Below the pieces are notes generated by a model. That model ran no database searches and was not told the origin of the DNA. It worked only from the letters and a program-made list of their open reading frames with translations. Both the position numbers and the translations under genes were made by a program. This document shows positions 1-64,000 of a stretch of DNA of 64,000 nucleotides, one piece after another. Origin of the DNA: an uncultured Myxococcales bacterium (GTDB taxonomy: Bacteria; Myxococcota; Kuafuiibacteriia; Kuafuiibacteriales; Kuafuiibacteriaceae); assembly GCA_964463485.1 (NCBI GenBank), contig CAYXDO010000015.1, forward strand, positions 34,259 through 98,258, given 5' to 3'. The first letter of the stretch is position 1. Every line of letters begins with the position of its first letter.

Positions 1-2720
1 ACAAGCGCCCCCACGTCGCGACGATCGACTTCGATTCACCGAGCTACGAACGAGAGCTGGATACGCTCGCGACGCAGCTCGGAGCGCGACCGTACGTCAT
101 CGCCGCGCTCACGAAATACGACTGGCTCTACTTCGGGACCGATATCGGCTTTCGGCTCTCGCAGAAGGGATCGCGCTATTTAGGCGCTTCTTTGGGGCTC
201 GACGATCACGCGGCTCGGCGCGCGCTTTCGCAGGCCGACGCGAGGTCGACGGCGGAGCTTTTGGCTCCGATTCGATCGGCCCTCGCACGTTTGGGAGCGC
301 TCGGCTCGATCTTGGGTTTGGCGCTCTTGCTTCGGCTGGTTTGTGCGCCGTTTGCGTGGTTCGAAGCGCTGTCCGCTCATGCGCGCAAGCGGATCTCCAA
401 AGACTCGCTCTACCTTGGCCTGGAGCGAGTCGCGCTGCGCTCGATCGGCGTGCGCCCCACGCTCGCCGCGCTCGGCCTGTTCGCGGCTTGGCTTCCGCTC
501 TTGGTCGCGTGGCCGCTGCTCCTGTACGAGGGCGGACCGCTGGCCGGCAGCGCACTCGAGAGACCCAGCGTGGCCGGTCTCGCGATGCTGTTGCTCGTCG
601 TGCTCGCGCGAGTGTCGATGCGAGCGGGCGTTCCTCGAGGCTCTAGGATGGTCTACCTGAGCGCGGCCTTCGCGGGTGCGGCTTGGCTCGCTTCCGAGCT
701 CGCGCTCGGGCTGTCGCTCTTCGCGACGTGTTTCATCGCGCTCGGTCTGCCGCTCGAATGGTGGGCGACGCGACGGGTGTCGACGCGCCTCCGAGTCGCC
801 GAGGAGGTTCAGCCCGGAGCGACCATTCGCGTCGGTGATGTCGAGCTCTCCTCGTTGCCCTCGTTCCGAGCGAGCGCATCCAAAGCGGGTCGACTCGCGG
901 AGCTCGCGCGTTTGTCGACGACGCTCTTCCGCGTGCCCAAAGGCGTGGTGCTCGAGGGACCGCTCACAGATCCGGCGAAGAGCCGAGTCGCCGCGACCTT
1001 GGCAACAGAGCATTTGATCGCGGACTCGTATGCGGTTCGTTCGAGCGCTCCGAAGGAAGATGCTTCGGGCTCGACGCAAGCCGGCAAGTTCCTCACGAAG
1101 CTGAAGGTGGCTCCCGAGTCACTCGCAGACGCGATCGAAGCGGTGGCGCGGAGCTACGGGGACAATGAAGATCGCGCGATCGTGATCGTGCAGGAGATGG
1201 CGCCGGCCAGATCCGCTGGGGTCGCGTTTTCGCGGTCGTTCGCGAGCCCCGCGATCACCCACGTGGAGCTCGGGCTCGGGCTCGCGGACGCTCGGCTCTC
1301 GGGAGAGGAGCAGCCGAGCTCGGTCGGTGTGTCTTGGTTGAGCGGTCGTTCGTTCCCATCCAAGCTCGACGGCGCCGCCGAAGACGCGGCCCTCGTCTCG
1401 CGCGTGCTCGAGGTCCGATTCAGAGCACCGCAAGACGTCGAGTGGGTGCACGACGGTCGCACTCTGTTCGTCGTTCAGTCACGCGACGCGGCGATTTCGA
1501 GCTCGATCGTTCAGGCCGAGCAGGAGCGTATCGTGCGCTCGCTCGATCGGTTCGATGGGAAGCTCGTTCCCGGAGACGCACTTCCGCCGAACGCTTCGAT
1601 TCTGTCGATGTCGATCGTCGCACGAACTTACTCCGACGGCCTTCCGCGAGCGATTCGAGCGCTCGGCGGCCGACCTGGCCGAGTAGCAGCGCTGGTCGCT
1701 TTTGGACGGCTGTACACCGCGACGGGTCGAATCTCGATACGGACGCCAAAGGACGCGACGGCGCGGATCGCACGTCTGAGATCGTCGATCGACGAGCTGG
1801 AAGCGAAGGCCACGCTCAGGACGCACGATGCGAAGAGCATTCACGCGGCGCTTCTCGAGGTTTCGGCTGACACGAGCGTGTCGTTCGAGACCGCGCTGCT
1901 CGCGGCCGCGCTCGATCACGGCGGATCGTCGCGGGTTCGCACGATCACCACCGAGCTCTTCGAGGGCCTTGGCGCCGTAGGGCGTGGCGAGCAGCTCGCT
2001 GAGTTTGTCGCGAAGTTCGGTCATCGCGCGGAGCACGACTACGAGCTCGCGCTGCCCAGCTTCGCGGAGGATCGCTCCGCGCTCGAGCTCTTCGCGCGGC
2101 GACACGCCCGCTGGCCTGCTTCGCGAACGGGCGACAGATCGGGGACGGCTGTGGAGATCATTCGTCTGAAGGAACGCGCCAAGGACGTCGTCGTTCGGCG
2201 CCTGAGATCCGTGCGACCGGCGCTCCTTGCGCTCGGCGCTCGGCTCGGCATCGATCCGTTCGCGCTCGAGCTCGACGATCTGTTGCTCGACGACGCTGAG
2301 CTCGCGGAGGCCGCGCGGCGGCGGGCCGCGGAGCGGGAGATTCTGCTTCGTCAGGAGCTTCCGGAGCGACCGACGAGAGAGGACTTCGAGCGATTGGGAG
2401 CCGACATAGGCGACGGTGCCGCGGGCGTCCGGTTCATCTCGGGCGGTGCGTTCGAAGGTCGGGTCGTCTTCGGACCCCCTGAGGGCGACCCGAGCGGGCT
2501 CGTGTGTGTGGTCCCGAGCCTGAGCCCCGAGCTGACCGCATCGCTGCCTGGCCTCGCCGGCGTCTTGGCGAAGGCGGGCGGAGCTTTGTCGCACCCAGCC
2601 ATCGTCGCGCGGGAGCTCGGTGTACCCATCGCGATTTCGGCAGACGAGGGGATGAGTTTGAGAGAAGGGGACTTCGTGGAGGTGAGGGCTTCGGGAGTCA
2701 CGGTTCGCCGCGGCGTTTGA
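1..2720 (+). CDS. 5'-partial CDS. Membrane-anchored PEP-utilising-enzyme family protein: N-terminal TM helices, a PPDK_N/PEP-synthase-like ATP-grasp nucleotide-binding domain and a C-terminal swivel-His mobile domain.
   Basis: The frame of ORF 192..2720 stays open with high GC3 back to position 3 of the window, so the gene starts upstream. At least four hydrophobic segments (LGLALLLRLVCAPFAWF, LGLFAAWLPLLVAWPLLLY, and others). Motif VRSSAPKEDASGSTQAGKFLTKLKV matches the PPDK_N signature VRSSAxxED..SFAGQ. C-terminal GGALSHPAIVARELGVPIAI matches the PEP-utilisers phospho-His site. Confidence 0.6.
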   Translation, partial: KRPHVATIDFDSPSYERELDTLATQLGARPYVIAALTKYDWLYFGTDIGFRLSQKGSRYLGASLGLDDHAARRALSQADARSTAELLAPIRSALARLGALGSILGLALLLRLVCAPFAWFEALSAHARKRISKDSLYLGLERVALRSIGVRPTLAALGLFAAWLPLLVAWPLLLYEGGPLAGSALERPSVAGLAMLLLVVLARVSMRAGVPRGSRMVYLSAAFAGAAWLASELALGLSLFATCFIALGLPLEWWATRRVSTRLRVAEEVQPGATIRVGDVELSSLPSFRASASKAGRLAELARLSTTLFRVPKGVVLEGPLTDPAKSRVAATLATEHLIADSYAVRSSAPKEDASGSTQAGKFLTKLKVAPESLADAIEAVARSYGDNEDRAIVIVQEMAPARSAGVAFSRSFASPAITHVELGLGLADARLSGEEQPSSVGVSWLSGRSFPSKLDGAAEDAALVSRVLEVRFRAPQDVEWVHDGRTLFVVQSRDAAISSSIVQAEQERIVRSLDRFDGKLVPGDALPPNASILSMSIVARTYSDGLPRAIRALGGRPGRVAALVAFGRLYTATGRISIRTPKDATARIARLRSSIDELEAKATLRTHDAKSIHAALLEVSADTSVSFETALLAAALDHGGSSRVRTITTELFEGLGAVGRGEQLAEFVAKFGHRAEHDYELALPSFAEDRSALELFARRHARWPASRTGDRSGTAVEIIRLKERAKDVVVRRLRSVRPALLALGARLGIDPFALELDDLLLDDAELAEAARRRAAEREILLRQELPERPTREDFERLGADIGDGAAGVRFISGGAFEGRVVFGPPEGDPSGLVCVVPSLSPELTASLPGLAGVLAKAGGALSHPAIVARELGVPIAISADEGMSLREGDFVEVRASGVTVRRGV

Positions 2721-2771
2721 CGAAGTCAGCGAGTCTTCGAACGAGTTGCTGCGAACCAGGGTGCGACAAGC

Positions 2772-3899
2772 TCATTCTCGGCCTGCGAGCGAGCTCAGGA
2801 CCAAATCGTACCGCGCCGAGACATGATCGAGCCCGTACGTACTCACAGCCCGCTGGCGCGCGGCGAGGCCCAGGCGACGACGTAGTCCTTCATCCTTCGA
2901 GAGCGCCCGGAGGACGGTTCCGAGCTCGGAGACTTCTGGGGTGACGACGAGGCCCGTCGAGTCATGATCGATCAAGCTGGCGATCCCCGGTGCGTCAGCT
3001 CCCACGCAGGCACAGCCACAAGCCATCGCCTCAATCAGGGCCTTGGAGTTCCCTTCTCGCTTGGACAAAATGACAAAGACTCGGGCCGCGTTGAGCAGCT
3101 CGGGGAGCGACTGGTTCTCGACGCGAGCGATGAACTCGACCGGCACGCCGCGCGCACGTGCGAGGGCGCGGAGGCGCGTCTCGGCCTCGCCGGTGCCTAC
3201 GATGGCCGCGCAGAGCCCGGTCCCGGCCAAGGCTTCGATCAACAAATCGTGACGTTTGTGATCGTCGAGTCTACCCACCGACACCACGTCATGGCGCGGC
3301 AAGGCGGGGCGCGGCCGAAACAAGTCGGTGTCGACGAAATTGGGCACGACGTGGATGATACGCGGTCCGAGACCGTAGCGGACTCTCGCGAACTCAGCCA
3401 ACTCCGCGGTGGGCAGAATACACTCGGCAGCGGCCCGATGGACGAACCGCTCTTCGAGGATGATTCGCTTCGCTCGCAGTGAGTCATCATTGCGAAGGGT
3501 GAACGCGTCGCCGAGCAGGTTGCCCGAGCGGGCCACGAGCGGAGCTCCCCAGATCTTGGCGGCGATCACGGCTGGGAGGCCGCCGTGGGCTTGGTTCGTC
3601 ATGATCACATGGGGGCGTTCGGAGGGTCTCGGAGGCTTGAGCCACGGGATGAGGAGGCCGTAGGCCGTAGACCAAGCTTTTGGGAGCACGAACGGCCATT
3701 GGGGTACGATGAGTCCCTCGAAACCGCCCGCGGGGACATAGGGAAGGCGGTCGAAGGTGTAGATCGCCACGCGCCAACCTCGCTCGCCGAGCGCGCGGTA
3801 AAGGGCGAGCTCACGGGAGAGGGAACCCACGCGTTCCCAGGTGCGCAGGCCGCGGCCGGTGGTCAGAAACACGGCGAGCCGCTTTTCCCTCGGGCGCAC
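2772..3899 (-). CDS. Glycosyltransferase family 1 (GT4-like, GT-B fold)
   Basis: 375-aa ORF. C-terminal EGNSKALIEAMACGCACVGADAPGIASLIDHDSTGLVV is a typical GT1 E-x7-E region. Converges on the 3' end of the upstream + gene. Confidence 0.8.
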   Translation of the reverse strand: MRPREKRLAVFLTTGRGLRTWERVGSLSRELALYRALGERGWRVAIYTFDRLPYVPAGGFEGLIVPQWPFVLPKAWSTAYGLLIPWLKPPRPSERPHVIMTNQAHGGLPAVIAAKIWGAPLVARSGNLLGDAFTLRNDDSLRAKRIILEERFVHRAAAECILPTAELAEFARVRYGLGPRIIHVVPNFVDTDLFRPRPALPRHDVVSVGRLDDHKRHDLLIEALAGTGLCAAIVGTGEAETRLRALARARGVPVEFIARVENQSLPELLNAARVFVILSKREGNSKALIEAMACGCACVGADAPGIASLIDHDSTGLVVTPEVSELGTVLRALSKDEGLRRRLGLAARQRAVSTYGLDHVSARYDLVLSSLAGRE

Positions 3900-3915
3900 T
3901 TTCGACTCTTCTCTG

Positions 3916-4767
3916 CTACCGACGTCTCGCGGAGAAATAGCCCCACACCGCGCCGGTCGCGGTGGCGGCGGCGAGGGCGAGGTGACCGATCGCGAGGCTG
4001 GGCTCCATGGAGGCCGAGTTGGTCTGTGACGCGAGCCCGACTCTATCGATCCCTCTCGCGGTCAGCGAGCGGAGCGACGTACCGTGCAGCGCGACCGAGC
4101 GGCCGCAGCCGTATCCAACACCAATGGCCTTCTCCAAAAGCTGCCTTGGAGAACGGCGAGACGGGTGCTCCACCACGACGTCGTCCCGGTAGGCGATCGC
4201 AAAACCGAAGCTCGCGGCCCGCCGACCGATTTCTGCGTCTTCTTCGTACTTGCTGAGTCGCTCGTCGAAGCCACCCGCACTCGTGAGGACTTCCCTCCGC
4301 ACGAACAAATTTGCCGTTGCTCCGAATCCTTCGCGCACATATCTTTCTTGCCGAAGGAAACGCGAGCGGTCGAGGCGCTCGGTGTACGTGGGTGGGTCGC
4401 CGGTCGAAATGACGATCCGACCGGCAACGCGCGGAGAGTCAGCCACTGCTGCGACCCCTCGTTCCAGCCAGTCAGGGCGAGGCCGGCAATCAGCGTCCGT
4501 GAATGCGACAATTTGACCCGTCGAGCTCGTCCAGCCCGTGTTTCTAGCTGCGGCGACATTTCCGCCCCCAACTCTTCGAATGACTCGGAAAGGACGAGAT
4601 GCGCGATCGAAGAGCTCTTCGGGATGGTCTTCAGACCCATCGTCGACGACGATCACTTCGAAGTCGTCGCGCGGAAGCGTTTGGGTCTCGAGAGCTCCGA
4701 TCAGATCCGGGAGGAGTGCTCGACCATTTCTAACGGGGACGACGACGGAGATCCTCGCAGCCTTCAT
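3916..4767 (-). CDS. Glycosyltransferase family 2
   Basis: N-terminal ISVVVPVRNGRALLPDLIGALETQT...FEVIVVDDGSED is a GT2 DXD-type signature. 16 nt downstream gap to the GT1 gene on the same strand. Confidence 0.8.
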   Translation of the reverse strand: MKAARISVVVPVRNGRALLPDLIGALETQTLPRDDFEVIVVDDGSEDHPEELFDRASRPFRVIRRVGGGNVAAARNTGWTSSTGQIVAFTDADCRPRPDWLERGVAAVADSPRVAGRIVISTGDPPTYTERLDRSRFLRQERYVREGFGATANLFVRREVLTSAGGFDERLSKYEEDAEIGRRAASFGFAIAYRDDVVVEHPSRRSPRQLLEKAIGVGYGCGRSVALHGTSLRSLTARGIDRVGLASQTNSASMEPSLAIGHLALAAATATGAVWGYFSARRR

Positions 4768-4832
4768 GTCACCTACTCTCGAACGGTCCTACTCGAGGAG
4801 CCGTGGACGTCCAGTCCTAACAGAAGTCGCTG

Positions 4833-5963
4833 GTGTTGGGCGAGAGGGGCTCGCTAGGAGTCGCGAAGCCCAGGCCGGCGACCGTTCCTTCGCCGGGTCA
4901 GCCATGCTACTCTTTCGCGGTGCAGGTTCTCATCTACGGGGCCGGGTCGATAGGCAATCACCTCGCCTTCGCATGCAGAGAGAGGGACTGGGAAGTCACC
5001 GTCGTCGATGTGGACAGTGCCGCCCTGGAGAGGATGCGGAGCGAAATCTATCCCAAGAGGTACGGCGCGTGGGACCCTGCGATCCGCCTGCAGCTCGGGG
5101 AGGAGGCCGCGGGGGCGGACTTGGTCATCGTCGGGACTCCGCCCGATTCCCACCTCGAATTGGCCGAACGCGCTTTGCGCCTGCGGCCTAGAATCGTGCT
5201 CATCGAGAAGCCGTTGTCGGTTCCGTTTTCCGACTTCAGCGTGGTCGAGCGGCTCGCGCGGGAAACGGGCACTCGCGTTCTGGTAGGTTACAATCATCTC
5301 CTTTGCCGGAATACGAGACACGTCGAGCAGTTGCTTGCCGAGGGTGCGATTGGAGCGCCTATCACGATTCGGGTGAGCTGGGTCGAGTCGTGGGTCGGAA
5401 TCCTGAGGGCCCACCCATGGCTCGCTGGCCCCGAGGCTTCCTACTTGGGAAACTGGGAGCGGGGAGGCGGCTCGCTCTGCGAGCACTCCCACGGGTTGAA
5501 CCTCTTTCAACATTTTGCGCGAACTCTTGGGTTTGGCGAAGTCGAGCTCGTGAGTGCGTCTTTCGACTTCGTCGAGCAGCCGGGTTCTTCGTACGATCGG
5601 ATCGCGCAGCTTCATCTCAGGACCGAAGGCGGGTTGACCGGGCTCGTCACTCAGGACGTGGTTCAAGATCCGCCGGAGAAGAGACTTACGATCGTCGGTG
5701 CGGACGGTGTGCTGAGTTGGTACGGCGCGCGTCCCGACTCGACCGACGGGGTCGTGCTCGAGTCTCGAGGCCGCCGGGAGGAGCGGACTTTCGTCCGATC
5801 GCGCCCGGACGACTTTCGCGGGGAGATCTCACATGTGGCTGACGTCCTAGCGGACCGTGAGCTCGAATCGCCGCTCTCGTTGGAGCACGGTATTCGGACC
5901 ATGAAGGTCATCGACGGAGCGTTCCGAAGCGCGCGCGAGCGCCGCTCGGAGGGGCTTCGATGA
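4833..5963 (+). CDS. Gfo/Idh/MocA-family NAD(P)-dependent oxidoreductase. Start is GTG at 4833 or possibly GTG at 4920.
   Basis: Rossmann motif VLIYGAGSIGNHLA, then VGTPPDSHLELAERAL...IVLIEKPLS typical of Gfo/Idh/MocA. The stop overlaps the next gene's start (ATGA at 5960-5963). Confidence 0.65.
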   Translation: MLGERGSLGVAKPRPATVPSPGQPCYSFAVQVLIYGAGSIGNHLAFACRERDWEVTVVDVDSAALERMRSEIYPKRYGAWDPAIRLQLGEEAAGADLVIVGTPPDSHLELAERALRLRPRIVLIEKPLSVPFSDFSVVERLARETGTRVLVGYNHLLCRNTRHVEQLLAEGAIGAPITIRVSWVESWVGILRAHPWLAGPEASYLGNWERGGGSLCEHSHGLNLFQHFARTLGFGEVELVSASFDFVEQPGSSYDRIAQLHLRTEGGLTGLVTQDVVQDPPEKRLTIVGADGVLSWYGARPDSTDGVVLESRGRREERTFVRSRPDDFRGEISHVADVLADRELESPLSLEHGIRTMKVIDGAFRSARERRSEGLR

Positions 5964-7492
5964 CACGCTTCGCTTTCGACCCGCTCTTCGTTTTCGACTT
6001 GGCGAACAACCATCAAGGAAGCCTGGACCACGGGCTGAGGATCGTGTCCGCCATTGGCGAGGTGGTGCGAGGCGAAGGGGTTCGGGCAGCGCTCAAGGTT
6101 CAACTCCGCCACCTCGAGAGCTTCATTCACCCGGCAGCTCGGGGCTCGAAGGAGAACCGCCACGTCGAGCGGTTTTTGAGCACGGCGCTCTCTGGCGAGG
6201 ATTTCGGAAGACTCATCGCTGCGGTCAGGACTGCCGGTCTGATTCCGATGGCGACTCCGTTCGACGAGAAGTCGGTGGACTCGTTGGAAGAGCTCGGTGT
6301 CGAGGTCGTCAAGATCGGAAGTTGCTCGGCGACGGACTGGCCGTTGATTCGCCGGGTCTGCGCCTCAGGCCGGCCGGTCATCGCCTCGACTGGCGGCATG
6401 TCGCTGATCGACATTGACCGGCTCGTGGCGACGTTCACAACGCACGACGTGGAGTTCGCGCTCATGCACTGTGTTTCGATTTATCCGACTCCTGACGACG
6501 CGTTGAGGTTGAATCAGATCGACGTCCTTCGGGCTCGCTATCCTTGGATCACGGTGGGCTTTTCGACGCACGAGACGCCGACGAATCTCACCGCCGTTCA
6601 GCTTGCGTATGCGAAAGGTGCCCGGATTTTCGAGCGGCACGTCGGCCTGCCCGCCGCGGGCATCGTGCTCAACGCCTACTCGTCGACGCCCGAACAAGTC
6701 CGCGACTGGATTCGCGCGCACGAGCACGCGCGAGCGATGTGTGGAGGTACGAGGCGAGCGCCCTCACCCCTCGGCGAGCTGGAGTCGCTTCGCTCCTTGA
6801 TGCGAGGTGTGTTCGCGAGCAGACCCATCGCTCGCGGCCAAACGATCGCGCGAGACGACGTGTTCTTCGCGATGCCCCTCACGGCTGGACAGCTGAGTTG
6901 TTCTCAGTGGACCGAGGGACTGACCGCCGATGGCGATTATGAACAGCTTGCGCCGCTGTCGTTGAAGCTCGCGGAGCGCGAGAAGACGCGAGAACAACTC
7001 GTCTCCGAGATTCTGCTGCAGGTGAAGGGAGCGCTGAGTAGCGCGCGCATTGCCGTCAATCGCGACGCGAGCTTCGAGATCTCGCACCACTATGGGCTCC
7101 AACGTTTTCGAGAGTTTGGAGCAGTGATCGTCACTTGCGTGAACCGGCAGTATTGCAAGAAGCTGCTCGTGCTGCTGCCTCGGCAGAAGCATCCCTATCA
7201 CATGCATCGAACCAAGGAGGAGACGTTCCAGCTCCTCGCAGGAGATCTCGAGCTCGAGCGCGACGGGACACCCATCACCCTTCGACCAGGTGACACGGCG
7301 CTCGTGGGTCCCGGCGTCTGGCACAAGTTTCACACCCTTGGGGGCGCGGTGATCGAGGAGATCTCCACGACGGACTCACCCAACGACTCGGTGTACGAAG
7401 ACTGGCGAATCAACTCGCTCGCGCCGGCCGAACGCAAGACGTCCGTGCGCGGTATCGAAACGAATCTCGAACAGCCCGAGCTTTCCGAGTAG
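5960..7492 (+). CDS. N-acylneuraminate (nonulosonic acid) synthase family protein: NeuB-like TIM barrel, SAF domain and an extra C-terminal cupin domain
   Basis: N-terminal VFDLANNHQGSLDHGLRIVSAIG resembles the NeuB/PseI/SpsE IAEIGxNHNG motif. A mid-region SAF-like segment (ARGQTIARDDVFFAMP). The last ~150 aa (HMHRTKEETFQLLAGDLELERDGTPITLRPGDTALVGPGVWHKFHT) is cupin_2-like. Confidence 0.7.
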   Translation: MTRFAFDPLFVFDLANNHQGSLDHGLRIVSAIGEVVRGEGVRAALKVQLRHLESFIHPAARGSKENRHVERFLSTALSGEDFGRLIAAVRTAGLIPMATPFDEKSVDSLEELGVEVVKIGSCSATDWPLIRRVCASGRPVIASTGGMSLIDIDRLVATFTTHDVEFALMHCVSIYPTPDDALRLNQIDVLRARYPWITVGFSTHETPTNLTAVQLAYAKGARIFERHVGLPAAGIVLNAYSSTPEQVRDWIRAHEHARAMCGGTRRAPSPLGELESLRSLMRGVFASRPIARGQTIARDDVFFAMPLTAGQLSCSQWTEGLTADGDYEQLAPLSLKLAEREKTREQLVSEILLQVKGALSSARIAVNRDASFEISHHYGLQRFREFGAVIVTCVNRQYCKKLLVLLPRQKHPYHMHRTKEETFQLLAGDLELERDGTPITLRPGDTALVGPGVWHKFHTLGGAVIEEISTTDSPNDSVYEDWRINSLAPAERKTSVRGIETNLEQPELSE

Positions 7493-7495
7493 ATC

Positions 7496-8206
7496 GTGTT
7501 CTCTAGCAAGCGAACGTTGGTCGTAGTCCCGGCGAGGGGTGGGAGCCAAGGGATCCCGCTCAAGAACCTCAAGATCGTCGGCGGGCGGTCACTTTTGGCA
7601 CGAACCGGCGAGGTCGTTTCGCAGCTCGATTTCGTCGATCGCGCGGTCTGCTCGACGGATCATCCGCGCATCGCCGAGGAAGCTCGCGCGGTCGGTCTCG
7701 AGACTCCGTTCGTGAGGCCACAGACTCTCTCGGGGCCGCTCGTCTCAGACGCCGAAGTGCTCGAGCACGCGCTACGCGAGGTCGAGCGGCAGGAGGGCGC
7801 CGAGTACGATCTGGTGGTCATGCTGCAGCCGACGTCGCCCTTGCGTCGCGCCGAAGACGTGACGGGCACGGTGAAGATGCTGGTCGAAGGCGGCTACGAC
7901 GCGGTGTGGACGGTGAGTCTGACCGATCCAAAGCACCACCCCCTCAAGCAGCTCATCATCGAAGGTGACGCCCTCGATTATTATGATGCGGAGGGAGCCC
8001 AGATCATCGCACGCCAACAACTCACTCCTGTATACCATCGGAATGGAGTTGCCTACGCCATCTCGCGTGGCTGCTTGCTCGAACGGCGAAGCATCAAGGG
8101 GTCGAGAACCGGCGCGATGATCGTCGAAGCTCCCGCGATCAGCATCGACACCGAGAGTGACTGCGACTTTGCGGAGTGGATCCTCTCTCGGAGGAGCTCC
8201 CGTTGA
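7496..8206 (+). CDS. Acylneuraminate cytidylyltransferase family (CMP-nonulosonic acid synthetase, NeuA/KdsB-like)
   Basis: N-terminal LVVVPARGGSQGIPLKNLKIVGGRSLL matches the NeuA PARGGSKGIPxKN signature. 236 aa, typical for a stand-alone NeuA domain. Begins 4 nt after the NeuB-like stop. Confidence 0.8.
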   Translation: MFSSKRTLVVVPARGGSQGIPLKNLKIVGGRSLLARTGEVVSQLDFVDRAVCSTDHPRIAEEARAVGLETPFVRPQTLSGPLVSDAEVLEHALREVERQEGAEYDLVVMLQPTSPLRRAEDVTGTVKMLVEGGYDAVWTVSLTDPKHHPLKQLIIEGDALDYYDAEGAQIIARQQLTPVYHRNGVAYAISRGCLLERRSIKGSRTGAMIVEAPAISIDTESDCDFAEWILSRRSSR

Positions 8207-8214
8207 TTCCGGAG

Positions 8215-9543
8215 ATGGCGCGCCGAAAGGCCGAGAGCGCCAAGCGCCGGGTGGGTGAGCGCGCGCTCGGCGTGGCTGCCAGGGCTCGTCGGGCCAGGGA
8301 GACCGCGTTGCTCCTGAGGGCCTTGATTCGACCCATCACACCTCGGCGCGGGTCGAACGCGATCAGGATCCTCGTGCTGCCGGCAAATGGGTTTCTGGAG
8401 GACATGCTGGAGGTCGCGGCGAGCGACCCTCGGATCGAGCTCCATGCGCTCTCGCGGACCGCGGTGAAGGCCGTTGCTTCAGCCTTTCTCTCTCCTCGGG
8501 TCAATGACTTCACGTATGGGTCTCCGGACGCGGCCGATCGGCAGGGTATGCGGGCGTATCGCGAGTTTCTCGTCGAGGTGCTCCTTCGAATGCCTTCGGA
8601 GTTGAGGTTCCATGCAGTGGCGAGCGGCAATTTTGCCTACTATGCGGAGCAGGAGCTCGCCGCAGCGTTCGAGGCCTGTGGAGTTCCGTTCGTCGTGCTT
8701 TTGAAGGAGTGTCTCAACACCCCCGGTCTCGAGCGGTTTTGGGAGAGAGTCTATCGTGAGTGGCGCCGACCGTTTGGCGGCCGAAAAATCCTCGTGTACA
8801 ACGAAGGGACTCGGGGGTTGCTCTTGCGCTCGGGTGTTGCGCCGAGCGAGCGCATCTCGGTGGTAGGGATGCCGCGGCTCGATCGCCAACATCGGGACCG
8901 GTCGGGAGGGATGTCCGCCGCACAACTCTTGTTCCTCGTCTTTGGGCCTCGAACAGGGTTGCCGGACATTCCTTCGAGCCGGCGGGACCTCCCCTCAGAG
9001 CTCAGGTACACGGGATGGCGAGACCTCGCGAGGGAGTGCCATCGCGCGGTGCTCGACGTCGCGGTCGAAGCGCCCGAGTCGAGGATCATCGTCAAGGCCA
9101 AGGAAGTCTTGGCCCACCAAAGGGAGGTGGAGGAACACTACCAGGGTCGTCGCGAGCTTCCGCCGAACGTCGAGGTGATCTCGGTGGGCGAGGTGTTCGA
9201 GCCCTTGAGGCGCAGCAGGATCGTGGTGGGTTTCAAATCGACGGCTTTGCTGGAGGCGATGGCGGCCGGCAAGGCGGTCATGGTGCCTCGCTTCGCGGAA
9301 GCGAGCGACCCGGCCTTGGCGGACTTCCTGTTGGATTTGGGAGAGTATGTCGAGTATCCGGAGTCAGCGAGCGCGTTCCGAGCTTCGATGCTACAGCACT
9401 TACGCGGGCAGCGGACGGCGCCGGGCGCTGCCGAATGGGCCGCGCTGGCAAGGCCGGTGTTGGAGCGATGGCTCGGCAACGCCGACGGTCGCTCGGCGGA
9501 GCGAGCTCGGGCCGAGCTCTTGGAGCTGAGTCGTGTCGCATAG
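8215..9543 (+). CDS. Hypothetical protein of about 442 aa. Candidate GT-B-like sugar transferase or modification enzyme acting on the CMP-nonulosonate product.
   Basis: ATG at 8215 is preceded by GGAG. ORF-track start 8176 overlaps the NeuA-like gene. No motif I can name. The position, wedged with overlaps between NeuA-like and GT2, suggests the same operon. Confidence 0.5.
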   Translation: MARRKAESAKRRVGERALGVAARARRARETALLLRALIRPITPRRGSNAIRILVLPANGFLEDMLEVAASDPRIELHALSRTAVKAVASAFLSPRVNDFTYGSPDAADRQGMRAYREFLVEVLLRMPSELRFHAVASGNFAYYAEQELAAAFEACGVPFVVLLKECLNTPGLERFWERVYREWRRPFGGRKILVYNEGTRGLLLRSGVAPSERISVVGMPRLDRQHRDRSGGMSAAQLLFLVFGPRTGLPDIPSSRRDLPSELRYTGWRDLARECHRAVLDVAVEAPESRIIVKAKEVLAHQREVEEHYQGRRELPPNVEVISVGEVFEPLRRSRIVVGFKSTALLEAMAAGKAVMVPRFAEASDPALADFLLDLGEYVEYPESASAFRASMLQHLRGQRTAPGAAEWAALARPVLERWLGNADGRSAERARAELLELSRVA

Positions 9544-10405
9544 TGTCTCGGTCGTGGTTCCGACCGCGAACAGACGACCGCACGAAATTCTCCGAGCCGT
9601 CGACAGCGTGTTGTCGCAGTCTTCGGGCCGAGCGCTCTCGGGCGTCGAGCTCATCGTCGCGAACAACTCGTCCGGGCGGCTCAACCGCGCCATCGAGGTG
9701 CTCGCAGAGTCCGGCGCGCTGCAGGTCGTGGACGCCTCACGGGTGACCGGTGTCAGTCACGCTCGAAACGCGGGCGCTCGTCTGGCGCGACACGAAGTCC
9801 TCGCATTCTTGGATGACGATGACTGGTGGTCCCCGTCTTTCCTCTCAGACTTGCTGCTCGAGCTCGACGCACACTCCGCCGATTTGTGCTCCAGCGGGTT
9901 TTGGGTTTGGACGGAGAGAGGTAAGAAGCCCGGTCCGATGCTCGAATCACCCACGACGGCGGCGCGGTTCTTGAGTGAGAATCCGGGCATCACGGGCTCG
10001 AACTTCATCATTCGTCGGAGCGCCTTCGAGGCGCTCGGCGGCTTCGACGAGGCCCTGTTCGCGTCCAACGATGGGGACTTCATGATTCGCTTCCTGGAGT
10101 CCGGAGAGTACGCATGGCGAGTCGTGATGGCGAGGCTGGTGAACGTAGACCGTACGCCACACGACCAGGTCTCCGTGCCCACGCCAAGACGAGTCCAGAG
10201 CATGCGGAGATTTCAGTCCATCCACGGCGCCAAGATGGGCCCGCGGGTCCAGAGAGACTTCGAGTACCGCCTGGCCGTGTGCGAGGCCGCGAGCAACCGA
10301 TCCTATTGGGATTTGGTCGGGCTGATTCCCCGGCATCCTAGGTGGTCACGCCAGACACTCGGGTGGATCAAGAAGCTCGCGCTGGGCCGGCACTCGACGT
10401 TCTGA
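9533..10405 (+). CDS. Glycosyltransferase family 2
   Basis: MSHSVSVVVPTANRRPHEILRAVDSVLSQS...FLDDDDWW is a GT2 fold signature. Start overlaps the previous stop by 11 nt. Confidence 0.75.
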   Translation: MSHSVSVVVPTANRRPHEILRAVDSVLSQSSGRALSGVELIVANNSSGRLNRAIEVLAESGALQVVDASRVTGVSHARNAGARLARHEVLAFLDDDDWWSPSFLSDLLLELDAHSADLCSSGFWVWTERGKKPGPMLESPTTAARFLSENPGITGSNFIIRRSAFEALGGFDEALFASNDGDFMIRFLESGEYAWRVVMARLVNVDRTPHDQVSVPTPRRVQSMRRFQSIHGAKMGPRVQRDFEYRLAVCEAASNRSYWDLVGLIPRHPRWSRQTLGWIKKLALGRHSTF

Positions 10406-11456
10406 GCGGATCGCGGCTCAGACGTCTGGCGACCGCGTCAGCCATCGCCCGCTCCACGTTCACCGGACCCCCGATTTCGATCCAGCGGTCGAATTCTCGC
10501 CGATAATGAAAGCGAGCCTTCAGCGCCGTCGTGAGCCCGAAATGCACACCTTGATACTCCAACAACAATGGACGTTCTGGGCTTGGCCGACGATCGACGA
10601 TGATGTCGAGCGACGCGAAGGGCAGGTCGAGCTCCTTGGCGGCCTCGAAAGCGAAGTCGAGGATCGTTGCGGGGACCGGCAAGAACTCGAGCCTGCCGCC
10701 CCCGCTCGCCCGAAAGTCGCGCCGACGATTGCGGCGGTAGAGGCCGCACGCGACGTCGTCCCACAGAAGTACTTTCCAATCCCCTTCGCTGACGATGAGC
10801 TCCTGAGCGACGAGTCGCCCAACGGTATGCCGGCGCAGCGCTCGGTCGAGCGCCCGCCTGACGAGACCGCGACCGGGAAACGATGCCGGATCGGTGAGGA
10901 TTCGTCGCGCGGCCCGTCGCGCCTCGCTGGGCGTGCGCGCGAGGCTCACGCCGGAGGCCCCCCACCCAGTCGCGGTCTTCAACACGATGGGAAAGTCCGC
11001 ATCAGCCAAATAGCGATCGAGGTGACCGGAAAAGCCGAAGACTCGAGTCCGCGGGACGGGAATCTTGGAGCGCCCGAGACGGACGGCCTGGTAGACCTTG
11101 TCTTCGTGGGCGAGCATGTGCTCGAACGAAGGCAAGAGGACGACGCCTTGTCTCTCCAGGGCTGAGAGTATCGACCTGATGAAAGCCGAGTACTCTGGAC
11201 GCTGGCTCGTCGCGTACACGGCGGCGGAGGGCCGAGCTGTGGCAAGCTCGAACAACCGCGGATCATGGAGCCCTACCGAAACCGCTTCGAGCCCGTGCCC
11301 GTTCAAGCTCCCCTCGAGCTCCCGCAAGTCTAGCCCCTCGTTCGCGCCGATGCGTTGTGGCACCTGGCCTTTGAAGTCCGTGAGGATCAAGACCCGAGAG
11401 ATGGGTACGGATAGGCGAGGAGAGTCCACCGCCCGACGAATAACTCGACGCTTCAC
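10368..11456 (-). CDS. ATP-grasp domain protein (RimK/D-Ala-D-Ala-ligase-like). Start uncertain, probably GTG near 11456.
   Basis: FPIVLKTATGWGASGVSLARTPSEARRAARRIL is the ATP-grasp glycine-rich ATP-binding region, followed by WKVLLWDDV...YRRN. The full ORF to 11660 would overlap the divergent GT2 start at 11475, so a shorter N-terminus is likely. Confidence 0.55.
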   Translation of the reverse strand: MKRRVIRRAVDSPRLSVPISRVLILTDFKGQVPQRIGANEGLDLRELEGSLNGHGLEAVSVGLHDPRLFELATARPSAAVYATSQRPEYSAFIRSILSALERQGVVLLPSFEHMLAHEDKVYQAVRLGRSKIPVPRTRVFGFSGHLDRYLADADFPIVLKTATGWGASGVSLARTPSEARRAARRILTDPASFPGRGLVRRALDRALRRHTVGRLVAQELIVSEGDWKVLLWDDVACGLYRRNRRRDFRASGGGRLEFLPVPATILDFAFEAAKELDLPFASLDIIVDRRPSPERPLLLEYQGVHFGLTTALKARFHYRREFDRWIEIGGPVNVERAMADAVARRLSRDPLRTSSAGPARAS

Positions 11457-11474
11457 CGATGAGAAGGGGGCCGC

Positions 11475-12407
11475 GTGAATCCGACGCTCTCGATTGTCGT
11501 TCCCGCGCGAAACGTCGCCCGGTGGATCGACGAAGCCGTTCGAAGCGCGCTCGGCTCGAGGCTCGCCTGCGAAGTGCTCGTGGTGGACGATGGCTCGAGT
11601 GATGATACTTGCTGCAGAGTCGAGCAGATTCGCGATTCGCGGGTGAGGGTCGTTCGGCAACGTCCGTTGGGACTCTCATCGGCTCGAAATCGAGGGATCA
11701 CCGAGGCCACCGGGCAATTCATTAGCTTCTTGGACGGCGATGACTGCGTGCTCGCGGCAGAGCTCGATCGAGCGGTGAGTCGCCTGGCGCGTACGGAAGC
11801 CTGGGTGATTTATGGAGAGACCATGATCATGGACTCTCTTGGCAGGGTCTTCGGAGCACGTCCGCCTCCCCTGTTTGCGCCCCGACCGGAGGGTGACGTG
11901 CTCCGGGCGCTCCTCGCTCGCAATTTCATCGCCAGCACGGGAGCCACCGCCATCCGGAGGATCGCGTTCGAGTCGGTGGGTCGGTATGCGCCCGAGCTCG
12001 TCCGGGCGCAGGACTGGGAGATGTGGTGCCGACTCGCAGCCAAGGGTAGGTTCCTTTACGCGGGTCCTCGGCCCATACTCCTCAGGAGAGTCAGAGTCGG
12101 AAGCGTGAGTGCGACGATCGGACTCTCCGCTGCCGAGATGCTTCGTACGATCGAGGTCGTGTTTTCGAATGCGGACGTGGTGGGCGCGATTCCGCGCGAG
12201 CGACTTCGCACGCTGGAGCGCATGCAGATAGCGTTTGCCCACGTAGTCGCGGGAACGGAGTGCTTGAGGGCGCGGCGGTTCGATGAAGCCCGCCGCGCCC
12301 TCGCCCGCGCCCTCGCGATGGATCCGACGCGCCCAGAGGCCGGCGTGCTGCTTCTCGCGGCGCTCGCGCGCCGACTGCCCTCCTCGCTGGAACGCAGACT
12401 CAAGTAG
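11475..12407 (+). CDS. Glycosyltransferase family 2 with C-terminal TPR-like helical tail
   Basis: MNPTLSIVVPARNVARWIDEAVRSAL...VLVVDDGSSDDT...FLDGDD are GT2 motifs. C-terminal Ala/Arg-rich helical region. Confidence 0.75.
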   Translation: MNPTLSIVVPARNVARWIDEAVRSALGSRLACEVLVVDDGSSDDTCCRVEQIRDSRVRVVRQRPLGLSSARNRGITEATGQFISFLDGDDCVLAAELDRAVSRLARTEAWVIYGETMIMDSLGRVFGARPPPLFAPRPEGDVLRALLARNFIASTGATAIRRIAFESVGRYAPELVRAQDWEMWCRLAAKGRFLYAGPRPILLRRVRVGSVSATIGLSAAEMLRTIEVVFSNADVVGAIPRERLRTLERMQIAFAHVVAGTECLRARRFDEARRALARALAMDPTRPEAGVLLLAALARRLPSSLERRLK

Positions 12408-12464
12408 TCGCAGCGGCTTCTCCTTGCACCGCAGCTGCCTCTCGGGTGATCGTCCTCGCTGCTG

Positions 12465-13457
12465 GTGCTCATCTCCATCGTCATACCGATGCTTGACGAA
12501 GCGGGGAGCCTGCCGAGCCTCCACGCGGAGCTCGTCAAAGTCATCGAATCGAGTGGTCTCGAGGCGGAGGTCATCTTCGTCGACGACGGAAGCACGGACG
12601 CGACGTGGCGAGAGCTCGAAGCCATGACCCGACAGGATTCCAGAGTCGTGGCCCTTCGCCTGCGGCGCCGATTCGGCAAGGCCGCTGCGCTCTCGGCGGG
12701 CTTTGCGTTGTCGCGAGGCGAGCTCATCGTGACCTTGGATGGAGATGGCCAAGACGACCCGATGGAGGTTCCTCGGTGCTTGCGCGCGATCGATGAGGGC
12801 CTCGACGTCGTGGTCGGGTGGAAGCGCGATCGAAGGGACCCATTTACCAGGGTCCTCGCCAGCCGAATATTCAACCTCACGGAGAGCCTGCTCAGCGGGT
12901 TGCGGCTTCACGATCATAACTCGGGGCTGAAGGCGATGCGTCGCGCAGTGGTGTCGGAGGTGCGGTTGCACGGGGAGCTCCATCGCTTCATTCCCGCGCT
13001 CGCTCATGCTCGCGGCTTCCGGGTGGGAGAGATTCCGGTGAATCACCGGCCGCGTAAGTTTGGAAAATCCAAGTACGGCTTGTCGCGGTACGTCTGGGGA
13101 CTCCTCGATCTATTGATGGTCCGCCTGCTCGTGGGTTATCGCAGCCGGCCCCAACACGTGTTGGGTCTCTTGGGCTTCGGCTCCTTCTTCGCTGGCGGGA
13201 CCGGGCTGAGTTACCTCGCGGCCACGTGGATCGCCCGTTTTTATCGAGCGGACGAATACCTTCCGCTCGCGTCACGGCCACTGACTTTGTATTCGGTGGC
13301 CGCCCTCGTCTTCGGCGCCCAGATGCTGTCCTTGGGATTTCTCGCGGGACTCCTGCCCGTCTACAGCTCCCGAGATGAGGATCATTACAGCATCAAGGGA
13401 GTCATCGACTCCCGCCGGCCCCTCGACGTGTCCGCGCAGGAGAAGAGAGGAACGTGA
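12465..13457 (+). CDS. Polyprenyl-phosphate glycosyltransferase (GT2, DPM1/ArnC/GtrB-like) with C-terminal TM helices
   Basis: MLISIVIPMLDEAGSL...VIFVDDGSTDATW...VTLDGDGQDDP is the DPM1/ArnC signature. Two C-terminal hydrophobic helices typical of bactoprenol-P sugar synthases. Confidence 0.8.
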   Translation: MLISIVIPMLDEAGSLPSLHAELVKVIESSGLEAEVIFVDDGSTDATWRELEAMTRQDSRVVALRLRRRFGKAAALSAGFALSRGELIVTLDGDGQDDPMEVPRCLRAIDEGLDVVVGWKRDRRDPFTRVLASRIFNLTESLLSGLRLHDHNSGLKAMRRAVVSEVRLHGELHRFIPALAHARGFRVGEIPVNHRPRKFGKSKYGLSRYVWGLLDLLMVRLLVGYRSRPQHVLGLLGFGSFFAGGTGLSYLAATWIARFYRADEYLPLASRPLTLYSVAALVFGAQMLSLGFLAGLLPVYSSRDEDHYSIKGVIDSRRPLDVSAQEKRGT

Positions 13458-15286
13458 ATTCGAGAGAGCCCGGAGTGACCAACTCAGCTCGCCCGGGACT
13501 TCTCGAGGCGATGGGCGCGACCTGGTCGATGCTAGCCGTCAAGGATCGGCGTCGCCTGCTCGGACTCGTGGGGCTGCTCGTGATCGGCGCTGGACTGGAG
13601 GCGCTCGGAGTTGGATCGATCTTGCCGATCGTCCTCATGATCACTCGAGGTGAGTCAGCGGCTGCCCCGGGCTTGTCGCCCAAGCTCTACGCGGTGCTCG
13701 AGCGACTCACTTCGGGAGTCGGTCCTCCTGCGGTGGCGCTGCTCGTAGTCGGCGTCTTCGTTGTCAAGAACGGCTTTCTCTCCCTGACCGCGTACCTGCA
13801 ATTTCGTTTCATCAATCGCTTGCAGGTAGAGGCGGGAGAGGAGTTGTTTCGCCTTTACATGAGTCTGCCGTACGTCGATCATCTGGGTTCGAACCCGGCG
13901 CATCTGCTGAGGGACATCGACTCGGACGTCAAGCTCGCCCATCAAAAGGTGCTGCGCGCGATGATTCAGCTCCTCACGGAGGCCTTCGTTCTCTCTGCCA
14001 TCACGCTCCTGCTCGCGCTGCTCGATCCAGCCGTCGCGATCGCGGCGTTTGGGGTTTGTGGGGCGATGGGTTGGGCGTTTCACAGACTGATTAGGCGAAA
14101 GAGCGCTGGCTTGGGGCTTGCGGAGCGTCGGGCTCGGGGTCGAATCAACGAGCTCGTCCTGCAAGGGTTGCACTCCCTTCGTGAGACGAAGGTTCTCGGA
14201 CGCGAGGGCTTCTTCATCGCCGGTTTCGCGGAGGAGGCTCGACTGTTTTCGCGCGCGCACCTTTTCAACCAAATGGCGACGACGACCCCGTACTACGTTC
14301 TCGAGACGGTCGTGGCGGCAAGTCTGCTCCTGGTCCTGTGGTTGGGTCTGGTTCGGGGGTATGAGTTGTCGACGCTGGCTCCGGTCTTGGCTGTGTTCGT
14401 GGTCGCCGCGCTCCGCCTCGCCCCTTCGCTCAATCGAACGCTCGGAGCGGTCGAGTCGATGAGGTTCCACGGCCCCTCCGTGCGGGCGCTGTTGGCGAAT
14501 CGCTCGCGGGCACGTGCGAGTATCCTCGTCGAGGTGACGATGGGCGAACGAATCGAGCTGACGAATTCCATCCAGCTCCGAGGAGTTTCGTTCTCCTATC
14601 CCGACTCGCGTCGCCGCGCGCTCACCGAAGTCGAGCTTACCATCCCTCACGGCACGATTTTCGGCCTCGTCGGCCCCACCGGTAGCGGTAAGACCACGAC
14701 GGCCGATCTCGTACTGGGGCTGCTGCGCCCTCAAAGTGGGGAAATCCTCGTCGACGGGAAAGACATCTTCCGCGGCCTCGAGAGTTGGCGGGATCAGGTC
14801 GCGTATGTACCGCAGACCGTCTATCTCACGGACGACACGATTCGTCGAAACGTCGCCTTCGCCCTGCCGCCCGAGCGAATCGACGAGGCCGCGGTACTCA
14901 GGGCGCTGGAAGGCGCGCGGCTCCTCGACTTCGTACGCTCGCTCCCCAAGGGGCTCGAAACCGTCGTGGGAGAAGCGGGAGCTAGGCTCTCGGCGGGGGA
15001 GCGTCAGCGGATTGGAATCGCCCGCGCGCTGTATCGACCGGGCCGACTCCTCGTCCTAGACGAGTCCACCTCGGCGCTCGATTTGGAAACCGAGCGGCAA
15101 ATCTGCGAGACGATTTCGAGCCTACGCAAGGATCGGACGATCCTGATCATCGCTCATCGGCCCAGCACGATCGAGTCATGCGACCAGGTCTGCCTGCTAT
15201 CAGAAGGTCGTATCATGCGGATCGGAGCTCCACGAGAGGTGATGGGCGAAGGTTTCGGAGTGGCCTCGGCTGGGGCGCTTTCATGA
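13454..15286 (+). CDS. ABC exporter, fused permease plus ATPase (MsbA/PglK-like). Candidate lipid-linked glycan flippase.
   Basis: Six-TM N-terminal half. Walker A GPTGSGKTT, ABC signature LSAGERQRIGIARAL, Walker B LLVLDESTSALD. GTG start overlaps the upstream stop (GTGA). Confidence 0.85.
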   Translation: MNSREPGVTNSARPGLLEAMGATWSMLAVKDRRRLLGLVGLLVIGAGLEALGVGSILPIVLMITRGESAAAPGLSPKLYAVLERLTSGVGPPAVALLVVGVFVVKNGFLSLTAYLQFRFINRLQVEAGEELFRLYMSLPYVDHLGSNPAHLLRDIDSDVKLAHQKVLRAMIQLLTEAFVLSAITLLLALLDPAVAIAAFGVCGAMGWAFHRLIRRKSAGLGLAERRARGRINELVLQGLHSLRETKVLGREGFFIAGFAEEARLFSRAHLFNQMATTTPYYVLETVVAASLLLVLWLGLVRGYELSTLAPVLAVFVVAALRLAPSLNRTLGAVESMRFHGPSVRALLANRSRARASILVEVTMGERIELTNSIQLRGVSFSYPDSRRRALTEVELTIPHGTIFGLVGPTGSGKTTTADLVLGLLRPQSGEILVDGKDIFRGLESWRDQVAYVPQTVYLTDDTIRRNVAFALPPERIDEAAVLRALEGARLLDFVRSLPKGLETVVGEAGARLSAGERQRIGIARALYRPGRLLVLDESTSALDLETERQICETISSLRKDRTILIIAHRPSTIESCDQVCLLSEGRIMRIGAPREVMGEGFGVASAGALS

Positions 15287-16266
15287 GTAGCGGGAGCCGT
15301 CCGCTTCGGCCTCAGTCGGGTCGGGATGAGAGCTCAACTCCGACCGCGCCGTCGAATCCGGGAAACGGAGGCCAGGTCGCCCTGAGTGTCGTGATTCCAG
15401 CATACCAGATGCGCGACGAGCTCGCGTCGTGCCTCGATGCGTTGATGTCGGAGCGCTCCGACGCGGGAGTTTCTTTCGAGGTGATTGTCGTCGAGAGCTC
15501 TGGAGATTCGACCGCCGCCGACCTGGCCGATCGATTCACCGAGGTGACTTTCGTGGACGTTGGCGCCCGCGCGTTCGCAGGAGAGGCTCGGAACATCGGC
15601 GCACGGCGCGCGAGAGCCCCTATCATCGCTTTTCTCGACGCGGACTGTATCATCGAGCCAGGCTGGGTCGAGGCCACGATTCGGTCCCATGAGTCCGTGG
15701 ACGCGATCGTCGGCGGAGCCGTGCTTCCGCGGCCGCCGATTTCGGCGAGCGGCCTCCTGCTCTTCGCGATCGAATTCTCGGAGTTCCTTCCTCGGGGGAA
15801 GCGTCGCGAGATGCGCTTCGTTCCTTCGTATAGCATGTCGCTTCGCTCGTCGACGATGGCGGCGACTGGCGGGTTCAGTGCCGAGCTCGAAGTCTCCGAA
15901 GATGTCGCATTTTGTGCAGCCGCGCGACGCGCGGGCCGACGCGTGTTGTTCGAGCCTTCCGTTCGCGTCCGTCACGTCGACCGATCTGGGTTCCAACGAG
16001 CGCTCGGGAGGCTTCACAAGCTGGGGGAGGGGTCGGGGCGAGCGAGAGTGTTGCATGAGCTTCACGGGAGCTTCATCGCGCGTTTCAGACCACTCGTACC
16101 CTTGTTGGTTCCCTACCGATTCGCCATGATTTTCGGGCGCGTCGCCGCGAGTGACCACGGTATCGAGCGGGCGCTCGCGTACGCGCTCGGCGCTCCGATC
16201 GTGCTCCTCGGCTTGGGCTCGTGGGCGCATGGGTTCTGGGTCGGGATCAAAGAGGCGAGTCCTTGA
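15283..16266 (+). CDS. Glycosyltransferase family 2
   Basis: VALSVVIPAYQMRDELASCLDAL...FEVIVVESSGD...FLDADC. ATG at 15283 overlaps the ABC-gene stop (ATGA). ORF-track start 15178 lies inside the ABC gene. Confidence 0.7.
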   Translation: MSSGSRPLRPQSGRDESSTPTAPSNPGNGGQVALSVVIPAYQMRDELASCLDALMSERSDAGVSFEVIVVESSGDSTAADLADRFTEVTFVDVGARAFAGEARNIGARRARAPIIAFLDADCIIEPGWVEATIRSHESVDAIVGGAVLPRPPISASGLLLFAIEFSEFLPRGKRREMRFVPSYSMSLRSSTMAATGGFSAELEVSEDVAFCAAARRAGRRVLFEPSVRVRHVDRSGFQRALGRLHKLGEGSGRARVLHELHGSFIARFRPLVPLLVPYRFAMIFGRVAASDHGIERALAYALGAPIVLLGLGSWAHGFWVGIKEASP

Positions 16267-17729
16267 AACGGCTCCCGCTGGCAGACCGGGTCACTCGCGC
16301 GTTGCTGGTGATGTCACTGGTCGTGCTGGTCGGCCGGGTGCTCAGCGTGCCGGGCCCCTTCGGTGCCAACGACGTCTCCAGATGGGCCACCATTCGGTCC
16401 TTGGTCGACTTCTCGACGTTCGCAGTCGGTCAGCGCATTCGGGCGCCGGACGGAAGACTGGTCGAAGACAAGCCTCAGGGGACCATCGATCTCGTGTTGG
16501 ATCCGAGGACTGGATTCTTCTACTCGAGCAAGCCTCCCCTCCTCTCGACGATCATGGCCGCGGAGTACTGGGCGCTCCATCGCGCCCTGGATTGGCGCAT
16601 CGATACTCATGAGCCTCAGATCATGAAGGTTCTGCTTCTGACGTTCAACGTCACGGCGCTCACGACCTATCTCCTCGTCTTCGCGAGATTTCTCGAAGAT
16701 TTGAAGATCGTAGGTTGGAGTCGGGCGGTGCTCATCGGGCTCGCGGGGCTCGGAACCTTCGTCACGACCTTCGCCACGTCGATCACGAATCATGTCCCCG
16801 CCGCCGTATCGACATTGCTCTCTGCATACTGCTTCCGCAACGCCTGGGTTGGCGGAGCGCGGTTGGCTTATTTCGGGGCGGGTCTCTTCGCTGGCGTCGC
16901 CGCGAGCCTGGAGATACCAGCCGTGATTTTTTTGGGCGTCGTCGGGATCGTTCTCGTCGTCAGGAGTCCGCTGCGAACGTTTGGGCTATACTTCCCGGCG
17001 GCCTTGATTCCGATGGGGGGGTTTTGGCTCACGAACAGCCTGTCGTTTGGCGACCCTTTCTTCTTCTACCGACATCCGAAAGACTGGTTTGCGTACCCGG
17101 GTGGGTACTGGGACGCGCCGAGCGGCGTCGATCTCTTCGACAAGGGCCCGGTCGAATACTCGTTTCATTATCTCCTCGGACACCATGGGATCATCTCGCT
17201 CACACCCATGTTTTTCTTGGCGATCGTGGGTCTGGTCCGGACCAACCAAGCCATTCCGCGAGCTCGGTCTTGGATGGTCGCCGGGCTGATGTGCCCGGCC
17301 CTGGTCGGACTTTTGGCCCTGGGTCGCGTCGACGTGCCCGTGCCGACGGTCGTATCGATGGCGCCTTCCCTCCTGGTTGCCGGGCTCTGCTTCGTCTTGC
17401 CATGGAGATGGTTCGAGCGGGCCGGCGCGGATCCGGCAGGGTTCGATCGAGCCTTCTCGCGAGTCACGATCGCCTGCAGCCTCGTCGTCGCTTCGTTCTA
17501 CGTCTCTGGCACCTCGAACTACGGCGGGATCGCGGCCGGACCCCGCTGGTTCATGTGGCTCATGCCGCTGTGGATTGTATTCATGGGCTCGGGGACCGCG
17601 GAGTTGCTCGACTCCAAGCGGGGCCGATTCGTGCTCTCGGCGCTCCTCGCATTCTCTGCCTACTCGGCGCTCAGCCCAGGTGTGAGTGCGTGGACCAATC
17701 CCTGGATCTACTCCTTTTTCTTCCGGTGA
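16263..17729 (+). CDS. Polytopic membrane protein with at least 10 predicted TM segments. Putative GT-C-type glycosyltransferase or glycan polymerase.
   Basis: Highly hydrophobic 480-490-aa ORF. A candidate TTG start at 16263 overlaps the GT2 stop (TTGA). Follows polyprenyl-P GT2, ABC exporter and GT2 in one coupled run. Confidence 0.5.
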   Translation: MKRLPLADRVTRALLVMSLVVLVGRVLSVPGPFGANDVSRWATIRSLVDFSTFAVGQRIRAPDGRLVEDKPQGTIDLVLDPRTGFFYSSKPPLLSTIMAAEYWALHRALDWRIDTHEPQIMKVLLLTFNVTALTTYLLVFARFLEDLKIVGWSRAVLIGLAGLGTFVTTFATSITNHVPAAVSTLLSAYCFRNAWVGGARLAYFGAGLFAGVAASLEIPAVIFLGVVGIVLVVRSPLRTFGLYFPAALIPMGGFWLTNSLSFGDPFFFYRHPKDWFAYPGGYWDAPSGVDLFDKGPVEYSFHYLLGHHGIISLTPMFFLAIVGLVRTNQAIPRARSWMVAGLMCPALVGLLALGRVDVPVPTVVSMAPSLLVAGLCFVLPWRWFERAGADPAGFDRAFSRVTIACSLVVASFYVSGTSNYGGIAAGPRWFMWLMPLWIVFMGSGTAELLDSKRGRFVLSALLAFSAYSALSPGVSAWTNPWIYSFFFR

Positions 17730-20110
17730 ACCTCGAGCGTTCCAAATGGAATCACCGCCAGGCCCAAGTAGATCGCTGCGCCGAGCGCAATGGCCACGTC
17801 GAACCCGAGCGCATGCGAGATCGGGAGGTTGAATCCCGCAGCGAGTACAGCTGCCACTGAGTTTACGGCGAGGGCCCACGGGACGAGGCTCGAGTCGGAC
17901 GCGGACAGCGCGCTCAGGCCCCGTGGAAAAACGAGGCCGAGACCGAAACCGGCCGGCGCGAGCGCGACCACACACCCGAGCATGCGCAGCGCAACCTCCG
18001 ATCCGAGGAGGGTTGCCTTGGCGAGGTCGAGCGCGAAGAGCGAACCCAAAGAGCCCAGAGCGGCCAAGACGAGCGCGCCCCTGATTCCACGACCCGCGGC
18101 CCTGGTCGACCATCTACTGCCCAGCCCGGTAAAGACGATCAGGCCGCCGAGGCCAACGGCCAAGCTCTGACCAGGCCGCCCGACCAAGAGCTCGAGCTTT
18201 TGGAGGAGTCCGAGCTCGACCATCATGAACCCGCTCCCGGCGCCGAAGAACAGAAGCAGAAACTTCACCCGCTCGGAAACGTGGGCGCGAGAAGTTTCCT
18301 CCGCGCGGCGAATGCCGCGAAACCGTCGCAGGAGCAGAGGACCCAAGATGAGTATGACGGCGACCCCCGCGAACGCGGCGAGCGCCTCGCGGCGTCGGAC
18401 TTTGTGCTCGAAGTCCGCCCGAAAACCCAGCCGGTCCAATTCGGTTGGAAGTCTCGGCCACAAATACGCCGACGGTGGGAGCAAATCATAGACGAACGGA
18501 CGTTCATCACCGTCAGGTAACAGGCGCAAGCCGAGGGGGTTCTGTTCCAACACAGAGACTGGATCGTCGGCGTGGAGCAGGTCGTAATACGGGTTTCCTG
18601 GCTGGGAATGACGGGGAGCATACAGAAATCGGCCCGACTCTCCCGCGGCGATGCGCGTCAGGTCGGCGTCCGAGAAGCCGTGCGGCTTGATCAGGATCCG
18701 TGATTGATCGTGAGGGTCCCACCAAGCACGAGTCGCGCCCGAAACCACGGCCATGGCGTCACTCGCCCGTCCGGGACCGAGGGTGGAGTCGAGGACCTCG
18801 CGCACGGTAGCGGCCAATTTGAGCTTGTTGGTGTTCAGCACGGTGAGTTGACCCCCAGGAGCGAGGTGGTCGATGAGTTGGGCAACTCCCTGGCGAGTAT
18901 ACAAGAAACCCATGGCCTCGGTCAGCACGCCTCCGAAGGCCGCATATCCGGCCCCGGTCCAGGAGACGACTATGCAATCGAACTTACGAGCGTCGCGAGC
19001 CAAAAATCCCCGAGCCTCATCGATGACGAGCTCTATGTTGGGTTTGTCGAAAAACTCCGCGAGGTGGAAGTCGGTCTGAGACCGAGGCCAGTCCACGACC
19101 TGCGGCAGCAGCTCGACGCCCGTGATCCGAGCGCGCCCGCCAAGCGCGGCGTCGATCTGAATCATGTCCCAGCCGGCTCCGGCCAAGAGGACGAGCACAG
19201 AATTTCTGGGACATGCGGCCAGCGCTAGCTCAACGGCCTCGTCTGGGTCAGAGAGACTGCCTGGGTCATAGGGAACGATCGTCGCATGACCCCGTCCCTC
19301 CTCATGCGCCATGACGTAGCGCGTGCCTCCGGCCTCCTCGATTCTCAGCGCTGCGACCCGGGTGAGTGCGGTCCAGGTGTGCCATAGCTCCGTCACGGAG
19401 CCGCTCATGGAGCGGCTGAGTTTTCGGAGATCCGGTCTAGGCTCGAACGACTCGGCGACCTTTGGAAGGAGCAGGAGGCTGGAGGACGCCGCGAGCGCCA
19501 GACACACTCCCAGGAGCTTCTGGCTCCGCGAGTAAAGCCCCGCGCAGCAGAAGGCCAAACCGACGACGAACGCGAGAGGAGGTGCGAATCCACCGAGCTC
19601 GAGCAGGGCCACGGCGAGCACACACCCCGCCGCGGCGCCGAAGAGGTCGAATGAGTAAAGGGAGGCGATTCGCTCGGGAAGAGCCGCCGAAAATACCACC
19701 GAGTGTGCGACTCCGATGAAGAAGAACGGCAGGCTCATGAGCGCTCCGATCGCCAGCGCTCCTCGCATCTCGAGCGCCGCCGACTTGGCGACCAACTCAT
19801 CCAGCGTCGCGGCAGGAAGTCCATTCAGGTGCGACTTGATGCGCGCGGCCGCGAAGAATAGAACCAAGACGGACACCGCCGCCCCGAGCATGGCCCATGC
19901 AGCTTCCTGGCCTGCCCTCGACAGAGTCGGGGGCTCCTTCCTCAAGCAAACCCAGGCTCCGGCGACCGCCGTGCCAAGCATGGCCACTGACACCGTGTAA
20001 TATACCGTCGGCGGACCAAAGACGATGCTCAGCACCCGGCTCGCCAGAATCTCGAGGAGCAGGAGCGTCGCGGAGGCGACGAACACGGACCAAGATAGCC
20101 TCACCGTCAC
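17708..20110 (-). CDS. Spermidine-synthase-like (PABS-fold) domain embedded in a polytopic membrane protein
   Basis: Central VLVLLAGAGWDMI...VELLPQVV...FDCIVVSWTGAGYA...LAPGGQLTV is a class-I/spermidine-synthase-like fold. It is flanked by N- and C-terminal multi-TM regions. Start overlaps the next gene's stop by 4 nt. Confidence 0.7.
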   Translation of the reverse strand: MTVRLSWSVFVASATLLLLEILASRVLSIVFGPPTVYYTVSVAMLGTAVAGAWVCLRKEPPTLSRAGQEAAWAMLGAAVSVLVLFFAAARIKSHLNGLPAATLDELVAKSAALEMRGALAIGALMSLPFFFIGVAHSVVFSAALPERIASLYSFDLFGAAAGCVLAVALLELGGFAPPLAFVVGLAFCCAGLYSRSQKLLGVCLALAASSSLLLLPKVAESFEPRPDLRKLSRSMSGSVTELWHTWTALTRVAALRIEEAGGTRYVMAHEEGRGHATIVPYDPGSLSDPDEAVELALAACPRNSVLVLLAGAGWDMIQIDAALGGRARITGVELLPQVVDWPRSQTDFHLAEFFDKPNIELVIDEARGFLARDARKFDCIVVSWTGAGYAAFGGVLTEAMGFLYTRQGVAQLIDHLAPGGQLTVLNTNKLKLAATVREVLDSTLGPGRASDAMAVVSGATRAWWDPHDQSRILIKPHGFSDADLTRIAAGESGRFLYAPRHSQPGNPYYDLLHADDPVSVLEQNPLGLRLLPDGDERPFVYDLLPPSAYLWPRLPTELDRLGFRADFEHKVRRREALAAFAGVAVILILGPLLLRRFRGIRRAEETSRAHVSERVKFLLLFFGAGSGFMMVELGLLQKLELLVGRPGQSLAVGLGGLIVFTGLGSRWSTRAAGRGIRGALVLAALGSLGSLFALDLAKATLLGSEVALRMLGCVVALAPAGFGLGLVFPRGLSALSASDSSLVPWALAVNSVAAVLAAGFNLPISHALGFDVAIALGAAIYLGLAVIPFGTLEVHRKKKE

Positions 20111-21504
20111 GGGTCCTCCGGGGCACTCGAAGACGGCTCATTTCGCTCCCTCAGCGGGAAGCGAGCGCTCGAGATTCCAAGCCAGGCCACGATTCCGATC
20201 AAGAGAGCATTTCGAAGGACCAAGATGGTGACCGTCGGTGCGCTCAGCGCTGGAATGAGTCCTAATTCGTCCACAAGCTCGTCTCCCAAGTGCGAAACGA
20301 AGTGCTGACGATAGACCCAGTCCGTGGCCAAATACACCAGAGTGATGAGACCCATCAGGATCGGAAGCTCGCGAGGTCGAAGGACCTCGAGCCCTACGAC
20401 GCAAGCCATGGGTACGAGCCAGATGAGGTACTGCGGAGAGAGGACCTTGGAAGCAACGACGAACCCGAGAATCGCAACCAAGAGTAAGCCCAGCTCGTTT
20501 TCGCGCCTTGCTCGCAGGGTGCACGACGCCACGATGACGCCCTGCGCGAGCAGAGAGAGCGTCGACAGGGACCCAGCGATCGAAGTCTCGAGCTCGAACG
20601 TGTGGAACGCGAGCACAGCGCGGGCGTCGAGACCGAGAGGGCGCAACATGAGTACCAAACTCGACCATACCGACTCGATCTCGAGCCCTCGCACCGCGTG
20701 GAAATGAAGAAACCTGAGCGCACCGGCTCCCGCGTCCAGATGAGGAAGAAAAGTCGCACCGATCGCAGCTCCAACGGCGACAAGGCCGATCGCCGCTCGT
20801 CTCCGGCTCGCTCTCCACCGACTCGCGAAGAGAACCGGGACGGCCGCGGCCGGAAAAATCTTCAGCGCCACGCATCCGCCCAAGGCCGCATCGGCGGCGA
20901 GGTGTCGCTGACGATTCCAGAGACACAAGAACGCGGAGATTCCTGTCAGGAGCGCCACGTCGAGTCGGTCGTAGAGGACCGACGGCACGAGAGCGGGACC
21001 GAGCGCGTATACGATGGCGCCTAGCCCCGCGCGCCGGGCCGAGTATCGAGACAGAAAGTGGAGGAACGCCACGAATCCAAGAACGTCCAGCCCGGCCATC
21101 AAAGCGCGAAACCGGTGATAGTAGACGAGCAGGACTCGGAGGCGGAGCTTGTCAGCGGGCTCGATGCGCGACCCTGCTACGGCGCCTAGAGGATAGATGT
21201 CGCGCTCATCCAGATCCACGAGCTGCCGCCGGAAATTGGGAAACCAGCCCACGAGAGTCGGATCTCTGATTTCGCGGGCCGAAATGCCCAGCGATGGCAA
21301 CGCGATCAGCCACCACGCAGGGGGTGGATATTCGACCTGGATGTCTCGATACATCGAACCGCCGAGCTTCCAAGCCACGACGCGCTCGTGGTAGCGAACC
21401 ACATCGGTGCCGCCCGTGAGCGACTCTACCTCGAGCAGAACGAACGCGCGGGTGATCACGAACAGCAGCACACCCGGCAAGAGCCAGCCTAGTCTCTTTT
21501 TCAT
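20107..21504 (-). CDS. Polytopic membrane protein, DUF2029/GT87-like (GT-C-type mannosyltransferase-like)
   Basis: N-terminal TM helix followed by RYHERVVAWKLGGSMYRDIQVEYPPPAWW (DUF2029-like eYPP region), with many TM helices after. Confidence 0.5.
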   Translation of the reverse strand: MKKRLGWLLPGVLLFVITRAFVLLEVESLTGGTDVVRYHERVVAWKLGGSMYRDIQVEYPPPAWWLIALPSLGISAREIRDPTLVGWFPNFRRQLVDLDERDIYPLGAVAGSRIEPADKLRLRVLLVYYHRFRALMAGLDVLGFVAFLHFLSRYSARRAGLGAIVYALGPALVPSVLYDRLDVALLTGISAFLCLWNRQRHLAADAALGGCVALKIFPAAAVPVLFASRWRASRRRAAIGLVAVGAAIGATFLPHLDAGAGALRFLHFHAVRGLEIESVWSSLVLMLRPLGLDARAVLAFHTFELETSIAGSLSTLSLLAQGVIVASCTLRARRENELGLLLVAILGFVVASKVLSPQYLIWLVPMACVVGLEVLRPRELPILMGLITLVYLATDWVYRQHFVSHLGDELVDELGLIPALSAPTVTILVLRNALLIGIVAWLGISSARFPLRERNEPSSSAPEDP

Positions 21505-21595
21505 AGATGTCCTGCTCTGGTCCGGACACTCGAGCGACGGTACGCTACTCCAAAGCCCAGCCGCTAGCGACTCCAGGGAGTGAGGGAGTGAGATG

Positions 21596-21695
21596 AGCTC
21601 GGTTCAGCCAGCTCTGTTCGAAGCCAGCTCGGTTCGAAGCCAGCTCTGTTCGAAGCCAGCTCCGTTCGAAGCCAGATTCGTTCGAAGCCAAGTAG
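21596..21695. repeat. Tandem array of about 6 copies of a 16-bp unit gttcgaagccagctcN, in the intergenic region upstream of the 20107..21504 gene
   Basis: Read directly: ggttcagccagctct, gttcgaagccagctcg, gttcgaagccagctct, gttcgaagccagctcc, gttcgaagccagattc, gttcgaagccaagtag. Confidence 0.8.
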
Positions 21696-21716
21696 CCGCA
21701 GGCAAGATGCCTGCGG
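21696..21716 (-). terminator. Candidate stem-loop (ccgcaggc-aagat-gcctgcgg) 26 nt downstream of the outer-membrane-factor gene stop. No clear U-tract.
   Basis: Perfect 8-bp inverted repeat with a 5-nt loop in a convergent/intergenic position. Confidence 0.3.
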
Positions 21717-21741
21717 TCCCAGGGTAGAGGAAGGAACCTAG

Positions 21742-23067
21742 TCAGGGCACTTCCGGCGGCAGTCCGGCGGAGATTTGGAGAGCCGCTCGCGCGGACGCGA
21801 GGTCGCTTTGCGCTTGGATCTGCTGCACTTCTGCGCCGAACAAGTCGCGCTCAGCTTGTATGAGATCGAGCTGCGTGGCGGCTCCGAGTTGATACCTCTT
21901 GGACGCGACCTCGCGGGCCCGCGCTACGGCTTCTACCTGCGCCTTCACGGCTTGAACCTTGGTCAGGGCGGCGTGGAGGGCCTGCCAGTCCGCGTTGATT
22001 TGGTCTCGGGCCGCCATTCGAGTCCGCTCGACCACGAGTGCCAGGATCGCCAGATTCGATCCTTGCACGTCGATACCCATGAGCGCGGGTCCGTCCAACC
22101 TCCACTGGAGATTCGCGCCCAGCGTGAACGAAGCCGAGTGGCTCGAGAACCCAGCCGAGTTGCTCACTCGCTCGGTGAATTGGGCTCCCACGATGGGTAG
22201 GAGCGCGAGCTTTGCGGCGGTCGCCAGCTTCTCTCCGCCTTCACGATCGGCCTCTGCGGCGCGCACCGCGGGCAGCGCGTCGACGTGCATTTCCAAGTCC
22301 TCGAGCCTCCCCGCGGGACTCAGATCGAGCTTGGGAAGCCTCGCCGCGGGCCCAGGGTCGTGCCCCGTGAGCGACGTCAGACTACGCCTCGAAACCGCGA
22401 CGAGTCGCTGCGCATCCGCCACACTTTGCCGATTGCGCTCTACCTCGGCCCGAGCCCGCAACAGCTCGAGCTCGGTCACCGCGCCGGCTCGTTCGCGGAT
22501 CTCCTGGAACTCGAGCTGCGCCTCGGCCGCGACGACCGAGCGCTGGGCCGAGGCCTCGAGCGCCAAAGCTGCGGCGTACCCATACCAGCCGGTCGTCACC
22601 GCACGCCGAACCTGATCCATGGTGAGCTGCTCTCGCGCCGCGAGAGCCTCCCGCGAAGCCTCCGCCGCCCCTGCCCGCATCCACCTTTGAGTATCGATCA
22701 GCGGCACGTCCACCCGCGCGGCCAGGTCGAGCTGATCGAGCGCGACCAGCGTGACCGCGTCGGGACTCAATTTCCCGGGCGGAATCTCCGACTCATACTG
22801 ATTGTGCGTCCAGCCGGCTTGAACCGACAGGCTCGGCACGAGCGCAGACCACGCCTGCTTCACCTCCAGATCACTCTTTCGGTGCTGCTCGACGGTGATT
22901 CGGCGGTCGAGGTTGCGCTCGCTCGCGGCCGTAAGCAACTGAGCCAGAGTGACCGACGGCGCCGACGAGCGACTTTCGATCGCCGTGCTCGTCGTCAGGG
23001 TCGGTCGCAAGACCTCGCCCGCCTCGGGCCCGACTTGGGTCGCGAGCGCGATGACGAGCGAGATCAT
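21742..23067 (-). CDS. Outer membrane efflux protein (TolC/OprM family, OMF)
   Basis: 441 aa with a signal-like N-terminus. Two-repeat coiled-coil/beta-barrel composition. C-terminal QAERDLFGAEVQQIQAQSDLASARAALQ is typical of OMFs. Last gene of the tetR-MFP-RND-OMF operon. Confidence 0.8.
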   Translation of the reverse strand: MISLVIALATQVGPEAGEVLRPTLTTSTAIESRSSAPSVTLAQLLTAASERNLDRRITVEQHRKSDLEVKQAWSALVPSLSVQAGWTHNQYESEIPPGKLSPDAVTLVALDQLDLAARVDVPLIDTQRWMRAGAAEASREALAAREQLTMDQVRRAVTTGWYGYAAALALEASAQRSVVAAEAQLEFQEIRERAGAVTELELLRARAEVERNRQSVADAQRLVAVSRRSLTSLTGHDPGPAARLPKLDLSPAGRLEDLEMHVDALPAVRAAEADREGGEKLATAAKLALLPIVGAQFTERVSNSAGFSSHSASFTLGANLQWRLDGPALMGIDVQGSNLAILALVVERTRMAARDQINADWQALHAALTKVQAVKAQVEAVARAREVASKRYQLGAATQLDLIQAERDLFGAEVQQIQAQSDLASARAALQISAGLPPEVP

Positions 23068-26000
23068 TTAGCCTCCGCTGCTGGGACTGACGCTTGGCGC
23101 GACTCACCCTTCATGGCGCGGATCGCTCTCCAGAGCCACTCGGACGCGTCGTCGAAGAACGAGTATGCGACGGGAACCGCCAAGAGCGTCAGCACCAACG
23201 ACATGATTTGACCTCCAACCACAACACCCGCGGTCGCGCGATTGAATCCCGAGCCGATGCCTCGCGCCGTAACGAGCGGAATCATCCCGGCCACGAAGGC
23301 GAAGGTCGTCATCAAGATCGGACGGAGGCGATCGCGATTTCCGCGAAGGATTGCTTCGTGTCGGAACCTCCAGCGAATCGACCTCTGCTCGCTCCGGTCA
23401 TTCGTCGACTGCAGCGCGGCCTCGAGCTGCGAGTTGCTCTTCTCTCGGAGCTTGTTCGTGTGATCGATCTGCAGAATCGCGTTCTTCTTGACCACGCCGA
23501 ACAGAACGAAAATGCCGAGGAAGCTGTACAGGTCGAGAGCCTGCCTGAAAACGATGACGGAGAGGATTGCGAAGGGGAGAGTCAGCGGGAGCGAAATGAG
23601 GATGGTGATTGGATGGAGCCACGAATCGAACTGGGCGGCCAAGATCAAATACATGAAGACCATCGAGGCCAAGAGCCCGAGGATGAAGGATAGGCCCGTC
23701 TCCTTCATCAGCTTGGTTTGACCCTGAGGTTTGATCGCAAATCCCTTTGGAAGGTTCTCGGCCTGAACGGCGGCGATGACGCCTTCGCCGATCGCGCCTT
23801 CATCCGCTCCGGGTTTGCCGTTCAGCATGAAGGTCACCTGGCGTTCGCGGTTGTAGCGATTGATACTCGAAGGCCCGGAACCCGGCGTGATGCGGACGAC
23901 GTCCGAGAGAGCCACGAGGCCTAGCTTCTTGGAGTTGACGGTCAGGAGCCTCAGTTTATCCTCCTGGCTCCTGTACTCATCGGAGGCTCGGAGTCTGATT
24001 TCGTACTGCTCCCCGTTGTCGGCGAACGTGGAGACTTTTTGGCCCGCAACGAGCATCTGGAGCGCCGAGGCGACGTCGACGACCTGAACGCCGAGGTCGG
24101 CGGCGCGTTCTCGATCGACGTTCACCTGAAGCTCCGGTTTGCCGTTGACCATGGTGGAGTCGACGTCGGCGGCTCCTGGGATTTGACGGATCTTCTCGAG
24201 GATGTTTTGGTTGGCGGCGGCCAGCCGTTCGAGGTCCGGGCCAGCCAGCAGGACTTGCACGCGCTGAGTTGGTTGCCCGCCGCCGAACTCGTTCACGTCC
24301 GCGATGTTAACGCGCCAATCCCTCGGTAGAGCGGGAAGTACTTTCTGGCGCACGACGTCTTTGAATTCGTTCTGGGTGATCTCGCGCTGATCTGGAGGCA
24401 CCATCTTGACGTAGATTCGAGCCTGATTGGGCGTCTTTCCTGGATCGTCCCCCACGGTCATCAGGGTCGCGGTCACCTCGGGATACTCACGGAGGATTCG
24501 AGCCACACGCTCACCCACCAGCTCGGTCGCGGCCACACTTCGACCCTCAGGCAGCCGGACGATCACTTCGAACTGGGCTCGGTCGTCGATGGGCAAGAAT
24601 CCTTTGCGCGCCGACTTCGCGAGCGGACCCATCGCGCCCAGGGCTGCGAGTGATGCAAGTACGATCACCCAACGGTGAGTCATCGAAAACTCGAGCGCGA
24701 CCATGTAGGCCCGCTCGAGCGGTCGATAGAACACATCGACGACACGCTCGAGGATCGGTCTAGCTTCGCCTCGTCGATGAGGCCGAAGGAACTGCGAAGC
24801 CAGCATGGGCGTGAGCGAGAAGCTCACGAAGAGAGAGACCGCGATCGAGAAGCTCATCGTGATTCCGAAGCTCGCGAGGAACCGACCCGGGATTCCGGCG
24901 ACGAACGCGATGGGTAAGAACACCGCGATCAGGGAGAGTGTCGTGGCCAAGACTGCCGGACCAATCTCCTTGGTGCCCACGACCGCGGCGGTCTTGGCGT
25001 CCATACCTTTTTCCTCGACCTGCTTGAAGATGTTCTCGAGCACCACGATGGCGTCGTCGATGACGATCCCCACGGCGAGCGCGAGCGCGAGCAGCGTGAT
25101 GGAATTCAGCGTATAGCCCACCAGCTTCATGACGGCGAACGTCCCGATGATCGAAGTTGGGATGGCGACGGCGGCGATGAACGTGCTCCGGAAGTTGCCG
25201 AGGAACATCAACACGACGATCGCGGCGAGGATCGCGCCCAGGATGAGGTGCTCGGTCACCGCTTCGGTTCCCGTGCGGACGACCGCCGAGCCATCGCGCT
25301 GAACGACGAGAGAGTATCCGTTCGGGAGCTCGCCCTGAATCTCCGTCATGCGAGCCCTGACCGCATCCACGACGGCCACGGTGTTGGTTCCCGACTGCTT
25401 CCGAAGCGCGAGCAGGACCGTTCGCTGACCGTTCCACCTAGCGGAGGTGGCGACGTCCTCGACGCCGTCTACGACCTCGGCCACTTCGTCCAATCGAATG
25501 GCTCGGCCGTTGACTTCCTTCACGATCACGCCTCGAAGTCCGTCGACGGACTCGACGCGACCGGCGACTCTCAGGGTCAAGTAGTCACGACTCGCGTCCA
25601 ACCGCCCGCCGGGCAAAGTCACGTTCTGGGCATTGACCGCAGCTCCGACCTCGCCAGCCGAGAGCCCGAGAGATCGCATTTTCAAGGGGTCGACCAAGAC
25701 CTGAATTTGCCGCTTTCGCCCGCCGATGAGTACGACCTGCCCAACGCCGCTGACGGACTCGAGACGCCTGCGCACGAGCCGGTCCGCGATGTCGGTCACT
25801 TCGCGTACGTCAGTCTCCCTTCCGTCTTTGGGCGGCGCGCTGAGCGCGATGTAGAGGACCGGCTGCGCGTCGGGGTCGAGCTTCTGCACGATCGGTGGGT
25901 CGATCCCCTTCGGCAACTCGGCCAAGACGGCGTTCACCTTCTGCTGGACCTCTTGGGCCGCGGTGTCGATGTTCTTCTCGAGGAGGAACTGAATGACGAC

Positions 26001-26273
26001 CTGAGACAGTCCCTCGGACGAGCTGCTACGGAGCTCGTCGATGCCCGAGATCGTATTCACAGACCCTTCGATCTTTTCCGTGATCTCCCGCTCGACGTCC
26101 TCCGGCGAGCTGCCAGGCAAGGCCGTAAGAATCACGACCGCGGGAAAATCGATCTTCGGAAACTGATCGACCCCGAGCTTGGTATAGAAGACACTTCCAA
26201 CGACCAAAATCACCAACGAAAGCACCGACGCCAGCACAGGGCGGCGCACGCAGAGCTCGGCTAGCCACAACAT
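23064..26273 (-). CDS. RND-family efflux transporter, inner-membrane permease (AcrB/CzcA-like)
   Basis: 1069 aa. N-terminus MLWLAELCVRRPVLASVLSLVILVVGSVFYTKLGVDQFPKIDFPAVVILT is the canonical AcrB start. 12-TM topology with two large periplasmic loops. Overlaps both neighbours by 4 nt. Confidence 0.9.
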   Translation of the reverse strand: MLWLAELCVRRPVLASVLSLVILVVGSVFYTKLGVDQFPKIDFPAVVILTALPGSSPEDVEREITEKIEGSVNTISGIDELRSSSSEGLSQVVIQFLLEKNIDTAAQEVQQKVNAVLAELPKGIDPPIVQKLDPDAQPVLYIALSAPPKDGRETDVREVTDIADRLVRRRLESVSGVGQVVLIGGRKRQIQVLVDPLKMRSLGLSAGEVGAAVNAQNVTLPGGRLDASRDYLTLRVAGRVESVDGLRGVIVKEVNGRAIRLDEVAEVVDGVEDVATSARWNGQRTVLLALRKQSGTNTVAVVDAVRARMTEIQGELPNGYSLVVQRDGSAVVRTGTEAVTEHLILGAILAAIVVLMFLGNFRSTFIAAVAIPTSIIGTFAVMKLVGYTLNSITLLALALAVGIVIDDAIVVLENIFKQVEEKGMDAKTAAVVGTKEIGPAVLATTLSLIAVFLPIAFVAGIPGRFLASFGITMSFSIAVSLFVSFSLTPMLASQFLRPHRRGEARPILERVVDVFYRPLERAYMVALEFSMTHRWVIVLASLAALGAMGPLAKSARKGFLPIDDRAQFEVIVRLPEGRSVAATELVGERVARILREYPEVTATLMTVGDDPGKTPNQARIYVKMVPPDQREITQNEFKDVVRQKVLPALPRDWRVNIADVNEFGGGQPTQRVQVLLAGPDLERLAAANQNILEKIRQIPGAADVDSTMVNGKPELQVNVDRERAADLGVQVVDVASALQMLVAGQKVSTFADNGEQYEIRLRASDEYRSQEDKLRLLTVNSKKLGLVALSDVVRITPGSGPSSINRYNRERQVTFMLNGKPGADEGAIGEGVIAAVQAENLPKGFAIKPQGQTKLMKETGLSFILGLLASMVFMYLILAAQFDSWLHPITILISLPLTLPFAILSVIVFRQALDLYSFLGIFVLFGVVKKNAILQIDHTNKLREKSNSQLEAALQSTNDRSEQRSIRWRFRHEAILRGNRDRLRPILMTTFAFVAGMIPLVTARGIGSGFNRATAGVVVGGQIMSLVLTLLAVPVAYSFFDDASEWLWRAIRAMKGESRQASVPAAEAK

Positions 26274-26285
26274 CTGGAGCTCCGT

Positions 26286-27359
26286 TCACTGAATGGGATG
26301 GCCGTCGTGAAGCCCCGGCGGTGGGGAGACGATGACTCGGTCTTTGTCGCTCAGCGGTTCGAGCACGGCGATGCGTCCATCCTTCTCCACTCCGGTGCGC
26401 ACGACCATTTCGAACGCGGCGCCTTCACGAGCTAAAAAGATCCTTTTCACGATCCCGTCGGAACGAACTGCAGCGGAGGGGACCGTGGGTTCGTCCGCCT
26501 CCCCCACGACCAAGGAGACTGTAGCGAACATCCCCGGCATGAGTTTCCTCTCCTCGTTCTTGGCGAAGGCTTCGACGATGAGATCGCGTGTAGCAGGTCG
26601 AAGCGCCGGGCCGAGGAGCCTCACGACGGCGGGAAAGGTCCTGTCCGGATAGGCCGAGACTCTCACATCGAGCGTCTGGCCTTCACGGACCAATCTCACG
26701 GCAGACTCGGGAACGCTGATGTTGATTCGGACAGGATTGATCGAGTAGAGGCTCGCCACTCTCGAGCTGGGTTGTACATACTCGCCCACGTTGATGTAAC
26801 GTTCACCGATCAAACCGTCCATCGGAGCTCGGATTTCGGTGTCACCGGCGAGCTTGCCGGCGAGATCGGCCTGCGCCTGAATTGCGTTCGCGTTGTATAG
26901 CTGGGCCGAGCACTGGGTGGTCTGGCGGTCATACTCGGACTTGGGGAGCGCGCCTTCCTTGAACAGCATTTCGGCGCGAGCGCAGTCCTGGCGAGCGAGC
27001 GCCACTTGGGACTCAGCGGCCTTCGATTGAGCGATGGCCGCGGCCACTTGAAAACTGGCGGCCTTGGCGTCGACCACCGCGATGATTTGCCCGGCCTTCA
27101 CGGGCTGGCCACGCTCGACGTAAGTCGCCGTCACGTGCCCGGATACGTTCGCCGCGATCTCGGAACTGCGATCGGCCAGAACGCTCCCTGTGAGCGTGAG
27201 GTATTTGGGCATCTTCCGTGTTTCGACAGCCGCCGTGTCGACCTTCACCAAGTCGACCACGGGCTTCGACTTCTGAGTCGGCGTAGCCGCTTCGGGTCGG
27301 CCGCAGCTGAGCAGAATGATCGGAAGGAGCTCGAGCGTTCGATGATTCATGTTCTTCAT
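26286..27359 (-). CDS. RND efflux membrane-fusion protein (periplasmic adaptor, HlyD/AcrA family)
   Basis: Lipoprotein-like N-terminus (ILLSCG). Coiled-coil hairpin region (AQADLAGKL...), then barrel-sandwich and beta-barrel segments. Sits between TetR and the RND pump. Confidence 0.85.
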   Translation of the reverse strand: MKNMNHRTLELLPIILLSCGRPEAATPTQKSKPVVDLVKVDTAAVETRKMPKYLTLTGSVLADRSSEIAANVSGHVTATYVERGQPVKAGQIIAVVDAKAASFQVAAAIAQSKAAESQVALARQDCARAEMLFKEGALPKSEYDRQTTQCSAQLYNANAIQAQADLAGKLAGDTEIRAPMDGLIGERYINVGEYVQPSSRVASLYSINPVRINISVPESAVRLVREGQTLDVRVSAYPDRTFPAVVRLLGPALRPATRDLIVEAFAKNEERKLMPGMFATVSLVVGEADEPTVPSAAVRSDGIVKRIFLAREGAAFEMVVRTGVEKDGRIAVLEPLSDKDRVIVSPPPGLHDGHPIQ

Positions 27360-27970
27360 GTGCCTCGTCGGGATCTCTTCGTAGAGCTCGTCCCAAGGCC
27401 CCTCGCGACGAGCCTTGCGAGCTCCAACTCGAACTTGGTCCGAGCTCGGCTCGTGCGACGTTTCTCGGTCAGGCGAGCTTCGATCGCTCGAAGGGTCACC
27501 GCGCCCACGATCGACGTCGCGGCGGTTTCGAGCGCGTCGCTCTCGATGGCGCTCGCTTCTCTACGCTCGGTCAGCCAGCGCGTCGTCGCCGCCACCGCTC
27601 GCACGGGCATGGGCAGCCTGATGCGATCTCGAATCAACTCGTGCGAGACTCCGCACTCCTTCAGGGCCATCACACGCGGCAAAGCGAGCTCGAAATACGC
27701 GGCCAGCCGCCCGACCAAGGAAGCGAGTTGGTCGACGAACGGGCGATCGTCGATCGGCATCGCAAAGACCTCATCGAGCTCCACTTCCCTCGGGCAGAGC
27801 GCCTGGAGCATCAGGTTCTGCCGCGTTCCGTAGCGTTTGATCAGCGCCGGAGACGTCACGCCCAGTCGTTGAGCGACGAAATCGAGGGACACTTGCGCTC
27901 CCTTCTCGAGCACCGCAGCCCGAGTGGCATCGAGGATCTGCTCGTCGGTGACCTGACGGGGACGCGCCAT
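27356..27970 (-). CDS. TetR-family transcriptional repressor of the efflux operon
   Basis: N-terminal HTH ILDATRAAVLEKGAQVSLDFVAQRLGVTSPALIKRYGTRQNL is the TetR_N signature. 4-nt overlap with the MFP gene. Confidence 0.85.
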   Translation of the reverse strand: MARPRQVTDEQILDATRAAVLEKGAQVSLDFVAQRLGVTSPALIKRYGTRQNLMLQALCPREVELDEVFAMPIDDRPFVDQLASLVGRLAAYFELALPRVMALKECGVSHELIRDRIRLPMPVRAVAATTRWLTERREASAIESDALETAATSIVGAVTLRAIEARLTEKRRTSRARTKFELELARLVARGLGTSSTKRSRRGT

Positions 27971-27977
27971 GCTGTCA

Positions 27978-28007
27978 GGATGGTTAGTAAGTGTTCACTA
28001 ACCATCC
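27978..28007. promoter_or_regulatory. Candidate TetR operator: perfect 11-bp inverted repeat GGATGGTTAGT-N8-ACTAACCATCC, 8 nt upstream of the tetR start codon
   Basis: Read directly from the sequence. The position in the tetR promoter is typical of an autoregulatory operator. Confidence 0.6.
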
Positions 28008-28211
28008 GGCAAGTGAAGAAGTGTGAAGACTGGCGAAGGTGCTGAACAACAGTGTCTTGCCTCGGGAACGATCCGGCTGGGTCGGCATCAGCCAGGGATA
28101 GTTGCGTCACGAGGAAACGTGTCCGGAATTTCACGGCCTAAGTACTGAGTGTGAGTGCGAGTCCCTCCGGATCCCCTCGCAAGCTTGCGGAGGACGTGAG
28201 AGAGTCCCCTG

Positions 28212-28619
28212 GTGCAGCTCAGAAATTTCCAGGGTGTGCTCGAAGCGATTCGCTCGGCGCGCGTCGATCAAGGTGTAGCGCTCGCTCATTGTGCGCAGAG
28301 CATCGAGCTCTCCATATCCGGATTTCCACAGCTCCGTGGGCTTGTGGTTCGAAGGCTGGTCGGACCCTTGGTGTTCCGCAGGTTCGCCCGGCGCGGATTC
28401 ATGAAGCACGCGTTGAAAGCGCAGATCCCGGGCGCGGCCGAGATCGACCCAAACACGACAGTCGAGGCCGGTAGGGCGCGACTCGAGGCCGCGATCGAGG
28501 CGTTTCGCGCCCATGATGGCACGCTGGCCGAGCACTTTGCGTACGGGCGCTTGAGCCGCGATGAGTACGAGCTCGCTCATTCGATGCACGTAGCCGACCA
28601 TTTGGGCCTGAGCTCGTGA
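28212..28619 (+). CDS. Hypothetical small protein. Low confidence; the first half has poor GC3 and the true start may be near 28401.
   Basis: GC3 is high (about 17/20) only in the 3' half. C-terminus ends HSMHVADHL. A competing minus-strand ORF 28131..28697 is not clearly better. Confidence 0.3.
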   Translation: MQLRNFQGVLEAIRSARVDQGVALAHCAQSIELSISGFPQLRGLVVRRLVGPLVFRRFARRGFMKHALKAQIPGAAEIDPNTTVEAGRARLEAAIEAFRAHDGTLAEHFAYGRLSRDEYELAHSMHVADHLGLSS

Positions 28620-28675
28620 CCACTGCGCCGGGTCATGACGTTCTCGATCGCTCGGACCGACTCGTGGTGAATCGC

Positions 28676-30025
28676 TCACCGGCTGACTTCGAGCCACCAG
28701 ACCTCGCGACCCGTCGAGTTGTCCGCTGCGCTCCCGAGGATCAGCGCTCGGTCGCCGGGTGCGGGAGTAACTGCATAGAACGAGAACTCTCGGAGCGACT
28801 GGTCTTCGACCTGGCAGTAGCCGGTCTCCATGCTGAAGTAACCCATCGATCCCGCCACACCGGCCACTGCGTACCCACCACCGTCGAGCGGACGCATATC
28901 GTACAAAAGCCCGGGAGCGGCGAAAATGTCGATGACGTACCAGACACCACGCGCTGGGTCCCAGGCGAGCAGAACCGTGCGCCCTCCCGCATCCCCGAGG
29001 AGGAGGACGCCGAGGTCGGTGTTGGCTGCGCGGTAGAGAGTGAGCTCGTCCCGAGACTCATCGAACTTCGGCGTGATGCGTTCGTGCTGCCCGTCGTGCC
29101 ACCAGATCATCTGCGGCTTCGAGATGGTCGTCACGGTCGCATCAGGACCGATCCACTCCATAAAATCGAAATAGAAAGGCTTCACATCGAACTCGGCGAT
29201 GGGTATTCCGCGATCCTCGTCGTAGCGGATCAGGGTCGTGCCGCGAGTGAGTCCGAAGCGCTGTTCGGTTCCGTCGGGCAACTCACCTTGAACGAGGCGC
29301 ACGACGGGGAATTCGTCGTGCACGTGGTCGACGGGGCACGCCGCGTCCATGTGGACCTCGAACGCGCCGGTGGCCGGATCGACCGGCACGAGTCGAGCGA
29401 GGCGACGCGTCATGCAGCCGGAGAGCCAGATGGAGCCGTCCTTGCTTTGGACGGCAGCGTCTCGTGGGAGCTCCCTTGGAAGCGGGAGGGATGTCATCGT
29501 GTCGAGGGTGACTCGGTAGAACTGACCAGCATTTCCGTCCGCCTGAGTTACGAGGAGACTCCCGTCGGCCAGTACGACAGCGTCGGTGAACCAGTCGCTC
29601 GCGGTTCCGGTCAGAGTGTGCACCGACATACGCGGGCAGCTCGCGACGCGCTCTCTGCGGTCGGCCAGCCACACTCGTGCGGGCGCCGGGTCCAAGGTCA
29701 CCTCCGCATGATCCGAGCTGGACTCGTAGACGAGAGCGGCTTTGGGGAGCGGTCGTCCGAACCTGCCGGACTCGGCGAGCTCCAGCAGCCCGGGTCCGAG
29801 GCCGAGCTCTTGGAGACTCTCTTTATAGACGTGGATTTCCGCAGGAGCCGAGTCTGCCACGGCCACGGAGTGCGGAGATCGATCGAGCGCGACGGCCCGC
29901 GCCACCCGTCGGCCAGAGACCTCCCCGATCACGACTGCGGTCTTGACCTCGCGAGGGAGCGCCAAGTCGGCGTTTTGAGCGTCCAAACATCCCGCGAAGC
30001 TCACAGCGACCAGGGCCCAGCGCAC
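28676..30025 (-). CDS. Hypothetical lipoprotein, beta-rich and probably beta-propeller-like
   Basis: Signal peptide with lipobox MRWALVAVSFAGC. Coding-like composition on the minus strand. The overlapping + ORF 28616..30034 looks antisense. Confidence 0.6.
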   Translation of the reverse strand: MRWALVAVSFAGCLDAQNADLALPREVKTAVVIGEVSGRRVARAVALDRSPHSVAVADSAPAEIHVYKESLQELGLGPGLLELAESGRFGRPLPKAALVYESSSDHAEVTLDPAPARVWLADRRERVASCPRMSVHTLTGTASDWFTDAVVLADGSLLVTQADGNAGQFYRVTLDTMTSLPLPRELPRDAAVQSKDGSIWLSGCMTRRLARLVPVDPATGAFEVHMDAACPVDHVHDEFPVVRLVQGELPDGTEQRFGLTRGTTLIRYDEDRGIPIAEFDVKPFYFDFMEWIGPDATVTTISKPQMIWWHDGQHERITPKFDESRDELTLYRAANTDLGVLLLGDAGGRTVLLAWDPARGVWYVIDIFAAPGLLYDMRPLDGGGYAVAGVAGSMGYFSMETGYCQVEDQSLREFSFYAVTPAPGDRALILGSAADNSTGREVWWLEVSR

Positions 30026-30169
30026 GCCGCATAGTAACGCAAAGGCGCTCCGGCGCCTGCGTCAGATCGTCCCGCGAAGGAGCGACCACGCCGGATGGAC
30101 GCCAAACCCGCACAGGCCCCGGCATGAATCGAGTCTCGTGAGTAGAGCTTCCAGCGGAATGAGTCCTTC

Positions 30170-32131
30170 ATGTCGCATCTCACCTTTGATGTCCCGGCCA
30201 AGCACATTTATCTGCTGGTCTTTGCGGGCCACCTCGCGTTACACCAAGTCGAGCTCATGGAGGACGACGAGTCGAACCTGCGGAGCGCGCTCGACGTTCG
30301 GCAGACCATCGAGGCCAATCTACCGGCCTTTCTCGAGGCTGCGCCCGACGCGATGGTCATCGTCGGGGCCGACGGTCGTATCGTACTCATCAACGGCCAG
30401 GCTGAGAGGTTGTTCGGATATCCTCGGAGTGAGTTGCTGGGTCAGTCGGTCGAGGTCTTGATTCCGGTTCGGTATCGGCACTTGCACCCGGCCCATCGCG
30501 GCGAGTTTTTCAAAAGTCCGCGGCCGCGCCCGATGGGGGCAGGCGTCGATCTTTGCGCGGTGCGCAAGGACGGAACGGAGTTTCCGGCCGAAATCAGCCT
30601 CGGGCCAGTGGAAACGGCGCAGGGAGTGCTCGTAACCGCCGCGATTCGCGACGTCACGGAGCGTCGCAAGGTCGAGGCGAAGTTTCGTGGGTTGCTCGAA
30701 GCGGCACCCGATGCCGTCGTGATCGTAAATCGCGACGGGCACATCGTCCTCGTCAACTCACAGACCGAGAGACTCTTCGGTTACTTGCGGGACGAGCTCC
30801 TTGGTAGACCGGTGGAGCTGCTCATTCCGGAGCGATTTCGTGGGGCCCATCCTTCACATCGAGATCACTACTTCGCCGGCCCAAAAGTCCGCACGATGGG
30901 TTCGGGGTTGGAGCTTTGGGGGCGACGCCGAAACGGCTCCGAGTTCCCCGTGGAGATCAGCCTGAGCCCGCTCGAGGCGGAAGGGGGCGTGCTCATTTCC
31001 AGCACCATTCGCGACGTGAGCGATCGGAGGAGGGCCGAGGAGCTCAGGGCTCAGTTGGCGGCGATCGTGGATTCGTCCGACGACGCGATCATCGGAAGGA
31101 GCCTGGAAGGGGTGATTCGCAGCTGGAACAAGGGTGCCGAGCGGATATTTGGTTACTCGGCGGACGAGATGATTGGCCGACCGATCGAAGTTCTCATACC
31201 CTCAGGAAGAGCGGGCGAGGAGCGATCGATCGTAGAGCAACTGAAGCGGGGCGAGCGGGTCGCACCCTTCGAGACCGTTCGACACCGTAAGGACGGGACG
31301 GAGATTCACGTGTCGGTGACCATCTCGCCGATTCACGACTCTCGGGGCGAGGTGGTGGGCGCGTCAAAGGTGGCTCGAGACATTTCCGAGCGCAAGCGGT
31401 CCGAGGAGGCGGTCGCTCGGGCGAAGGAAGCCACCGAGGTCGCCAATCGCGAGCTCGAGGCATTCAGTTACTCGGTGGCCCACGACTTGCGAGCCCCGCT
31501 TCGCGGAATCGATGGTTTCAGTCTGGCGCTCCTCGAAGACTACTCAGACCGGCTCGACGAGGATGGGCAGCGCTACCTGCGAAGGGTACGCGAGTCGGCT
31601 CAACACATGGCCCAACTCATCGAGAGTTTGCTCTCGCTCGCTCGTATCACGCGGGGGGAGATTCGGCGTGAGAAGGTCGACTTGAGCGAGCTCGCCCGCA
31701 GCACGGCGGAGCGACTTCGAGCCAGCCAACCCGACCGAAACGTCGAATTCTTACTCGAGAAGGGCCTGACGACGATGGGTGATGGTCGGCTCCTCGGCGT
31801 GGTCGTCGAAAACTTGCTCGGCAACGCCTGGAAGTTCACCCGCGATCGCCCCAAGGCCACCATCGAGCTCGGGTCCAAGCGCGAGCGTGGAACCGTCGTC
31901 TATTTCGTTCGCGACAATGGCGCGGGCTTCGACATGGCGTTCGCGTCGAAGCTCTTCGGTGTGTTCCAGCGGCTGCACTCGCCGACCGAATTCGAAGGAA
32001 CCGGCATAGGTTTGGCGACCGTCCAGCGAATCATCCGTCGACATGACGGCCACATTTGGGCGGAAGGAGAGGTGCATCGCGGAGCCACCTTCTTCTTCAC
32101 GCTCGACGCGAGGGCCAGCGCCGATGAGTGA
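30170..32131 (+). CDS. Multi-PAS sensor histidine kinase (three or four PAS domains, then HisKA and HATPase_c)
   Basis: Repeated PDAxVIVxxDGxIVLxNxQxERLFGY...ELLG...VExLIP PAS cores (x3), plus a fourth PAS. H-box [15 protein letters not shown]1 and G2 boxes ([27 protein letters not shown]). Confidence 0.85.
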
Positions 32132-32564
32132 GGAGCACGTCATCTTGCTGGTCGAGGACAATCCGATCGATGAGGAGCTGACGTTGCGGGCGCTCAAAAA
32201 GAGCAAGATCGGCAACAAGGTCGTGGTGACGAGGGATGGAGCCGAGGCGCTCGACTACCTCTTCGCTCGAGGCCGCCACGCTGGGCGGAACCTGAAGGAG
32301 GTGCCGCAGATCGTTCTGCTCGATTTGAACCTCCCCAAGATGGGCGGCCTCGAAGTGCTTCGTATCATGCGGAGCGACGACCGAACGAAGCTCCTTCCCG
32401 TCGTCATTTTGGCGTCCTCCAAAGAGGACCAGGATTTGATCGGCGGCTATGAGTCGGGCGCCAACAGCTACATCGTCAAGCCGGTCGATTTCACCCAATT
32501 CGCGGACGCGGTGAAGCAACTCGGAGTCTATTGGCTCGTGCTCAACCAGTCCGTGCCGCCTTGA
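32124..32564 (+). CDS. Single-domain response regulator (CheY-like receiver)
   Basis: [20 protein letters not shown]...[13 protein letters not shown]...KP. ATG at 32124 overlaps the kinase stop (ATGAGTGA). Confidence 0.8.
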
Positions 32565-32651
32565 TTCCCGTCCCTTCGGAGTGACGTGCCCACGCTCGGC
32601 GAACCGTGCGCGTGGCGGGAGCGACCGGTGCGACTTTGGTACACTTCCCTG

Positions 32652-33416
32652 ATGAGACGATGGAACGCTCTGTTGGTCGCGATGTTCGGATGCGCCGGAT
32701 CCGAGGAGCCCGGCGGGAGCTCGGCAGCGGATCGGGTCGCCGGGTACATTCGCGGCGACGCCTACTCCCGGTTGGTATTCGAGGTCGACGCCGTGCCTAG
32801 TGTCGCGCTGCGATCCGGCGTGAGCCCGGCGCTGACCCAGGAGCTCGCTTCGCTCCTCGACAAACCAGCCGGAATCGAGCTGGTCGCGAGCGGTTCCATC
32901 GAGAGCCGCGGCGCCGAGCACGCCTGGACGGAGCAAGAGGTCTTCGACCTCGAATCGACCACGGACGACCTCGCGCCATCATCGACGGGCGCGATCAAAA
33001 TTCACCTGCTGCTCGTCGATGGACATTCCGCCGAGGATGACGAGAACGGTCAGGTGCTCGGCTTTGCCTGGGCCAACCGGAACGTAGTTCTCTTTTTGAA
33101 GACGATCGAAATGGGTTGCTCGGGATTGCTCCCTAGACTCTCCGCCAAGCTCTGCGAGGCCGCAGAGATTTCCGTCGCCACACACGAGGTGGGCCATGTG
33201 ATCGGCTTGGTGGACAATGGGCTCGAGATGGTGGCGAACCACCGCGACGCCGAGCACGGCGCGCATGACGTGAACGACGATTGCGTCATGTATTGGGCGT
33301 ACGAAGGCGCGGGAGTGTTGGACGTCCTCGGAGCTCGGTTCAACTCGGGTCAGGAGAGCGCGCTCGGCTTCGACGATGCGTGCCGCGCGGACGTGGACAA
33401 AGTGCGACTTCGCTGA
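32652..33416 (+). CDS. Metzincin-like zinc metalloprotease lipoprotein (snapalysin-type HExxHxxGxxD)
   Basis: Lipoprotein signal MRRWNALLVAMFGCAG. Zinc site SVATHEVGHVIGLVDNG (HExxHxxGxxD) followed by a CVMYW Met-turn-like segment. Confidence 0.65.
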   Translation: MRRWNALLVAMFGCAGSEEPGGSSAADRVAGYIRGDAYSRLVFEVDAVPSVALRSGVSPALTQELASLLDKPAGIELVASGSIESRGAEHAWTEQEVFDLESTTDDLAPSSTGAIKIHLLLVDGHSAEDDENGQVLGFAWANRNVVLFLKTIEMGCSGLLPRLSAKLCEAAEISVATHEVGHVIGLVDNGLEMVANHRDAEHGAHDVNDDCVMYWAYEGAGVLDVLGARFNSGQESALGFDDACRADVDKVRLR

Positions 33417-33478
33417 TCGACGGAAAAGGGTGAGCGTTCAGCCATGAGCGTTGAGCGCTCAGCAGGATCAAGCGCTTC

Positions 33479-33526
33479 GCTTACGGAAGATGAGCTTACG
33501 GAAGATGAGCTTACGGAAGATGAGCT
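33479..33526. repeat. Tandem 15-bp repeat gcttacggaagatga x3.3 at the convergent 3' ends of the metzincin and chagasin-like genes
   Basis: Read directly: gcttacggaagatga gcttacggaagatga gcttacggaagatga gcttcag. Confidence 0.8.
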
Positions 33527-34661
33527 TCAGTACTGCGGTTCCTGGCCGATTTTGTACCAAGTGACTTTGTCACTCGGCGGAAACAGTGACTGCACCGACG
33601 CGTAGATCTGGCCCTTGATCGCGTAGGCGTTCACGTTGGCCTCGAGGCCGGCCTTGGTCATCGAGATTCGCTCGGCCTTCTTCCAGCCGGCGGGCGCCCG
33701 TCCGAGCTTGGTAGCGGTCTTGTCGTCTCCGAAGAGCGCGTCCTTCACCATGCCTCGAATCACGGCCTTCCGGTCGGCTTCGGTCGGTGCCATGATCGAC
33801 GCGCCTTCGGCGTCCTCCACTTTCACGGTGAAGTTGAACTTCTTGGCCGGATGCGCAGGATCGAACGGCCGAACGTATTCGAGCTCCACCTTGTGCGTGC
33901 CCACCGTGTTCAAGAACCCATCCGTCTTCCAGACGAGCTTGGTGTGACCGCCCGCGCCGACCGGCCCGCCGGCCCCGGGGCCCACGTACTCATTGGTGGC
34001 CGGATGGCCGAAGGTCTTGTCGGTCGAGTTGACCTGCCACTTGTATCCGGTCGTCGCGTTCGACCCCAGCTCGACGATGACGTCTTCGCCGCGCTTGACC
34101 GTGATGGTCTTGCCGTTGTCGTCGTCGCCGAGCTTGTTCACTTTGGCCGACGCGGCCTCCTTCACGTTCAGGGTGAAGGTGAATTTCTTGGCCGGATGGG
34201 CCGCATCGAAGGGACGCACGTACTCGAGCTCGACCTTGTGCTTCCCGACCGTATTCAAGAACCCATCGGTCTTCCAGATGAGTTGGGCAACTCCGCCGCC
34301 CCCCACCGGACCGCTCGAACCCGGACCGATGTACTCGTTCGACACGGGATGGCCGAGGGTCTTGTCGGTGGAGCTGACTTGCCACTTGTACCCAGTCGTG
34401 GCGTTCGCCGGCAACTTCACGACGACGTTCTCGCCCTTGGTCACATCGATCGTCTTGCCGTTGTCGTCCTCACCGATTCGGACACCGGTAATCATCTTGC
34501 CGCGCGTGCTCGACGGGCCGCCCAGTCGGCTCGCAGCCGAGGTGCCTACACGCTCCGCGGTATCGAGCGCCTTCTTGCTGCTCTTCTTCTTCGCCGTGGT
34601 GGGTTCAGTGGAAGTCGAGTGGACGGCGCCGGCCCCACCGGCTTTTCGGATGCTGCTGCTC
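33527..34661 (-). CDS. Tandem chagasin-family (MEROPS I42) cysteine-protease-inhibitor-like protein: two about 115-aa repeats plus a C-terminal domain of unknown function
   Basis: Two copies of GKTIxVxxGExVxVxLxxNATTGYKWQVxSTDKTxGHP...VGxHKVELEYVRPFDxAHPAKKF. NATTGYKW matches the chagasin NPTTG(Y/F)xW loop. ATG at 34661 has a GAGG RBS. No signal peptide. ORF-track start 34948 adds a basic, unlikely extension. Confidence 0.65.
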
Positions 34662-34842
34662 ATGATCGCCTCTGAAGATCGAACTGTGTCGGTCTTCTCC
34701 GGAGTTAATTGTGGGCCTATGTCGGTCGAACGAACGAATTTGTCAAGGGAAAACCGGGCGCGTCTGCTGACGGAGCCCCAGACACGAAGCCGCAAGTGAT
34801 CCGGAGCAACAGTGGGTCGCTTCAGCCGATAACGAGAGCAGG

Positions 34843-36444
34843 TTGAATCCGCCAATCCATCGGGCTCGGTGTGTCTTAGTCTTCGCTGTCTTCGCCGCTT
34901 GCGGAGACTCGGGATCGATCGGGAGGACGCCGCCCTATCTGGCTGCATCGGCCGACAAGATCGACTTTGGGGAGCGGACGGTCGGGACGGACGAAGAGCG
35001 CACGATCTACCTCATCAACAAAGGTCAGACGCCGCTCGAGCTCGAGATTCCGTCCGGAGACACACTCAACGGCATTTTCGCGGTGCTCTTGGATGAGTTC
35101 ACGGTGGCCGGAGAGCAGGACACAGTGGCTCGGGTTCGTTTCGAGCCCGCCGATCCGGTCTCCTACGAGACGGTGCTGCACGTACGCAACAACAGCTCGA
35201 ACCAGCCGGAGCTGAGTATCCAGGTGCTCGGGGTGGGGATCGAGCGAGACCCGTGCGACGGCGTGGACTGCTCCGCCGCGCCGGCGCCGTCGTGTGTATC
35301 CGAGTCGACCAGTCGTCACTACGAGCCGCTCGGAGTGTGCAACGCCGGTCATTGCGAGCATCAGTACCAGGACGACGTTTGCGAGCGTGGGTGCGACGTC
35401 ACGAGCGGAGTCTGCCGGCGAGACCCGTGTGAAGGGCTCGCGTGCAACACGCCACCGAGCCCGTGTTTCTTTGCGCAGGGCGCGTGTCGCGACGGCGCGT
35501 GCCAATACGAGCCCAACAACGCGGGCGTCTGCAGTGACTCGAGCCCGTGTACTCAGAACGACCGTTGTGCGGAGGGCAACTGCGTGGGTGACCCCATCGT
35601 GTGCTCGACGCCTCCGGACCCGCTCTGTGTAGACTCGACGACGCGGGAGGTAGCCAACCCGCAGGGCGTATGCAACCCGGCGACCGGGGGTTGTGAGTAT
35701 GCCGTTCAGCGTCAGTTTTGTGAGTTTGGATGTCTACCTCAAGGCTGTGACGGCGACCCTTGCATGGGTGTGGACTGTAACATGCCTCCGGCCACGCAAT
35801 GCTTTTCGCAGACGGGCGTGTGTGAGCTCGGCGTATGCAGCTACGAGTTGGTGGCGGGCCCTTGCGACGACGGCGACCCCTGCTCCCTCAACGACGCCTG
35901 TCGTATCGGCAGCTGTGTAGGCCAACCCACGATCTGCAACTCACCGCCGCCGCCGGACTGCGCCGCGCCCGACACGCGGCGTGTGTATGACACGAGCGGC
36001 GTGTGCACCAACGGCGCTTGTGAGTACGGAGCCACGACCGTCGCCTGCAACGACAGCAACGCGTGCACGGCGGGCGACTACTGCAGCGCCGGTGCTTGTC
36101 ACAGCGGCAGTGGGGTCAATTGCGACGACGGCAACCCATGCACGAGTGATAGCTGCGATCCGGGCGCGGGGTGCCGACACACCGCGATCAGCGGCGGGAG
36201 CTGCGTGAGCCCGAGCGGCGCGTGCCCCACGGGTACGTGCTCGTCCGGGACCTGCGTGCCCGTACCCAACGTGACTTGTGTGGCCACGTACCAGGCCGAC
36301 TTGTGCAACGACGTGGAGGTCGCCGGAATATGCGCTGCGAGCGGCGACTGCGTGGTGAGTCAAACGCCCCCCGAGTTCTATTGCCCGTGGTGTTACGGCA
36401 TCTGCCTGCAGTGTTATTTCATCCAGCTCTGCATCCCGTTCTGA
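34843..36444 (+). CDS. Cysteine-rich repeat lipoprotein (myxobacterial Cys-rich repeat type)
   Basis: Lipoprotein signal VLVFAVFAACGDSG. More than 15 repeats of C-x-D-G/N-x-C. Hydrophobic Cys-rich C-terminus CPWCYGICLQCYFIQLCIPF. Confidence 0.65.
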   Translation: MNPPIHRARCVLVFAVFAACGDSGSIGRTPPYLAASADKIDFGERTVGTDEERTIYLINKGQTPLELEIPSGDTLNGIFAVLLDEFTVAGEQDTVARVRFEPADPVSYETVLHVRNNSSNQPELSIQVLGVGIERDPCDGVDCSAAPAPSCVSESTSRHYEPLGVCNAGHCEHQYQDDVCERGCDVTSGVCRRDPCEGLACNTPPSPCFFAQGACRDGACQYEPNNAGVCSDSSPCTQNDRCAEGNCVGDPIVCSTPPDPLCVDSTTREVANPQGVCNPATGGCEYAVQRQFCEFGCLPQGCDGDPCMGVDCNMPPATQCFSQTGVCELGVCSYELVAGPCDDGDPCSLNDACRIGSCVGQPTICNSPPPPDCAAPDTRRVYDTSGVCTNGACEYGATTVACNDSNACTAGDYCSAGACHSGSGVNCDDGNPCTSDSCDPGAGCRHTAISGGSCVSPSGACPTGTCSSGTCVPVPNVTCVATYQADLCNDVEVAGICAASGDCVVSQTPPEFYCPWCYGICLQCYFIQLCIPF

Positions 36445-36529
36445 TCCCTTCTGATCCCTCGATTCGCGCCGATCGAGACCTCTGACGAAGGCGGTTCAAC
36501 ATCGGCCTCCGCCGAAGTATAGGGCCTCG

Positions 36530-37534
36530 ATGATCGACGCGCATGCCGCGGTCTTCCTGCCCGGCGCCCAAAAGAGTGGCACGACCGCGCTCTTCTCCGT
36601 GATCAGAGACGCCGGAGGACAAGGGCCCAGCATCCCGAAGCGCAAGGAGCCGGTGTTCTTCGCGCTCCAACCCCATGCGATCGCGCGTTACATCGATTGG
36701 TATCGCTCGCTTTACGACGCCAACGATCCGCGACCGTTCGTCGACGGGTCCACCGCGTACTTGTCGTGTCCGAGCGCGCCGGCGGCCATTCGCTCCTTTT
36801 TTCCGAAGGCCAAGATCGTCATCGTACTCAGGGACCCGGTGCTGCGGGCGTACTCGGGCTTTCTGCACGAAGCCAAGAAATCACCGTGCCCAGAGCGCCG
36901 CACCTTCGAGCAGGTGATCGAAGACGCGTCGACGACCGAGGGCGGAGCTGACAGGGTCGAGCGGGAGCGCGTGGCTCTGCGGATACGGACAGGGGAGCTC
37001 GACCCTTCGCGATACGGCGATCGATATCTCGAGCAGACGGTGGGCGCTCCTTTTAGGGCAGAGCTCGCGGACCCGTTGTGGGCCTACCTGCATTTTTCCA
37101 ACAGTCGTTACTCGGAGAAGGTCGATCGGTGGAGGCAGGAATTCGGAGCCGAGAACGTCAAAGTCACTTTTCTCGAGCAACTCGTCTCGGACCCCACGCT
37201 TCGACTCGGCGAGGTGCTCGACTTCGTCGGCCTGCCTCATACGGGCGCGCTCACGCTGCCGCGTGAGAACGAGACGAGAGTTCCGAAGGGTTCGGCCGCT
37301 CGATTGTTCACGCGAGCTCGTTCGGCTCCTGGCATCCGCGAGGCTTCGAGGTTTCTGCGAGACCTCGGGTTTGGCGGCGCGATGGAGCGGGTGAAGCGAG
37401 GCGGAACCGAGACCAGGAAGTCACTCGATCGAAGCACGTACGATCGGGCCAAGAAGAACCTTTTGGCCGAGTATGATCGATTCATCCGCGAGGAGCCCAA
37501 GCTCGAGGAGTCATGGCGGTTCGGCGCGCACTGA
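36530..37534 (+). CDS. Sulfotransferase-family protein (PAPS-dependent)
   Basis: 5'-PSB motif FLPGAQKSGTTALF, and the 3'-PB region RDPVLRAYSGF. No signal peptide. Confidence 0.75.
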   Translation: MIDAHAAVFLPGAQKSGTTALFSVIRDAGGQGPSIPKRKEPVFFALQPHAIARYIDWYRSLYDANDPRPFVDGSTAYLSCPSAPAAIRSFFPKAKIVIVLRDPVLRAYSGFLHEAKKSPCPERRTFEQVIEDASTTEGGADRVERERVALRIRTGELDPSRYGDRYLEQTVGAPFRAELADPLWAYLHFSNSRYSEKVDRWRQEFGAENVKVTFLEQLVSDPTLRLGEVLDFVGLPHTGALTLPRENETRVPKGSAARLFTRARSAPGIREASRFLRDLGFGGAMERVKRGGTETRKSLDRSTYDRAKKNLLAEYDRFIREEPKLEESWRFGAH

Positions 37535-37544
37535 AGGTCGGCGC

Positions 37545-39299
37545 TCAGCGGCGCTGACTCAGGAGTTGCGCGTGAACGGAGACGTCGATCGGGGCGTCAG
37601 GGGTCGCGGATCCCGTACGGATTTCGATCCACCCCTGCCAGAAAAAGCCCACGACTTCGAGCTCGGCGCCGGGTCGTGGAATGCGCAACAAGGCACCCGC
37701 GACGCTCTCGCCATCGATGGGAACGAGCCCGCTCGCGAGCTTCTGAGGGTCCATCACGACGTACACCACTGGGATTGATCCGTCGGCGGTCGTGGAGGCT
37801 TGAAGCAAGACGACCCGGCCGAGATCGTTGGGTTCGACGCCGATTCCGGCCGAGCTTCCGACGATCAAGCCTTCGATCCGCTGGGCGCCGACGGTTGCGG
37901 TGAAGGTACCGGTTCCGGTCCGGAAGATGTCTGGGGCAGGGTGAGTTCCGAAGCGGGTTTGGATGTGCGCCGAGAGTGAGGCGAAGTCGAAGCACAATGG
38001 GTCGCGGGCCGGATTGGTCCACTCGGCGCCTCCGAGATCGAGCTCGGCGCGGAGTTGGCGTTCGCGAGCGGTAACGAACCCTCGGAGCCGCTCGGTCGCG
38101 TCGTGGAGGGGCTGAATCGCTGCGGCGGGAACGGCCGGAGCGATCACCCGGGCAGCGCGGTCGATTTCAGCCCGCATCTGGTCAGCATCCCAAATCTCGT
38201 CGAGGATCGACTCGAAGGTTGCGACATACCGTTGGCGGCCTTGCGGGTGGAGATAGAGTCTTCGGGCCAAATAACCCTCCGCGAGCACGGAGGTCGGTGC
38301 GACGTCCCGCGAGTCGAAGATCCCATCGGCGCCCCACGGGATGAAGCGAAACTTCCCATTCACGGGGTGTCGGTAAACGAAGAAGTTGTTGGTGTTGCCG
38401 GCGTAGCCGTCCCAGTGAGCGATCAGACTCTCGACGACCCAGAATCGGTAGAATTGGTCCAGATCGACCCAAGGCTCGAGGGACTCGAAGAGTCGAGCGT
38501 CGGGGGCGTCCAGCGCCCGAGTGAGCCCTTCGAGGTCGGCGCGATCGTAAGGCGTGTCCTCGTTGGTCTTCTGTTCGAAGGTTCCGAGCCACTCGTCACG
38601 AAAATCGCTGAGCGTGCCTTCATAGAGTTGACCTTCGTCCTCGACGAAATGGCTTCGGAGGAAGGGCTTGTTGACGGTTTGCAGGTTCACATAGGGCCCG
38701 AGCGATTCACCGTTGACGATGACTTCGGCATAGTTGCACCGGGGAGCGGGCAAGCCGGCGCGTCGGAACACGTCGTAGCCGAGGCAAGGCTTGATGAGTG
38801 TGGGATCCTGCTGGCCGTTGTTGAGGGTGAGAGAGCTCAGCCCCAAGAATTCGAGGCCGGGTAGGTACTCGTCGAGCTTGATTTTGAGCGATGGTCGAGT
38901 TTCGCTGAGTGAGCCTAGGAAGCCTTTCTTGCGCACGCCGACGTGTTCGAAGCGCTCGCCGTCGATTCGGACCTGGGCTTTGAAATACGTGAAGGGAGAC
39001 TCGAAGGGTGCGGCCAGGCACTCCGCGCGCGCCAGCGTGGACTCGAGAGTACGGGTCTGGGACCTCAGGGCGTCCCAGTCGTGGGGCGCGAGCTCGATTT
39101 CGATGGACACGAGGTGGTCGCGATCGAAGAGGGGGTCAGCCATATCTTCTGCGTGAATGGTCGGAGCGCCGGAGTCGATCTCATGGATCGCAGCGTCGGT
39201 GGGTGATTCGGCTCCGGCGTCCCGTGACAGTCGTGTGCCTTCAGTCGTCGACCCGCAGGCGCAGGCGAGGAGCGCGACCACCAACGCTTTACGACACAC
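37545..39299 (-). CDS. Secreted lipoprotein, CotH-like (putative atypical kinase fold)
   Basis: Signal with lipobox VVALLACACGST. The segment LIAHWDGYAGNTNNFFVYRHPVNGKFRFIPWGADGIF resembles the conserved core of the CotH family. Assignment is by motif only. Confidence 0.5.
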   Translation of the reverse strand: MCRKALVVALLACACGSTTEGTRLSRDAGAESPTDAAIHEIDSGAPTIHAEDMADPLFDRDHLVSIEIELAPHDWDALRSQTRTLESTLARAECLAAPFESPFTYFKAQVRIDGERFEHVGVRKKGFLGSLSETRPSLKIKLDEYLPGLEFLGLSSLTLNNGQQDPTLIKPCLGYDVFRRAGLPAPRCNYAEVIVNGESLGPYVNLQTVNKPFLRSHFVEDEGQLYEGTLSDFRDEWLGTFEQKTNEDTPYDRADLEGLTRALDAPDARLFESLEPWVDLDQFYRFWVVESLIAHWDGYAGNTNNFFVYRHPVNGKFRFIPWGADGIFDSRDVAPTSVLAEGYLARRLYLHPQGRQRYVATFESILDEIWDADQMRAEIDRAARVIAPAVPAAAIQPLHDATERLRGFVTARERQLRAELDLGGAEWTNPARDPLCFDFASLSAHIQTRFGTHPAPDIFRTGTGTFTATVGAQRIEGLIVGSSAGIGVEPNDLGRVVLLQASTTADGSIPVVYVVMDPQKLASGLVPIDGESVAGALLRIPRPGAELEVVGFFWQGWIEIRTGSATPDAPIDVSVHAQLLSQRR

Positions 39300-39322
39300 G
39301 CCGCCAGCTTACGCCCGTTCGC

Positions 39323-40294
39323 TCATTCCGCGAAGTGAACATATCCGGCCGGAATGGGGGCCCCGCGGAATTCGAAGGATGGGTTGGACGTGACCGTTCC
39401 CAGCCGCGTCAACGAGACGCCCGTGGCCCGCACAATCTGCATGAGCTCGGCCTGGTGTTCGTTCGGAGCGGTGAACAAGAGCTCGTAGTCTTCGCCGCCG
39501 GAGAGCGCGAGCGGGAGGGCAGCGTCACCGAGCAGCCGTTCAAGCTCCGGCTCCACGGGAAGCTCGCTCAACTCGGCGCCGAGCCCGTGGGGCCCGAGCA
39601 GGCGAACGAGGTCACGTCCGAGTCCGTCCGAAATGTCGCAGGCCGCGCGGACGAGCCCGGATTCGCTGAGTCGCTGACCGATCTCGACTCGCGGAGTGGG
39701 GTCGATCAGTCGGCGTTCCAGCTCGGGCCAGGCCTTCAGCGCACCGCGCCTTTGGACCTCGAGGCCACCACGCGCGCCGCCCAATGAACCCGTGACGAAG
39801 ATGCCATCTCCCGGGATGGACGCGGACCTTCGCAAGGTCTTCAGAGGGTCCACGGCGCCAAGGAGAGTCAGATCGAGCACGAGCGGACCGTCGATGCGCG
39901 AGACGTTGCCGCCGATCAAATAAACGCCAAACTCGCCGAGGCGCTCCCTCAACCCTCGACCGATCTCCGCGAGTCGATCGGCGCTTTCGGAGCCGCTGAC
40001 GCATACGGAGAGGAGCGCGAAGCGAGGACGAGCTCCCATCGCGGCCAGGTCGCTCAGGTTGACGGCGGCGAGCTTCCTCCCGATCGACCTCGCCGGAGTG
40101 GTTTTTAGGAAATGTGAGCCTTCGACTTGAGCGTCGGTGGTCGCGACGGTTGCGCCGGGAAAGGAGGTCCAGACCGCAGCGTCGTCGCCGTTATCCACGA
40201 CGACGTCCGAGGGAGCATCCGCGGGATCGACCAAGAGGCGAATGAGTTGCTCCTCGCCGATTTCGGAGATGGTTCGCTCCACGTACTCCTCCAC
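39323..40294 (-). CDS. thiL: Thiamine-monophosphate kinase (ThiL, AIR-synthase-related fold)
   Basis: GDDAAVW...ATTDAQVEGSHF and downstream PurM-like motifs. Probable GTG start near 40294 with a GGAG RBS. The ORF-track extension to 40438 is unlikely. Confidence 0.7.
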   Translation of the reverse strand: MEEYVERTISEIGEEQLIRLLVDPADAPSDVVVDNGDDAAVWTSFPGATVATTDAQVEGSHFLKTTPARSIGRKLAAVNLSDLAAMGARPRFALLSVCVSGSESADRLAEIGRGLRERLGEFGVYLIGGNVSRIDGPLVLDLTLLGAVDPLKTLRRSASIPGDGIFVTGSLGGARGGLEVQRRGALKAWPELERRLIDPTPRVEIGQRLSESGLVRAACDISDGLGRDLVRLLGPHGLGAELSELPVEPELERLLGDAALPLALSGGEDYELLFTAPNEHQAELMQIVRATGVSLTRLGTVTSNPSFEFRGAPIPAGYVHFAE

Positions 40295-40307
40295 GTACTC
40301 TCCACGA

Positions 40308-41855
40308 TCATTCGAGGATGGGGATGTCAGGGAGGGAGCCGCTACGCTGCTCGCGCTCCTCCGTGCGGGGCGGTAAATCAGCCAGGCGCACGGTCTTCTG
40401 GGCTTTGCAGAAGACGCGAAGCTCAGGCCGGCTCTCACTCTCGAGCACCATGTGGGAGAGTTTGCACGTGCAGGGAGCTTGGGGATCCAAGTGATCCTGA
40501 GTGGGGAACGGGGGAAGCCAACAGCCGGTATTGAGATAGGTGCGACCGTTCGGGAGCGGGATGTTTCGTCGGACGTGGCTGTGTCCCATGACGACTACGG
40601 GCACTTCGAGGGTCTCGGCGATCTTGTCGGCAGCGCGCGCTTGCTTCGGACCGGGCAGCAAGAACCGGTGTCGCAACATCGACTTGTTGGCTCGCAAGGC
40701 CGCCGCGAAGACGAACCCGATGCCGACCAGCTCCAGCCAAGTTCGTTCGACGAACAGGAGCACCAGGAAGACGAGGAACATCGCGCCGACGGCGAGGAGC
40801 ACTCGGTCGAGGAACAAGAGCCGCATCAGCTCGGGTAGGTTTCGAATCACCGTGAGGTGGTGAAGATTGTCGATCCGTTCGAGCTTCTCGGGATCGATGC
40901 CGAACCGGTTCGCTTCTTCGACGAGTCGCTTTTTGTGCTCCTGGTTGTAGCGACCCACGCGCCCGAAAGTCCATTGACCGGCGAACCATACGATCCGAAG
41001 CCCTGCGACCAGGCCCATCCGAACGGTGTAGAGCGCGCCCCCTGGACCCTTTTCTCTGGCCCAGCTGAGATAGTCCCGCCAACCCCAAGTCTCCACGTGA
41101 TCCGCGGTGTAGTCACTCATCATGTTCACGAAGAACCGCATCGCGAAGGCCGAGACGGGCGTGTCGATCATGCGAGGATTCGTCGGACTGACGGGGTACA
41201 GCCAGTGATCGAAGGAGCAATATTCGTCGTACTGGTGTCCGTGCTCGACGTAGATCCGGCCTGGCTCGAAATAGATCCAGGGGGCAAAAATCACGCGAGA
41301 CTGAAACTCCGATCGACGCCTCAAGTCGTCGTCGATTTCGGCCGGGTCGTCGCGAAAAGCGAGGGACGCGAGCTCCCTGCGGAAGGCTCTTTGGACTTTG
41401 GGCCAATAAAACTCCACGTCGTGATTTCCGCGCATCACGACGATCTCCCCGCCGCCTTTGACGAAGCGAGCGAGGCGGGCGAAGAGGTCTTGGTGATACT
41501 CGAGGGTGGTATAGAGCTTCTCGAGGACGCGTTCGGCGGCGGTACCCAGCCCGAATTCTTGTTCCTCGTTGGTGACGTCGAAGGAGAGGAGGAATCGGCG
41601 GCGGTCGTCTCTCACCACGACGACCTCGAGGAAGTCGATGAAGTCGCCGGCCAGGATCAGCTTCCAGTCACCTTCCTTGCCAGCGGTGTACAGGTCGAGC
41701 AGGTCGACGAAGGCGCGATCGAACGCGGGGTTCGGGCGACCTTGAGCGAAGCCGGTGATGAGCTTCTGGTCACGGCCCACGTGCATGTCGGAGACCACGA
41801 GGAGCTTTCGCCCCTTGGTTCCGATGTTCTTGGCTAACTCAGTCCTCGACGACAC
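40308..41855 (-). CDS. Calcineurin-like metallophosphoesterase with a C-terminal TM helix
   Basis: LLVVSDMHVG...ILAGDFIDF...MRGNHDVEF...EHGHQYD metallophosphoesterase motifs. Hydrophobic segment LLAVGAMFLVFLVLLFV. Confidence 0.75.
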   Translation of the reverse strand: MSSRTELAKNIGTKGRKLLVVSDMHVGRDQKLITGFAQGRPNPAFDRAFVDLLDLYTAGKEGDWKLILAGDFIDFLEVVVVRDDRRRFLLSFDVTNEEQEFGLGTAAERVLEKLYTTLEYHQDLFARLARFVKGGGEIVVMRGNHDVEFYWPKVQRAFRRELASLAFRDDPAEIDDDLRRRSEFQSRVIFAPWIYFEPGRIYVEHGHQYDEYCSFDHWLYPVSPTNPRMIDTPVSAFAMRFFVNMMSDYTADHVETWGWRDYLSWAREKGPGGALYTVRMGLVAGLRIVWFAGQWTFGRVGRYNQEHKKRLVEEANRFGIDPEKLERIDNLHHLTVIRNLPELMRLLFLDRVLLAVGAMFLVFLVLLFVERTWLELVGIGFVFAAALRANKSMLRHRFLLPGPKQARAADKIAETLEVPVVVMGHSHVRRNIPLPNGRTYLNTGCWLPPFPTQDHLDPQAPCTCKLSHMVLESESRPELRVFCKAQKTVRLADLPPRTEEREQRSGSLPDIPILE

Positions 41856-43845
41856 ACAGATAGAATTTGTTGCTGGAGCGATCGATGATTTGGATCTTGT
41901 TGCGCTTCTCGGGGGACAAGGCGCTCTTGAGAGCCTGATATCGCTCCTGTTCGGTGACGATGAACTCGCGGCCGGGTTGGTCGACGAGGCTTCGAATACG
42001 TTGGTTGGCGCCGCTCTCCTTCACTTGCAGCACCCGATTCCTCGAGTAGAAGGTCTCGCCCCGCCAGTTGAGTTGGTACGCGTAGATCGGCTCGGTCCCT
42101 TTCTTTTCGGCGTAGTACGTCTTGAAGAGGTGAGCTTGGCTCCAATGGGGCGAGAGCATGTTGAAGTGGTGGTGTGAAATCCAGGTGCCGAAGAGGACTC
42201 CCATGGCGACGAACGCGAGGAGGGCGCGGGCGCGCTGTTTGAGAGCGTAAGCGAGGATCGCGAGGGCGCCGGTGGCGCCGACGATCGCCCCCATGAAGGG
42301 CCGGGGCTGAACCTCCCGAGGAAATTCTCGGTCGTATTTGTAGGTGAACAGGTTCACGAGGTCCCGCGGCTCGTCGAACAAATCACGGGCGACCACAGCG
42401 AAGAGAACGACGATCACGGCGACGACGCCGCGGTCGAGCCTCGACGGACGCTCGGCGATGTGAGTCAGCCAGTAGGCCACGAGCACGGAAAAGGCGGGGA
42501 CCGCGGGGAAGATGTAGTGATGGAACTTGGTCTGGCTGATCGTGAAGAAGCAGTAGCTCCACAAGGCCCAGAGCGCCAAGAACAAGACCAGTCGGCTTCG
42601 CTGTGCGTCTCGATCTTGGTGGACGGGCACCTCAGTCAGGGTCGGGATCGGCTCGGGCCACCTCAGCTTCAGCGCGTAGGCGATGGCGATGGGGAGCAAG
42701 GCGCTCCATGGGAACATTCCGTAGCCGAGCTGCTCGATGAAGTAGCCAAGCCCCGCCCGATCCCCGTGCACGCCGGCGCCGACGCGGGAGAAGTTGTCGT
42801 GCACGACGAAGCGCTGATAAAAAGTGAGCCCTTCGTCGTCGCGCCCATTGAAGCTCAAGAGCGTGGCGTACCAGGGAGACGCGACGAGCAGAAACAGAGG
42901 GGCGAAGACGAGCACTCGACTGCGCCGCAACACGTTGGGGTCGATCGCGAAGAGCAGGTACAAGATGACGAGCGGACCTACGACGGCGAGCACCGCGAGT
43001 CCCTTGGCGATGACGGCGAGGGCCATCGCCACGTAGAACATGACGAGCTTTTGATCTCTCCTCGAGCCGGCCATGAAGACCCAGCCGATCACGAGGAATC
43101 CGGCGAGCGCTCCGGCGGCGCAAAGCAGCCTGGCTGTTTGGGGCACGGACTGATTGGCCCCGATCAACGCGAGCTGCGAAAACAGCGCTACCCCGGTGCC
43201 GAAGGCGGTTCCGATTCGAAGCAGCGGGGACGGCGGCCCGTCTTCTTCCACGTCGAAGACGGCTTCGATGAAGAACGCGAGCCCGATGGTGAGCAAGCAG
43301 ACGAGCGGGTTGTCGGTGATGGCTTGCTTGCCGATGAAGACGAATTGAGGCGAGGAGGCGAGGACCACGGCGGCGAGCAGTCCGGTCGCGCGGCCAGCGA
43401 GCCGAGATCCGATCCGGTAGACGGCGATCATCGCGCCGATGGCGAGGAGGGCAAAAGGCATGCGAACGCCCCACTCGGTGAGGCTGCCCAGCGCTTCGCC
43501 GGCAGGGGTGGACTCGGCGCCGACGACGAACATCCCGAGGGCCATGAGCCACAAGGTGAGGGCGGGCTTGGAGAAGAAATAGGCGCTCTCCCAGTATGGG
43601 TAGACGTAGTCGCCGCGCTGAATCATCGCGCGCGCGACTTCGCCGTAGTGGGTCTCCCAAGGATCCCAGAGCCCGAGGGTGCCCAGGAAGGGCAAAAAGA
43701 GCAGCGCGCCGAGGATCGCGACGAGGACCACCGCTGATTTTTCGGTGGGCACGCGCGCCTCGAGCGCGGTGAGCCACGACGCGCGAGGCTCGTCGTGGGA
43801 GGCATTCGGGCCCGCGGGGGGGGCTAGCGGTTGTTCCGAAGTCAC
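41839..43845 (-). CDS. GT-C glycosyltransferase of the PMT/ArnT type (GT39/GT83-like dolichyl/undecaprenyl-phosphate-sugar:protein or lipid transferase)
   Basis: 668 aa with at least 11 TM helices. First-loop acidic motif LWDPWETHYGEVARAM is comparable to the PMT/ArnT D-E loop. Composition typical of PMT_2 proteins. Confidence 0.7.
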   Translation of the reverse strand: MTSEQPLAPPAGPNASHDEPRASWLTALEARVPTEKSAVVLVAILGALLFLPFLGTLGLWDPWETHYGEVARAMIQRGDYVYPYWESAYFFSKPALTLWLMALGMFVVGAESTPAGEALGSLTEWGVRMPFALLAIGAMIAVYRIGSRLAGRATGLLAAVVLASSPQFVFIGKQAITDNPLVCLLTIGLAFFIEAVFDVEEDGPPSPLLRIGTAFGTGVALFSQLALIGANQSVPQTARLLCAAGALAGFLVIGWVFMAGSRRDQKLVMFYVAMALAVIAKGLAVLAVVGPLVILYLLFAIDPNVLRRSRVLVFAPLFLLVASPWYATLLSFNGRDDEGLTFYQRFVVHDNFSRVGAGVHGDRAGLGYFIEQLGYGMFPWSALLPIAIAYALKLRWPEPIPTLTEVPVHQDRDAQRSRLVLFLALWALWSYCFFTISQTKFHHYIFPAVPAFSVLVAYWLTHIAERPSRLDRGVVAVIVVLFAVVARDLFDEPRDLVNLFTYKYDREFPREVQPRPFMGAIVGATGALAILAYALKQRARALLAFVAMGVLFGTWISHHHFNMLSPHWSQAHLFKTYYAEKKGTEPIYAYQLNWRGETFYSRNRVLQVKESGANQRIRSLVDQPGREFIVTEQERYQALKSALSPEKRNKIQIIDRSSNKFYLCVVED

Positions 43846-43961
43846 GACGAAAGGCGCGGAACCCTAGAAATGGCGTCGGGTTGTGTCAATCGAGAAGCCC
43901 AATCTCCCGTCGGACAAGAGGCCCAGGGCCGGAACCGCACGGGAAGTGCTATACCTCGAAT

Positions 43962-46900
43962 ATGATCGGCCGGAGAGTTTTTCACGCGGCGCCTTTGCTT
44001 CTCGCGCTCGTCTCGTGTGGTCGCGATGGGCCGGCGCTCGGCAAGTCCGTCGAACGCTCCCTGCTGATTCGTCCAGGGTCCTTCGAGCTGTATCGAGGCC
44101 AGCGCTTCGGGTTCGACGTGTTGCTCGTCGAGGGCGGGTTGGAGAAGTCGGTGCTCTCCGAGGCCGAGACCTCCCTCGAGCCCGCGAAGATCGTGGAGCT
44201 CCAAGGGCTCGGCGCGGGGATCGCGCGGGCTGCGGGCGAGGCGAAGCTGCTCGCTAAACATGGGCCGCTCTCCGCATCGGCCGACATCACGGTCCATGCG
44301 GCCGAGCTGACCGGCATCTCCGTCAAACCCGAACGCTTCACCTTGGCCACGGGTGAGTCGCGGCCGCTCGAGGTCGAGGGAACGCTGAGCGATGGGTCCC
44401 GAGTCGATCTGACTCCTGGCGCCACGGGGACGACGTACCGCAGCTCTGGGGCGCGGTTTGCGAGCGTCGATGCGAATGGCTCGGTGCTCGCGCTTGCTCC
44501 CGGCGAGGTCGAAATCACCGTGACGCACGGCAGATTCTCCGCGACCGCGAATCTCACGATCACCGGCGAGCCTCCGAAGGGCTTCGTGAGCTTGCGACTC
44601 GACCCCGACGTGTTGGCGTTGGGATTCGGCCAGAGCGCTCTCCTTAGAGCCATCGGCAAAACCGAAGACGGAACCGAGCACGACCTCGTCAGAGAGGGCT
44701 TCGAGGTGAGCTTCGGTTCCTCGGACAACAACTTACTGGTCGTGTCTCCCATGGGGTCGGTTCAAGCTCGCAACTCGGAGGGCTCCGTCACGGTCACCGC
44801 CAAACACCGCGAGCTCTCGGCGACGGCGAAGGTCGACATCAAGCGGGAGGTCGAGCGCCGACTCACTTCCATCACCATCGTGCCAGAGACCGCGACGCTC
44901 AACGTCGGCGAGACTCTTCAGCTCCAAGTGCTGGGAAATTATTCGGATGGAACTCAGGCCGATCTCACTCGCGGCTCCGGAACGACCTATCGCCCCACGC
45001 CCGCCAACGGCCCGGCGACCGTGGGCCAAACCACCGGGCTCGTGCGCGGGGCACGACCAGGCAACTCGGTCATTACGGCGACCAACTCGGGATTCACCGC
45101 GCAGACTCGCATTCGAGTGCTGGAGGCGGACGTCACACTCACCGAGCTCATCGTCGAACCCGCTCAGGTCTCCATCCCCGTCGGGGAGACTCGCGAGCTG
45201 ACCGTCACCGCCGTGTTCTCCGATGGGTCTCGCACCAACGTCACGAGCTCACCGTCCACAACGTACTCGGTGTCTCCCATCGACGTGGCCACGGTGAATG
45301 CTGGTCGAGTCACGGGCCGACGCCCCGGGCGCGCCGAAGTTAGGATCACATACGGCGGAATCACGCGCTCGGTCGAGGTCGTGGTCACCGATCAGCCGGT
45401 CACCGTCGTCGGACTGCGGTTCGTGCCGGACCCGATCCGAGTCGCCGTCGGCAGCTCCGTACCCTTCCAAGTCATCGCGCAATACTCGGACGGGTCGACG
45501 CGAGACGTAACCGGCTCGAGGGGGCTGGCGCTCCGCATTTTGGACACTTCCGTCGCGGCCCTCTCCGGTATCGGAGGGATCCAGGGACAAGCGGCCGGCG
45601 ATACTTTCATCGAAGCCAACTTCCAGAACGCGTCGGCTCGCGCACGGATCGTCGTCGAAGGGGGGCCGGTCGGATATGTCGCACTCATCCTGGTCGTACC
45701 CAATACCATCGACGTCGGATCCACGGAGGCTTGGCAGGTGGGCGGAGTGCGTTCCGACGGCCAGATCGACGATCTCACACACGACCCTAGGCTCCAAATC
45801 TCGGTGTCGAGCTCGAACGTCATCGCCGTGAGGCCGGGCGAGGTCGAGGGGCTACGCGTGGGGGTCTCGGATCTGACCGTGCGGATGTTGGGGCTGAGCG
45901 CGACGCGCAGCGTACGTGTGATCGCGACGGTCGATCCAGTGGTTCGGATCGAGTTCGTGCCTGCCTCCATCACGATGGACGTGGGCGATCAAGTCATCGT
46001 GCAGTTGTTCGCAATCTACCAGTCCGGAGCTCGGCGCGACATCACGTACGATCCCGGCGTGAACGGCAGCGCGACCGGCCCCGTCGACCTGCTCCCCGAT
46101 CCGAACGGGGTGATCGTGGTTGCGCTCGGTGCTGGGCGGGCACAAATCGACGTCACCTACCAGAACCTCTCGGCGAGCCTGCCGATCACGATTCGGGGCG
46201 CGAACCCCACCCTCACGTCGCTCGAGGTGGTCGCGCCCACTTCGATGAACGTGGGCAACGTCGTGGCGTATCAAGTCATCGCGCACTACAGCGACGGGTC
46301 GGTCGAGGACGTGACCTTCGATCCGAACGTCGTCGTGCGAGTGTCTCCGCCTGGAGTGGCCAGCCTGCTCGGCGCCGGGGCCATCCGAGGAGACTCTCCG
46401 GGGACGGCGATGGTCGAGGCCGTGCTCGGGGGCTTCCAGGCGAACGCGTTCATCCGCGTGCTACCCGCGTCATTCGTGGCGCTCTTCTGGGTACCCTCGG
46501 CGCTCACACTGCAGGTCGCAGAGTCGGCGACGGCCGAGCTATTCGGTCGCCGAGCGGACGGGAGCACCAGCCGAATTTCTCCGTCCGGCGTGGACGCGCT
46601 CTCGGCGTCTGGCCCGATCGCAGTCAGCGTGGGCCCGACGAGCTTCATCATCAGCGGCAGCGGCGTTGGGACAGGTGAGTTGCGTGCCTCGATGGATGGG
46701 CTCGAGGCGGTGCTTCCCGTCAACGTGACACCTGGCCCAGCCCAGGTCACCGGCATTCGCGGAGAACCGAACCCGATGAACCTGACGATCCTGGGAATCG
46801 GTCGAATCACCGTGATTGCGACCTACTCGGATGGGCGGGAGGGCCCTGTCACCGGCGCAACCTTCGTGAGCGCGAACGGGATGGTCGCAAACGTGGATCC

Positions 46901-48710
46901 CAGCGGCACGGTGATCGGATTCAGCCCGGGCACCACGACGATTCAAATCAGTTATTCGGGCTTCAACGCGACGGTGACGGTCAATGTCGGCGCGACGCCC
47001 TTACGACTGATCGTCACGCCAGACCCGGTCGACGTCGACGTCGGTTCCGTCGTGGCGCTGAGTGTGTCCGTCCAACTCAGTGACGGAACGACTCAGCCCG
47101 CTACGGGTGCGACCTTCAGCTCCGACGACCCGTCGGTGGCCTCAGTCGGTCCACTCGGCGGCGTTCGCGGGGTGACCGCGGGACAGACGTTCGTGACGGT
47201 CAGCGCGATGGGATTGAGCGCGCGCATCGGCGTCACCGTCCACGCGGTCCCGCCGCCGGTGCTCACGCGCCTCGACCCGGATGCGATCGCGGTGGGTTCG
47301 CCAGCGACGACCGTTCGTGCGCTCGGGAGTGATTTCCGAGCGGGCGATCGTATCATCTTCGATGGCGGCGTGCTCACGGCGACCTTCGTCAGCGCCAACG
47401 AGCTCACCTTCAGACTCACCGCTACTCAGCTCCGGACCGTCGCCAATCACCGCGTCCAGGTCGAGCGTCCCACGACCGCGCAGAGATCGGTCGTTCGAAC
47501 TCTGCGGGTCGGAGAGCCTCCCAACATCAGCGAGCTCAACCCGGCGGCGATGCGAGAGGGTACGACGGAGGATTTGGAGGCCGTCGGCAGCGGACTCACG
47601 GGGCTGACGATCACCTCCAACAGCCCGGTGATTTCGATTTGCTGTGCGGCCGAGTCAGGGACTTCGGTCCAATTCAGGGTGACCGCGCCGGCGAGCTCGG
47701 CGGGTTCGTATACGCTCACCTTCACGAACGACTTTGGCTCGACGACGGTCACGCTCACCGTCCTGGCTGGCCCAGCGGATCTCGTGGTCAGTGCGGGTCA
47801 AACGGTCCATCTGTCCGGTGCGAATACCTATCACGACGTTCGTGTCGAGGCTGGCGGGACGATCATCGGGGATGGGTTCACGCCCCTGCACCTGTTTGCG
47901 GAGGGCACGATCACGATTCGAGGGATGATCGACGTAAGCGGGTCGGACGGGCAGGACGGCTTTCGCGGACCGGCGGGCGGCGGTGACGCAGGACCCGGCG
48001 GCGGTGGCGGTGGCGGCGGTGCGGACGGCAACACCAACTCTCCTGCGGCAGGCGGGCAAGGCGCGCCGAACGGAGGCTCTGCGGCGATCGGCGCGGGAGC
48101 TGGCACGGCGGCCGGAGACGGCGGCGGCTTGGGTGCGGGCGAAGGTGCAGCCGGAGGCTGTGGACAAGGCGGTGGCGGTGGCGCCTTTGGCGGCAACGGT
48201 GGCGCGGGCGGCGGCGACGCTGGAGACGGGCGCGGAGCCCCCGGAGGCACGGCCTCCGGCGGGAGCACGTTCGCGGGTGGCACCGGCGGAGGCGGCGGAA
48301 GCACATGCAGCAATAGCTCCGGCGGAGGCGGGGGCGGAGGCGGAGGCGTGCTCGTCCTCGAGACTGCAGGCGGCCAAATCTCGGTGGTCGGCATCGTGAG
48401 GGCTAACGGCGGCAAAGGGGGCGATGGGTTTGGCAACACCGGAGGCGCAGGCGGAGGCGCGGGCGGCCGAGTTCAGCTCGCAGCCCCAGGCGGAGTCGTG
48501 AGTGTGTCGGGTACGGTCGAGGCGGTCGGCGGCGGCGGCGGCAACTCCTTCGACGGGGATGCCGGCGGCGGCGGCGGCGGCGGCCAGATCGTGATCAGCG
48601 CGGGGACTCGCAATCTCACCGGAGTCATCGACGTGGCGGGAGGCAACGGCGGGCTCGCCATTCGAAATGGAAACTCGGGGCGACCCGGAGCCTCGGGAGT
48701 CACGCCCTAA
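43962..48710 (+). CDS. Giant surface lipoprotein, about 1580 aa: about 14 tandem bacterial Ig-like (Big_2) domains, IPT-like segments and a Gly-rich low-complexity C-terminal region
   Basis: Lipoprotein signal MIGRRVFHAAPLLLALVSCG. Recurrent about 85-aa units with ...G..A..G.A.ITA/VT....... typical of Big_2. Final about 215 aa are Gly/Ala/Asp-rich. ORF-track start 43881 precedes the signal peptide. Confidence 0.75.
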   Translation: MIGRRVFHAAPLLLALVSCGRDGPALGKSVERSLLIRPGSFELYRGQRFGFDVLLVEGGLEKSVLSEAETSLEPAKIVELQGLGAGIARAAGEAKLLAKHGPLSASADITVHAAELTGISVKPERFTLATGESRPLEVEGTLSDGSRVDLTPGATGTTYRSSGARFASVDANGSVLALAPGEVEITVTHGRFSATANLTITGEPPKGFVSLRLDPDVLALGFGQSALLRAIGKTEDGTEHDLVREGFEVSFGSSDNNLLVVSPMGSVQARNSEGSVTVTAKHRELSATAKVDIKREVERRLTSITIVPETATLNVGETLQLQVLGNYSDGTQADLTRGSGTTYRPTPANGPATVGQTTGLVRGARPGNSVITATNSGFTAQTRIRVLEADVTLTELIVEPAQVSIPVGETRELTVTAVFSDGSRTNVTSSPSTTYSVSPIDVATVNAGRVTGRRPGRAEVRITYGGITRSVEVVVTDQPVTVVGLRFVPDPIRVAVGSSVPFQVIAQYSDGSTRDVTGSRGLALRILDTSVAALSGIGGIQGQAAGDTFIEANFQNASARARIVVEGGPVGYVALILVVPNTIDVGSTEAWQVGGVRSDGQIDDLTHDPRLQISVSSSNVIAVRPGEVEGLRVGVSDLTVRMLGLSATRSVRVIATVDPVVRIEFVPASITMDVGDQVIVQLFAIYQSGARRDITYDPGVNGSATGPVDLLPDPNGVIVVALGAGRAQIDVTYQNLSASLPITIRGANPTLTSLEVVAPTSMNVGNVVAYQVIAHYSDGSVEDVTFDPNVVVRVSPPGVASLLGAGAIRGDSPGTAMVEAVLGGFQANAFIRVLPASFVALFWVPSALTLQVAESATAELFGRRADGSTSRISPSGVDALSASGPIAVSVGPTSFIISGSGVGTGELRASMDGLEAVLPVNVTPGPAQVTGIRGEPNPMNLTILGIGRITVIATYSDGREGPVTGATFVSANGMVANVDPSGTVIGFSPGTTTIQISYSGFNATVTVNVGATPLRLIVTPDPVDVDVGSVVALSVSVQLSDGTTQPATGATFSSDDPSVASVGPLGGVRGVTAGQTFVTVSAMGLSARIGVTVHAVPPPVLTRLDPDAIAVGSPATTVRALGSDFRAGDRIIFDGGVLTATFVSANELTFRLTATQLRTVANHRVQVERPTTAQRSVVRTLRVGEPPNISELNPAAMREGTTEDLEAVGSGLTGLTITSNSPVISICCAAESGTSVQFRVTAPASSAGSYTLTFTNDFGSTTVTLTVLAGPADLVVSAGQTVHLSGANTYHDVRVEAGGTIIGDGFTPLHLFAEGTITIRGMIDVSGSDGQDGFRGPAGGGDAGPGGGGGGGGADGNTNSPAAGGQGAPNGGSAAIGAGAGTAAGDGGGLGAGEGAAGGCGQGGGGGAFGGNGGAGGGDAGDGRGAPGGTASGGSTFAGGTGGGGGSTCSNSSGGGGGGGGGVLVLETAGGQISVVGIVRANGGKGGDGFGNTGGAGGGAGGRVQLAAPGGVVSVSGTVEAVGGGGGNSFDGDAGGGGGGGQIVISAGTRNLTGVIDVAGGNGGLAIRNGNSGRPGASGVTP
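47990..48640 (+). repeat. Gly-rich low-complexity coding region (GGGxGxG runs) at the C-terminus of the giant lipoprotein
   Basis: Translated runs GGGDAGPGGGGGGGGADG...GGGGGGGGGVLVLE...GGGGGGQIVIS. The underlying DNA is GGC/GGN-rich. Confidence 0.8.
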
Positions 48711-48803
48711 TCGGTATTTTTGACAGGCCCTGGCCCCAGGTACGGCGAACGTAAATCATAGAGCAGCCCCAAGCGCGGCGTGACAACTCACGGGCGTGAC
48801 AAC

Positions 48804-51341
48804 TCACGGGCGGGCCCTGGCGACGGCCACGCGGCGGCCAGACATTCCGAAAGCGAGCTCTTGGTCACCGATCAGGGCCACAGCGCCAGCGAATTCAGCA
48901 TCGAGCCGCGTCCATCGGTCGAGGGCGAAAGGCCTTTCGATGAAAGTGCGGCGACCGAGCGACAAGGTCTGCGCAAAGACGGTCAAGTGCCCCAGCGGGT
49001 CAATCAGCACCGACGGAGTTCCCGTCATGAGTAGCCTGGGAGAGTCTCGCGCCGGCACATCGTACCCGGGCAACGCTCGGATTCGAAGCCCGTCGGCGCG
49101 GTCTGCGAGTCGGCGCGGTCGAGCCTCGACCAGGTTGACTCGATCGAGGATGCTGGAGCGAACCGCGAAGAGGACACCGCCCTGCTCGAGGTCTTGAATC
49201 GATTCGATGGGTCGACTCTGCCCGAGAGTGGAGTCTGCGACGACCTCGGCGGGGAGGGCAACACGCTGGACTCTGCCAGCCGCGTATCGGGCCAGCACTC
49301 CGGAGCAGCCCCCGAGCCAGGCGACACCCCCTCCCGCGGATGCGACGTGACGCCACGACCCCGGGATGGGTGCGAACGGATCCGGAAACTCGGCGGTTCG
49401 CGCGCAATCGTTCGTGCCCGGCGAGGTTTCGAGTTCGGGAGTGCTCGGATCGTCCCACGCGACCTCGACCTCGGCGGCGACGTCTCCTCGGAGCTCGTAG
49501 ACTTTCCAGCCCGCACCCACGAGGAGCCCCACTCCGTGGGCGACCTCTGCGACGTCGTCGTAGGTGATTTCGGGTAGGTCATATTTGGTCCAATGAGGCG
49601 GGTTGATTGAAACGTCGAGCCGTCCAGCGAAGCCGCCCTCGGGTGTCGTCGCTGCGATCCAGAACGTCCCATCCGCGCGCGATCGAGCGGCGCCGACGAC
49701 AAAAGCGCGAGGATCGACCGGCAGCGAGATCGGCGAGCCCAGAGCGCGGCCTTCGAGCTTCGTGACCTCCGGGGGGCTTGGCCAGAACACCCAAGCCGCG
49801 TCGCCGTCGGGTACGATCGCGGCGGCAGGGAGGGTGTGCTCGCGGCCGTAGGTAGGTTCGGGAGGGCTGCCCGAATGAGACCGCAGCCACTCGCCATCGC
49901 GGGCTCTCGCGAGCAAAGTCCCGACGGGAATCGAGTCTGGCCGAAAGAGATCAGCTGGCAGGCCCAACTCGGCAAGTAAACCGGCGCGAGCGTGGTCGTC
50001 GGCATCCAGCACGAGCGCTCGACCGTCGGCCATACTCACCCAGGTCTCGGTCTCCGTTCGATGAACGATTCCGGAGATGGCGACCGAGGAGGTCAGGATT
50101 GTCTCCCAAGGACTCGTCCCTCGGACCTGGGATCGATGAAGTCGGTAACGCCCCTCTTCGACGGTGTAGACTAGGCCTTTGCTACCGACGCGACCCAGGT
50201 GGACCCGCGACCCGAGGCGACTGACATCCCGAGTCGCCAGCTGAGGAGACAAGTCGAGCGCGAAGACGGCGCCCTGCCCGCCGAGGAGCAGCGTGGACTC
50301 GTCGAGGGCGACCACAGATTCCGCCTTGTCTGGGGCTCTCGACAGGCTGCCGCGGACGGTGCAAGTCGACAGATTGTCGCACTCATAGACGATCAATCGG
50401 TGGGGCGAGTTGATGTCTTGGTGTATGATGAGTACGGACCCAGAGGGAGCTCGACACAAAGTGTATTTCTCGATCCCCGAAAACCGTGGAATCGAGTGTT
50501 TCAGCTCGACACCTCGACTCGACATCGAGAAGACGCGCGCGAGGTCCGCTTGGTCGGTGTCGAGGCTGAGCACGAGGACGGAAGCGTCACCGAGGGCCTC
50601 CGCATCGATGATCGGCCCGGGGAAAGTCACCGGGTGCGTCGTTCGCTCCCCGGCTGAACCGATCCACAGCGCGACTCGCTCGCTGACGAACGCGGATGCG
50701 CCGCTCGGCGTCATCGCGGCGATCTCGACGGGCTCTGCGTCCAAAGGGGGATGGATGAACTCGATATCCAGCGGAGGGCTCGTCGCGGCGACTTCCGGCC
50801 AGGCCGAGCAGGTGCCCGGGCGCGTCACGACGACCGACCGTTCGAGCGCGAGCGCGGAGGGATCTGAGGAATCGAGCCTATGAGTCGGGTCGAACACGGC
50901 GGCGAACGGGGGGATCGGGCACGCGTCGCCTTCGAGCAAGAGCTGAGGAGGTTGCGTCGCGGGCACGGCGCAGAACGGACAGCTCCCAATCAGAGGGGCA
51001 TCGGTGGACTTTCGCACATCGAGCGCTCCGACTTCGGTGACACTCAGCGGCGCGCTGGTGGGGCCCACGAGGTCCGCGGCAGCGACGACCACGAGGAGCT
51101 TCCCGTAGGTTTCGTCGACCTCGACGCGACCCAGTCCGTCGCGAATGGGTACGACTTTGTCCACCTGCCCGCTGGCGTCCATGGAAACGAAAACGACCAG
51201 ATCGCCGGGCAGCGCGTCGACGGGAAACGTGAGCGCGTCGGGAGCGCAAGCGATCAGGCCGCAAGCGATCAGGCAGCAAGCGATCAGGGCGAGGCGCAGC
51301 GTCGCGCTCCCTGAAGAGGGACTCACCTTCTCAGCATGCAC
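48804..51341 (-). CDS. Large secreted (lipo)protein of about 845 aa, of unknown function. The signal peptide contains three tandem LIAC lipobox-like motifs.
   Basis: N-terminus ...SATLRLALIACCLIACGLIACAPDA. Long beta-rich body with no motif I recognise. Start placed at a GTG about 51341; ORF-track start 51419. Confidence 0.55.
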   Translation of the reverse strand: MHAEKVSPSSGSATLRLALIACCLIACGLIACAPDALTFPVDALPGDLVVFVSMDASGQVDKVVPIRDGLGRVEVDETYGKLLVVVAAADLVGPTSAPLSVTEVGALDVRKSTDAPLIGSCPFCAVPATQPPQLLLEGDACPIPPFAAVFDPTHRLDSSDPSALALERSVVVTRPGTCSAWPEVAATSPPLDIEFIHPPLDAEPVEIAAMTPSGASAFVSERVALWIGSAGERTTHPVTFPGPIIDAEALGDASVLVLSLDTDQADLARVFSMSSRGVELKHSIPRFSGIEKYTLCRAPSGSVLIIHQDINSPHRLIVYECDNLSTCTVRGSLSRAPDKAESVVALDESTLLLGGQGAVFALDLSPQLATRDVSRLGSRVHLGRVGSKGLVYTVEEGRYRLHRSQVRGTSPWETILTSSVAISGIVHRTETETWVSMADGRALVLDADDHARAGLLAELGLPADLFRPDSIPVGTLLARARDGEWLRSHSGSPPEPTYGREHTLPAAAIVPDGDAAWVFWPSPPEVTKLEGRALGSPISLPVDPRAFVVGAARSRADGTFWIAATTPEGGFAGRLDVSINPPHWTKYDLPEITYDDVAEVAHGVGLLVGAGWKVYELRGDVAAEVEVAWDDPSTPELETSPGTNDCARTAEFPDPFAPIPGSWRHVASAGGGVAWLGGCSGVLARYAAGRVQRVALPAEVVADSTLGQSRPIESIQDLEQGGVLFAVRSSILDRVNLVEARPRRLADRADGLRIRALPGYDVPARDSPRLLMTGTPSVLIDPLGHLTVFAQTLSLGRRTFIERPFALDRWTRLDAEFAGAVALIGDQELAFGMSGRRVAVARARP
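51246..51290. repeat. 15-bp x3 tandem repeat gcaagcgatcaggNc inside the signal-peptide coding region of the 48804..51341 gene
   Basis: Read directly: gcaagcgatcaggcc gcaagcgatcaggca gcaagcgatcagggc. On the minus strand it encodes LIAC-C, LIAC-G, LIAC-A. Confidence 0.85.
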
Positions 51342-51673
51342 TCGACCGTGGAGACGAGGAAGCCTTGCACATCGAAATTCCGGCGGAATGTCGTCCGGGG
51401 ACAGGTGACACGACCCCATGTCCGCTGACCACGGGCATCGAACGAGTCTCTGCGGGGCTCGGCCACAAGCCTTTCTTCGTCAGCCGAGTAGGCCGGGAGC
51501 TGGTCGAGATGCCCGCAATGGAGCTCGAGTGAAGCACCGGTTTGACACCTCGTGCGATCCTCCCCATGACTGAGGAGCCCAAACGAGGGCTGCCGAACGA
51601 ATCCGAGGAAGTCGAGAGGCCGGAGCGAGTCTTGTGAGTGAAGCCAAGCGACGCGAGGTTCGACGACAGGAAA

Positions 51674-52615
51674 TCACCAGCGGAACTGGTTGGGATCGAA
51701 CTCTCGCTCGTCGAGGAGGCGATAGCCTTCGGGATCTTGGATTTCCGCCGGGATCGACTCACCCGATCCGAGCCCCGCGGGCTCGCTGACGTCGACGACC
51801 ACGCGCGCTTGAGTTGCGGAGGGATCGGCGCTCGGCGTGCTCTCAGGGGCGTCCCACGACTTGACGAGCTGCGCGGTGAGCCAGCGATCAGCCGGGATGC
51901 CGAGTACGACGTGGAGCCGCGAAGTCTCCGAAAGCTCGACGACCAAGTCGACCGAGTCGGAGCCTCGGAGCTCGAAGGGGACCGAAGCCTGAGCTCGGAG
52001 CGCATCACGATCGCACGCGATTCGATACCACCAATCCGGTCGCGCGGGCTCGCCATCCGGGCCCGGTTCACGAACGTCCTTGGCCGGCTCACCATCCGGG
52101 CCCGGTTCGCACGGATCCTTCGCGGGCTCTCCGTCTGGGCCTGGCTCGAGGGGTGACTCCCGATGAGTGACCCCTTTTTCGTCGGTGACCGTGGGGCCGC
52201 TGACTCGGCCGCGGATCACGACGGAGGCTCCGTCCAAAGCCTCGGTTGGGCCGACTCTGCCGAACACGGCCAACCCACCTTGAACGTAGGCCTCGGGGAA
52301 CGGAAAGAGGGCCTCGCCTTCTCGAGAGCTCAGGAGGTGCGGTCCTTCGACGAGGGGGTGCCCGCCCGTGGGAATGGCTGGGTTATCGCCGAGCAAGCGC
52401 AAGACGTCGACGTTCACGGAGATCTCTTCGACGGTGACCCGGCCAGAGAGCTCGCTCGAGAGTCCACCGAGGTCGAGCGCGGCGACCAGCCCAACCCGCG
52501 CTTCACGCGGCTCGGGCAGCGAGAGCGAAGCGTCGGTGCGCTGGCCACACGCGGAGAGGGCGAGCATGGAGCTCGCGGTGAGTGTTACCCATTTTGGAGT
52601 TCTTCGGCCTTTCAT
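51674..52615 (-). CDS. Lipoprotein with three acidic Pro/Gly-rich 13-aa repeats ([13 protein letters not shown])
   Basis: Signal with lipobox [30 protein letters not shown] lies 9 nt upstream of the ATG at 52615. Start overlaps the stop of the upstream regulator gene (ATGA). Confidence 0.55.
52044..52160. repeat. 39-bp x3 imperfect tandem repeat encoding [13 protein letters not shown] / [13 protein letters not shown] / [13 protein letters not shown]
   Basis: Recurrent catccgggcccggttc(a/g)c cores read in the sequence, matching the 13-aa protein repeats. Confidence 0.7.
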
Positions 52616-55600
52616 CGCGCCGCCTCCTGGCACAACTTCTTGAGTGCCTCGTTTGCATTGATGATTTGGGACAACCTCGGCCGCTTCATGCCCAGCTTTT
52701 CGGCGGCTCGCGTGATGTTCCCTTGGCTCTCCGCGAGCGCCCGCGCGATCGCTTCTACCTGAATCCTCTTCTTCAGCTCGGACAGCGAGACGTCACCCGC
52801 GAGAATTCGCGAGAGCAGCGCGTCCTCGGGATTCTTGGCCGGTCGCTCCTCGGGCCTCGCGCGAATCACCTCGGGCCGCTCGGCGGTCACGAGGGGCTCG
52901 GTCGGATCGGGAGGAGGGGCCGCCGAGCGAGTGAGGGGTGGCGAATCAGCGAACAGCTCCTCGTACTCTGCGAAGTCGTCCGGACCGATCACCGAGCCAT
53001 CGGCGAGCAGAGCCACCGAGCGAATGACGTTCTCGAGCTCGCGGACGTTTCCGGGCCAGGAATACCTGGTCAGCATGGCCTCTGCGCCTTTGGACATGGA
53101 CTTCTGCGGCGTGCCGGTCTCGAGCGCATGGCGGCCGAGGAAGTGCTGTGCCAGCTCGATGATGTCCTCGACTCGCTCGCGGAGCGGCGGGAGCTCCACG
53201 GTGATTCCTCGGAGCCGATAGTAGAGGTCCTCGCGAAAAGTGCCTTGGCGCACGAGCTCCACCAGGTTCTTGTTGGTCGCACAGAGTACCCGGGCCTCCA
53301 GCTTGATGGGTCGGCCTCCGCCAACCCGTTCGAACTCACGCTCCTGCAATACTCTCAGCAGCGAGACTTGAGTCTTGGGAGAAATATCGCCGATCTCGTC
53401 GAGGAAGATGGTGCCTCCGGCCGCCATCTCGAATCGACCGGCCTTCTTCTGGTGGGCGCCGGTGAACGACCCGCGTTCGTGCCCGAACAGCTCGGACAAC
53501 AACAGGGTCTCAACCAAGGCCGCGCAGTTCAACTTCACGAAGGGTCCCGACGCGCGCGGAGACGATCGATGCAACGCCTCAGCCGCGAGCTCCTTGCCGG
53601 TACCCGACTCTCCGAGGATCAAGACCGTGTTGTCGCTGTGCGCCACTCGGTCGAGAATGTGAAAGACCTTGAGCAGCTTCGGGGAACGGCCGATGAGTGC
53701 GACATATCGCTCGTCCCATTCGGAGCTCCTCGTCCGTGCACCGCGCGGCTGCGGAGCGACGAGGATCGGCTCGCCGCTCTGTCGGCGCGACTCTCCCTTG
53801 ATCCGTTTCGAACCGGGCTCGTCGAGCGCGCGCATCGCCTGCTCGAGCTCCACCTGCGTGCGGGAACCTGCAAACGCAGCGCGAAGGTCCGCCGGGAGCT
53901 CCGCGGAGAGCTCCCCTCGCAGCTTCTCGGCCTGAAGCAAGTGGGCCCTGGCCGTTTGAGTGTCTCCGCGAAGTAGGAGCGCTCGCCCGAGCGTCGCCTC
54001 GACCTCTGCGCGGAGCAGCCTGTCCTCGGTCTTGTGCTCCGAGGCCGCCGTTTGCGCCGCTTCGACCGCCCTCGGATCCTTCTCCGCGATACGGATCTTG
54101 GCGGCGAGCAGGCTCACCTTGGTCGCGATGCGAGCGGTCTTGATCTTGGCCTTGGATGCCTCGAGCTCCGCCAGAATCTGGGCCGCCACTTGCGGCTCTC
54201 CGGCCCGCAGCTCGACTTCGGCCAGGTCTGCCAGAGTTTCGACCGGACGCTCGGGCCCGAGCCTTCGCTGATGAATCATGGCTTCGCGGAGCCGCTTGGC
54301 GGCGAGCTCGTACTGACCTCGCTCCGCAGCGATGCTCCCATCGAGCGCCAAGGAGATCGCGCGGAGGCGCTCCACCCCGCCGGCCTCGGCGATCCTGAGC
54401 GCCTCGGCGTTGTAGGCCTCCGCGCGATCCAGCGATCCGACAGCGAAGGAGAGATTCGCGAGGTTGTAAAGCACGCGGGCGAGCTGAGTCTTGTTGCCGA
54501 GCCTGCGGAACAGGCCGAGCGCGGAGCGATAGTGTCCGAGCGCGACGCCCAGCCGGGACTGCTGGTGAGCCAATACACCGAGGTTCAAGTGGCCGAACGC
54601 CAAGTGCGACATTTCTCCGGCCGACTTGGCCCGCTGAATACCGGCCTCGAGGCTCGCTTCGGCGAGGGACTCGCGCCCCGCGCGCATGTGCGCCAGGCCG
54701 ATGTTGACCAGCGAACGCGCCTCCGCGCGCAACAGCCCGCTCGACTCGGACAACCTCAACGTCTCGTCGAACGACAAGAGCGCGGTGTCCACGTCGTCAG
54801 CCGCCAGCGCGATCTTGCCCAGCAAATTCACCAGCTCGATTCGCACACGCACGGACCCGCATGAGTCTATGCTCTCGAGACCTGCTCGGCCGCGCTCCCG
54901 CGCTTCGTCCAATTTTCCCTTATGGTACAAGGCTTCGGCGCAGGCCACTTCGAGCTCGGGGCGCTCGGCAGCATCATCCGCCAATGCCCGACGAGCTTCC
55001 TCGATCACCGCCAGCGCCCGGTCGTACTCGCCCGACTGATTGGCAAGCTCCGCTTCGAAGAGTACGGCCGGTCCCACGCTGGACTCAGGCAGCGCAGCCT
55101 TCCACTCTTCGGCCCGCCGGAGCGCATCTCGACGCTCCCCGCGGATCGCCGCCAGGCGCGCCAGTTGCTCGAGCACCAGGACACGAGACTCGCCCGAGGC
55201 CAGTGGCAAGACCTCTTCATACGTGCGCGCCGCCGCGGCATGAGCCCCCGCCACGGCGTGGGCCTCCGCGGCCTTGATCGCCAAGCTCATCCCACGCTCG
55301 GGCTGATCGGAGCGCAAGTAGTGATGCGCGATGATCGCGGCTCCGGCCGGACGACCGGGCTCCGAGGCCAACACTTCAGCCCACCGCCGATGAAGGCTCT
55401 GCGCGAGAGCTGTGGGCATCGCGGCGATCGTCGAATCGAGGTTCACGCGTCGAGCGAACGAGAACCGAAGCTCGCCGTTCTCGATCGAACGATCGAGGAT
55501 TCGAGAGTCTCGCAATCCAGAGAGAGATTTCACGACGTCCTTTTGCGGGCGTCCGGTGACTTCGGCGACGACTTTGGCGGAGGCGGGCGCGGAGGCGAGC

Positions 55601-56457
55601 GCGAGCGCGTAAAGGAGCTCCCGCGAGAGCGGGTCGAGCCCGGCGAGCCGGCGCGCATAGAGCTCCTCGACGTTCGACGGCAGAGTCTCGAGGAGCTCGT
55701 CGATCTCGCGGGGCAACCCATTGGACGCGGCGAGCAACCGCTCGAGCACGCGAGGTGAGTCGAGGTAACGTCGCAACCCATCCAAGTCGAGACGACCGAG
55801 GAACATCACGTCGTCCGCGCGACGCTCCCTTTGCTCCTCGAGAAAGTCTCGTACCGGCGCACTCGACTCCGACTCATCTGAGAAACTCAGTACGAGCAAC
55901 CCAGGACGGGCTGCCTCGAGCGGCTCGCCCCGAAATCCCTCCGCCAAGTCCGCAGCGAGCTCGAGCGTATCAGCGCCCGCTCGCTCGAGCTCGTGTACGA
56001 TGACGAGCAGCCGCGTTCGCTCCGCGACTCCAAGCAACAGGCGTCGCACCGAGTCGAAAAACAGGAGTTTTCGTTCGAGCGACGGAGTCCCCGCGGCACT
56101 CTCCTCGGCCCCAAGCACCGGTTCGAGCCCAGAGAGCAGCGGGTCGATGAGCGCCCGCTCTCCCATGCTCTCCGCCCAAACGATCGCGGCTCTCGCAATT
56201 TCCGCGAAGGGCGCGAAGCTCGGGCCCGCTGCGTGGGGCGTACGCCCCTCGAGCACCAGGACGTGCCCGGCTTTTGCGCCCTTGACGAGACCGAAGAGCA
56301 AGCGACTCTTCCCTGCCCCGCTCGGTCCGTGCAGCACGACGGCGCTCCCGCGATCGGCGAGCAACCGCTCCTGCAACCGCACGAGCTCCGAGCCGCGAAC
56401 TTCCCACTTCGCGCTGCGCTCGGAGTCGGACGAAAACGATCGCGCAAGCTCGGTCAT
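52612..56457 (-). CDS. Sigma-54-dependent transcriptional activator (bEBP) with an N-terminal STAND-like P-loop NTPase and a long TPR array (about 1281 aa)
   Basis: N-terminal P-loop [14 protein letters not shown]. About 600 aa of TPR-like repeats. Central sigma-54 AAA+ domain: [23 protein letters not shown] (GAFTGA variant), [18 protein letters not shown]-terminal Fis-type [24 protein letters not shown]. Start placed at ATG 56457 (MTELARSF); ORF-track start 56820. Confidence 0.8.
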
Positions 56458-56667
56458 TGCTCCCACTCTAGGGGCTCGACCACGCGGGAGGCCAGTCGCC
56501 AGTTGGGGGATGGGACCGCGACGTACCCGAACAAACCCGCCGGCAAAGTGGCGAGGTTCATCGGCGAGCGTAGCGCGCACCGAACGATCTGTAGCTTCCA
56601 AGGCACGAAAGACGTAGCCACCGCAGAACGACCAGCGCAGCCGGCCCCTTTCGAACGCGTACGAACG

Positions 56668-56686
56668 GGTGGCACGGGGGCTGCAT
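56668..56686 (+). promoter_or_regulatory. Candidate sigma-54 (-24/-12) promoter TGGCACG-GGGG-CTGCA, facing the 56698 gene and divergent from the sigma-54 activator gene
   Basis: TGGCAC at about 56670-56675 and GC at about 56683-56684, with exact GG-N10-GC spacing. The predicted TSS falls at or just before the ATG at 56698. Confidence 0.5.
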
Positions 56687-56697
56687 TTTCGGCTTGC

Positions 56698-57957
56698 ATG
56701 GTTGCCGTCGCGATTCAGAATCCCTTCTCGCTCCCCGCCGCTCAGCTTTCCGTGGTTGGCGAACCGACTCATCTCGATGCGGCCGAGCTTGCTGGCGCCT
56801 TCGAGGAGCTCGGACTTCAAGGTGGGGCCTCGAAGTCCGCCATCCGGCAGTTCCAGGCCCGATTCAACGCGCTCAACCCGAGCACGCCGATCAAGGTCGA
56901 TGGGATCGTCGGTCCCGAGACGCTCGGAGCCCTTCGTCAGGTGTCGAACGGCGGCGCCGACTGGACCGCGCCCTCCGCATCGTTCAACCCACAGGCCGCC
57001 TATCGCTCTGCTTCACCGGAAATGAGCGCGGATGCGCCGCGCGTCGACGCGCGCTGGCTCAATACGTTCGGCGACGCCGCGGCTCGGGAGAGCCTTCTGA
57101 GAGCGACCAACCGACAGACGGACCCACAGTCGGACGCTGAAGGCGCTTCCGTGGCGTCCGTGGCTGGCAGCCTGTCGGGCCTCGCCGCAGGCGCAGCCGT
57201 CGCCGCGCGGGCAAAGTCTCCGGTCAAACTCACTTCGATCCAAGGCGGCGCCCTGGTCGACGACGTCGCGGGCTCGATGGCCAAGAAGGCCACGCTCACG
57301 AGCCGGCCCTACACCGCGAGCTTCAACGGCGCCGAGCTCCGCGTGAACCCAGGTGAGTCGGCGAAGGTCGCCGTCGAACGTTGGGCAGCGGCCCCCCGAA
57401 CCCTGACTCAGTTCCCCACCAACACCAGCATGCTCCGCGGAGTCATGGGCGGGGACACGCTCGAGTCGGTCGCCAAGCGCATGTCCGATGCCGCCGCGAA
57501 CAGCGGCAAGCTCATCGGTCATGAGTTCAACGGCGTCAAGCTGCTCGCGCGGCCGGGTGACTCACAGGCCCAAATCCTGAAGTCGTTCACCGCCGGTCAG
57601 GCCGCCAAGAAGGCCACGAGCCAGGCCGCGGCGGTCGCAGCCAAGGCCGGAATCGCCTCGAAGATCGCCCCTCGCCTCGGCGGCGCGGTCACCGCAGCCT
57701 TCGCCGTCGCGGACATCGCCTCCGGATTCCACGCCGACAAGGTTCGCAACGACGGCTCGTACACCGAGACGACCAAGGCGAGCGGACGAGCGGCGGGCGG
57801 CGTGGCTGGCGCGTTGGCCGGCGCGAAGGTCGGAGCGGCCGTCGGCACGATCTTCTTCCCCGGCGTTGGGACCGCGGTCGGCGCGGCCATCGGCGGCGTC
57901 GCCTTTGGCGTCGCCGGATCGATCTTCGGTGAGAAGATCGCCGACGCCACCAACTGA
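56698..57957 (+). CDS. Putative peptidoglycan-binding (PGB_1-like) protein with an Ala/Gly-rich region and a C-terminal glycine-zipper membrane segment
   Basis: [20 protein letters not shown]...[17 protein letters not shown] resembles the PG_binding_1 helix-repeat. C-terminal [33 protein letters not shown] is a GxxxG zipper. The first 235 codons of ORF 55993..57957 overlap the activator gene and were excluded. Confidence 0.5.
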
Positions 57958-58207
57958 GTCTGTCGGCCGTCGGCCGTCACACGCGGAGAGGGTCCGACGA
58001 CCGTCGTCGGGCTCGAATATCCGGGTTCGGGCGCGAGCATGACGAGCATGGGCGCGTGAGTATGAGTGGCCTTCGACCCACCGACGAAATCTCTTCCGAA
58101 GCAGCGGACAAGGTCTCCGGGGGACAACTCAGAATCGGTGCGTCGGACGATCCTTTGGAGCAAGAGGCCGACCGGGTGGCTCGCTCCGTCTTTTGACGCT
58201 CCCGCCT

Positions 58208-59617
58208 TCAGGCAGATCCGCGATCAGCGCCACTGATACTCAGCCTTCCGCCCGACTGAATACTCAGCGCGCCGGGCGAGCCACGGTGCTCGCACACCGA
58301 GAGCGCTCCTTCCATTCGCGCTGGCACGACCGCTGAGTCGATCGCCTTTTCGATTTCGCGCGCTAGCTCCTCGATCCCCTCGGCGTCTGGCCGCGGACTC
58401 CGACATGGGACGTTCCGACGCGGGCGAGGGACGAGCCAGGTCAGCGCACGTCGGAAGCTGCTGATGCCTCCGAACACGAACAGAGTGGGCAACATCCAGA
58501 ATCCGACGAGAAAGGGGACGCCGAGCGGAACCATGAACCAGGGACCACGATCCGTGAACATCGCCACGGCGAGGATTGCTGCCGAACCGGCCGAAAGCGT
58601 TGCCACCACGACCGCGAACCCCTGGAGCTTCCGAGCCAGCGCGGCGTGGATCGACCCGCGATGCCGCAGGGTCCAAAAGACGGAGAACGCGGCCACACAA
58701 GCGACCCTCGTGACGAAGAGACGCGCCACGTCGAACGGCACTTGCGCGTCGAGGATCACTCTCGGGCTACTCAGCCGCGAGTAGCACAGAGTCGCCGCCA
58801 CGAACATGAGCACGCCTGCGAAGACGGCTTCGATCGCGGTCGCTTGGGGCTCCGAGGAACACTCAGTCCCGCCGTTGGGCCAACGCACGAGTCTCCGATA
58901 CACGACCAGCGCGCCGGCACCGAACAGCAGTAAGATCGGCGTCGCGGCGCCCACCGACACCGCCAAGGCCAAGAGCTCGGAGGCGCTGAGTCTGAGGGTC
59001 GGGGTATAGAAGTCTCCGAAGGGAGCCGCTCGAACCGCGAGTATGAAGAACACTCCCACCGCGACGAGGAACTGCGTCCTCGCAAAGTCGGTCACTTTCC
59101 TTCCGAAGGCGTCGGTGGCCGGGTCGTGGCTTCGAATGGCCAGCGAGAGCGCCCGACGGGTGAGTCGCTTGAGAGCCCGTCGACTCTCCGCCATCGCCCG
59201 AGTCCCCCCATTTCCCAAGCGCGCCTCGCGATCGATTCTCCACTCCAAAGCGTCGAGAGCTCGAAGAATCTCTCGCACGGGCCGGAGCTCGAAGCCGACC
59301 AGCGTCCGCCGGATCCTGCTCAGGGCCACGCTCGCCGAGCGAGGAAACCGAAGCGCGGCGACGAAAATGAGTATGGAGACGACGAACAAGAACGTGAGAC
59401 CGACCACCAACGTGCCGCCCATCATGAATTCGACGAGGTCCGAGCGCTGCATGACGCGGTCCCATGGCCATGGGCCAAAGCAGAGCTCTGGAGCCGTCAG
59501 AAGAAATCCGAGCGCCAACACGGTCTCGAGGCGGGCCTCGATCGGATGAGACGCGATACCCCAAGTGCCTCGACGAAGTGCCATAGCCGATGGGTCTCCA
59601 AACGTCGTACCAAGCAC
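58208..59617 (-). CDS. Hypothetical polytopic membrane protein with at least 8 TM helices
   Basis: 469-aa ORF with many long hydrophobic segments. No recognisable catalytic motif. Confidence 0.45.
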   Translation of the reverse strand: MLGTTFGDPSAMALRRGTWGIASHPIEARLETVLALGFLLTAPELCFGPWPWDRVMQRSDLVEFMMGGTLVVGLTFLFVVSILIFVAALRFPRSASVALSRIRRTLVGFELRPVREILRALDALEWRIDREARLGNGGTRAMAESRRALKRLTRRALSLAIRSHDPATDAFGRKVTDFARTQFLVAVGVFFILAVRAAPFGDFYTPTLRLSASELLALAVSVGAATPILLLFGAGALVVYRRLVRWPNGGTECSSEPQATAIEAVFAGVLMFVAATLCYSRLSSPRVILDAQVPFDVARLFVTRVACVAAFSVFWTLRHRGSIHAALARKLQGFAVVVATLSAGSAAILAVAMFTDRGPWFMVPLGVPFLVGFWMLPTLFVFGGISSFRRALTWLVPRPRRNVPCRSPRPDAEGIEELAREIEKAIDSAVVPARMEGALSVCEHRGSPGALSIQSGGRLSISGADRGSA

Positions 59618-59817
59618 GAAACCTGCGGGCCATTCGAGAGGCTGGGGAGCTTCTTACACACTCGGGAAGCCGACGGCACGGACCACACCTTCGCTACCGA
59701 GGCCAGCCCGGGCGGGCGCAGGGACTCGCGATGGGTGAGCGGCCTGGCTGGACGGTCGACTATCGAGCCCTGATCGAGCCCTGAAGGGCGGACGGTGGGG
59801 TCGGTAGAACGATGAGA

Positions 59818-61260
59818 TCAGCGGCAGTCAGCCGGGCAGGTCAGACTCGATTCGCCGCCGGGATTCTCACACTCACCGTTGCCGCACTCTGCTACTTGGT
59901 AATGGACGACTACGTCCTGACCCTCGGAGGGCGCGGGCGTCAGCACCAGGTCTTGGCCATCACTCGAGACCGTGAAGTCGGACCCGTAGCTGAGTTGCCG
60001 ATCTCCCAAGCTCACGCTGACCCCCTTGGGAAAGGCGGCGGGCGGATCGAGCAAAATTCTGTTCGGCACGATGAGCTCATTGGCAATACGCTCCAGGGTG
60101 TTGGCGAACTCGGTCTGGCAGATTGAATCGACCAGGCACGCGGCCTGTTGGCCTTGCGGGGCGTGGCAGAGAGCCCGACCAAGACCCGGGGCTGCGTCGG
60201 CGATCTTCTGCTCCATGGCGACGGCGAACTCGACGTACCGACTGCCGGCCAGGGCCGAGCAACACGACGGCGTATCGTAATACGAGCACCAGTGGCAATT
60301 TTCCCAAAACATCAGGTTCTGGTTCTCGCACCGATCGAGCGAACGGTCGCAGAACTCTCCAGCTGGACAGAGGCCTGGATTGCTGATGCAGCCCGCCGCA
60401 TGACTTCCAGGGGAAGGCGTCTGATTACACGTGTCCCCGCAGGAGGTTGGTCCGCCGTCGATGCCGATACGGCACTGGCTTGCGGAGCCGTCGTTCCCGA
60501 TCCCGCCGATCACCGCCACGCGCACCTTCGACGCCTCCTTGACGTTGAGCAGCTCGTCGACCACGACCGCGACCGGAGTGACCTGAGGATCGTCGTCGTT
60601 TTCATCGGTGACGAAGACGACGATCAAATTCGCATCCTCGCGAAGAAATCCGGCGTTGCAGCTCTCGAGGCGATCTTTACTCAGCGCGAGCAACATCGCG
60701 CTCAACCCTTCTTCCTGTCCCGATCCGCAGGAGCCGACCCGGACGTTCCCTTTGAAGAATCGCAGTTGGTCGGCGGGGGCCATGTCGGACGTGATGATCT
60801 TGCTTCCTTCGCGGCCTCGGAAACAGCCGTGTCGCAGCTGGAGGGGCTCACACTGCGAGACGTCTGGGCTCCCTTCGAGACGGCCGTTCGGGGAGTACGT
60901 GCTCACAGCGAGTCCGCCCAACTCTCCTCGGTCGCATCGCGTCGTCTGTCCCGGAGCGCAAAGCGGAAGGTGGGCGTCCGAGACGTCGGTGGTGACGATG
61001 CCGATCTGGTAGCTGCCAGACCGGGGAAGCTGGCTGATGAAGGCTTCGAAGTTCCGCGCGAGGTTCTCCTGTTCATCGGCCATGGACCCGGAGTTGTCGA
61101 CGACGAAGAGAATGTCGGCAGGCGTTGGCTTCGGTGCCGAGACGAAGACTTCGCGTTCCGTCGCCGAGCGCACCGGCGGGCGCTCGAAGTCGTAGGCAAT
61201 GCAGGCAGTCAGCAATCCAGAAGAGAGGGCGGTGAGGACGAAAGGGGACTCCTTGAACAT
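59818..61260 (-). CDS. von Willebrand factor type A (vWA) domain lipoprotein with a Cys-rich C-terminal region
   Basis: Lipoprotein signal MFKESPFVLTALSSGLLTAC. MIDAS motif ILFVVDNSGSM (DxSxS). Downstream vWA elements. C-terminal CxxC-rich region ending ECGNGECE...CPADCR. Confidence 0.7.
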   Translation of the reverse strand: MFKESPFVLTALSSGLLTACIAYDFERPPVRSATEREVFVSAPKPTPADILFVVDNSGSMADEQENLARNFEAFISQLPRSGSYQIGIVTTDVSDAHLPLCAPGQTTRCDRGELGGLAVSTYSPNGRLEGSPDVSQCEPLQLRHGCFRGREGSKIITSDMAPADQLRFFKGNVRVGSCGSGQEEGLSAMLLALSKDRLESCNAGFLREDANLIVVFVTDENDDDPQVTPVAVVVDELLNVKEASKVRVAVIGGIGNDGSASQCRIGIDGGPTSCGDTCNQTPSPGSHAAGCISNPGLCPAGEFCDRSLDRCENQNLMFWENCHWCSYYDTPSCCSALAGSRYVEFAVAMEQKIADAAPGLGRALCHAPQGQQAACLVDSICQTEFANTLERIANELIVPNRILLDPPAAFPKGVSVSLGDRQLSYGSDFTVSSDGQDLVLTPAPSEGQDVVVHYQVAECGNGECENPGGESSLTCPADCR

Positions 61261-61282
61261 GCCCCAGGGTGAGGGGCTCGAT

Positions 61283-61316
61283 GCGAAAAAAGCAAGGCGG
61301 CGAGTCTTCGCCGCCT
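61283..61316 (-). terminator. Rho-independent terminator on the minus strand: 9-bp stem aggcggcga / tcgccgcct with a 4-nt loop, followed on the minus strand by TGCTTTTTT
   Basis: Read directly: aaaaaagcaaggcggcgagtcttcgccgcct on the + strand. Lies 3' of the methyltransferase gene (stop 61464). Confidence 0.5.
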
Positions 61317-61463
61317 CGGACCGAAGGTGCGGAGACTCCCTCGAGCTTGAATCTATTGAAGGCGGGCTCCGAACCCGAACGAGCGCAAGTCCCGCCGTTC
61401 GACGTGCGCGGTGGCGTCTTCGCCAACGGTGTACCGCCATCGCTGGTCCGGACCGCAACGTTC

Positions 61464-62108
61464 TTAGGCAGGCCGACCGAGCGCCGAAATCGAGATCTGT
61501 TCGGTACGACCCCGAAACGACACCTCCCGGAACGTCTCCTCGTGAGTATATCCTGAGGCTTTCAACCGATGGACGAGCTCGTACACGACGTGACGGCGTG
61601 CCTCGGATGCCGACAAGACGAGCTTCCCTCCGGGCAGCAGCAGGCCACGAGACTCGATCAGCTCGAACAACACCGGCGGTGAGTCGGGCTCGTACAGAAT
61701 ATCCGAGCCCACCAAAAAATCGCTCGGACTAGCCTCTGTGATCGCCCAGTCGAGAAATCTCACCGAAATGCCGCGCAGCCCGCTCTGTTCGATGTTGAGC
61801 GCTGCGAGCGCCAGCGCGCCCGGCTCGCGGTCGGACGCCTCCACTTCGTAACCCAGATGGGCCAGTGTGAGGCTCACCAGCGCGGGGCCGCAACCGAGCT
61901 CCTTGATTGGTGTACTCGCTGAAATTCGAGGCCCCTGCAAGAGCCACTGGCTCGTGGCGACCGCCGCCGGCCAGATCTTCGACCAGTAGCGATCGGGCTG
62001 GTTCTTCACTTCGAACAAGCGAAAAGACAGGCTCGGCGTGAGCACGACGTCGATCGGACGAACTCGGTACGCAGAAAGGGACTCCGGTAGGCTCGGCTCG
62101 CCGCCCAT
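61464..62108 (-). CDS. Class I SAM-dependent methyltransferase (Methyltransf_16 / protein-lysine-methyltransferase-like)
   Basis: SAM motif I region IKELGCGPALVSLTLAHLGYEVEASD. Post-I acidic residue. FLVGSDILYEP motif. Confidence 0.7.
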   Translation of the reverse strand: MGGEPSLPESLSAYRVRPIDVVLTPSLSFRLFEVKNQPDRYWSKIWPAAVATSQWLLQGPRISASTPIKELGCGPALVSLTLAHLGYEVEASDREPGALALAALNIEQSGLRGISVRFLDWAITEASPSDFLVGSDILYEPDSPPVLFELIESRGLLLPGGKLVLSASEARRHVVYELVHRLKASGYTHEETFREVSFRGRTEQISISALGRPA

Positions 62109-62115
62109 CGAAGTC

Positions 62116-63129
62116 TCAAACCAGCCCGCGCGTGGAGAGCTCGTCCTTGAGCCACGCGTAATAGATCGGGGCTGCGACGAGCCCGGCCACGCCGAACGCG
62201 CTCTCCATGATCAGCATCGCCGTGAGGAGCTCCCAGGCCGACGCGCGGATCGTGGACCCTACGATTCGTGCGTTCAGGAAGTACTCGAGCTTGTGAATGA
62301 CGACGAGAAACACGAGCGAACCCACGGCAACGACCGGCGACACGGCCAGACTCACGACGACGATCGCGGTGTTCGAGACGAGATTTCCGATCACCGGCAT
62401 GAGCCCAGCGATGAACGTGACCAGCACGAGCGTCTTCGAGACGGGTAGGTGCGCGTTCAGGATGGGAAGCAAGACGAGCAGATACAGCCCCGTGAACAGC
62501 GTGTTGATCGCGGAGATTCGAACCTGAGCGAACACGATCCTCCGAAACGCTTCGCTCAGCTTGTGTACGCGGTCGGCGAGGGCTCGCGCCAGCGGGGCGG
62601 CCGCGTGGTGCTCGGTCACCTCACGGAGCGAGACCATGCCTCCGATCACCATACCGATGAGTATGTGAGCGAGGGTGTGGCCGGTCTTCTTTCCGACGAG
62701 CTGGATTTCGGAGGCGTGCTCGCGTAGCCACCGCGTCGCATCTTCTTGGACCGCGGCGGCGCTGCTCGGGATCCAGTTGGCCGCCCACTCGGGCAAGGAG
62801 GAGCGTGAGCCTTCGATGATCTCGGCCATCTTGGCCAGGAGCGCGGGGATGCTGGCGTCCTCGCTCTTGACGAGCCCGAGAGTCCAGACGACCGCGACGG
62901 TCACCATGGCGACCACGACGCCCACCAAAACCCCGACCGCCAACCCCTTCGACCCTTTGGTGGACAGGCGTCGCGCGAAGACGGGAGCGATCGAGGTGAC
63001 GAGCTCGTGCACGAGAAGGCCCGCCACGAGGGCGGGCAGGAGATGCAAACCCAGCACACCGAGGGCGCCGATGACCGACACGCCGTAGGCCGCGTACTCG
63101 GTCCGGGTCGGCTGAGTTGCTTCGGTCAT
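62116..63129 (-). CDS. AI-2E family transporter (PerM/YhhT, UPF0118)
   Basis: 8-TM protein with the conserved C-terminal core ...FIAGLMPVIGNLVSNTAIVVVSLAVSP...LVFLVVIHKLEYFLNARIVG. ATG at 63129 overlaps the stop of the upstream POT gene. The about 210-aa Arg-rich extension to 63756 in the ORF track is unlikely. Confidence 0.7.
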   Translation of the reverse strand: MTEATQPTRTEYAAYGVSVIGALGVLGLHLLPALVAGLLVHELVTSIAPVFARRLSTKGSKGLAVGVLVGVVVAMVTVAVVWTLGLVKSEDASIPALLAKMAEIIEGSRSSLPEWAANWIPSSAAAVQEDATRWLREHASEIQLVGKKTGHTLAHILIGMVIGGMVSLREVTEHHAAAPLARALADRVHKLSEAFRRIVFAQVRISAINTLFTGLYLLVLLPILNAHLPVSKTLVLVTFIAGLMPVIGNLVSNTAIVVVSLAVSPVVAVGSLVFLVVIHKLEYFLNARIVGSTIRASAWELLTAMLIMESAFGVAGLVAAPIYYAWLKDELSTRGLV

Positions 63130-64000
63130 TACTCGTGTTCTTCTCCGGTCATGGGAAGCTCGGGATGAATCCACTTTTTGAGCAGCGGGGTCAGCGCGAA
63201 GAGCAATACGGCCGCGATCCCGGAGGCGATGGCGATGCGGCCGAACACGTCGGCATAGACGTGCAGGGTCTCGATCGGCGGGGGAATGATCTTTTCCTCG
63301 CCTGCGGTGTGGCTCACGCCGGTCAAGGTCGCAATCAGCCCCGCGAGGTACTCGGAGAATGCAGTGGCCAGAAACCAGCCGCCCATCATCGTCGACACCA
63401 TGTGGGCCGGCGACAGCTTGGTGACCATCGAGAGACCCACCGGGCTCAAGCAAAGCTCTCCGGTGGTGTGCAGCAGATACGCGAGCACGAGCCACGAAGC
63501 TCCGATCATGCCGCGAGGCGTGGCGCCCTGGGCACTCCACCAGAGCACCGCGAACCCAAGCGAGAGTTGCACGAGCCCCAGCGCGAACTTGATGGGTGTG
63601 GAAGGCTCCATGCCCAGCCGGCCCAATAAGCCCCAGAGCATCGTGAAGACGAGGCCGAAGAGGAGCACGAAGGCTGGGTTCGCGGCCTGAAACACACTGG
63701 CGGGGACTTCGTTGCCTCCGATCCCCATCCCCACGTGAGAGGTCTCGACCGGCCAACTCACCGTCGCGGTGCGCGAGGCTCTCTGGGCCTCCTGCTTGAG
63801 CGCGTCGAGGCGATCGATGGTGAAGACTTTCCCATTCAAGACATAACCAAGCTGCTCTTGGTTCACCTCGATCGTGAGGGACTGGCCGACGTCCGCCTGA
63901 GTCACCACTTTGGACTCACGCACGCGATCCACGTTGCGGTCCGCGAAGTTGTTCATCGAGCTCCCGGCCTGCTCGAAGAACGCCCAGAACAGCATCGAAA
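63129..64000 (-). CDS. Proton-dependent oligopeptide transporter (POT/PTR2 family, MFS), 3' portion only. The gene continues beyond the window end.
   Basis: FWAFFEQAGSS matches the POT FWxxFxQ signature. Multiple TM helices. The frame remains open to position 64000. Confidence 0.7.
   Translation of the reverse strand, partial: SMLFWAFFEQAGSSMNNFADRNVDRVRESKVVTQADVGQSLTIEVNQEQLGYVLNGKVFTIDRLDALKQEAQRASRTATVSWPVETSHVGMGIGGNEVPASVFQAANPAFVLLFGLVFTMLWGLLGRLGMEPSTPIKFALGLVQLSLGFAVLWWSAQGATPRGMIGASWLVLAYLLHTTGELCLSPVGLSMVTKLSPAHMVSTMMGGWFLATAFSEYLAGLIATLTGVSHTAGEEKIIPPPIETLHVYADVFGRIAIASGIAAVLLFALTPLLKKWIHPELPMTGEEHE

What the first reader, a model, noticed from the sequence alone, without database searches (positions are those of the whole stretch)
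1..2720. Membrane-anchored PPDK/PEP-synthase-like dikinase beside a glycan biosynthesis island
The protein has PPDK_N-type ATP-grasp motifs (VRSSAPKEDASGSTQAGKF) and a swivel phospho-His domain (GGALSHPAIVARELGVPI), but sits behind at least four TM helices. It lacks the C-terminal PEP/pyruvate-binding TIM barrel of true PPDK/PEPS. The same two-domain logic is used by rifampicin phosphotransferase and by plant alpha-glucan water dikinase to phosphorylate non-pyruvate substrates. A membrane-tethered version next to GT1, GT2 and nonulosonate genes could phosphorylate a glycan or lipid-linked intermediate. The N-terminus is cut by the window edge.
Basis: partly seen in the sequence, partly recalled or inferred. 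Interest (0 to 1): 0.55.

Follow-up and report, generated by a model that had tools for sequence, protein, structure and literature searches.

The report
YidC-like membrane core fused to dikinase
The gene encodes a rare, undescribed inner-membrane protein that joins a YidC-type membrane-insertase fold and a periplasmic rhodanese-like module to a rifampicin-phosphotransferase-type ATP-driven kinase; it is not a PEP synthase, and its substrate is unknown.

Summary
Window 3-2720 (+) encodes the C-terminal 905 aa of a 1,222-1,232-aa protein. It has a PPDK_N ATP-grasp domain and a swivel-His domain, with no PEP/pyruvate TIM barrel, behind a membrane region.

An exhaustive profile search of 1.84 billion representative proteins finds only 49 relatives. 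About half are fusions. In three independent loci the membrane half and the dikinase half are separate genes overlapping by 4 nt, so the pairing is functional.

Linkage to glycan genes is recurrent: heavy clusters in 3 of 7 informative loci and a few genes in a fourth. It is not universal, since other loci carry Tad pseudopilins or NRPS/PKS genes. Here the gene converges on the GT4 gene and does not share its operon.

Best reading: a membrane-coupled His-relay phosphotransferase acting on an amphipathic envelope precursor. The substrate is inferred, not shown. I found no paper or curated family model describing this architecture.

The parts
3..2720 (+). C-terminal 905 codons plus stop of a 1,222-1,232-aa gene. 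The start lies 949-979 nt upstream of the window.
   Evidence: Translation. 100% match to P0001. L010 identity to the window and start region.
3..293 (+). End of the periplasmic module: the last alpha/beta subdomain, carrying the conserved D336, K365, D367, G372 and D374 (P0001 numbering), plus a long amphipathic helix before the membrane core.
294..791 (+). YidC/Oxa1-type five-helix membrane core (P0001 aa 425-590), with a shortened cytoplasmic C1 loop.
333..335 (+). Codon of Arg438 (P0001 numbering), at the position of the YidC hydrophilic-groove arginine in the motif LLLRLxxxP.
   Evidence: Family alignment. Arg in 26 of 39 aligned members.
792..821 (+). Basic, low-confidence linker between the membrane core and the dikinase.
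   Evidence: pLDDT below 50 at window aa 266-271. Charge count.
822..1502 (+). ATP-grasp nucleotide-binding domain (PPDK_N). It contains VRSSAPKEDASGSTQAGKF at nt 1035-1091.
   Evidence: Pfam. Foldseek to the RPH ATP-binding domain 5hv6. K621, R673, E679, D680, Q724, D805, E807, Q819 and R821 are conserved in 26-29 of the 27-29 members aligned at each column.
1503..2402 (+). Helical domain at the position of the RPH rifampin-binding domain and the PigC/HapC substrate-binding domain. It carries a conserved GHR motif.
   Evidence: AF2 secondary structure. Foldseek full-length alignment to RPH. PF27448 Rph_4th precomputed on the 46% homolog P0002. Conservation.
2415..2717 (+). Phospho-histidine swivel domain (PEP-utilizers). 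The catalytic His codon is at nt 2592-2594 (His864 of the window protein, His1191 of P0001).
   Evidence: Pfam. PDB sequence hits to the swivel domains of PEPS and RPH. His present in 27 of 27 fused members.
2772..15286 (.). Neighbouring glycan island, given as context and not shown to be functionally linked: GT4 (-), GT2 (-), GFO/IDH/MocA, NeuB-cupin, CTP_transf_3, a 455-aa unknown, GT2, an ATP-grasp (-), GT2 and an ABC transporter.
   Evidence: Pfam. Same gene order in L010.

Best explanation
SHOWN. The ORF is most of a polytopic inner-membrane protein with four parts. (1) A signal-peptide-like segment ending in the family motif A|LPTPD, followed by a two-helix hairpin. (2) A roughly 320-aa periplasmic tandem rhodanese-like module. 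It lacks the catalytic cysteine but keeps a Cdc25-length P-x5-R loop and a conserved acidic/basic cluster. (3) A YidC/Oxa1-type five-helix core with the groove arginine. (4) A cytoplasmic rifampin-phosphotransferase-type dikinase made of an ATP-grasp domain, a helical substrate-binding domain and a swivel-His domain. It belongs to a rare family in which the membrane half and the dikinase half are either fused or encoded by adjacent, overlapping genes. INFERRED. The enzyme uses ATP to give AMP and Pi. The beta-phosphate is carried on His1191 from the ATP-grasp site to an acceptor bound by the helical domain. That acceptor is not pyruvate. Because the dikinase is obligately coupled to a YidC-type groove and a periplasmic module, the acceptor is most likely an amphipathic, membrane-embedded envelope precursor. 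Candidates are a polyprenyl- or lipid-linked intermediate, a lipid, or a small membrane peptide or protein. The substrate would be presented by, or passed through, the YidC-like groove. In this genome it could feed the adjacent surface-glycan pathway.
Against: No substrate is identified, and no neighbouring gene family is conserved across the whole family. In this window the gene is convergent with the GT4 gene, so they are not co-transcribed. P0001 itself does not reach any Pfam or NCBIfam YidC threshold. Its assignment rests on the predicted fold and on homologous family members. I could not inspect coordinates or PAE, so the docking of the dikinase onto the groove is unverified. One relative, P0062, has a cytoplasm-type FHA domain fused directly to the last periplasmic subdomain with no TM helix between them. 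That conflicts with the topology unless the protein is mis-called. The YidC-like core could be only a scaffold.
Confidence: 0.55

Rival explanations
1. First reader's specific version. The dikinase phosphorylates a surface glycan or an undecaprenyl-linked glycan intermediate made by the adjacent GT4/GT2/NeuB island, and the membrane part merely positions it.
For: The glycan island is immediately downstream. A distant member, P0039 at 23% identity, sits inside an EPS cluster with Wzx, Wzy_C, GT2, GT4, deacetylases and AsnB. P0002 lies about 5 kb from Wzy_C, GT4, a methyltransferase and Wzx. L014 has GT2 and Acyl_transf_3 nearby.
Against: The gene is convergent with GT4 and so not in that operon. 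Apart from the focal gene, none of the window's genes, glycan genes included, has a homolog in L001. Three informative loci have no glycan genes. No carbohydrate-binding module was detected. L010 and L001 are related lineages, which lowers the number of independent observations.
Confidence: 0.2
2. A specialised, ATP-coupled insertase or modifier for particular small membrane proteins such as pilin-like proteins. The YidC-like core inserts them, and the dikinase phosphorylates the client or gates the groove.
For: The YidC fold has the groove Arg. A type IV minor-pilin operon lies next to the gene in L010 and L001. TadG/TadE pseudopilin genes lie directly downstream of the split pair in L005 and L006.
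Against: The pilin genes in L010 and L001 are on the opposite strand, with three genes (346-aa membrane protein, TPR, PEGA) in between. Pilin genes are absent from L011, L012, L014 and the P0036 locus. The C1 hairpin is shortened and the C-terminus is occupied by a 640-aa enzyme, which argues against ribosome docking; this point is inference from the known YidC mechanism. RPH-type helical domains are known to bind small molecules (PMC4844700).
Confidence: 0.12
3. The YidC-like core and the periplasmic module are only an anchor or sensor. The dikinase acts on a soluble cytoplasmic metabolite, as in glutamine kinase or PigC-type activation. The periplasmic rhodanese-like module would then regulate it, making a sensor-kinase-like arrangement.
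For: All characterised RPH/PigC-type enzymes act on small molecules (PMC4844700, PMC13534948). Some relatives carry a canonical rhodanese with a CHNGNR loop (P0004), which could sense sulfur or redox state.
Against: A whole YidC fold with a conserved groove Arg and the FLWxxxLxxPD motif is retained across GC 30-71% lineages and in the split genes. That is more than anchoring needs.
Confidence: 0.1
4. It is an ordinary PEP synthase or PPDK, or a rifampicin-resistance phosphotransferase.
For: The NCBIfam best-hit names are 'phosphoenolpyruvate synthase' and RIF_Ptrans_rph. The fold matches RPH.
Against: Every NCBIfam score is far below its cutoff: 42 against 598 bits for PEPS and 37 against 999 bits for RPH. 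There is no TIM barrel. A 600-aa membrane and periplasmic N-terminal half is present.
Confidence: 0.02

Closest known systems
Rifampin phosphotransferase (RPH; PDB 5hv1, 5fbs) and the PigC/HapC/RedH prodiginine ligases
   Same: The same three-domain cytoplasmic enzyme: an N-terminal ATP-grasp domain, a helical substrate-binding domain and a C-terminal swivel-His domain. There is no PEP/pyruvate barrel. The catalytic His and the ATP-grasp residues are conserved (PMC4844700; PMC13534948).
   Different: About 15% identity. NCBIfam scores are 37 against 999 bits (RPH) and 41 against 1300 bits (PigC). Those enzymes are described with only these three domains (PMC4844700, PMC13534948). This one is fused, or operon-coupled, to a YidC-like core and a periplasmic module. 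The substrate is unknown.
YidC/Oxa1 membrane insertases (B. halodurans YidC2 3wo7; YidC entries 5mg3 and 6y86)
   Different: The periplasmic domain is rhodanese-like; in E. coli YidC the P1 domain is a beta-sandwich (recalled from established knowledge, not tested here). The C1 hairpin is shortened to about 31 aa in this protein. The C-terminal ribosome-binding tail is replaced by a 640-aa dikinase. P0001 itself fails the Pfam and NCBIfam thresholds. No insertase activity has been shown.
PEP synthase and pyruvate phosphate dikinase
   Same: The ATP-grasp and swivel-His modules, and the expected ATP to AMP chemistry through a phospho-His intermediate.
   Different: It lacks the C-terminal PEP/pyruvate-binding TIM barrel. 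The domain order is RPH-like, with the His domain last. Foldseek gives E 1e-5 for PPDK against 1.6e-20 for RPH.
Alpha-glucan water dikinase (GWD)
   Different: Pfam detected no carbohydrate-binding module here. GWD has no membrane or YidC-like part. No specific similarity was detected.
YibN-YidC pair of E. coli (a TM-anchored rhodanese protein that binds YidC)
   Same: A rhodanese-fold domain physically associated with a YidC-fold protein (PMC11997395). Relatives P0004 and P0074 carry Pfam-recognisable rhodanese domains in front of a Pfam-recognisable YidC core.
   Different: The YibN rhodanese domain is cytosolic and on a separate polypeptide. Here the module is predicted to be periplasmic, is in cis, and in this protein lacks the cysteine.
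L-glutamine kinase Cj1418 of the C. jejuni capsule locus
   Same: An ATP-dependent kinase encoded in a capsular polysaccharide cluster, where it supplies a phosphoramidate modification (PMC6429109, PMC11800397). That it belongs to the PEPS/PPDK-like superfamily is recalled from memory and was not tested here.
   Different: As far as I recall it is soluble. The window has no homologs of the rest of that pathway apart from a generic CMP-sugar cytidylyltransferase next to NeuB.

Membership tests
PEP synthase / PPDK (EC 2.7.9.2 / 2.7.9.1) | C-terminal PEP/pyruvate-binding TIM barrel (PEP-utilizers_C) | tested here: not met
   There is no Pfam hit. The protein ends 9 aa after the swivel domain, and the next gene is a convergent GT4.
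PEP synthase / PPDK (EC 2.7.9.2 / 2.7.9.1) | Score above the curated equivalog cutoffs (TIGR01418, NF005057, TIGR01828) | tested here: not met
   41.4 against 739.75 bits, 42.2 against 598 bits, and 13.6 against 843 bits.
PEP-utilising dikinase superfamily (ATP-grasp plus swivel His) | PPDK_N ATP-grasp domain and PEP-utilizers mobile domain, with the catalytic His | tested here: met
   PF01326 scores 47.3 bits (cutoff 27) and PF00391 scores 51.1 bits (cutoff 23.1). The His is invariant in 27 of 27 fused members, and the ATP-grasp residues are conserved in nearly all.
Rifampin phosphotransferase-type three-domain dikinases | ATP-grasp, then a helical substrate-binding domain, then a C-terminal swivel His, as one fold | tested here: met
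   Foldseek to 5hv2, 5hv1 and 5fbs gives E 1.6e-20 to 5e-18 over 840-886 columns, using a model with pLDDT 89.4.
Rifampin phosphotransferase (resistance enzyme, NF041857) | Equivalog score and rifampin phosphorylation | tested here: not met
   37 bits against a cutoff of 999. The activity cannot be tested with these tools.
YidC/Oxa1 insertase family | Five-helix core fold with a hydrophilic groove | tested here: met
YidC/Oxa1 insertase family | Sequence-profile membership (PF02096 or TIGR03592 above cutoff) | tested here: not met
   P0001 and P0002 give no hit, and P0003 gives E 0.09. Among relatives, 12 of 43 hit PF02096 at E<=0.01, and P0004 scores 54 bits against a cutoff of 35. TIGR03592 hits stay below its cutoff.
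YidC/Oxa1 insertase family | Conserved groove arginine in the first core helix | tested here: met
   R438 lies in LLLRLVCAP. Arg occupies this column in 26 of 39 aligned members.
YidC/Oxa1 insertase family | Membrane-protein insertase activity | not testable with these tools
   This needs YidC-depletion complementation or proteoliposome insertion assays.
Rhodanese / Cdc25 superfamily | Rhodanese alpha/beta fold | tested here: met
Rhodanese / Cdc25 superfamily | Catalytic cysteine at the start of the active-site loop | tested here: not met
   The loop after strand 303-308 reads P307-F-S-S-T-L-R313. Across the family this column is Pro in 32 members and never Cys. Pfam Rhodanese hits only 2 of 43 relatives.
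Alpha-glucan water dikinase | N-terminal carbohydrate-binding modules | tested here: not met
   No CBM family appears in Pfam scans of the full-length protein at E<=1.

The most novel reading that the evidence does not exclude
A 'phosphorylate-and-translocate' machine. A His-relay dikinase phosphorylates a lipid-linked or amphipathic substrate at the cytoplasmic mouth of a YidC-fold groove. The positively charged groove flips the phosphorylated head group across the membrane. A periplasmic, cysteine-less Cdc25-like phosphate-binding module receives it. This would be the first YidC/Oxa1-fold protein obligately coupled to ATP-dependent chemistry, and a new route for adding phosphate to envelope components.
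Probability: 0.15. Interest if true: 0.85.

Novelty: new variant of a known kind. Interest (0 to 1): 0.62.

Why it matters
YidC/Oxa1 proteins are regarded as energy-independent insertases and, more recently, as lipid scramblases. A conserved family in which this fold is always paired with an ATP-consuming phospho-histidine enzyme would show that the fold has been recruited for substrate-modifying chemistry at the membrane. It would also add a membrane-coupled branch to the RPH/PigC-type dikinases, whose known members act on small molecules. Such proteins are currently labelled 'hypothetical protein', 'pyruvate, water dikinase' or 'phosphohistidine swiveling domain-containing protein', and these labels give a misleading picture of metabolism. 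The split-gene versions provide a ready two-protein system for biochemistry. If the substrate proves to be a polyprenyl-linked or lipid precursor, it would bear on how surface polymers acquire phosphate substituents.

Tried and rejected
(1) Ordinary PEPS or PPDK: rejected, because there is no TIM barrel and scores are far below cutoffs.

(2) TTG at nt 192 as the gene start: rejected. The frame is open to the window edge, and the full-length protein and upstream DNA were recovered.

(4) The genome-contig scan with the N-terminal profile found no locus.

With a 4-sequence clade it returned two loci, only one of them useful.

(6) The word-indexed search with the 14-sequence N-module profile returned only a fragment, because TM words swamped the candidate list.

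(7) The afdb50 fold library was unavailable.

(8) Search for a conserved neighbouring gene: tblastn and blastp of flanking proteins across all loci found none beyond the closely related L010/L001 pair.

(9) Literature search for YidC together with dikinase, RPH or PEP-utilising terms found no paper describing this architecture.
Full report
**Observation.** Frame 3 of the + strand is open from base 3 to the stop at 2718-2720. Pfam finds PPDK_N (E 2.2e-12) and the PEP-utilizers swivel domain (E 1.1e-13), both above their gathering scores. It finds no PEP/pyruvate-binding barrel. NCBIfam names such as 'phosphoenolpyruvate synthase', PigC, RedH and RIF_Ptrans_rph all score 10 to 40 times below their cutoffs. 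A Kyte-Doolittle scan confirms a hydrophobic cluster in the first 260 residues.

**Full-length gene and source.** A 100%-identical 1,232-aa protein (P0001) exists in public data. The 90% cluster also holds P0082, a 1,222-aa protein with accession MBI4818521.1, annotated 'MAG: hypothetical protein HY791_19800 [Deltaproteobacteria bacterium]'. Its locus L010 (GCA_016208175.1, contig JACQYO010000084.1) is 100% identical to window 1-12720 from L010 position 10950 onward. L010 therefore supplies the true upstream sequence. The window lacks the first 327 residues.

**What the membrane part is.** Only two close homologs exist: P0002 at 46% identity and P0003 at 31%. A more distant hit, P0004, has the same layout, but there Pfam recognises two rhodanese domains and a 60KD_IMP (YidC) domain in front of the dikinase.
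- I searched a profile of the N-terminal halves against every one of 1.84 billion representative proteins. It found 49 relatives at E<=1e-3. Most are 1,250-1,430 aa long and several are 600-650 aa.
- Scanning 43 of them individually gave PPDK_N and PEP-utilizers in 27, YidC (PF02096) in 12 (best E 1.8e-16) and Rhodanese in 2.
- Where I checked coordinates, the YidC hits fall at the position equivalent to the TM cluster of the window protein (P0004, P0037, P0041, P0045, P0049). TIGR03592 (yidC_oxa1_cterm) agrees.
- The family alignment shows YidC-like motifs: LLLRLxxxP(I/F)xxxEARSRxxR and FLW(I/V)xxLxxPD. It also shows a nearly invariant A|LPTPD after a signal-peptide-like start, and Y(Y/L/F)R(C/S)D after the second helix.

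**Predicted structures.** An AlphaFold2 model of residues 1-612, built on 40 sequences, has pLDDT 85.3 and pTM 0.71.
- The middle module is therefore a tandem rhodanese-like domain.
- Its active-site position reads P307-x5-R313. This is a Cdc25-length loop without the cysteine. In the family, Pro occupies this column in 32 members, with R313 in 34.
- The module also carries a nearly invariant polar cluster: R107, D109, D336, K365, D367 and D374.

**Topology.** The core has five helices. K+R counts are 5, 7, 4 and 4 in the loops predicted to be cytoplasmic, and 0, 1 and 0 in those predicted to be periplasmic. That places the rhodanese-like module in the periplasm and the dikinase in the cytoplasm, as in the known YidC topology. 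This is inference and has not been tested.

**The dikinase.** The 905-aa model has pLDDT 89.4 and pTM 0.82. Foldseek aligns it to rifampin phosphotransferase over 840-886 columns at E 1.6e-20 to 5e-18. PPDK reaches only 1e-5. The cytoplasmic part is thus a complete RPH-type enzyme with an ATP-grasp domain, a helical substrate-binding domain and a swivel-His domain. RPH and HapC/PigC are described with this architecture in PMC4844700 and PMC13534948. The catalytic His1191 and the ATP-grasp residues K621, R673, E679, D680, Q724, D805, E807, Q819 and R821 are conserved in nearly all fused members. This argues for an active enzyme.

**The two halves belong together.** In three independent loci the N-terminal module is a separate gene of 616-627 aa, and its stop overlaps by 4 nt the start of a 695-719-aa PPDK_N plus PEP-utilizers gene. 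The loci are L005/L006, L009 and L014/15/16. Those split dikinases match the C-terminal halves of fused members best, at 28-34% identity over about 700 aa and 230-340 bits. They do not match the generic stand-alone dikinases in the same database as well. Occurrence both fused and as coupled genes is strong evidence for a joint function. The family spans loci of GC 30-71%, so it is rare but phylogenetically broad.

**Genomic context.** Downstream in the window lie GT4 (-), GT2 (-), GFO/IDH/MocA, NeuB-cupin, a CMP-sugar cytidylyltransferase, a 455-aa unknown, GT2, an ATP-grasp (-), GT2 and an ABC transporter. The glycan island is real. However, the focal gene converges on the GT4 gene and cannot share its transcript.
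- Upstream (L010) lie a divergent 346-aa polytopic protein with no family, a TPR protein, a PEGA protein and a type IV minor-pilin set. The P0002 locus keeps this upstream block, but its downstream genes are different. Wzy_C, GT4, a methyltransferase and Wzx follow about 5 kb away.
- P0039 (23% identity) sits inside an EPS cluster.
- L014 has Acyl_transf_3, GT2 and a methyltransferase nearby.
- The P0045 pair is followed by TadG/TadE pseudopilins and an ABC2 transporter.
- P0036 overlaps a FA_hydroxylase gene inside an NRPS/PKS and desaturase cluster.
- L012 has no envelope genes that I could recognise.
- No neighbour is conserved family-wide.

Heavy glycan clusters thus flank 3 of 7 informative loci. 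That is more than chance would suggest, but it is neither universal nor fully independent. The common theme is cell-envelope or exported products.

**Mechanism.** Shown: the domain composition, the predicted folds, the conserved catalytic residues, the obligate pairing and the rarity of the family. Inferred: ATP to AMP plus Pi chemistry with the beta-phosphate relayed by His1191; a non-pyruvate acceptor bound by the helical domain; and an amphipathic, membrane-embedded nature for that acceptor. Three arguments support the last point. The YidC groove with its Arg is conserved. The C1 hairpin is shortened and the C-terminus is occupied, which argues against ribosome docking. YidC-type grooves are known to scramble lipids (PMC11047089). 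The periplasmic Cys-less P-x5-R loop could bind a phosphate-bearing product, which is speculation. Rival readings cannot be excluded: a glycan-specific kinase, a pilin or small-protein insertase-modifier, or a sensor or anchor for a soluble-metabolite kinase.

**Comparison and novelty.** The cytoplasmic half works like RPH or PigC but is not a member of any curated equivalog. The membrane half has the YidC fold but fails the sequence thresholds. The periplasmic half has the rhodanese fold but lacks the cysteine. The YibN-YidC interaction in E. coli (PMC11997395) is an intriguing parallel, though there the rhodanese domain sits on the cytoplasmic side. Two literature searches found no description of this architecture, and NCBIfam has no dedicated model. 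I rate it a new variant of a known kind: a known enzyme type in an undescribed, conserved coupling with a YidC-fold core.

**Caveats.** I could not inspect model coordinates or PAE. The topology rests on charge counts and on analogy with YidC. P0062 carries an FHA domain fused where the periplasmic module should be, which conflicts with the topology unless that protein is mis-called. The context sample is small.

Noticed in passing
L010:8921-9961 (-), about 40 nt upstream of the focal gene and outside the window; ortholog at L001:8903-9943: A divergently transcribed 346-aa polytopic membrane protein with His-containing motifs (WHSSMQTFGFGRIYDKRAG, ESFHALQYF, EGLHYWYDGFIW). It is 73% identical between the two MAGs, much more conserved than the focal protein (46%). 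It has no Pfam or NCBIfam hit. It was not found next to more distant family members.
   Followed up: partly
L010:1-8003 (-), upstream of the window: A type IV minor-pilin set (GspH/FimT-like, PilV-like, PilW-like, a 149-aa protein and a protein of about 1,340 aa) plus a PEGA protein, conserved in L001. Separately, TadG/TadE pseudopilin genes follow the split gene pair in L005 and L006.
   Followed up: partly
window 5960-7492 (+): A NeuB-family nonulosonate synthase fused to a C-terminal cupin domain. It sits between a GFO/IDH/MocA oxidoreductase and a CMP-sugar cytidylyltransferase.
   Followed up: no
window 10368-11660 (-): A 430-aa protein with a weak RimK-like ATP-grasp hit (E 5e-4), embedded among the glycosyltransferases. 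It may be an amino-acid ligase decorating the glycan.
   Followed up: no
window 8176-9543, 16221-17729, 17708-20110 and 20107-21504: Several large ORFs in or beside the glycan island have no Pfam family (455, 502 and 800 aa). One 465-aa protein has a weak GT87-like hit and is probably a polytopic GT-C, polymerase or flippase-type protein.
   Followed up: no
window 21742-27970 (-): A complete RND efflux operon: outer-membrane factor, an AcrB-type pump (E 1e-261), a HlyD-type adaptor and a TetR regulator.
   Followed up: no
window 37545-43845 (-): A CotH-family kinase (584 aa), a calcineurin-like phosphoesterase (515 aa) and a PMT-type GT-C mannosyltransferase-like protein (668 aa). They lie next to a 1,609-aa Big_2 surface protein at 43881-48710 (+).
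   Followed up: no
window 52612-56820 (-): A 1,402-aa STAND-like regulator with AAA_16, MalT-type TPR, a sigma-54 activator domain and a Fis-type HTH.
   Followed up: no
P0062 (1,130 aa, family member): An N-terminal FHA domain (Pfam E 7e-11) is fused directly to the segment equivalent to P0001 residues 331 onward, with no TM helix in between. This conflicts with a periplasmic location for that segment. The protein may be a chimeric or mis-called gene.
   Followed up: no
P0036 locus (JGI 3300078620, no DNA held): This family member overlaps a FA_hydroxylase gene. It sits within a cluster of NRPS, PKS, KAS III, enoyl-CoA hydratase, ACP, fatty-acid desaturase, haem-oxygenase-like, PPTase and AsnB genes, which suggests a lipid or lipopeptide product in that lineage.
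   Followed up: no
L012:2498-3544 (-): A divergent 348-aa polytopic protein upstream of the fused gene. By eye it has exosortase-like Cys/Arg/His motifs (LDPGCLGVDG, NIFRILLF, FHAHLGW). Pfam gave no hit at E<=0.01, so this is only a lead.
   Followed up: no
L007:6110-6580 (+): A 156-aa protein directly downstream of the fused gene begins with a HAD-like DxNGT motif (LILDYNGTIAFDG). It may be a partner phosphatase. No precomputed Pfam hit exists for it.
   Followed up: no
P0083 (1,566 aa, Logan, same 90% cluster as P0001): A version of the same protein called about 330 aa longer, on a 25-kb contig. It was not examined and could reflect a different start call or an additional fusion.
   Followed up: no

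What the first reader, a model, noticed from the sequence alone, without database searches (positions are those of the whole stretch)
4833..10405. Translationally coupled nonulosonic-acid (sialic-acid-like) CMP-sugar cassette
The genes run oxidoreductase (Gfo/Idh/MocA), NeuB-like synthase, NeuA-like cytidylyltransferase, unknown protein, GT2, with ATGA or 4-11 nt overlaps. This is the hallmark arrangement for making and transferring a CMP-activated 9-carbon sugar (Neu5Ac/legionaminic/pseudaminic/Kdn type). No dehydratase or aminotransferase (PseB/PseC-like) is present in the window, so the precursor route and the sugar identity are unclear. Such sugars are uncommon outside host-associated bacteria.
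Basis: partly seen in the sequence, partly recalled or inferred. Interest (0 to 1): 0.6.

Follow-up and report, generated by a model that had tools for sequence, protein, structure and literature searches.

The report
Self-contained CMP-ulosonic-acid sugar operon
Five tightly packed genes probably make and attach a sialic-acid-like acidic sugar, using a widespread but unstudied enzyme set whose synthase is fused to a sugar isomerase, so the exact sugar (probably the non-aminated Kdn type) is still unknown.

Summary
Five co-directional genes (window 4920-10405, + strand) overlap or nearly abut. They encode a Gfo/Idh/MocA oxidoreductase, a NeuB-family synthase, a NeuA/PseF-type cytidylyltransferase, a 446-aa protein and a GT2.

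The synthase is NeuB-family, not KdsA or DAHP synthase. The cytidylyltransferase sits closer to CMP-NeuAc synthetase/PseF than to KdsB.

It is not a canonical Neu5Ac/Leg/Pse cassette:
- The 510-aa synthase carries a C-terminal D-lyxose/D-mannose-isomerase-like cupin.
- It scores far below the NeuB and PseI equivalog cut-offs.
- It lacks NeuB's Arg314 and Glu134.

It belongs to an uncharacterised clade found in at least 298 species of many phyla. That clade nearly always sits in a module Gfo – NeuB-cupin – HAD phosphatase – cytidylyltransferase, often with a TIGR04396 transferase. No dehydratase, aminotransferase or NeuC appeared in the loci whose gene calls I read. This explains the "missing" precursor genes.

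The likeliest route mirrors Kdo/Kdn synthesis: ketose(-P) to manno-type aldose(-P), then PEP condensation, then CMP activation. The window copy lacks the HAD. Its "unknown" protein is a divergent GT-B relative of nonulosonic-acid transferases. The sugar's identity is unproven.

The parts
4920..5963 (+). Gfo/Idh/MocA-family NAD(P) oxidoreductase, 347 aa (longest ORF starts at 4833). It belongs to a subfamily that sits directly upstream of NeuB-cupin genes.
   Evidence: Pfam PF01408/PF22725/PF02894. The NCBI gene call starts at 4920. 45-55% identical homologues are numerous. It lies upstream of NeuB-cupin in 66 of 69 loci. Best solved relatives are only weak matches: scyllo-inositol DH at 1e-10.
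5960..7492 (+). Three-part synthase, 510 aa: a NeuB TIM-barrel (about aa 1-280), a degenerate SAF-like linker domain (about aa 285-335), and a D-lyxose/D-mannose-isomerase-like cupin (about aa 345-490, window about 6992-7430).
7496..8206 (+). CMP-ulosonate synthetase (acylneuraminate cytidylyltransferase family), 236 aa.
   Evidence: PF02348 7.8e-16. PseF model 100 bits, below its 205.7 cut-off. N. meningitidis CMP-NeuAc synthetase 1.7e-21 against KdsB about 2e-5. The PARGGSxGIPLKN motif is present.
8203..9543 (+). P4: a GT-B-fold enzyme, 446 aa (455 aa from GTG 8176). It is the putative CMP-ulosonate transferase and a divergent relative of TIGR04396/BFO_1060.
9533..10405 (+). GT2 (GT-A) glycosyltransferase, 290 aa. 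It is the last gene of the coupled block.
   Evidence: PF00535 8.8e-23. It overlaps P4 by 11 nt.
2772..4767 (-). Divergently transcribed GT4 (2772-3899) and GT2 (3916-4767) of the same glycan locus.
   Evidence: Pfam.
10368..11429 (-). Convergent ATP-grasp (RimK-like) protein. Its 3' end overlaps the end of the GT2 gene. It may modify the glycan.
   Evidence: TIGR00768 2.7e-12, PF08443 5e-4. Gene call.
11475..17729 (+). Rest of the glycan locus: GT2-TPR (11475-12407), polyprenyl-phosphate-type GT2 with a membrane tail (12465-13457), fused ABC exporter (13454-15286), GT2 (15283-16266), and a polytopic membrane protein (16221-17729).
   Evidence: Pfam and gene calls.

Best explanation
The block is one operon that makes a CMP-activated 3-deoxy-2-ulosonic acid without an amino-sugar branch and attaches it to a surface glycan.

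Proposed steps:
1. The cupin domain of the 510-aa synthase, a Mn-type aldose-ketose isomerase of the D-lyxose/D-mannose isomerase kind, turns a common ketose or ketose phosphate into a manno-configured aldose. Fructose-6-P to mannose-6-P is the simplest case.
2. The fused NeuB barrel condenses that aldose with PEP.
3. In most relatives a HAD-IA phosphatase encoded between the synthase and the cytidylyltransferase removes the terminal phosphate. The window copy lacks this gene and would rely on a housekeeping phosphatase.
4. The NeuA/PseF-type enzyme makes the CMP-sugar.
5. P4, a GT-B enzyme of the TIGR04396/BFO_1060 lineage, transfers the sugar. The GT2 and neighbouring GTs build the acceptor, and the nearby ABC exporter moves the product.

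The most likely product is Kdn or a close non-aminated analogue. The Gfo/Idh/MocA enzyme belongs to a subfamily that recurs next to nonulosonate cytidylyltransferases. It performs an unassigned redox or epimerisation step.

Shown here: gene content, domain identities, conserved catalytic residues, and the conservation of the module. Inferred: the order of steps, the substrate, the product, and the acceptor.
For: Domain assignments:
- NeuB, cupin, CTP_transf_3, Gfo and GT2.
- The cupin is closest to D-lyxose isomerases by sequence (7nzo 2e-8, 2y0o 1.4e-6).
- The HxH...E...H metal motif is invariant.

NeuB chemistry looks intact. Counterparts of K53, Q55, T110, K129, S132, S154, Y186, S213, H215, E234 and H236 of N. 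meningitidis NeuB are invariant across the clade.

The sugar pocket differs. R314 becomes an invariant Met305, E134 an invariant Ser123, and N184 becomes Ala or Ser. The roles of R314 and E134 are taken from PMC8208679.

Module conservation in 80 species-level loci from many phyla:
- Gfo: 66 of 69.
- HAD: 57 of 69.
- Cytidylyltransferase: 54 of 56.
- TIGR04396: 26 of 44.
In the three loci whose gene calls I read, no dehydratase, aminotransferase or NeuC lies inside the module.

Precedents:
- The logic parallels KdsD/KdsA/KdsC/KdsB (my own knowledge of that pathway).
- The Man-6-P to Kdn-9-P to Kdn to CMP-Kdn route is established (PMC6200933).
- A Kdn-making NeuB fused to a different sugar-isomerase domain exists in Serratia (PMC9000132).
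- A missing dedicated phosphatase was also seen for the Prymnesium Kdn pathway.

P4:
- GT-B fold.
- Homology to TIGR04396, which is related to the genetically validated Tannerella Pse/Leg transferases (PMC5420450).
- P4 homologues lie in other NeuB/NeuC/NeuA clusters.
Against: - No enzyme of this clade has been assayed, so substrate and product are guesses.
- Characterised D-lyxose isomerases act on free sugars, not sugar phosphates. The phosphate status of the intermediate therefore rests only on the HAD gene, which this window lacks.
- Kdn can be made with NeuB and NeuA alone, as in the S. coelicolor cluster SCO4879-4881. A conserved oxidoreductase is therefore unexplained by a plain Kdn route and may point to another sugar.
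- P4 lacks the D/E-D/E-G and HP motifs that TIGR04396 keeps (HKENL and VKxKG instead).
- In two related loci a full Pse gene set sits beside the module with only one cytidylyltransferase in view.
Confidence: 0.6

Rival explanations
1. The same enzymes make a previously undescribed ulosonic acid rather than Kdn. One option is an 8-carbon acid from xylulose-5-P via lyxose-5-P. Another is a 10-carbon acid from sedoheptulose-7-P via glycero-manno-heptose-7-P. A third is an oxidised or epimerised Kdn produced with the Gfo enzyme.
For: - The cupin's nearest relatives are D-lyxose-specific isomerases.
- The near-universal oxidoreductase (66 of 69 loci) is not needed for plain Kdn.
- The sugar-contact residues differ from all characterised NeuB enzymes.
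- The clade scores equally poorly against the NeuB/LegI and PseI models.
- Mass-spectrometric surveys report rare higher-carbon ulosonic acids of unknown origin (PMC8157484; bioRxiv 10.64898/2026.04.20.719630).
Against: - Nothing in the sequences fixes the chain length.
- Kdn is the abundant non-aminated nonulosonic acid in environmental samples, and the module is widespread, which favours the common sugar.
- The higher-carbon acids reported so far look like Pse/Leg derivatives with N-acyl groups.
Confidence: 0.22
2. It is an ordinary Neu5Ac, legionaminic or pseudaminic acid cassette. Its precursor genes (NeuC, or PseB/C, or LegB/C) simply lie elsewhere in the genome.
For: - NeuB-family synthase plus NeuA/PseF-like cytidylyltransferase.
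- A Gfo-type oxidoreductase (PtmF) also sits next to LegF in legionaminic clusters (PMC4481668).
- Two related loci carry Pse genes next to the module.
- Only 64 kb of the genome could be inspected.
Against: - The synthase scores 131 against 400 bits (NeuB/LegI) and 113 against 340 bits (PseI). A true PseI from L004 scores 482.
- Arg314, the one conserved SAF-domain catalytic residue of NeuB enzymes, is an invariant Met here.
- The fused isomerase and the HAD have no role in those pathways.
- The module recurs in 80 genomes, and in the loci whose gene calls I read it holds no amino-sugar genes.
Confidence: 0.1
3. P4 is not a transferase. It is a highly divergent NeuC/WecB-like (hydrolysing) nucleotide-sugar 2-epimerase that supplies a manno-configured sugar to the synthase.
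For: - The window has no recognisable NeuC.
Against: - There is no Pfam Epimerase_2 match.
- Profile-profile homology is to TIGR04396. That family carries sialyltransferase-type motifs and is related to proven Pse/Leg transferases.
- In the Devosiaceae locus a genuine Epimerase_2 gene coexists with a P4 homologue.
- The shared G-x-P-R-x-D motif is, from my memory, typical of TagB/TagF-type enzymes.
Confidence: 0.08
4. The cassette serves ordinary LPS-core Kdo synthesis.
For: Weak secondary matches of the cytidylyltransferase to KdsB models (about 40-47 bits).
Against: - The synthase has no KdsA or DAHP-synthase similarity.
- KdsB models score far below their cut-offs and below PseF and CMP-NeuAc synthetase.
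- The genes sit in a variable glycosyltransferase/ABC-exporter locus.
Confidence: 0.02

Closest known systems
Kdn pathway (Bacteroides thetaiotaomicron BT1714/BT1713 and Prymnesium parvum: Man-6-P + PEP to Kdn-9-P to Kdn to CMP-Kdn)
   Same: A NeuB-family synthase, then usually a HAD phosphatase, then a NeuA-type cytidylyltransferase. No amino-sugar branch. A dedicated phosphatase can be absent (PMC6200933).
   Different: Here the synthase is fused to a D-lyxose/mannose-isomerase-like cupin, and a Gfo/Idh/MocA enzyme is a fixed partner. The module's HAD is type IA rather than KdsC-like (my recollection for BT1713). The product is unverified. No sequence comparison with BT1714 could be run.
Kdo pathway KdsD-KdsA-KdsC-KdsB
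   Same: The same four-step logic: ketose-P isomerase, PEP condensation, phosphatase, CMP activation.
   Different: Every enzyme except the cytidylyltransferase comes from a different fold family: cupin instead of SIS, NeuB instead of KdsA, HAD-IA instead of KdsC. The cytidylyltransferase groups with NeuA/PseF, not KdsB.
Canonical bacterial NeuC/NeuB/NeuA, PseB-I/PseF and LegB-I/LegF clusters
   Same: The NeuB TIM-barrel with conserved metal and PEP residues. A CTP_transf_3 activating enzyme. Location in a surface-glycan locus.
   Different: Scores far below the equivalog cut-offs. Arg314 becomes Met and Glu134 becomes Ser. No epimerase, dehydratase, aminotransferase or acetyltransferase genes. 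An extra cupin domain.
Serratia marcescens KL1/KL2 capsule NeuB (Kdn producer)
   Same: A NeuB fused to a sugar-isomerase-type domain, paired with NeuA only, and giving Kdn (PMC9000132).
   Different: The Serratia fusion partner is a COG1082 sugar-phosphate isomerase/epimerase (TIM-barrel type) in a roughly 746-aa protein, not a cupin. The two fusions are independent.
3G8R, 'probable spore coat polysaccharide biosynthesis protein E' (solved structure; Chromobacterium violaceum by my recollection)
   Same: The closest solved relative of the NeuB and SAF-like part (4.7e-88, aligned over 314 residues). It also lacks the Arg314 equivalent.
   Different: It is 350 aa with no cupin. I know of no functional data for it.
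TIGR04396 'surface carbohydrate biosynthesis protein' / BFO_1060 (Tannerella forsythia Tanf_01245 Pse/Leg transferases)
   Same: P4 is homologous (hhalign 95.5%), has a GT-B fold, shares G-x-P-R-x-D, and holds the same position next to the cytidylyltransferase.
   Different: P4 scores 32 bits against a 125 cut-off. It replaces the D/E-D/E-G and HP motifs with HKENL and VKxKG. It forms its own family of about 700 cluster representatives.
PtmF-type oxidoreductases next to LegF in legionaminic-acid clusters
   Same: An oxidoreductase (PtmF, 326 aa) encoded beside a nonulosonate cytidylyltransferase (PMC4481668 Table 5). The same Gfo-cytidylyltransferase pairing is seen in L087-L090 and in a Halorussus plasmid.
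   Different: No PtmF sequence was available to compare. The window protein is only 26-27% identical to the Gfo proteins of the other cluster types.

Membership tests
NeuB / nonulosonic acid synthase family (PF03102) | NeuB TIM-barrel domain detectable above the Pfam gathering score | tested here: met
   136.2 bits against a cut-off of 22.1, E 1.6e-39. PDB NeuB homologues at 4.7e-88 to 1.7e-12.
NeuB / nonulosonic acid synthase family (PF03102) | Two His metal ligands and the Lys/Ser/Thr PEP-binding residues (N. meningitidis H215, H236, K53, K129, S132, S154, S213, T110) | tested here: met
   The counterparts H204, H227, K46, K118, S121, S143, S202 and T99 are invariant in 22 clade members. Residue roles come from PMC8208679 and my recollection of the NmNeuB structure paper.
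N-acetylneuraminate / legionaminate synthase (TIGR03569 equivalog) | Score at or above the curated equivalog cut-off (399.65 bits) | tested here: not met
   131.1 bits. Three other clade members score 125-131 bits.
N-acetylneuraminate / legionaminate synthase (TIGR03569 equivalog) | SAF-domain Arg314 and Glu134 contacting the sugar | tested here: not met
   Arg314 aligns with an invariant Met305 (FAMP). Glu134 aligns with an invariant Ser123.
Pseudaminic acid synthase PseI (TIGR03586) | Score at or above the curated cut-off (340.25 bits) | tested here: not met
   113.2 bits. The positive control, PseI in locus L004, scores 482 bits.
Kdo-8-P / DAHP synthase | Similarity to the KdsA/AroG family | tested here: not met
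   No such family appears among the Pfam, NCBIfam or PDB hits of the synthase.
D-lyxose/D-mannose isomerase cupins (PF07385) | Family HMM match and the closest fold | tested here: met
D-lyxose/D-mannose isomerase cupins (PF07385) | His-His-Glu-His metal site and the K-E-T-F catalytic stretch | tested here: met
   H414, H416, E421 and H455 plus KEETFQ are invariant. They align to the HRH...KQETF...H of 7nzo and 2y0o.
D-lyxose/D-mannose isomerase cupins (PF07385) | Isomerase activity and substrate (free sugar or phosphorylated) | not testable with these tools
   Requires an enzyme assay.
CMP-nonulosonate synthetase (NeuA/PseF/LegF; CTP_transf_3) | Family HMM match and the N-terminal P-A-R-x-x-S-x-x-x-x-x-K-N motif | tested here: met
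   PF02348 at 59 bits against 22.6. PARGGSQGIPLKN is present. The Q variant recurs in 5 other module copies.
CMP-nonulosonate synthetase (NeuA/PseF/LegF; CTP_transf_3) | PseF equivalog cut-off (205.7 bits) | tested here: not met
   100.2 bits.
KdsB (CMP-Kdo synthetase) | KdsB equivalog or subfamily cut-offs | tested here: not met
   17-47 bits against cut-offs of 155-281. PDB KdsB at 2e-5 against CMP-NeuAc synthetase at 1.7e-21.
TIGR04396 / BFO_1060 nonulosonic-acid transferase lineage | Score above the family cut-off | tested here: not met
   32.3 bits against 125, and 24 bits against 200. A module partner from L003 scores 358 bits.
TIGR04396 / BFO_1060 nonulosonic-acid transferase lineage | Homology at profile level and a GT-B fold | tested here: met
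TIGR04396 / BFO_1060 nonulosonic-acid transferase lineage | Bacterial sialyltransferase motifs D/E-D/E-G and HP | tested here: not met
   TIGR04396 members have WDEEGL and RPHPSEN. P4 has HKENL and VKxKG at the aligned positions. The motif definition is from PMC5420450.
Conserved NeuB-cupin module (Gfo - NeuB-cupin - HAD - CTP_transf_3), defined here | Gfo directly upstream, and the cytidylyltransferase downstream on the same strand | tested here: met
   Window gene order, compared with 66/69 and 54/56 in other species.
Conserved NeuB-cupin module (Gfo - NeuB-cupin - HAD - CTP_transf_3), defined here | HAD-IA phosphatase between the synthase and the cytidylyltransferase | tested here: not met
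   There is only a 3-nt spacer between the two genes. A profile built from 63 module HADs finds nothing in any window ORF of 70 aa or more at E <= 10. 12 of the 80 loci analysed (the window's own locus among them) lack it too.
Kdn biosynthesis (Kdn-9-P synthase type) | Man-6-P-dependent synthase activity, with Kdn detected | not testable with these tools
   No assay was possible.

The most novel reading that the evidence does not exclude
The Gfo - NeuB-cupin - (HAD) - cytidylyltransferase module is an unrecognised, self-contained pathway present in hundreds of species across many phyla. Carriers include Desulfobacterota, Bdellovibrionota, Hyphomicrobiales, Verrucomicrobiota, Planctomycetota (including anammox bacteria), Bacillota, Actinomycetota and Chloroflexota. 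It would make a CMP-activated ulosonic acid that is not Neu5Ac, Leg, Pse, Kdo or plain Kdn, for example an 8- or 10-carbon or redox-modified acid. The fused isomerase would feed the synthase directly, and the window shows a phosphatase-less variant with its own transferase family.
Probability: 0.22. Interest if true: 0.8.

Novelty: new variant of a known kind. Interest (0 to 1): 0.5.

Why it matters
Acidic sialic-acid-like sugars cap bacterial surface glycans. They shape phage recognition, biofilm and EPS properties, and immune interactions.

Chemical surveys find Kdn-type and unassigned ulosonic acids at high frequency in environmental microbes and in wastewater granules. The genes responsible cannot yet be told apart from ordinary NeuB annotations (PMC10483923).

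The NeuB-cupin module is conserved and easy to recognise. It has more than 6000 protein clusters matching at E <= 0.001 in the first search, not all of them necessarily the fusion, and at least 298 species. It is a concrete candidate for part of that chemistry. It gives a defined set of four or five enzymes to reconstitute.

If the product is Kdn, the module supplies a missing genetic marker. If not, it enlarges the known set of CMP-activated sugars and supplies new transferase families (TIGR04396 and the P4 family) for glyco-engineering.

Tried and rejected
1. KdsA/KdsB reading. Rejected on family scores.

2. Literature search for the fusion or the module. I tried NeuB + cupin + cytidylyltransferase + nonulosonic; Gfo Idh MocA + N-acetylneuraminate synthase + cupin; lyxose isomerase + NeuB; and Kdn synthase/CMP-Kdn. 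No paper describes it. The large NeuB phylogeny paper does not mention cupin fusions.

3. tblastn of the synthase against 72,556 plasmids. Only canonical NeuB/PseI at 27-31% identity turned up, with no fusion.

4. Trying to type the module's HAD through solved structures. There were no informative hits.

5. Testing whether HAD-less loci carry a different synthase. No alignment column separates the 68 HAD+ from the 12 HAD- loci, so there is no sign of a substrate switch.

6. Direct BLASTP of P4 against the TIGR04396 partner. This was insignificant. The relationship appeared only at profile level.

7. S. coelicolor Kdn cluster as a test of whether Gfo goes with Kdn. It has only NeuE-like, NeuA and NeuB genes, so Gfo is not explained by Kdn.

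8. The Schoenhofen 2009 paper on PtmF/PtmA is not held. The functional claim for PtmF therefore rests on my memory and is not used as evidence.

9. Promoter and terminator scan. Uninformative.

10. A reference Kdn-9-P synthase (BT1714), PtmF and SCO4881 sequences could not be obtained, so no phylogeny with characterised enzymes could be built.

Full report
**Where the window comes from**

The synthase protein is identical to an NCBI protein on contig JACQYO010000084.1 (282.7 kb) of assembly GCA_016208175.1. This is a metagenome-assembled 'Deltaproteobacteria bacterium'. The window is the reverse complement of part of that contig. GC content is 61-69%. No tRNA genes are present.

**Checking the observation**

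The five ORFs are present on the + strand. GC3 is 0.75-0.79 against GC2 of 0.46-0.49, which supports all five reading frames.

Pfam and NCBIfam assign them as follows:
- Gfo/Idh/MocA oxidoreductase.
- NeuB plus Cupin_2/Lyx_isomer.
- CTP_transf_3.
- A protein with only weak hits: DUF6716, TIGR04396 and BFO_1060.
- GT2.

The junctions read from the sequence are:
- Gfo/NeuB: ATGA overlap, preceded by GGAGG.
- NeuB/cytidylyltransferase: a 3-nt spacer (TAG ATC GTG).
- Cytidylyltransferase/P4: TTGA overlap if P4 starts at 8203, or 31 nt from GTG 8176.
- P4/GT2: an 11-nt overlap.

The oxidoreductase probably begins at GTG 4920, which places the GxGxxG motif at the N-terminus as in the NCBI call. No promoter-like site lies inside the block, and terminator-like sites do not exceed chance.

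Pfam scans of the selected long ORFs (>=200 aa, one per stretch) along the 64 kb find glycosyltransferases, an ABC exporter, an RND pump, a histidine kinase, a sulfotransferase, a CotH kinase and others. They find no sugar dehydratase, aminotransferase or NeuC-type epimerase.

The synthase is NeuB-family:
- PF03102, E 1.6e-39.
- Best solved relative 3g8r at 4.7e-88, then N. meningitidis NeuB at 8.5e-27, then PseI at 1.7e-12.
- No KdsA or DAHP-synthase match.

The cytidylyltransferase matches PseF (100 bits) and N. meningitidis CMP-NeuAc synthetase (1.7e-21). These are far better than its matches to KdsB (17-47 bits; 2e-5). The Kdo reading is rejected.

**Why it is not a canonical sialic, legionaminic or pseudaminic cassette**

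1. The synthase scores 131 bits against the NeuB/LegI equivalog (cut-off 400) and 113 bits against PseI (cut-off 340). Three other clade members score the same. A PseI from related locus L004 scores 482 bits.

2. The sugar pocket differs while the catalytic core is kept.
   - In the alignment with N. meningitidis NeuB, the metal and PEP residues are kept and are invariant in 22 homologues.
   - Arg314 is the only conserved catalytic residue of the SAF domain in NeuB enzymes (PMC8208679). Here it is an invariant Met305 in an FAMP motif.
   - Glu134 is an invariant Ser123, and Asn184 is Ala or Ser.

3. The protein has a C-terminal cupin of about 165 residues.
   - It aligns over its whole length with D-lyxose/D-mannose isomerases (7nzo 2e-8, 2y0o 1.4e-6). 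This includes the YCxK..PxQ..HxH...K(E/Q)ETF...H signature.
   - An AlphaFold model of the domain has pLDDT 87.
   - These isomerases all make aldoses with the manno/lyxo arrangement at C2-C3. From established NeuB chemistry, that is the configuration NeuB-type enzymes condense with PEP.

**The clade and its conserved neighbourhood**

The fusion is common:
- 6097 protein clusters match at E <= 0.001 (not all need be the fusion). The best non-self hits are 53-60% identical and almost all carry NeuB+Cupin_2(+Lyx_isomer) at about 505 aa.
- A pattern scan of one genome per species finds 298 loci. They come from Desulfobacterota, Bdellovibrionota, Hyphomicrobiales, Gammaproteobacteria, Verrucomicrobiota/Kiritimatiellia, Planctomycetota (including Ca. 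Anammoxibacter), Bacillota, Actinomycetota and Dehalococcoidia.
- Cultured carriers include Desulfofustis glycolicus DSM 9705 and D. limnaeus.

I called ORFs in the 80 fetched loci and searched them with the window proteins and with partners seen in three annotated loci.

| Gene | Loci with the gene / loci with enough flank |
|---|---|
| Gfo directly upstream | 66 / 69 |
| HAD-IA hydrolase next to the synthase | 57 / 69 |
| Cytidylyltransferase | 54 / 56 |
| TIGR04396 protein (about 485 aa) within 6 kb | 26 / 44 |

In the three loci whose gene calls I read, no dehydratase, aminotransferase, acetyltransferase or NeuC lies inside the module. Two of them (L004, L006) have a separate Pse gene set alongside.

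The window copy differs in two ways:
- It has no HAD. There is no room between the genes, and a profile of 63 module HADs finds nothing in the window. 12 of the 80 loci analysed (the window's own locus among them) share this.
- It carries P4 instead of a TIGR04396 protein.

No alignment column of the synthase separates HAD-containing from HAD-less loci. There is therefore no sign that the substrate changed. The Prymnesium Kdn pathway likewise lacks a recognisable dedicated phosphatase (PMC6200933).

**The 'unknown' protein P4**

- It has 41 homologues in the word-indexed search, all unnamed. A profile search finds 722 cluster representatives at E <= 1e-30.
- The AlphaFold model is confident (pLDDT 90.7, pTM 0.90) and shows two Rossmann-like halves.
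- hhalign against ten TIGR04396 members from the loci gives 95.5% probability (E 1.5e-8, 280 columns).
- TIGR04396 proteins carry WDEEGL and RPHPSEN. These are the D/E-D/E-G and HP motifs of bacterial sialyltransferases. They were noted in the Tannerella Pse/Leg transferases Tanf_01245/BFO_1060, whose role was shown genetically (PMC5420450). TIGR04396 proteins also match the BFO_1060 model.
- P4 keeps the shared G-x-P-R-x-D stretch but has HKENL and VKxKG at the two motif positions.
- Three P4 homologues lie in a different nonulosonic-acid cluster. Its genes are NeuB+SAF, NeuC-type Epimerase_2, a 2-hydroxyacid dehydrogenase, a ThDP enzyme, Gfo, a cytidylyltransferase 42% identical to the window's, a sulfotransferase, a deacetylase and P4.

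P4 is therefore best read as a divergent CMP-ulosonate transferase. The coexistence with a true Epimerase_2 argues against the alternative that P4 is a cryptic NeuC.

**The oxidoreductase**

Its subfamily is well defined (45-55% identity), but solved relatives are distant. A Gfo-type gene beside a nonulosonate cytidylyltransferase recurs in several settings:
- L087-L090, and as a fusion in L089.
- A Halorussus megaplasmid cluster with NeuB, DegT, SDR and GNAT genes. This was the only plasmid hit of the window protein.
- PtmF, listed as an oxidoreductase, next to LegF in legionaminic clusters (PMC4481668).

The S. coelicolor Kdn cluster has no such gene. Its step remains unassigned. It could act on a sugar phosphate before the isomerase, or it could epimerise or oxidise the ulosonate.

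**Most likely mechanism**

By analogy with KdsD/KdsA/KdsC/KdsB and with the Man-6-P to Kdn-9-P to Kdn to CMP-Kdn route:
1. The cupin converts a ketose (phosphate) into a manno-type aldose (phosphate).
2. The fused NeuB barrel condenses it with PEP.
3. A phosphatase, HAD in most genomes and unknown here, frees the acid.
4. The cytidylyltransferase activates it.
5. P4 transfers it.

The GT2/GT4 enzymes and the ABC exporter of the surrounding locus (window about 2.7-17.7 kb) would build and export the carrier glycan.

Kdn is the simplest product. A Kdn-producing Serratia NeuB is independently fused to another kind of sugar isomerase domain (PMC9000132). Kdn is also abundant in environmental EPS without an assigned gene marker. 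The fixed oxidoreductase and the lyxose-isomerase affinity leave room for a different acid.

My estimates:
- A CMP-ulosonate operon of the self-contained type: about 0.8.
- The full mechanism as stated: 0.6.
- Kdn specifically: about 0.4.
- A new acid: about 0.2.

**Novelty and verdict**

The kind of system is known: a NeuB-type synthase, a CMP-activating enzyme and transferases. The fused isomerase-synthase with its Gfo/HAD partners appears undescribed. The window adds a phosphatase-less variant with its own transferase family.

It is not strange enough to be categorically new, and nothing here is experimentally anchored. Interest is moderate (0.5). The value lies in a widespread module, easily reconstituted, that may explain environmental Kdn-type sugars.

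Noticed in passing
window 1-2720 (+), continuing upstream of the window (L001 3093-6761): A very large (1222-1566 aa by different gene calls) protein heads the glycan locus. It has an N-terminal membrane-like region, a PPDK_N ATP-grasp domain and a C-terminal PEP-utilizers mobile domain. It is possibly a dikinase-type phosphotransferase acting on a sugar or glycan. It scores only 62 bits against PRK05849.
   Followed up: partly
L090 1713-11356 (Devosiaceae MAG); also L088 and L089: A different, apparently uncharacterised nonulosonic-acid cluster. Its genes are NeuB+SAF, NeuC-type epimerase, D-2-hydroxyacid dehydrogenase, a ThDP-dependent enzyme, Gfo/Idh/MocA, a cytidylyltransferase, a sulfotransferase, a polysaccharide deacetylase and a P4 homologue. 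In L089 the Gfo C-terminal domain and the cytidylyltransferase are fused in one 509-aa protein.
   Followed up: partly
L091 (Halorussus aquaticus plasmid NZ_CP100401.1, 165456-182367): The only plasmid hit of the window's oxidoreductase lies in a haloarchaeal nonulosonic-acid cluster. That cluster has a NeuB-family gene, a DegT aminotransferase, SDRs and a GNAT. The hit sits next to a SpsF/PseF-like nucleotidyltransferase annotated as 'glycosyltransferase family protein' and a class-III aminotransferase.
   Followed up: partly
L004 16207-17542 (-) and L006 10959-15810 (+): In two related loci a complete or partial pseudaminic-acid gene set (PseB/C/G/H/I-like) sits beside the NeuB-cupin module. 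Only one cytidylyltransferase is in view. Either the enzyme is shared or two ulosonic acids are made at one locus.
   Followed up: no
window 10368-11429 (-): An ATP-grasp (RimK-like) gene converges on the GT2 and overlaps it by 38 nt. It could add an amino acid to the acidic sugar or glycan.
   Followed up: no
window 12465-21504: Downstream of the cassette lie a polyprenyl-phosphate-type GT2 with a membrane tail, a fused ABC exporter, another GT2 and three large polytopic membrane proteins (502, 800 and 465 aa). The last of these has a weak GT87 match. This suggests periplasmic GT-C-type glycosylation.
   Followed up: no
window 36530-40438: A sulfotransferase (36530-37534, +), a CotH-family kinase (37545-39299, -) and an AIR-synthase-related protein (39323-40438, -) lie together. 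Sulfotransferases also accompany the module in L003 and in L087-L089.
   Followed up: no
window 28616-30034 (+) and 28676-30025 (-): Two almost fully overlapping ORFs of about 450-470 aa lie on opposite strands. Neither has a convincing Pfam match, so the coding strand is unresolved.
   Followed up: no
window 43881-48710 (+) and 52612-56820 (-): A 1609-aa protein with four Big_2 domains, and a 1402-aa protein combining a STAND-like AAA/TPR region with a sigma-54 activator and an HTH_8 domain.
   Followed up: no

What the first reader, a model, noticed from the sequence alone, without database searches (positions are those of the whole stretch)
5960..7492. NeuB-SAF-cupin tri-domain fusion
Characterised NeuB/PseI/LegI enzymes stop after the SAF (antifreeze-like) domain at about 340-350 aa. 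This ORF carries an extra about 150-aa cupin_2-like domain (PGDTALVGPGVWHKFHT). Cupins in sugar pathways are usually epimerases/isomerases (RmlC-like) or metal-dependent modifying enzymes. The fusion may couple nonulosonate synthesis with an extra epimerisation or similar step.
Basis: partly seen in the sequence, partly recalled or inferred. Interest (0 to 1): 0.5.

Follow-up and report, generated by a model that had tools for sequence, protein, structure and literature searches.

The report
Sugar isomerase fused to NeuB-type synthase
This gene really does encode one protein that joins a sialic-acid-type synthase to a sugar isomerase; it belongs to a widespread but uncharacterised family that probably makes its own sugar substrate and then turns it into an acidic surface sugar of unknown identity.

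Summary
The ORF 5960-7492 (+), 510 aa, is real and identical to NCBI MBI4818517.1, annotated 'N-acetylneuraminate synthase family protein' from a Deltaproteobacteria MAG. It is not a frameshift artefact. GC3 is continuous across the junction, the other two frames are full of stops, and all 120 listed homologues share the ~500-aa architecture. Relatives were found in 282 species genomes; the 80 best loci span more than 12 phyla.

It has a catalytically intact NeuB barrel, a degenerate SAF-like domain and a complete D-lyxose/D-mannose-isomerase-type cupin. Seven of the eight isomerase metal and substrate residues are invariant. This is an aldose-ketose isomerase, not an RmlC-like epimerase.

The conserved operon is Gfo/Idh/MocA oxidoreductase > fusion > HAD phosphatase (absent from this window) > cytidylyltransferase. 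One relative fuses the HAD as well. Stand-alone members of the same cupin subfamily overlap genuine kdsA in cupin-kdsA-cytidylyltransferase operons, four of which also keep kdsC. There they occupy the isomerase slot of the Kdo pathway.

Best reading: the cupin converts a ketose, probably phosphorylated, into the aldose that the NeuB domain condenses with PEP. This gives a non-amino ulosonic acid (Kdn-type is the leading guess) that is CMP-activated for a surface glycan. Substrate, product and the oxidoreductase's role remain unknown. I found no literature on it.

The parts
5960..7492 (+). Whole fusion ORF (510 aa), identical to NCBI MBI4818517.1
5972..6754 (+). NeuB-type TIM-barrel domain (about residues 5-265), the PEP-condensing synthase. 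Metal and catalytic residues H204, E225 and H227 are invariant.
   Evidence: Pfam PF03102 at 1.6e-39. PDB 3g8r at 4.7e-88 and N. meningitidis NeuB at 8.5e-27. Invariant columns.
6767..6952 (+). Degenerate SAF/antifreeze-like domain (about residues 270-331). Met305 sits where N. meningitidis NeuB has Arg314.
   Evidence: SAF scores 19.4 bits against a cut-off of 21. The structural match to 3g8r, NeuB and PseI covers this region.
6962..7459 (+). Domain of D-lyxose/D-mannose-isomerase type: N-terminal helices plus a cupin barrel (about residues 335-500).
   Evidence: Cupin_2 and Lyx_isomer hits. The alignment to 7nzo and 2y0o covers the isomerase catalytic core (chain residues 29-197 of 204 in 7nzo) in two segments. 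In Foldseek, D-lyxose isomerases are the top hits for this domain, with TM 0.70 over about 175 of 178 residues.
7199..7222 (+). Metal/catalytic motif H414-x-H416-x-x-K419-x-E421, equivalent to TsLI H75, H77, K86 and E88. The partners K401, H455 and E467 lie nearby.
   Evidence: The alignment was mapped to the residues listed in PMC8378251. These residues are invariant in 64 sequences and the motif is present in 77 of 80 loci.
4833..5963 (+). Gfo/Idh/MocA-family oxidoreductase, translationally coupled to the fusion. Its role is unresolved, and the true start may lie downstream of 4833.
   Evidence: Pfam hit. A homologue lies immediately upstream of the fusion in 41-48 of 80 related loci, at a median distance of -4 nt. 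Only distant PDB relatives were found.
7496..8206 (+). CMP-ulosonate synthetase (CTP_transf_3, NeuA/PseF/KdsB-like)
   Evidence: 1eyr at 1.7e-21. A homologue is present in 58-66 of 80 related loci.
8176..9543 (+). Candidate ulosonate glycosyltransferase, with weak matches to TIGR04396 and the BFO_1060-family glycosyltransferase
   Evidence: The related cluster 7, found in 18 loci, hits BFO_1060_trans at 1.6e-11.
2772..4767 (-). GT4 and GT2 glycosyltransferases flanking the module
9533..16266 (.). Remainder of the glycan locus: four GT2 genes, an ATP-grasp gene on the minus strand, and an ABC exporter (13454-15286)

Best explanation
The gene encodes a bifunctional enzyme of an uncharacterised ulosonic-acid pathway. 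The C-terminal cupin is a metal-dependent aldose-ketose isomerase related to D-lyxose/D-mannose isomerases. It converts a common ketose into the matching aldose. The ketose is probably phosphorylated; fructose-6-phosphate to mannose-6-phosphate is the leading guess. The N-terminal NeuB-type barrel, capped by its SAF-like domain, then condenses that aldose irreversibly with phosphoenolpyruvate. The product would be a 3-deoxy-2-ulosonic acid (phosphate) without amino groups, Kdn-like if the substrate is a mannose derivative. Where a HAD phosphatase is encoded it removes the phosphate. The adjacent cytidylyltransferase makes the CMP-sugar, and the neighbouring glycosyltransferases and ABC exporter place it on a surface glycan; in Lachnospiraceae the target is flagellin. 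The logic copies the Kdo pathway (KdsD isomerase, KdsA synthase, KdsC phosphatase, KdsB cytidylyltransferase) with different parts. Shown here: the fusion is real, both active sites are conserved, and the gene context is conserved. Inferred: the order of the steps, phosphorylation of the substrate, and the identity of substrate and product. Not explained: the coupled Gfo/Idh/MocA oxidoreductase.
For: Seven of the eight TsLI metal and substrate-contact residues named in PMC8378251 align to invariant residues K401, H414, H416, K419, E421, H455 and E467. The NeuB metal and catalytic residues H204, E225 and H227 are also invariant. The conserved module is GFO > fusion > HAD_2 > CTP_transf_3. In the 80 loci, GFO occurs in 41-48, HAD in 24 and the CMP-transferase in 58-66. 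P0137 is a single 723-aa NeuB-SAF-cupin-HAD_2 protein, and P0195 carries another HAD-like DxDxV tail. Stand-alone cupins of the same subfamily are 38-44% identical to this domain. In four loci (L081, L084, L094, L095) they overlap kdsA by 8-32 nt; in L090 a flavoprotein gene lies between the two. The three kdsA genes scanned pass the NCBIfam cut-off (387-390 bits against 242). A cytidylyltransferase follows in all five complete operons. A phosphatase follows in four of them; the one tested is KdsC-type (132.7 bits against 106.95). No other isomerase is called between the cupin and the last gene of these operons. The module needs no amino-sugar genes. In five loci (L001, L003, L006, L024, L031) it sits beside a separate full-length conventional NeuB, with NeuC in three and an additional CMP-transferase in four. 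This points to a second, different sugar. The NeuB part is not a NeuB or PseI equivalog (131 bits against 399.65; 113 against 340.25), and Met305 replaces Arg314.
Against: No biochemistry exists for any member. Characterised D-lyxose isomerases act on free sugars, not phosphorylated ones, so the phosphorylated route rests on operon analogy alone. This window has no HAD phosphatase anywhere in 64 kb, and the Lachnospiraceae loci also lack one nearby. The kdsA-linked cupins form a clade separate from the NeuB-fused ones, and their KdsA proteins are 75-91% identical, so they amount to one lineage. Their substrate need not be the same. The tightly coupled oxidoreductase has no place in the simple scheme. 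The alignment of TsLI D163 to D476 is uncertain.
Confidence: 0.6

Rival explanations
1. Free-sugar version of the same scheme. The HAD phosphatase, or a housekeeping one, first liberates a free ketose such as fructose or xylulose. The cupin then acts as a true D-lyxose/D-mannose isomerase to give free mannose or lyxose. The NeuB domain condenses this with PEP directly to Kdn or an 8-carbon analogue, as bacterial NeuB enzymes do with free ManNAc.
For: The closest solved relatives are free-sugar isomerases, with all sugar-contact residues conserved. Bacterial NeuB/PseI enzymes use unphosphorylated substrates (established knowledge). This window and the Lachnospiraceae loci lack an adjacent phosphatase.
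Against: The same cupin subfamily is coupled to KdsA, whose substrate is a sugar phosphate, and to KdsC. Dephosphorylating a central ketose-phosphate before the committed step would be wasteful. An invariant R492-K493 pair, conserved in all 64 aligned fusions and all 8 aligned stand-alone forms, would fit a phosphate site; this is inference only.
Confidence: 0.22
2. One reading: the cupin acts after the condensation and epimerises or isomerises the ulosonic acid or a later intermediate.
For: Some cupins act on keto-deoxy acid sugars; KdgF appears as a weak structural hit at rank 48. The domain order, with the synthase first, is compatible.
Against: The best matches by sequence and structure are aldose-ketose isomerases, with their catalytic set intact. 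A 2-keto-3-deoxy acid has no aldose/ketose C1-C2 pair to isomerise. In the kdsA operons the cupin is the only candidate for the missing isomerase step.
Confidence: 0.08
3. The cupin is a non-catalytic sugar-binding, regulatory or oligomerisation module on an otherwise ordinary NeuB-family synthase.
For: Cupins often serve as ligand sensors. A few members have Gln in place of the first metal-binding His.
Against: The full metal and catalytic set is invariant in the 64 aligned fusions, and the motif is intact in 77 of 80 loci spanning more than 12 phyla. The domain exists as a stand-alone protein in enzyme operons. The pathway has no other source of the aldose.
Confidence: 0.06
4. Assembly or annotation artefact: a normal NeuB gene and a separate cupin gene joined by a frameshift or a missed stop.
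For: A few metagenomic contigs show NeuB and the cupin as two overlapping ORFs (L088, L089, L093).
Against: GC3 is continuous and the other frames are closed. All 120 listed hits, 282 genomes with a relative and all 80 fetched loci share the single ORF. The model is confident across the junction. Of the split cases, L088 and L093 sit in visibly fragmented gene calls, and the L089 pair overlaps by 25 nt.
Confidence: 0.01

Closest known systems
PDB 3g8r, 'probable spore coat polysaccharide biosynthesis protein E' of Chromobacterium violaceum (structural-genomics entry, function untested)
   Same: This is the closest solved relative of residues 7-320 (E 4.7e-88; Foldseek TM 0.93, 42% identity). 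It has the same NeuB barrel plus SAF-like domain, and a hydrophobic residue at the Arg314 position (AFP in 3g8r, AMP here).
   Different: It is 350 aa with no cupin domain, and its substrate is unknown.
NeuB / PseI sialic-acid-type synthases (N. meningitidis NeuB 1xuu; C. jejuni PseI 8h2c)
   Same: Same fold and same PEP- and metal-dependent condensation chemistry, with the His/His/Glu residues conserved. It is followed by a CMP-transferase.
   Different: Only 21-25% identical. It scores far below the equivalog cut-offs. Arg314 is replaced by Met. No NeuC, aminotransferase or dehydratase partner genes lie in the window. It carries an extra isomerase domain.
D-lyxose/D-mannose isomerases (Thermofilum TsLI 7nzo-7nzq; B. 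subtilis YdaE 2y0o; E. coli Z5688 3kmh)
   Same: Whole-domain structural match (TM about 0.7, 26-27% identity). It shares the Mn-binding H, H, E, H set and the catalytic Lys/Glu residues.
   Different: Those are free-standing catabolic enzymes acting on free sugars. This one lacks two loops (6 and about 20 residues), has an invariant C-terminal R-K pair, and is embedded in a biosynthetic enzyme.
Kdo pathway KdsD-KdsA-KdsC-KdsB
   Same: Same four-step logic: ketose-P isomerase, PEP condensation, phosphatase, CMP activation. Stand-alone cupins of this subfamily sit in kdsA-cytidylyltransferase operons, most with kdsC, without a called KdsD.
   Different: The isomerase is a cupin rather than a SIS-domain protein. 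The synthase is NeuB-type rather than DAHP_synth_1. The phosphatase is HAD_2-type rather than KdsC-type. An extra oxidoreductase is present.
Bacteroides thetaiotaomicron / animal Kdn-9-phosphate route (Man-6-P + PEP, then a phosphatase); recalled from established knowledge, not tested here
   Same: A NeuB-family synthase acting on a phosphorylated, non-amino hexose, followed by a HAD phosphatase and CMP activation. This is what the present module most plausibly does.
   Different: That route has no fused isomerase and uses a KdsC-type phosphatase. The one HAD of this module that was scanned (L001) does not match the KDN-9-P phosphatase model.

Membership tests
NeuB family (Pfam PF03102), PEP-dependent ulosonate synthases | NeuB TIM-barrel domain above the Pfam gathering score | tested here: met
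   136.2 bits against a cut-off of 22.1
NeuB family (Pfam PF03102), PEP-dependent ulosonate synthases | Metal ligands and catalytic Glu (N. meningitidis NeuB His215, His236, Glu234, as recalled from the literature) | tested here: met
   H204, H227 and E225 align to them and are invariant in 64 sequences
NeuB family (Pfam PF03102), PEP-dependent ulosonate synthases | C-terminal SAF/antifreeze-like domain | tested here: inconclusive
   In sequence it scores 19.4 bits against a cut-off of 21. In structure it is present, with TM 0.93 to 3g8r over 331 columns.
N-acetylneuraminate synthase proper (TIGR03569) / pseudaminate synthase (TIGR03586) | Score at or above the curated equivalog cut-off | tested here: not met
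   131.1 against 399.65, and 113.2 against 340.25
N-acetylneuraminate synthase proper (TIGR03569) / pseudaminate synthase (TIGR03586) | SAF-domain Arg (N. meningitidis Arg314), which the deposited R314A/R314K mutants address | tested here: not met
   Met305 aligns with that position, as 'FFAMP' against 'WVKAP' of the R314A chain. Met is kept in at least 90% of the family.
N-acetylneuraminate synthase proper (TIGR03569) / pseudaminate synthase (TIGR03586) | Partner genes for the amino-sugar substrate (NeuC, or PseB/PseC types) in the locus | tested here: not met
   None lies in window 1-17729. Where such genes occur in related loci, they accompany a second, conventional NeuB.
D-lyxose/D-mannose isomerase (Pfam PF07385) | Pfam score above the gathering threshold | tested here: met
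   31.4 bits against 20.8, but no single stretch passes on its own
D-lyxose/D-mannose isomerase (Pfam PF07385) | Whole-domain fold: N-terminal helices plus cupin barrel | tested here: met
   D-lyxose isomerases are the top six hits for the isolated domain, with TM 0.66-0.71 over 167-180 columns
D-lyxose/D-mannose isomerase (Pfam PF07385) | Mn ligands H75, H77, E88, H143 and residues K62, K86, E156, D163 (TsLI numbering) | tested here: met
   Seven of eight map to invariant residues. D163 is ambiguous and may correspond to D476.
D-lyxose/D-mannose isomerase (Pfam PF07385) | Isomerase activity on free D-lyxose or D-mannose | not testable with these tools
   Requires an enzyme assay
Kdo-type four-step pathway (isomerase, synthase, phosphatase, cytidylyltransferase); works like it, not a member | All four activities encoded together | tested here: inconclusive
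   In the window the isomerase plus synthase (fused) and the cytidylyltransferase are present. No phosphatase is found in 64 kb. All four are present in 24 of 80 related loci, and three of the four are fused in P0137.
Kdo-type four-step pathway (isomerase, synthase, phosphatase, cytidylyltransferase); works like it, not a member | KdsA (DAHP_synth_1) synthase and SIS-type KdsD isomerase | tested here: not met
   The synthase is NeuB-type and the isomerase is a cupin

The most novel reading that the evidence does not exclude
This cupin subfamily is a previously unrecognised class of sugar-phosphate isomerase that replaces KdsD-type enzymes in ulosonic-acid biosynthesis. The GFO / NeuB-cupin / HAD / cytidylyltransferase module makes a CMP-activated ulosonic acid whose structure is not yet known. 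That sugar could be an oxidoreductase-modified Kdn, or a new 8- or 9-carbon acid. It would decorate surface glycans and flagellins in hundreds of species, from Candidate Phyla Radiation bacteria to Lachnospiraceae and marine Alphaproteobacteria.
Probability: 0.3. Interest if true: 0.75.

Novelty: new variant of a known kind. Interest (0 to 1): 0.55.

Why it matters
Acidic keto-sugars (sialic acids, Kdn, Kdo, pseudaminic and legionaminic acids) shape how bacterial surfaces and flagella are seen by hosts, phages and immune systems. Their genes are used to predict which sugars a microbe displays.

This family is annotated only as 'N-acetylneuraminate synthase family protein'. It is almost certainly not a Neu5Ac synthase. 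It occurs in at least 282 species-level genomes, so sialic-acid predictions based on it are probably wrong.

If the model holds, it defines a self-contained route from central carbon metabolism to a CMP-ulosonic acid. That could be the missing bacterial Kdn pathway or a new sugar. It would also add a new isomerase class, one that supplies Kdo-8-P synthase in Gram-positive gut bacteria.

The fusion also offers a ready-made two-step biocatalyst.

Tried and rejected
**Frameshift or missed stop:** rejected.

**RmlC-like epimerase reading of the cupin:** rejected in favour of the D-lyxose-isomerase type.

**Literature:** seven searches found nothing on the fusion or on cupins as arabinose-5-phosphate isomerases.
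- NeuB + cupin, by word start and by whole word
- sialic acid synthase + lyxose isomerase
- NeuB + lyxose
- nonulosonic + cupin
- acetylneuraminate synthase + cupin
- arabinose 5-phosphate isomerase + cupin

Subscription journals are not covered, so prior work cannot be excluded.

**Role of the Gfo/Idh/MocA protein:** PDB and NCBIfam give only distant matches to inositol or free-sugar dehydrogenases. No assignment was possible.

**HAD phosphatase in the window:** tblastn with eight cluster members found none.

**Stand-alone cupins:** contexts were checked for 12 proteins. P0283 is an orphan with no informative neighbours. P0155 lies next to a 467-aa HAD protein but with no synthase. P0161 and P0302 lie with a PLP decarboxylase, an NDK-like gene and a carbamoyltransferase, which looks like a different pathway. 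Many short 'stand-alone' hits sit on 1-3 kb contigs and are probably truncated fusions, so they were not used.

**AlphaFold database search:** the afdb50 library was unavailable.

Full report

ORF 5960-7492 (+) starts with ATG and encodes 510 aa. A GGAGG Shine-Dalgarno sequence lies 8 nt upstream. The ATG overlaps the stop of the preceding gene as ATGA.

Pfam finds three domains:
- NeuB at residues 44-263, E 1.6e-39
- Cupin_2 at residues 404-461, E 7.8e-11
- D-lyxose isomerase PF07385, E 1.4e-7, at 31.4 bits against a cut-off of 20.8

The SAF domain is only just sub-threshold in sequence (19.4 against 21 bits). It is clearly present in the AlphaFold model (pLDDT 91.2, pTM 0.72). Residues 1-331 of that model superpose on the NeuB+SAF structure 3g8r with TM 0.93.

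GC3 stays at 0.65-0.88 in every 40-codon window across the junction. The two other frames contain 17 and 5 stops.

The protein is identical to NCBI MBI4818517.1, 'N-acetylneuraminate synthase family protein', from a Deltaproteobacteria MAG. All 120 best database hits are 486-544 aa and 53-60% identical. All carry NeuB and Cupin_2, and 115 also have a Lyx_isomer hit. The tri-domain observation is confirmed.

**2. What the C-terminal domain is**

It is more specific than a generic Cupin_2 and it is not RmlC-like. Residues about 335-500 align to the catalytic core of the D-lyxose isomerases 7nzo (Thermofilum) and 2y0o (B. subtilis) in two segments.

Foldseek supports this. With the full model, and with a separate model of the domain alone (pLDDT 90.7), the ranking for this domain is:
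- D-lyxose isomerases first (TM about 0.7, 26-27% identity, 167-180 columns of chains of 171-183 residues)
- then E. coli Z5688
- then L-ribose isomerases
- then small archaeal phosphomannose isomerases

The TsLI paper lists K62, H75, H77, K86, E88, H143, E156 and D163 as the metal and substrate contacts. It reports that mutating the equivalents of K86, E156 and D163 abolishes activity (PMC8378251). PDB chain numbering is the paper's numbering plus 24. Through the alignment these residues map to K401, H414, H416, K419, E421, H455 and E467. All seven are invariant in a 64-sequence alignment. D163 probably corresponds to the invariant D476, but the local alignment is ambiguous.

The HxHxxKxE motif is present in 77 of 80 genomic loci. 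The three exceptions, and several stand-alone relatives, have QxH instead. The domain is therefore a catalytically competent aldose-ketose isomerase homologue.

**3. What the N-terminal part is**

It is a NeuB-family synthase with the metal and catalytic residues intact (H204, E225, H227). It is not a Neu5Ac or pseudaminate synthase:
- It scores 131 bits against a cut-off of 399.65 for TIGR03569, and 113 against 340.25 for TIGR03586.
- Its nearest solved relative is the uncharacterised 3g8r (E 4.7e-88).
- The position of N. meningitidis NeuB Arg314, the residue probed by the deposited R314A and R314K structures, is Met305 here and is Met in at least 90% of the family.

**4. Distribution**

A scan of one genome per species confirmed relatives in 282 genomes, and the best 80 loci were fetched. 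They include Alphaproteobacteria and SAR116, delta-proteobacterial lineages, Lachnospiraceae, Verrucomicrobiota, Chloroflexota, Acidobacteriota, Planctomycetota, Bacteroidota, Cyanobacteria, Gemmatimonadota, several Candidate Phyla Radiation lineages and one Methanosarcinales MAG. Cultured strains among them include Lachnotalea glycerini, Anaeromicropila populeti, Salinisphaera japonica and Xanthocytophaga flavus.

In a library clustered at 50% identity, the cupin domain alone finds 851 representatives at E<=1e-3 and 74 at E<=1e-30.

**5. Conserved gene context**

I clustered the ORFs of the 80 loci and annotated representatives. The core is:

Gfo/Idh/MocA oxidoreductase > fusion > HAD_2 phosphatase > CTP_transf_3 cytidylyltransferase

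- The oxidoreductase is present in 41-48 loci, immediately upstream at a median distance of -4 nt.
- The HAD_2 phosphatase is present in 24 loci, immediately downstream.
- The cytidylyltransferase is present in 58-66 loci.

Frequent accessories are SAM methyltransferases (including TylF-like O-methyltransferases), an ABC exporter, BFO_1060-like glycosyltransferases, and in a few loci a KpsS/KpsC-like Capsule_synth protein.

In Lachnospiraceae the fusion and its cytidylyltransferase lie in flagellin glycosylation islands. These contain flagellin and Maf genes, together with Glyphos_transf, IspD-like and Zn-ADH genes.

The window itself carries oxidoreductase (4833-5963) > fusion > cytidylyltransferase (7496-8206) > candidate ulosonate transferase (8176-9543). 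Six further glycosyltransferases, an ATP-grasp gene and an ABC exporter surround these. No HAD homologue occurs anywhere in the 64 kb.

No NeuC, aminotransferase or dehydratase gene accompanies the module. In five loci (L001, L003, L006, L024, L031) it sits next to a separate full-length conventional NeuB. NeuC accompanies that NeuB in three of them, and an additional cytidylyltransferase is present in four. The module therefore makes a different sugar, directly from central metabolites.

**6. Rosetta-stone evidence**

P0137 (723 aa) is NeuB-SAF-cupin-HAD_2 in one chain. P0195 carries a different HAD-like DxDxV tail.

Genuine stand-alone cupins of the same subfamily exist. They are 161-198 aa, start with Met, carry the same invariant motifs, and are 38-62% identical to this domain.

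Six contigs carry a stand-alone cupin with kdsA (L081 from a Roseburia MAG, L084, L085, L090, L094, L095):
- In L081, L084, L094 and L095 the cupin gene overlaps kdsA by 8-32 nt.
- In L090 an amine-oxidase/UDP-galactopyranose-mutase-like flavoprotein gene lies between the two.
- The three kdsA genes scanned pass the curated NCBIfam cut-off (387-390 bits against 242).
- A CTP_transf_3 cytidylyltransferase follows kdsA in all five complete operons; L094 is cut by the contig end.
- A phosphatase follows in L081, L090 and L095. The L081 protein was tested and is KdsC-type (TIGR01670, 132.7 bits against 106.95). L084/L085 have an unannotated 157-aa gene in that position.
- No SIS-type isomerase is called within these operons, so the cupin occupies the KdsD slot.

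Split NeuB + cupin arrangements also occur (L089; L088 and L093). L088 and L093 show heavily fragmented gene calls, and the L089 pair overlaps by 25 nt.

In a neighbour-joining tree the kdsA-linked cupins form their own clade, apart from the NeuB-fused clade. Their KdsA proteins are 75-91% identical. This is effectively one lineage, and substrate identity need not carry over to the fused forms.

**7. Mechanism proposed**

The cupin converts a ketose into the aldose with the C2 configuration that the synthase needs. The NeuB barrel condenses that aldose with PEP, and this irreversible step pulls the unfavourable isomerase equilibrium. A phosphatase removes the phosphate if the substrate was phosphorylated. 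The cytidylyltransferase then activates the acid for transfer.

This is the logic of the Kdo pathway, built from different folds.

I favour the phosphorylated route at roughly 60:40 over the free-sugar route. The reasons are the KdsA/KdsC association, the fused HAD domains, and an invariant R492-K493 pair that could form a phosphate site. That last point is inference. D-lyxose isomerases accept D-lyxose and D-mannose configurations, and NeuB-family enzymes usually take hexoses. Fructose-6-P to mannose-6-P to Kdn-9-P to Kdn to CMP-Kdn is therefore the most economical guess. Pentulose-5-phosphates, giving an 8-carbon acid, remain possible.

The tightly coupled Gfo/Idh/MocA oxidoreductase is unexplained. 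It co-occurs with the HAD and is absent from the Lachnospiraceae and Bacteroidota clade. Its nearest solved relatives are distant inositol and free-sugar dehydrogenases. It may modify the sugar before or after condensation, in which case the product is not plain Kdn.

**8. Comparison with what is known, and novelty**

The protein is a member of the NeuB Pfam family. It fails the tests for NeuB or PseI proper. Its C-terminal domain meets the sequence, fold and active-site tests for the D-lyxose-isomerase family, but activity cannot be tested here. It works like the Kdo pathway without being a member of it.

The architecture is visible in public databases under a generic and probably misleading name. 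Seven literature searches in the open-access library found no paper on the fusion or on cupins as KdsD substitutes. One related result shows that Maf flagellin glycosyltransferases can use Kdo and Neu5Ac as donor sugars. That is consistent with ulosonic acids other than Pse and Leg on flagellins.

I rate this a new variant of a known kind: ulosonic-acid biosynthesis with a new isomerase class fused to the synthase. It is not categorically new.

**9. Verdict**

Interest is 0.55. The enzyme family is widespread, uncharacterised and probably mis-annotated, and the hypothesis is clear and testable. Against that, the chemistry class is familiar, and the substrate, the product and the oxidoreductase's role are unresolved in silico.

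Noticed in passing
L081 7001-9515; L084 7001-9506; L085 3512-6017; L090 6001-9850; L094 5001-5982; L095 132-2669: Lachnospiraceae-type operons run cupin > kdsA (genuine Kdo-8-P synthase) > NeuA-like cytidylyltransferase, followed in L081, L090 and L095 by a KdsC-like phosphatase. No SIS-type KdsD is called in them. This looks like a Kdo-like pathway in Gram-positive gut bacteria with a cupin in the isomerase slot. L090 has an amine-oxidase/UDP-Galp-mutase-like flavoprotein between the cupin and kdsA.
   Followed up: partly
window 192-2720 (+): An 842-aa protein with a PPDK_N ATP-binding domain and a PEP-utilisers mobile domain, resembling PEP synthase or rifampicin phosphotransferase. It lies at the edge of the glycan locus and could be a phosphotransferase that modifies the glycan.
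   Followed up: no
window 10368-11660 (-): A RimK-like ATP-grasp ligase is embedded among the glycosyltransferases, on the opposite strand. It may add an amino acid to an acidic sugar.
   Followed up: no
window 4833-5963 (+), and cluster 2 in 41 of the related loci: A Gfo/Idh/MocA oxidoreductase is translationally coupled to the fusion. It co-occurs with the HAD phosphatase and is absent from the Lachnospiraceae/Bacteroidota clade. Its role in the pathway is unexplained.
   Followed up: partly
P0137 (723 aa); P0195 (468 aa, N-terminally truncated); P0148 (414 aa): Three further fusions of the same cupin were seen: NeuB-SAF-cupin-HAD_2, NeuB-cupin with a DxDxV HAD-like tail, and the cupin joined to an N-terminal TPP-enzyme domain.
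   Followed up: partly
L087 4279-9474; L092 3227-8470: A stand-alone cupin of the same subfamily lies between a PLP-dependent decarboxylase, an NDK-like gene and a carbamoyltransferase, next to ABC-2 transporter genes. This is a different, unidentified pathway. L089 also has a carbamoyltransferase after the module.
   Followed up: no
L061, L062, L069 (fusion genes), and P0148, P0195, P0230, P0234: The first metal-binding His of the HxH motif is replaced by Gln (QxH) in the Bacteroidota and Ignavibacteria fusions and in several stand-alone cupins.
   Followed up: partly
L063 8001-9473: A Methanosarcinales archaeon MAG encodes the same fusion (47% identity). This suggests transfer between domains of life, or a binning error.
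   Followed up: no
L046, L054, L060, L066 and other Lachnospiraceae loci, downstream of the fusion: Glyphos_transf, IspD-like cytidylyltransferase and Zn-ADH genes (a TarI/TarJ/TarL-like set) follow the fusion in flagellin/Maf islands. This suggests a ribitol-phosphate decoration of the flagellin glycan.
   Followed up: no
window 16221-20110: Two large ORFs have almost no family assignment. The 502-aa ORF (+) has a weak match to LA_3751/LA_3752 putative glycosyltransferases. The 800-aa ORF (-) has no Pfam hit. Both lie at the end of the glycan locus.
   Followed up: no
window 21742-27359 (-); 37545-39299 (-); 43881-48710 (+); 52612-56820 (-): The rest of the window holds an RND efflux pump with an outer-membrane factor, a CotH kinase-like protein, a 1609-aa Big_2 surface protein, and a 1401-aa sigma-54 activator fused to AAA_16 ATPase and TPR domains.
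   Followed up: no
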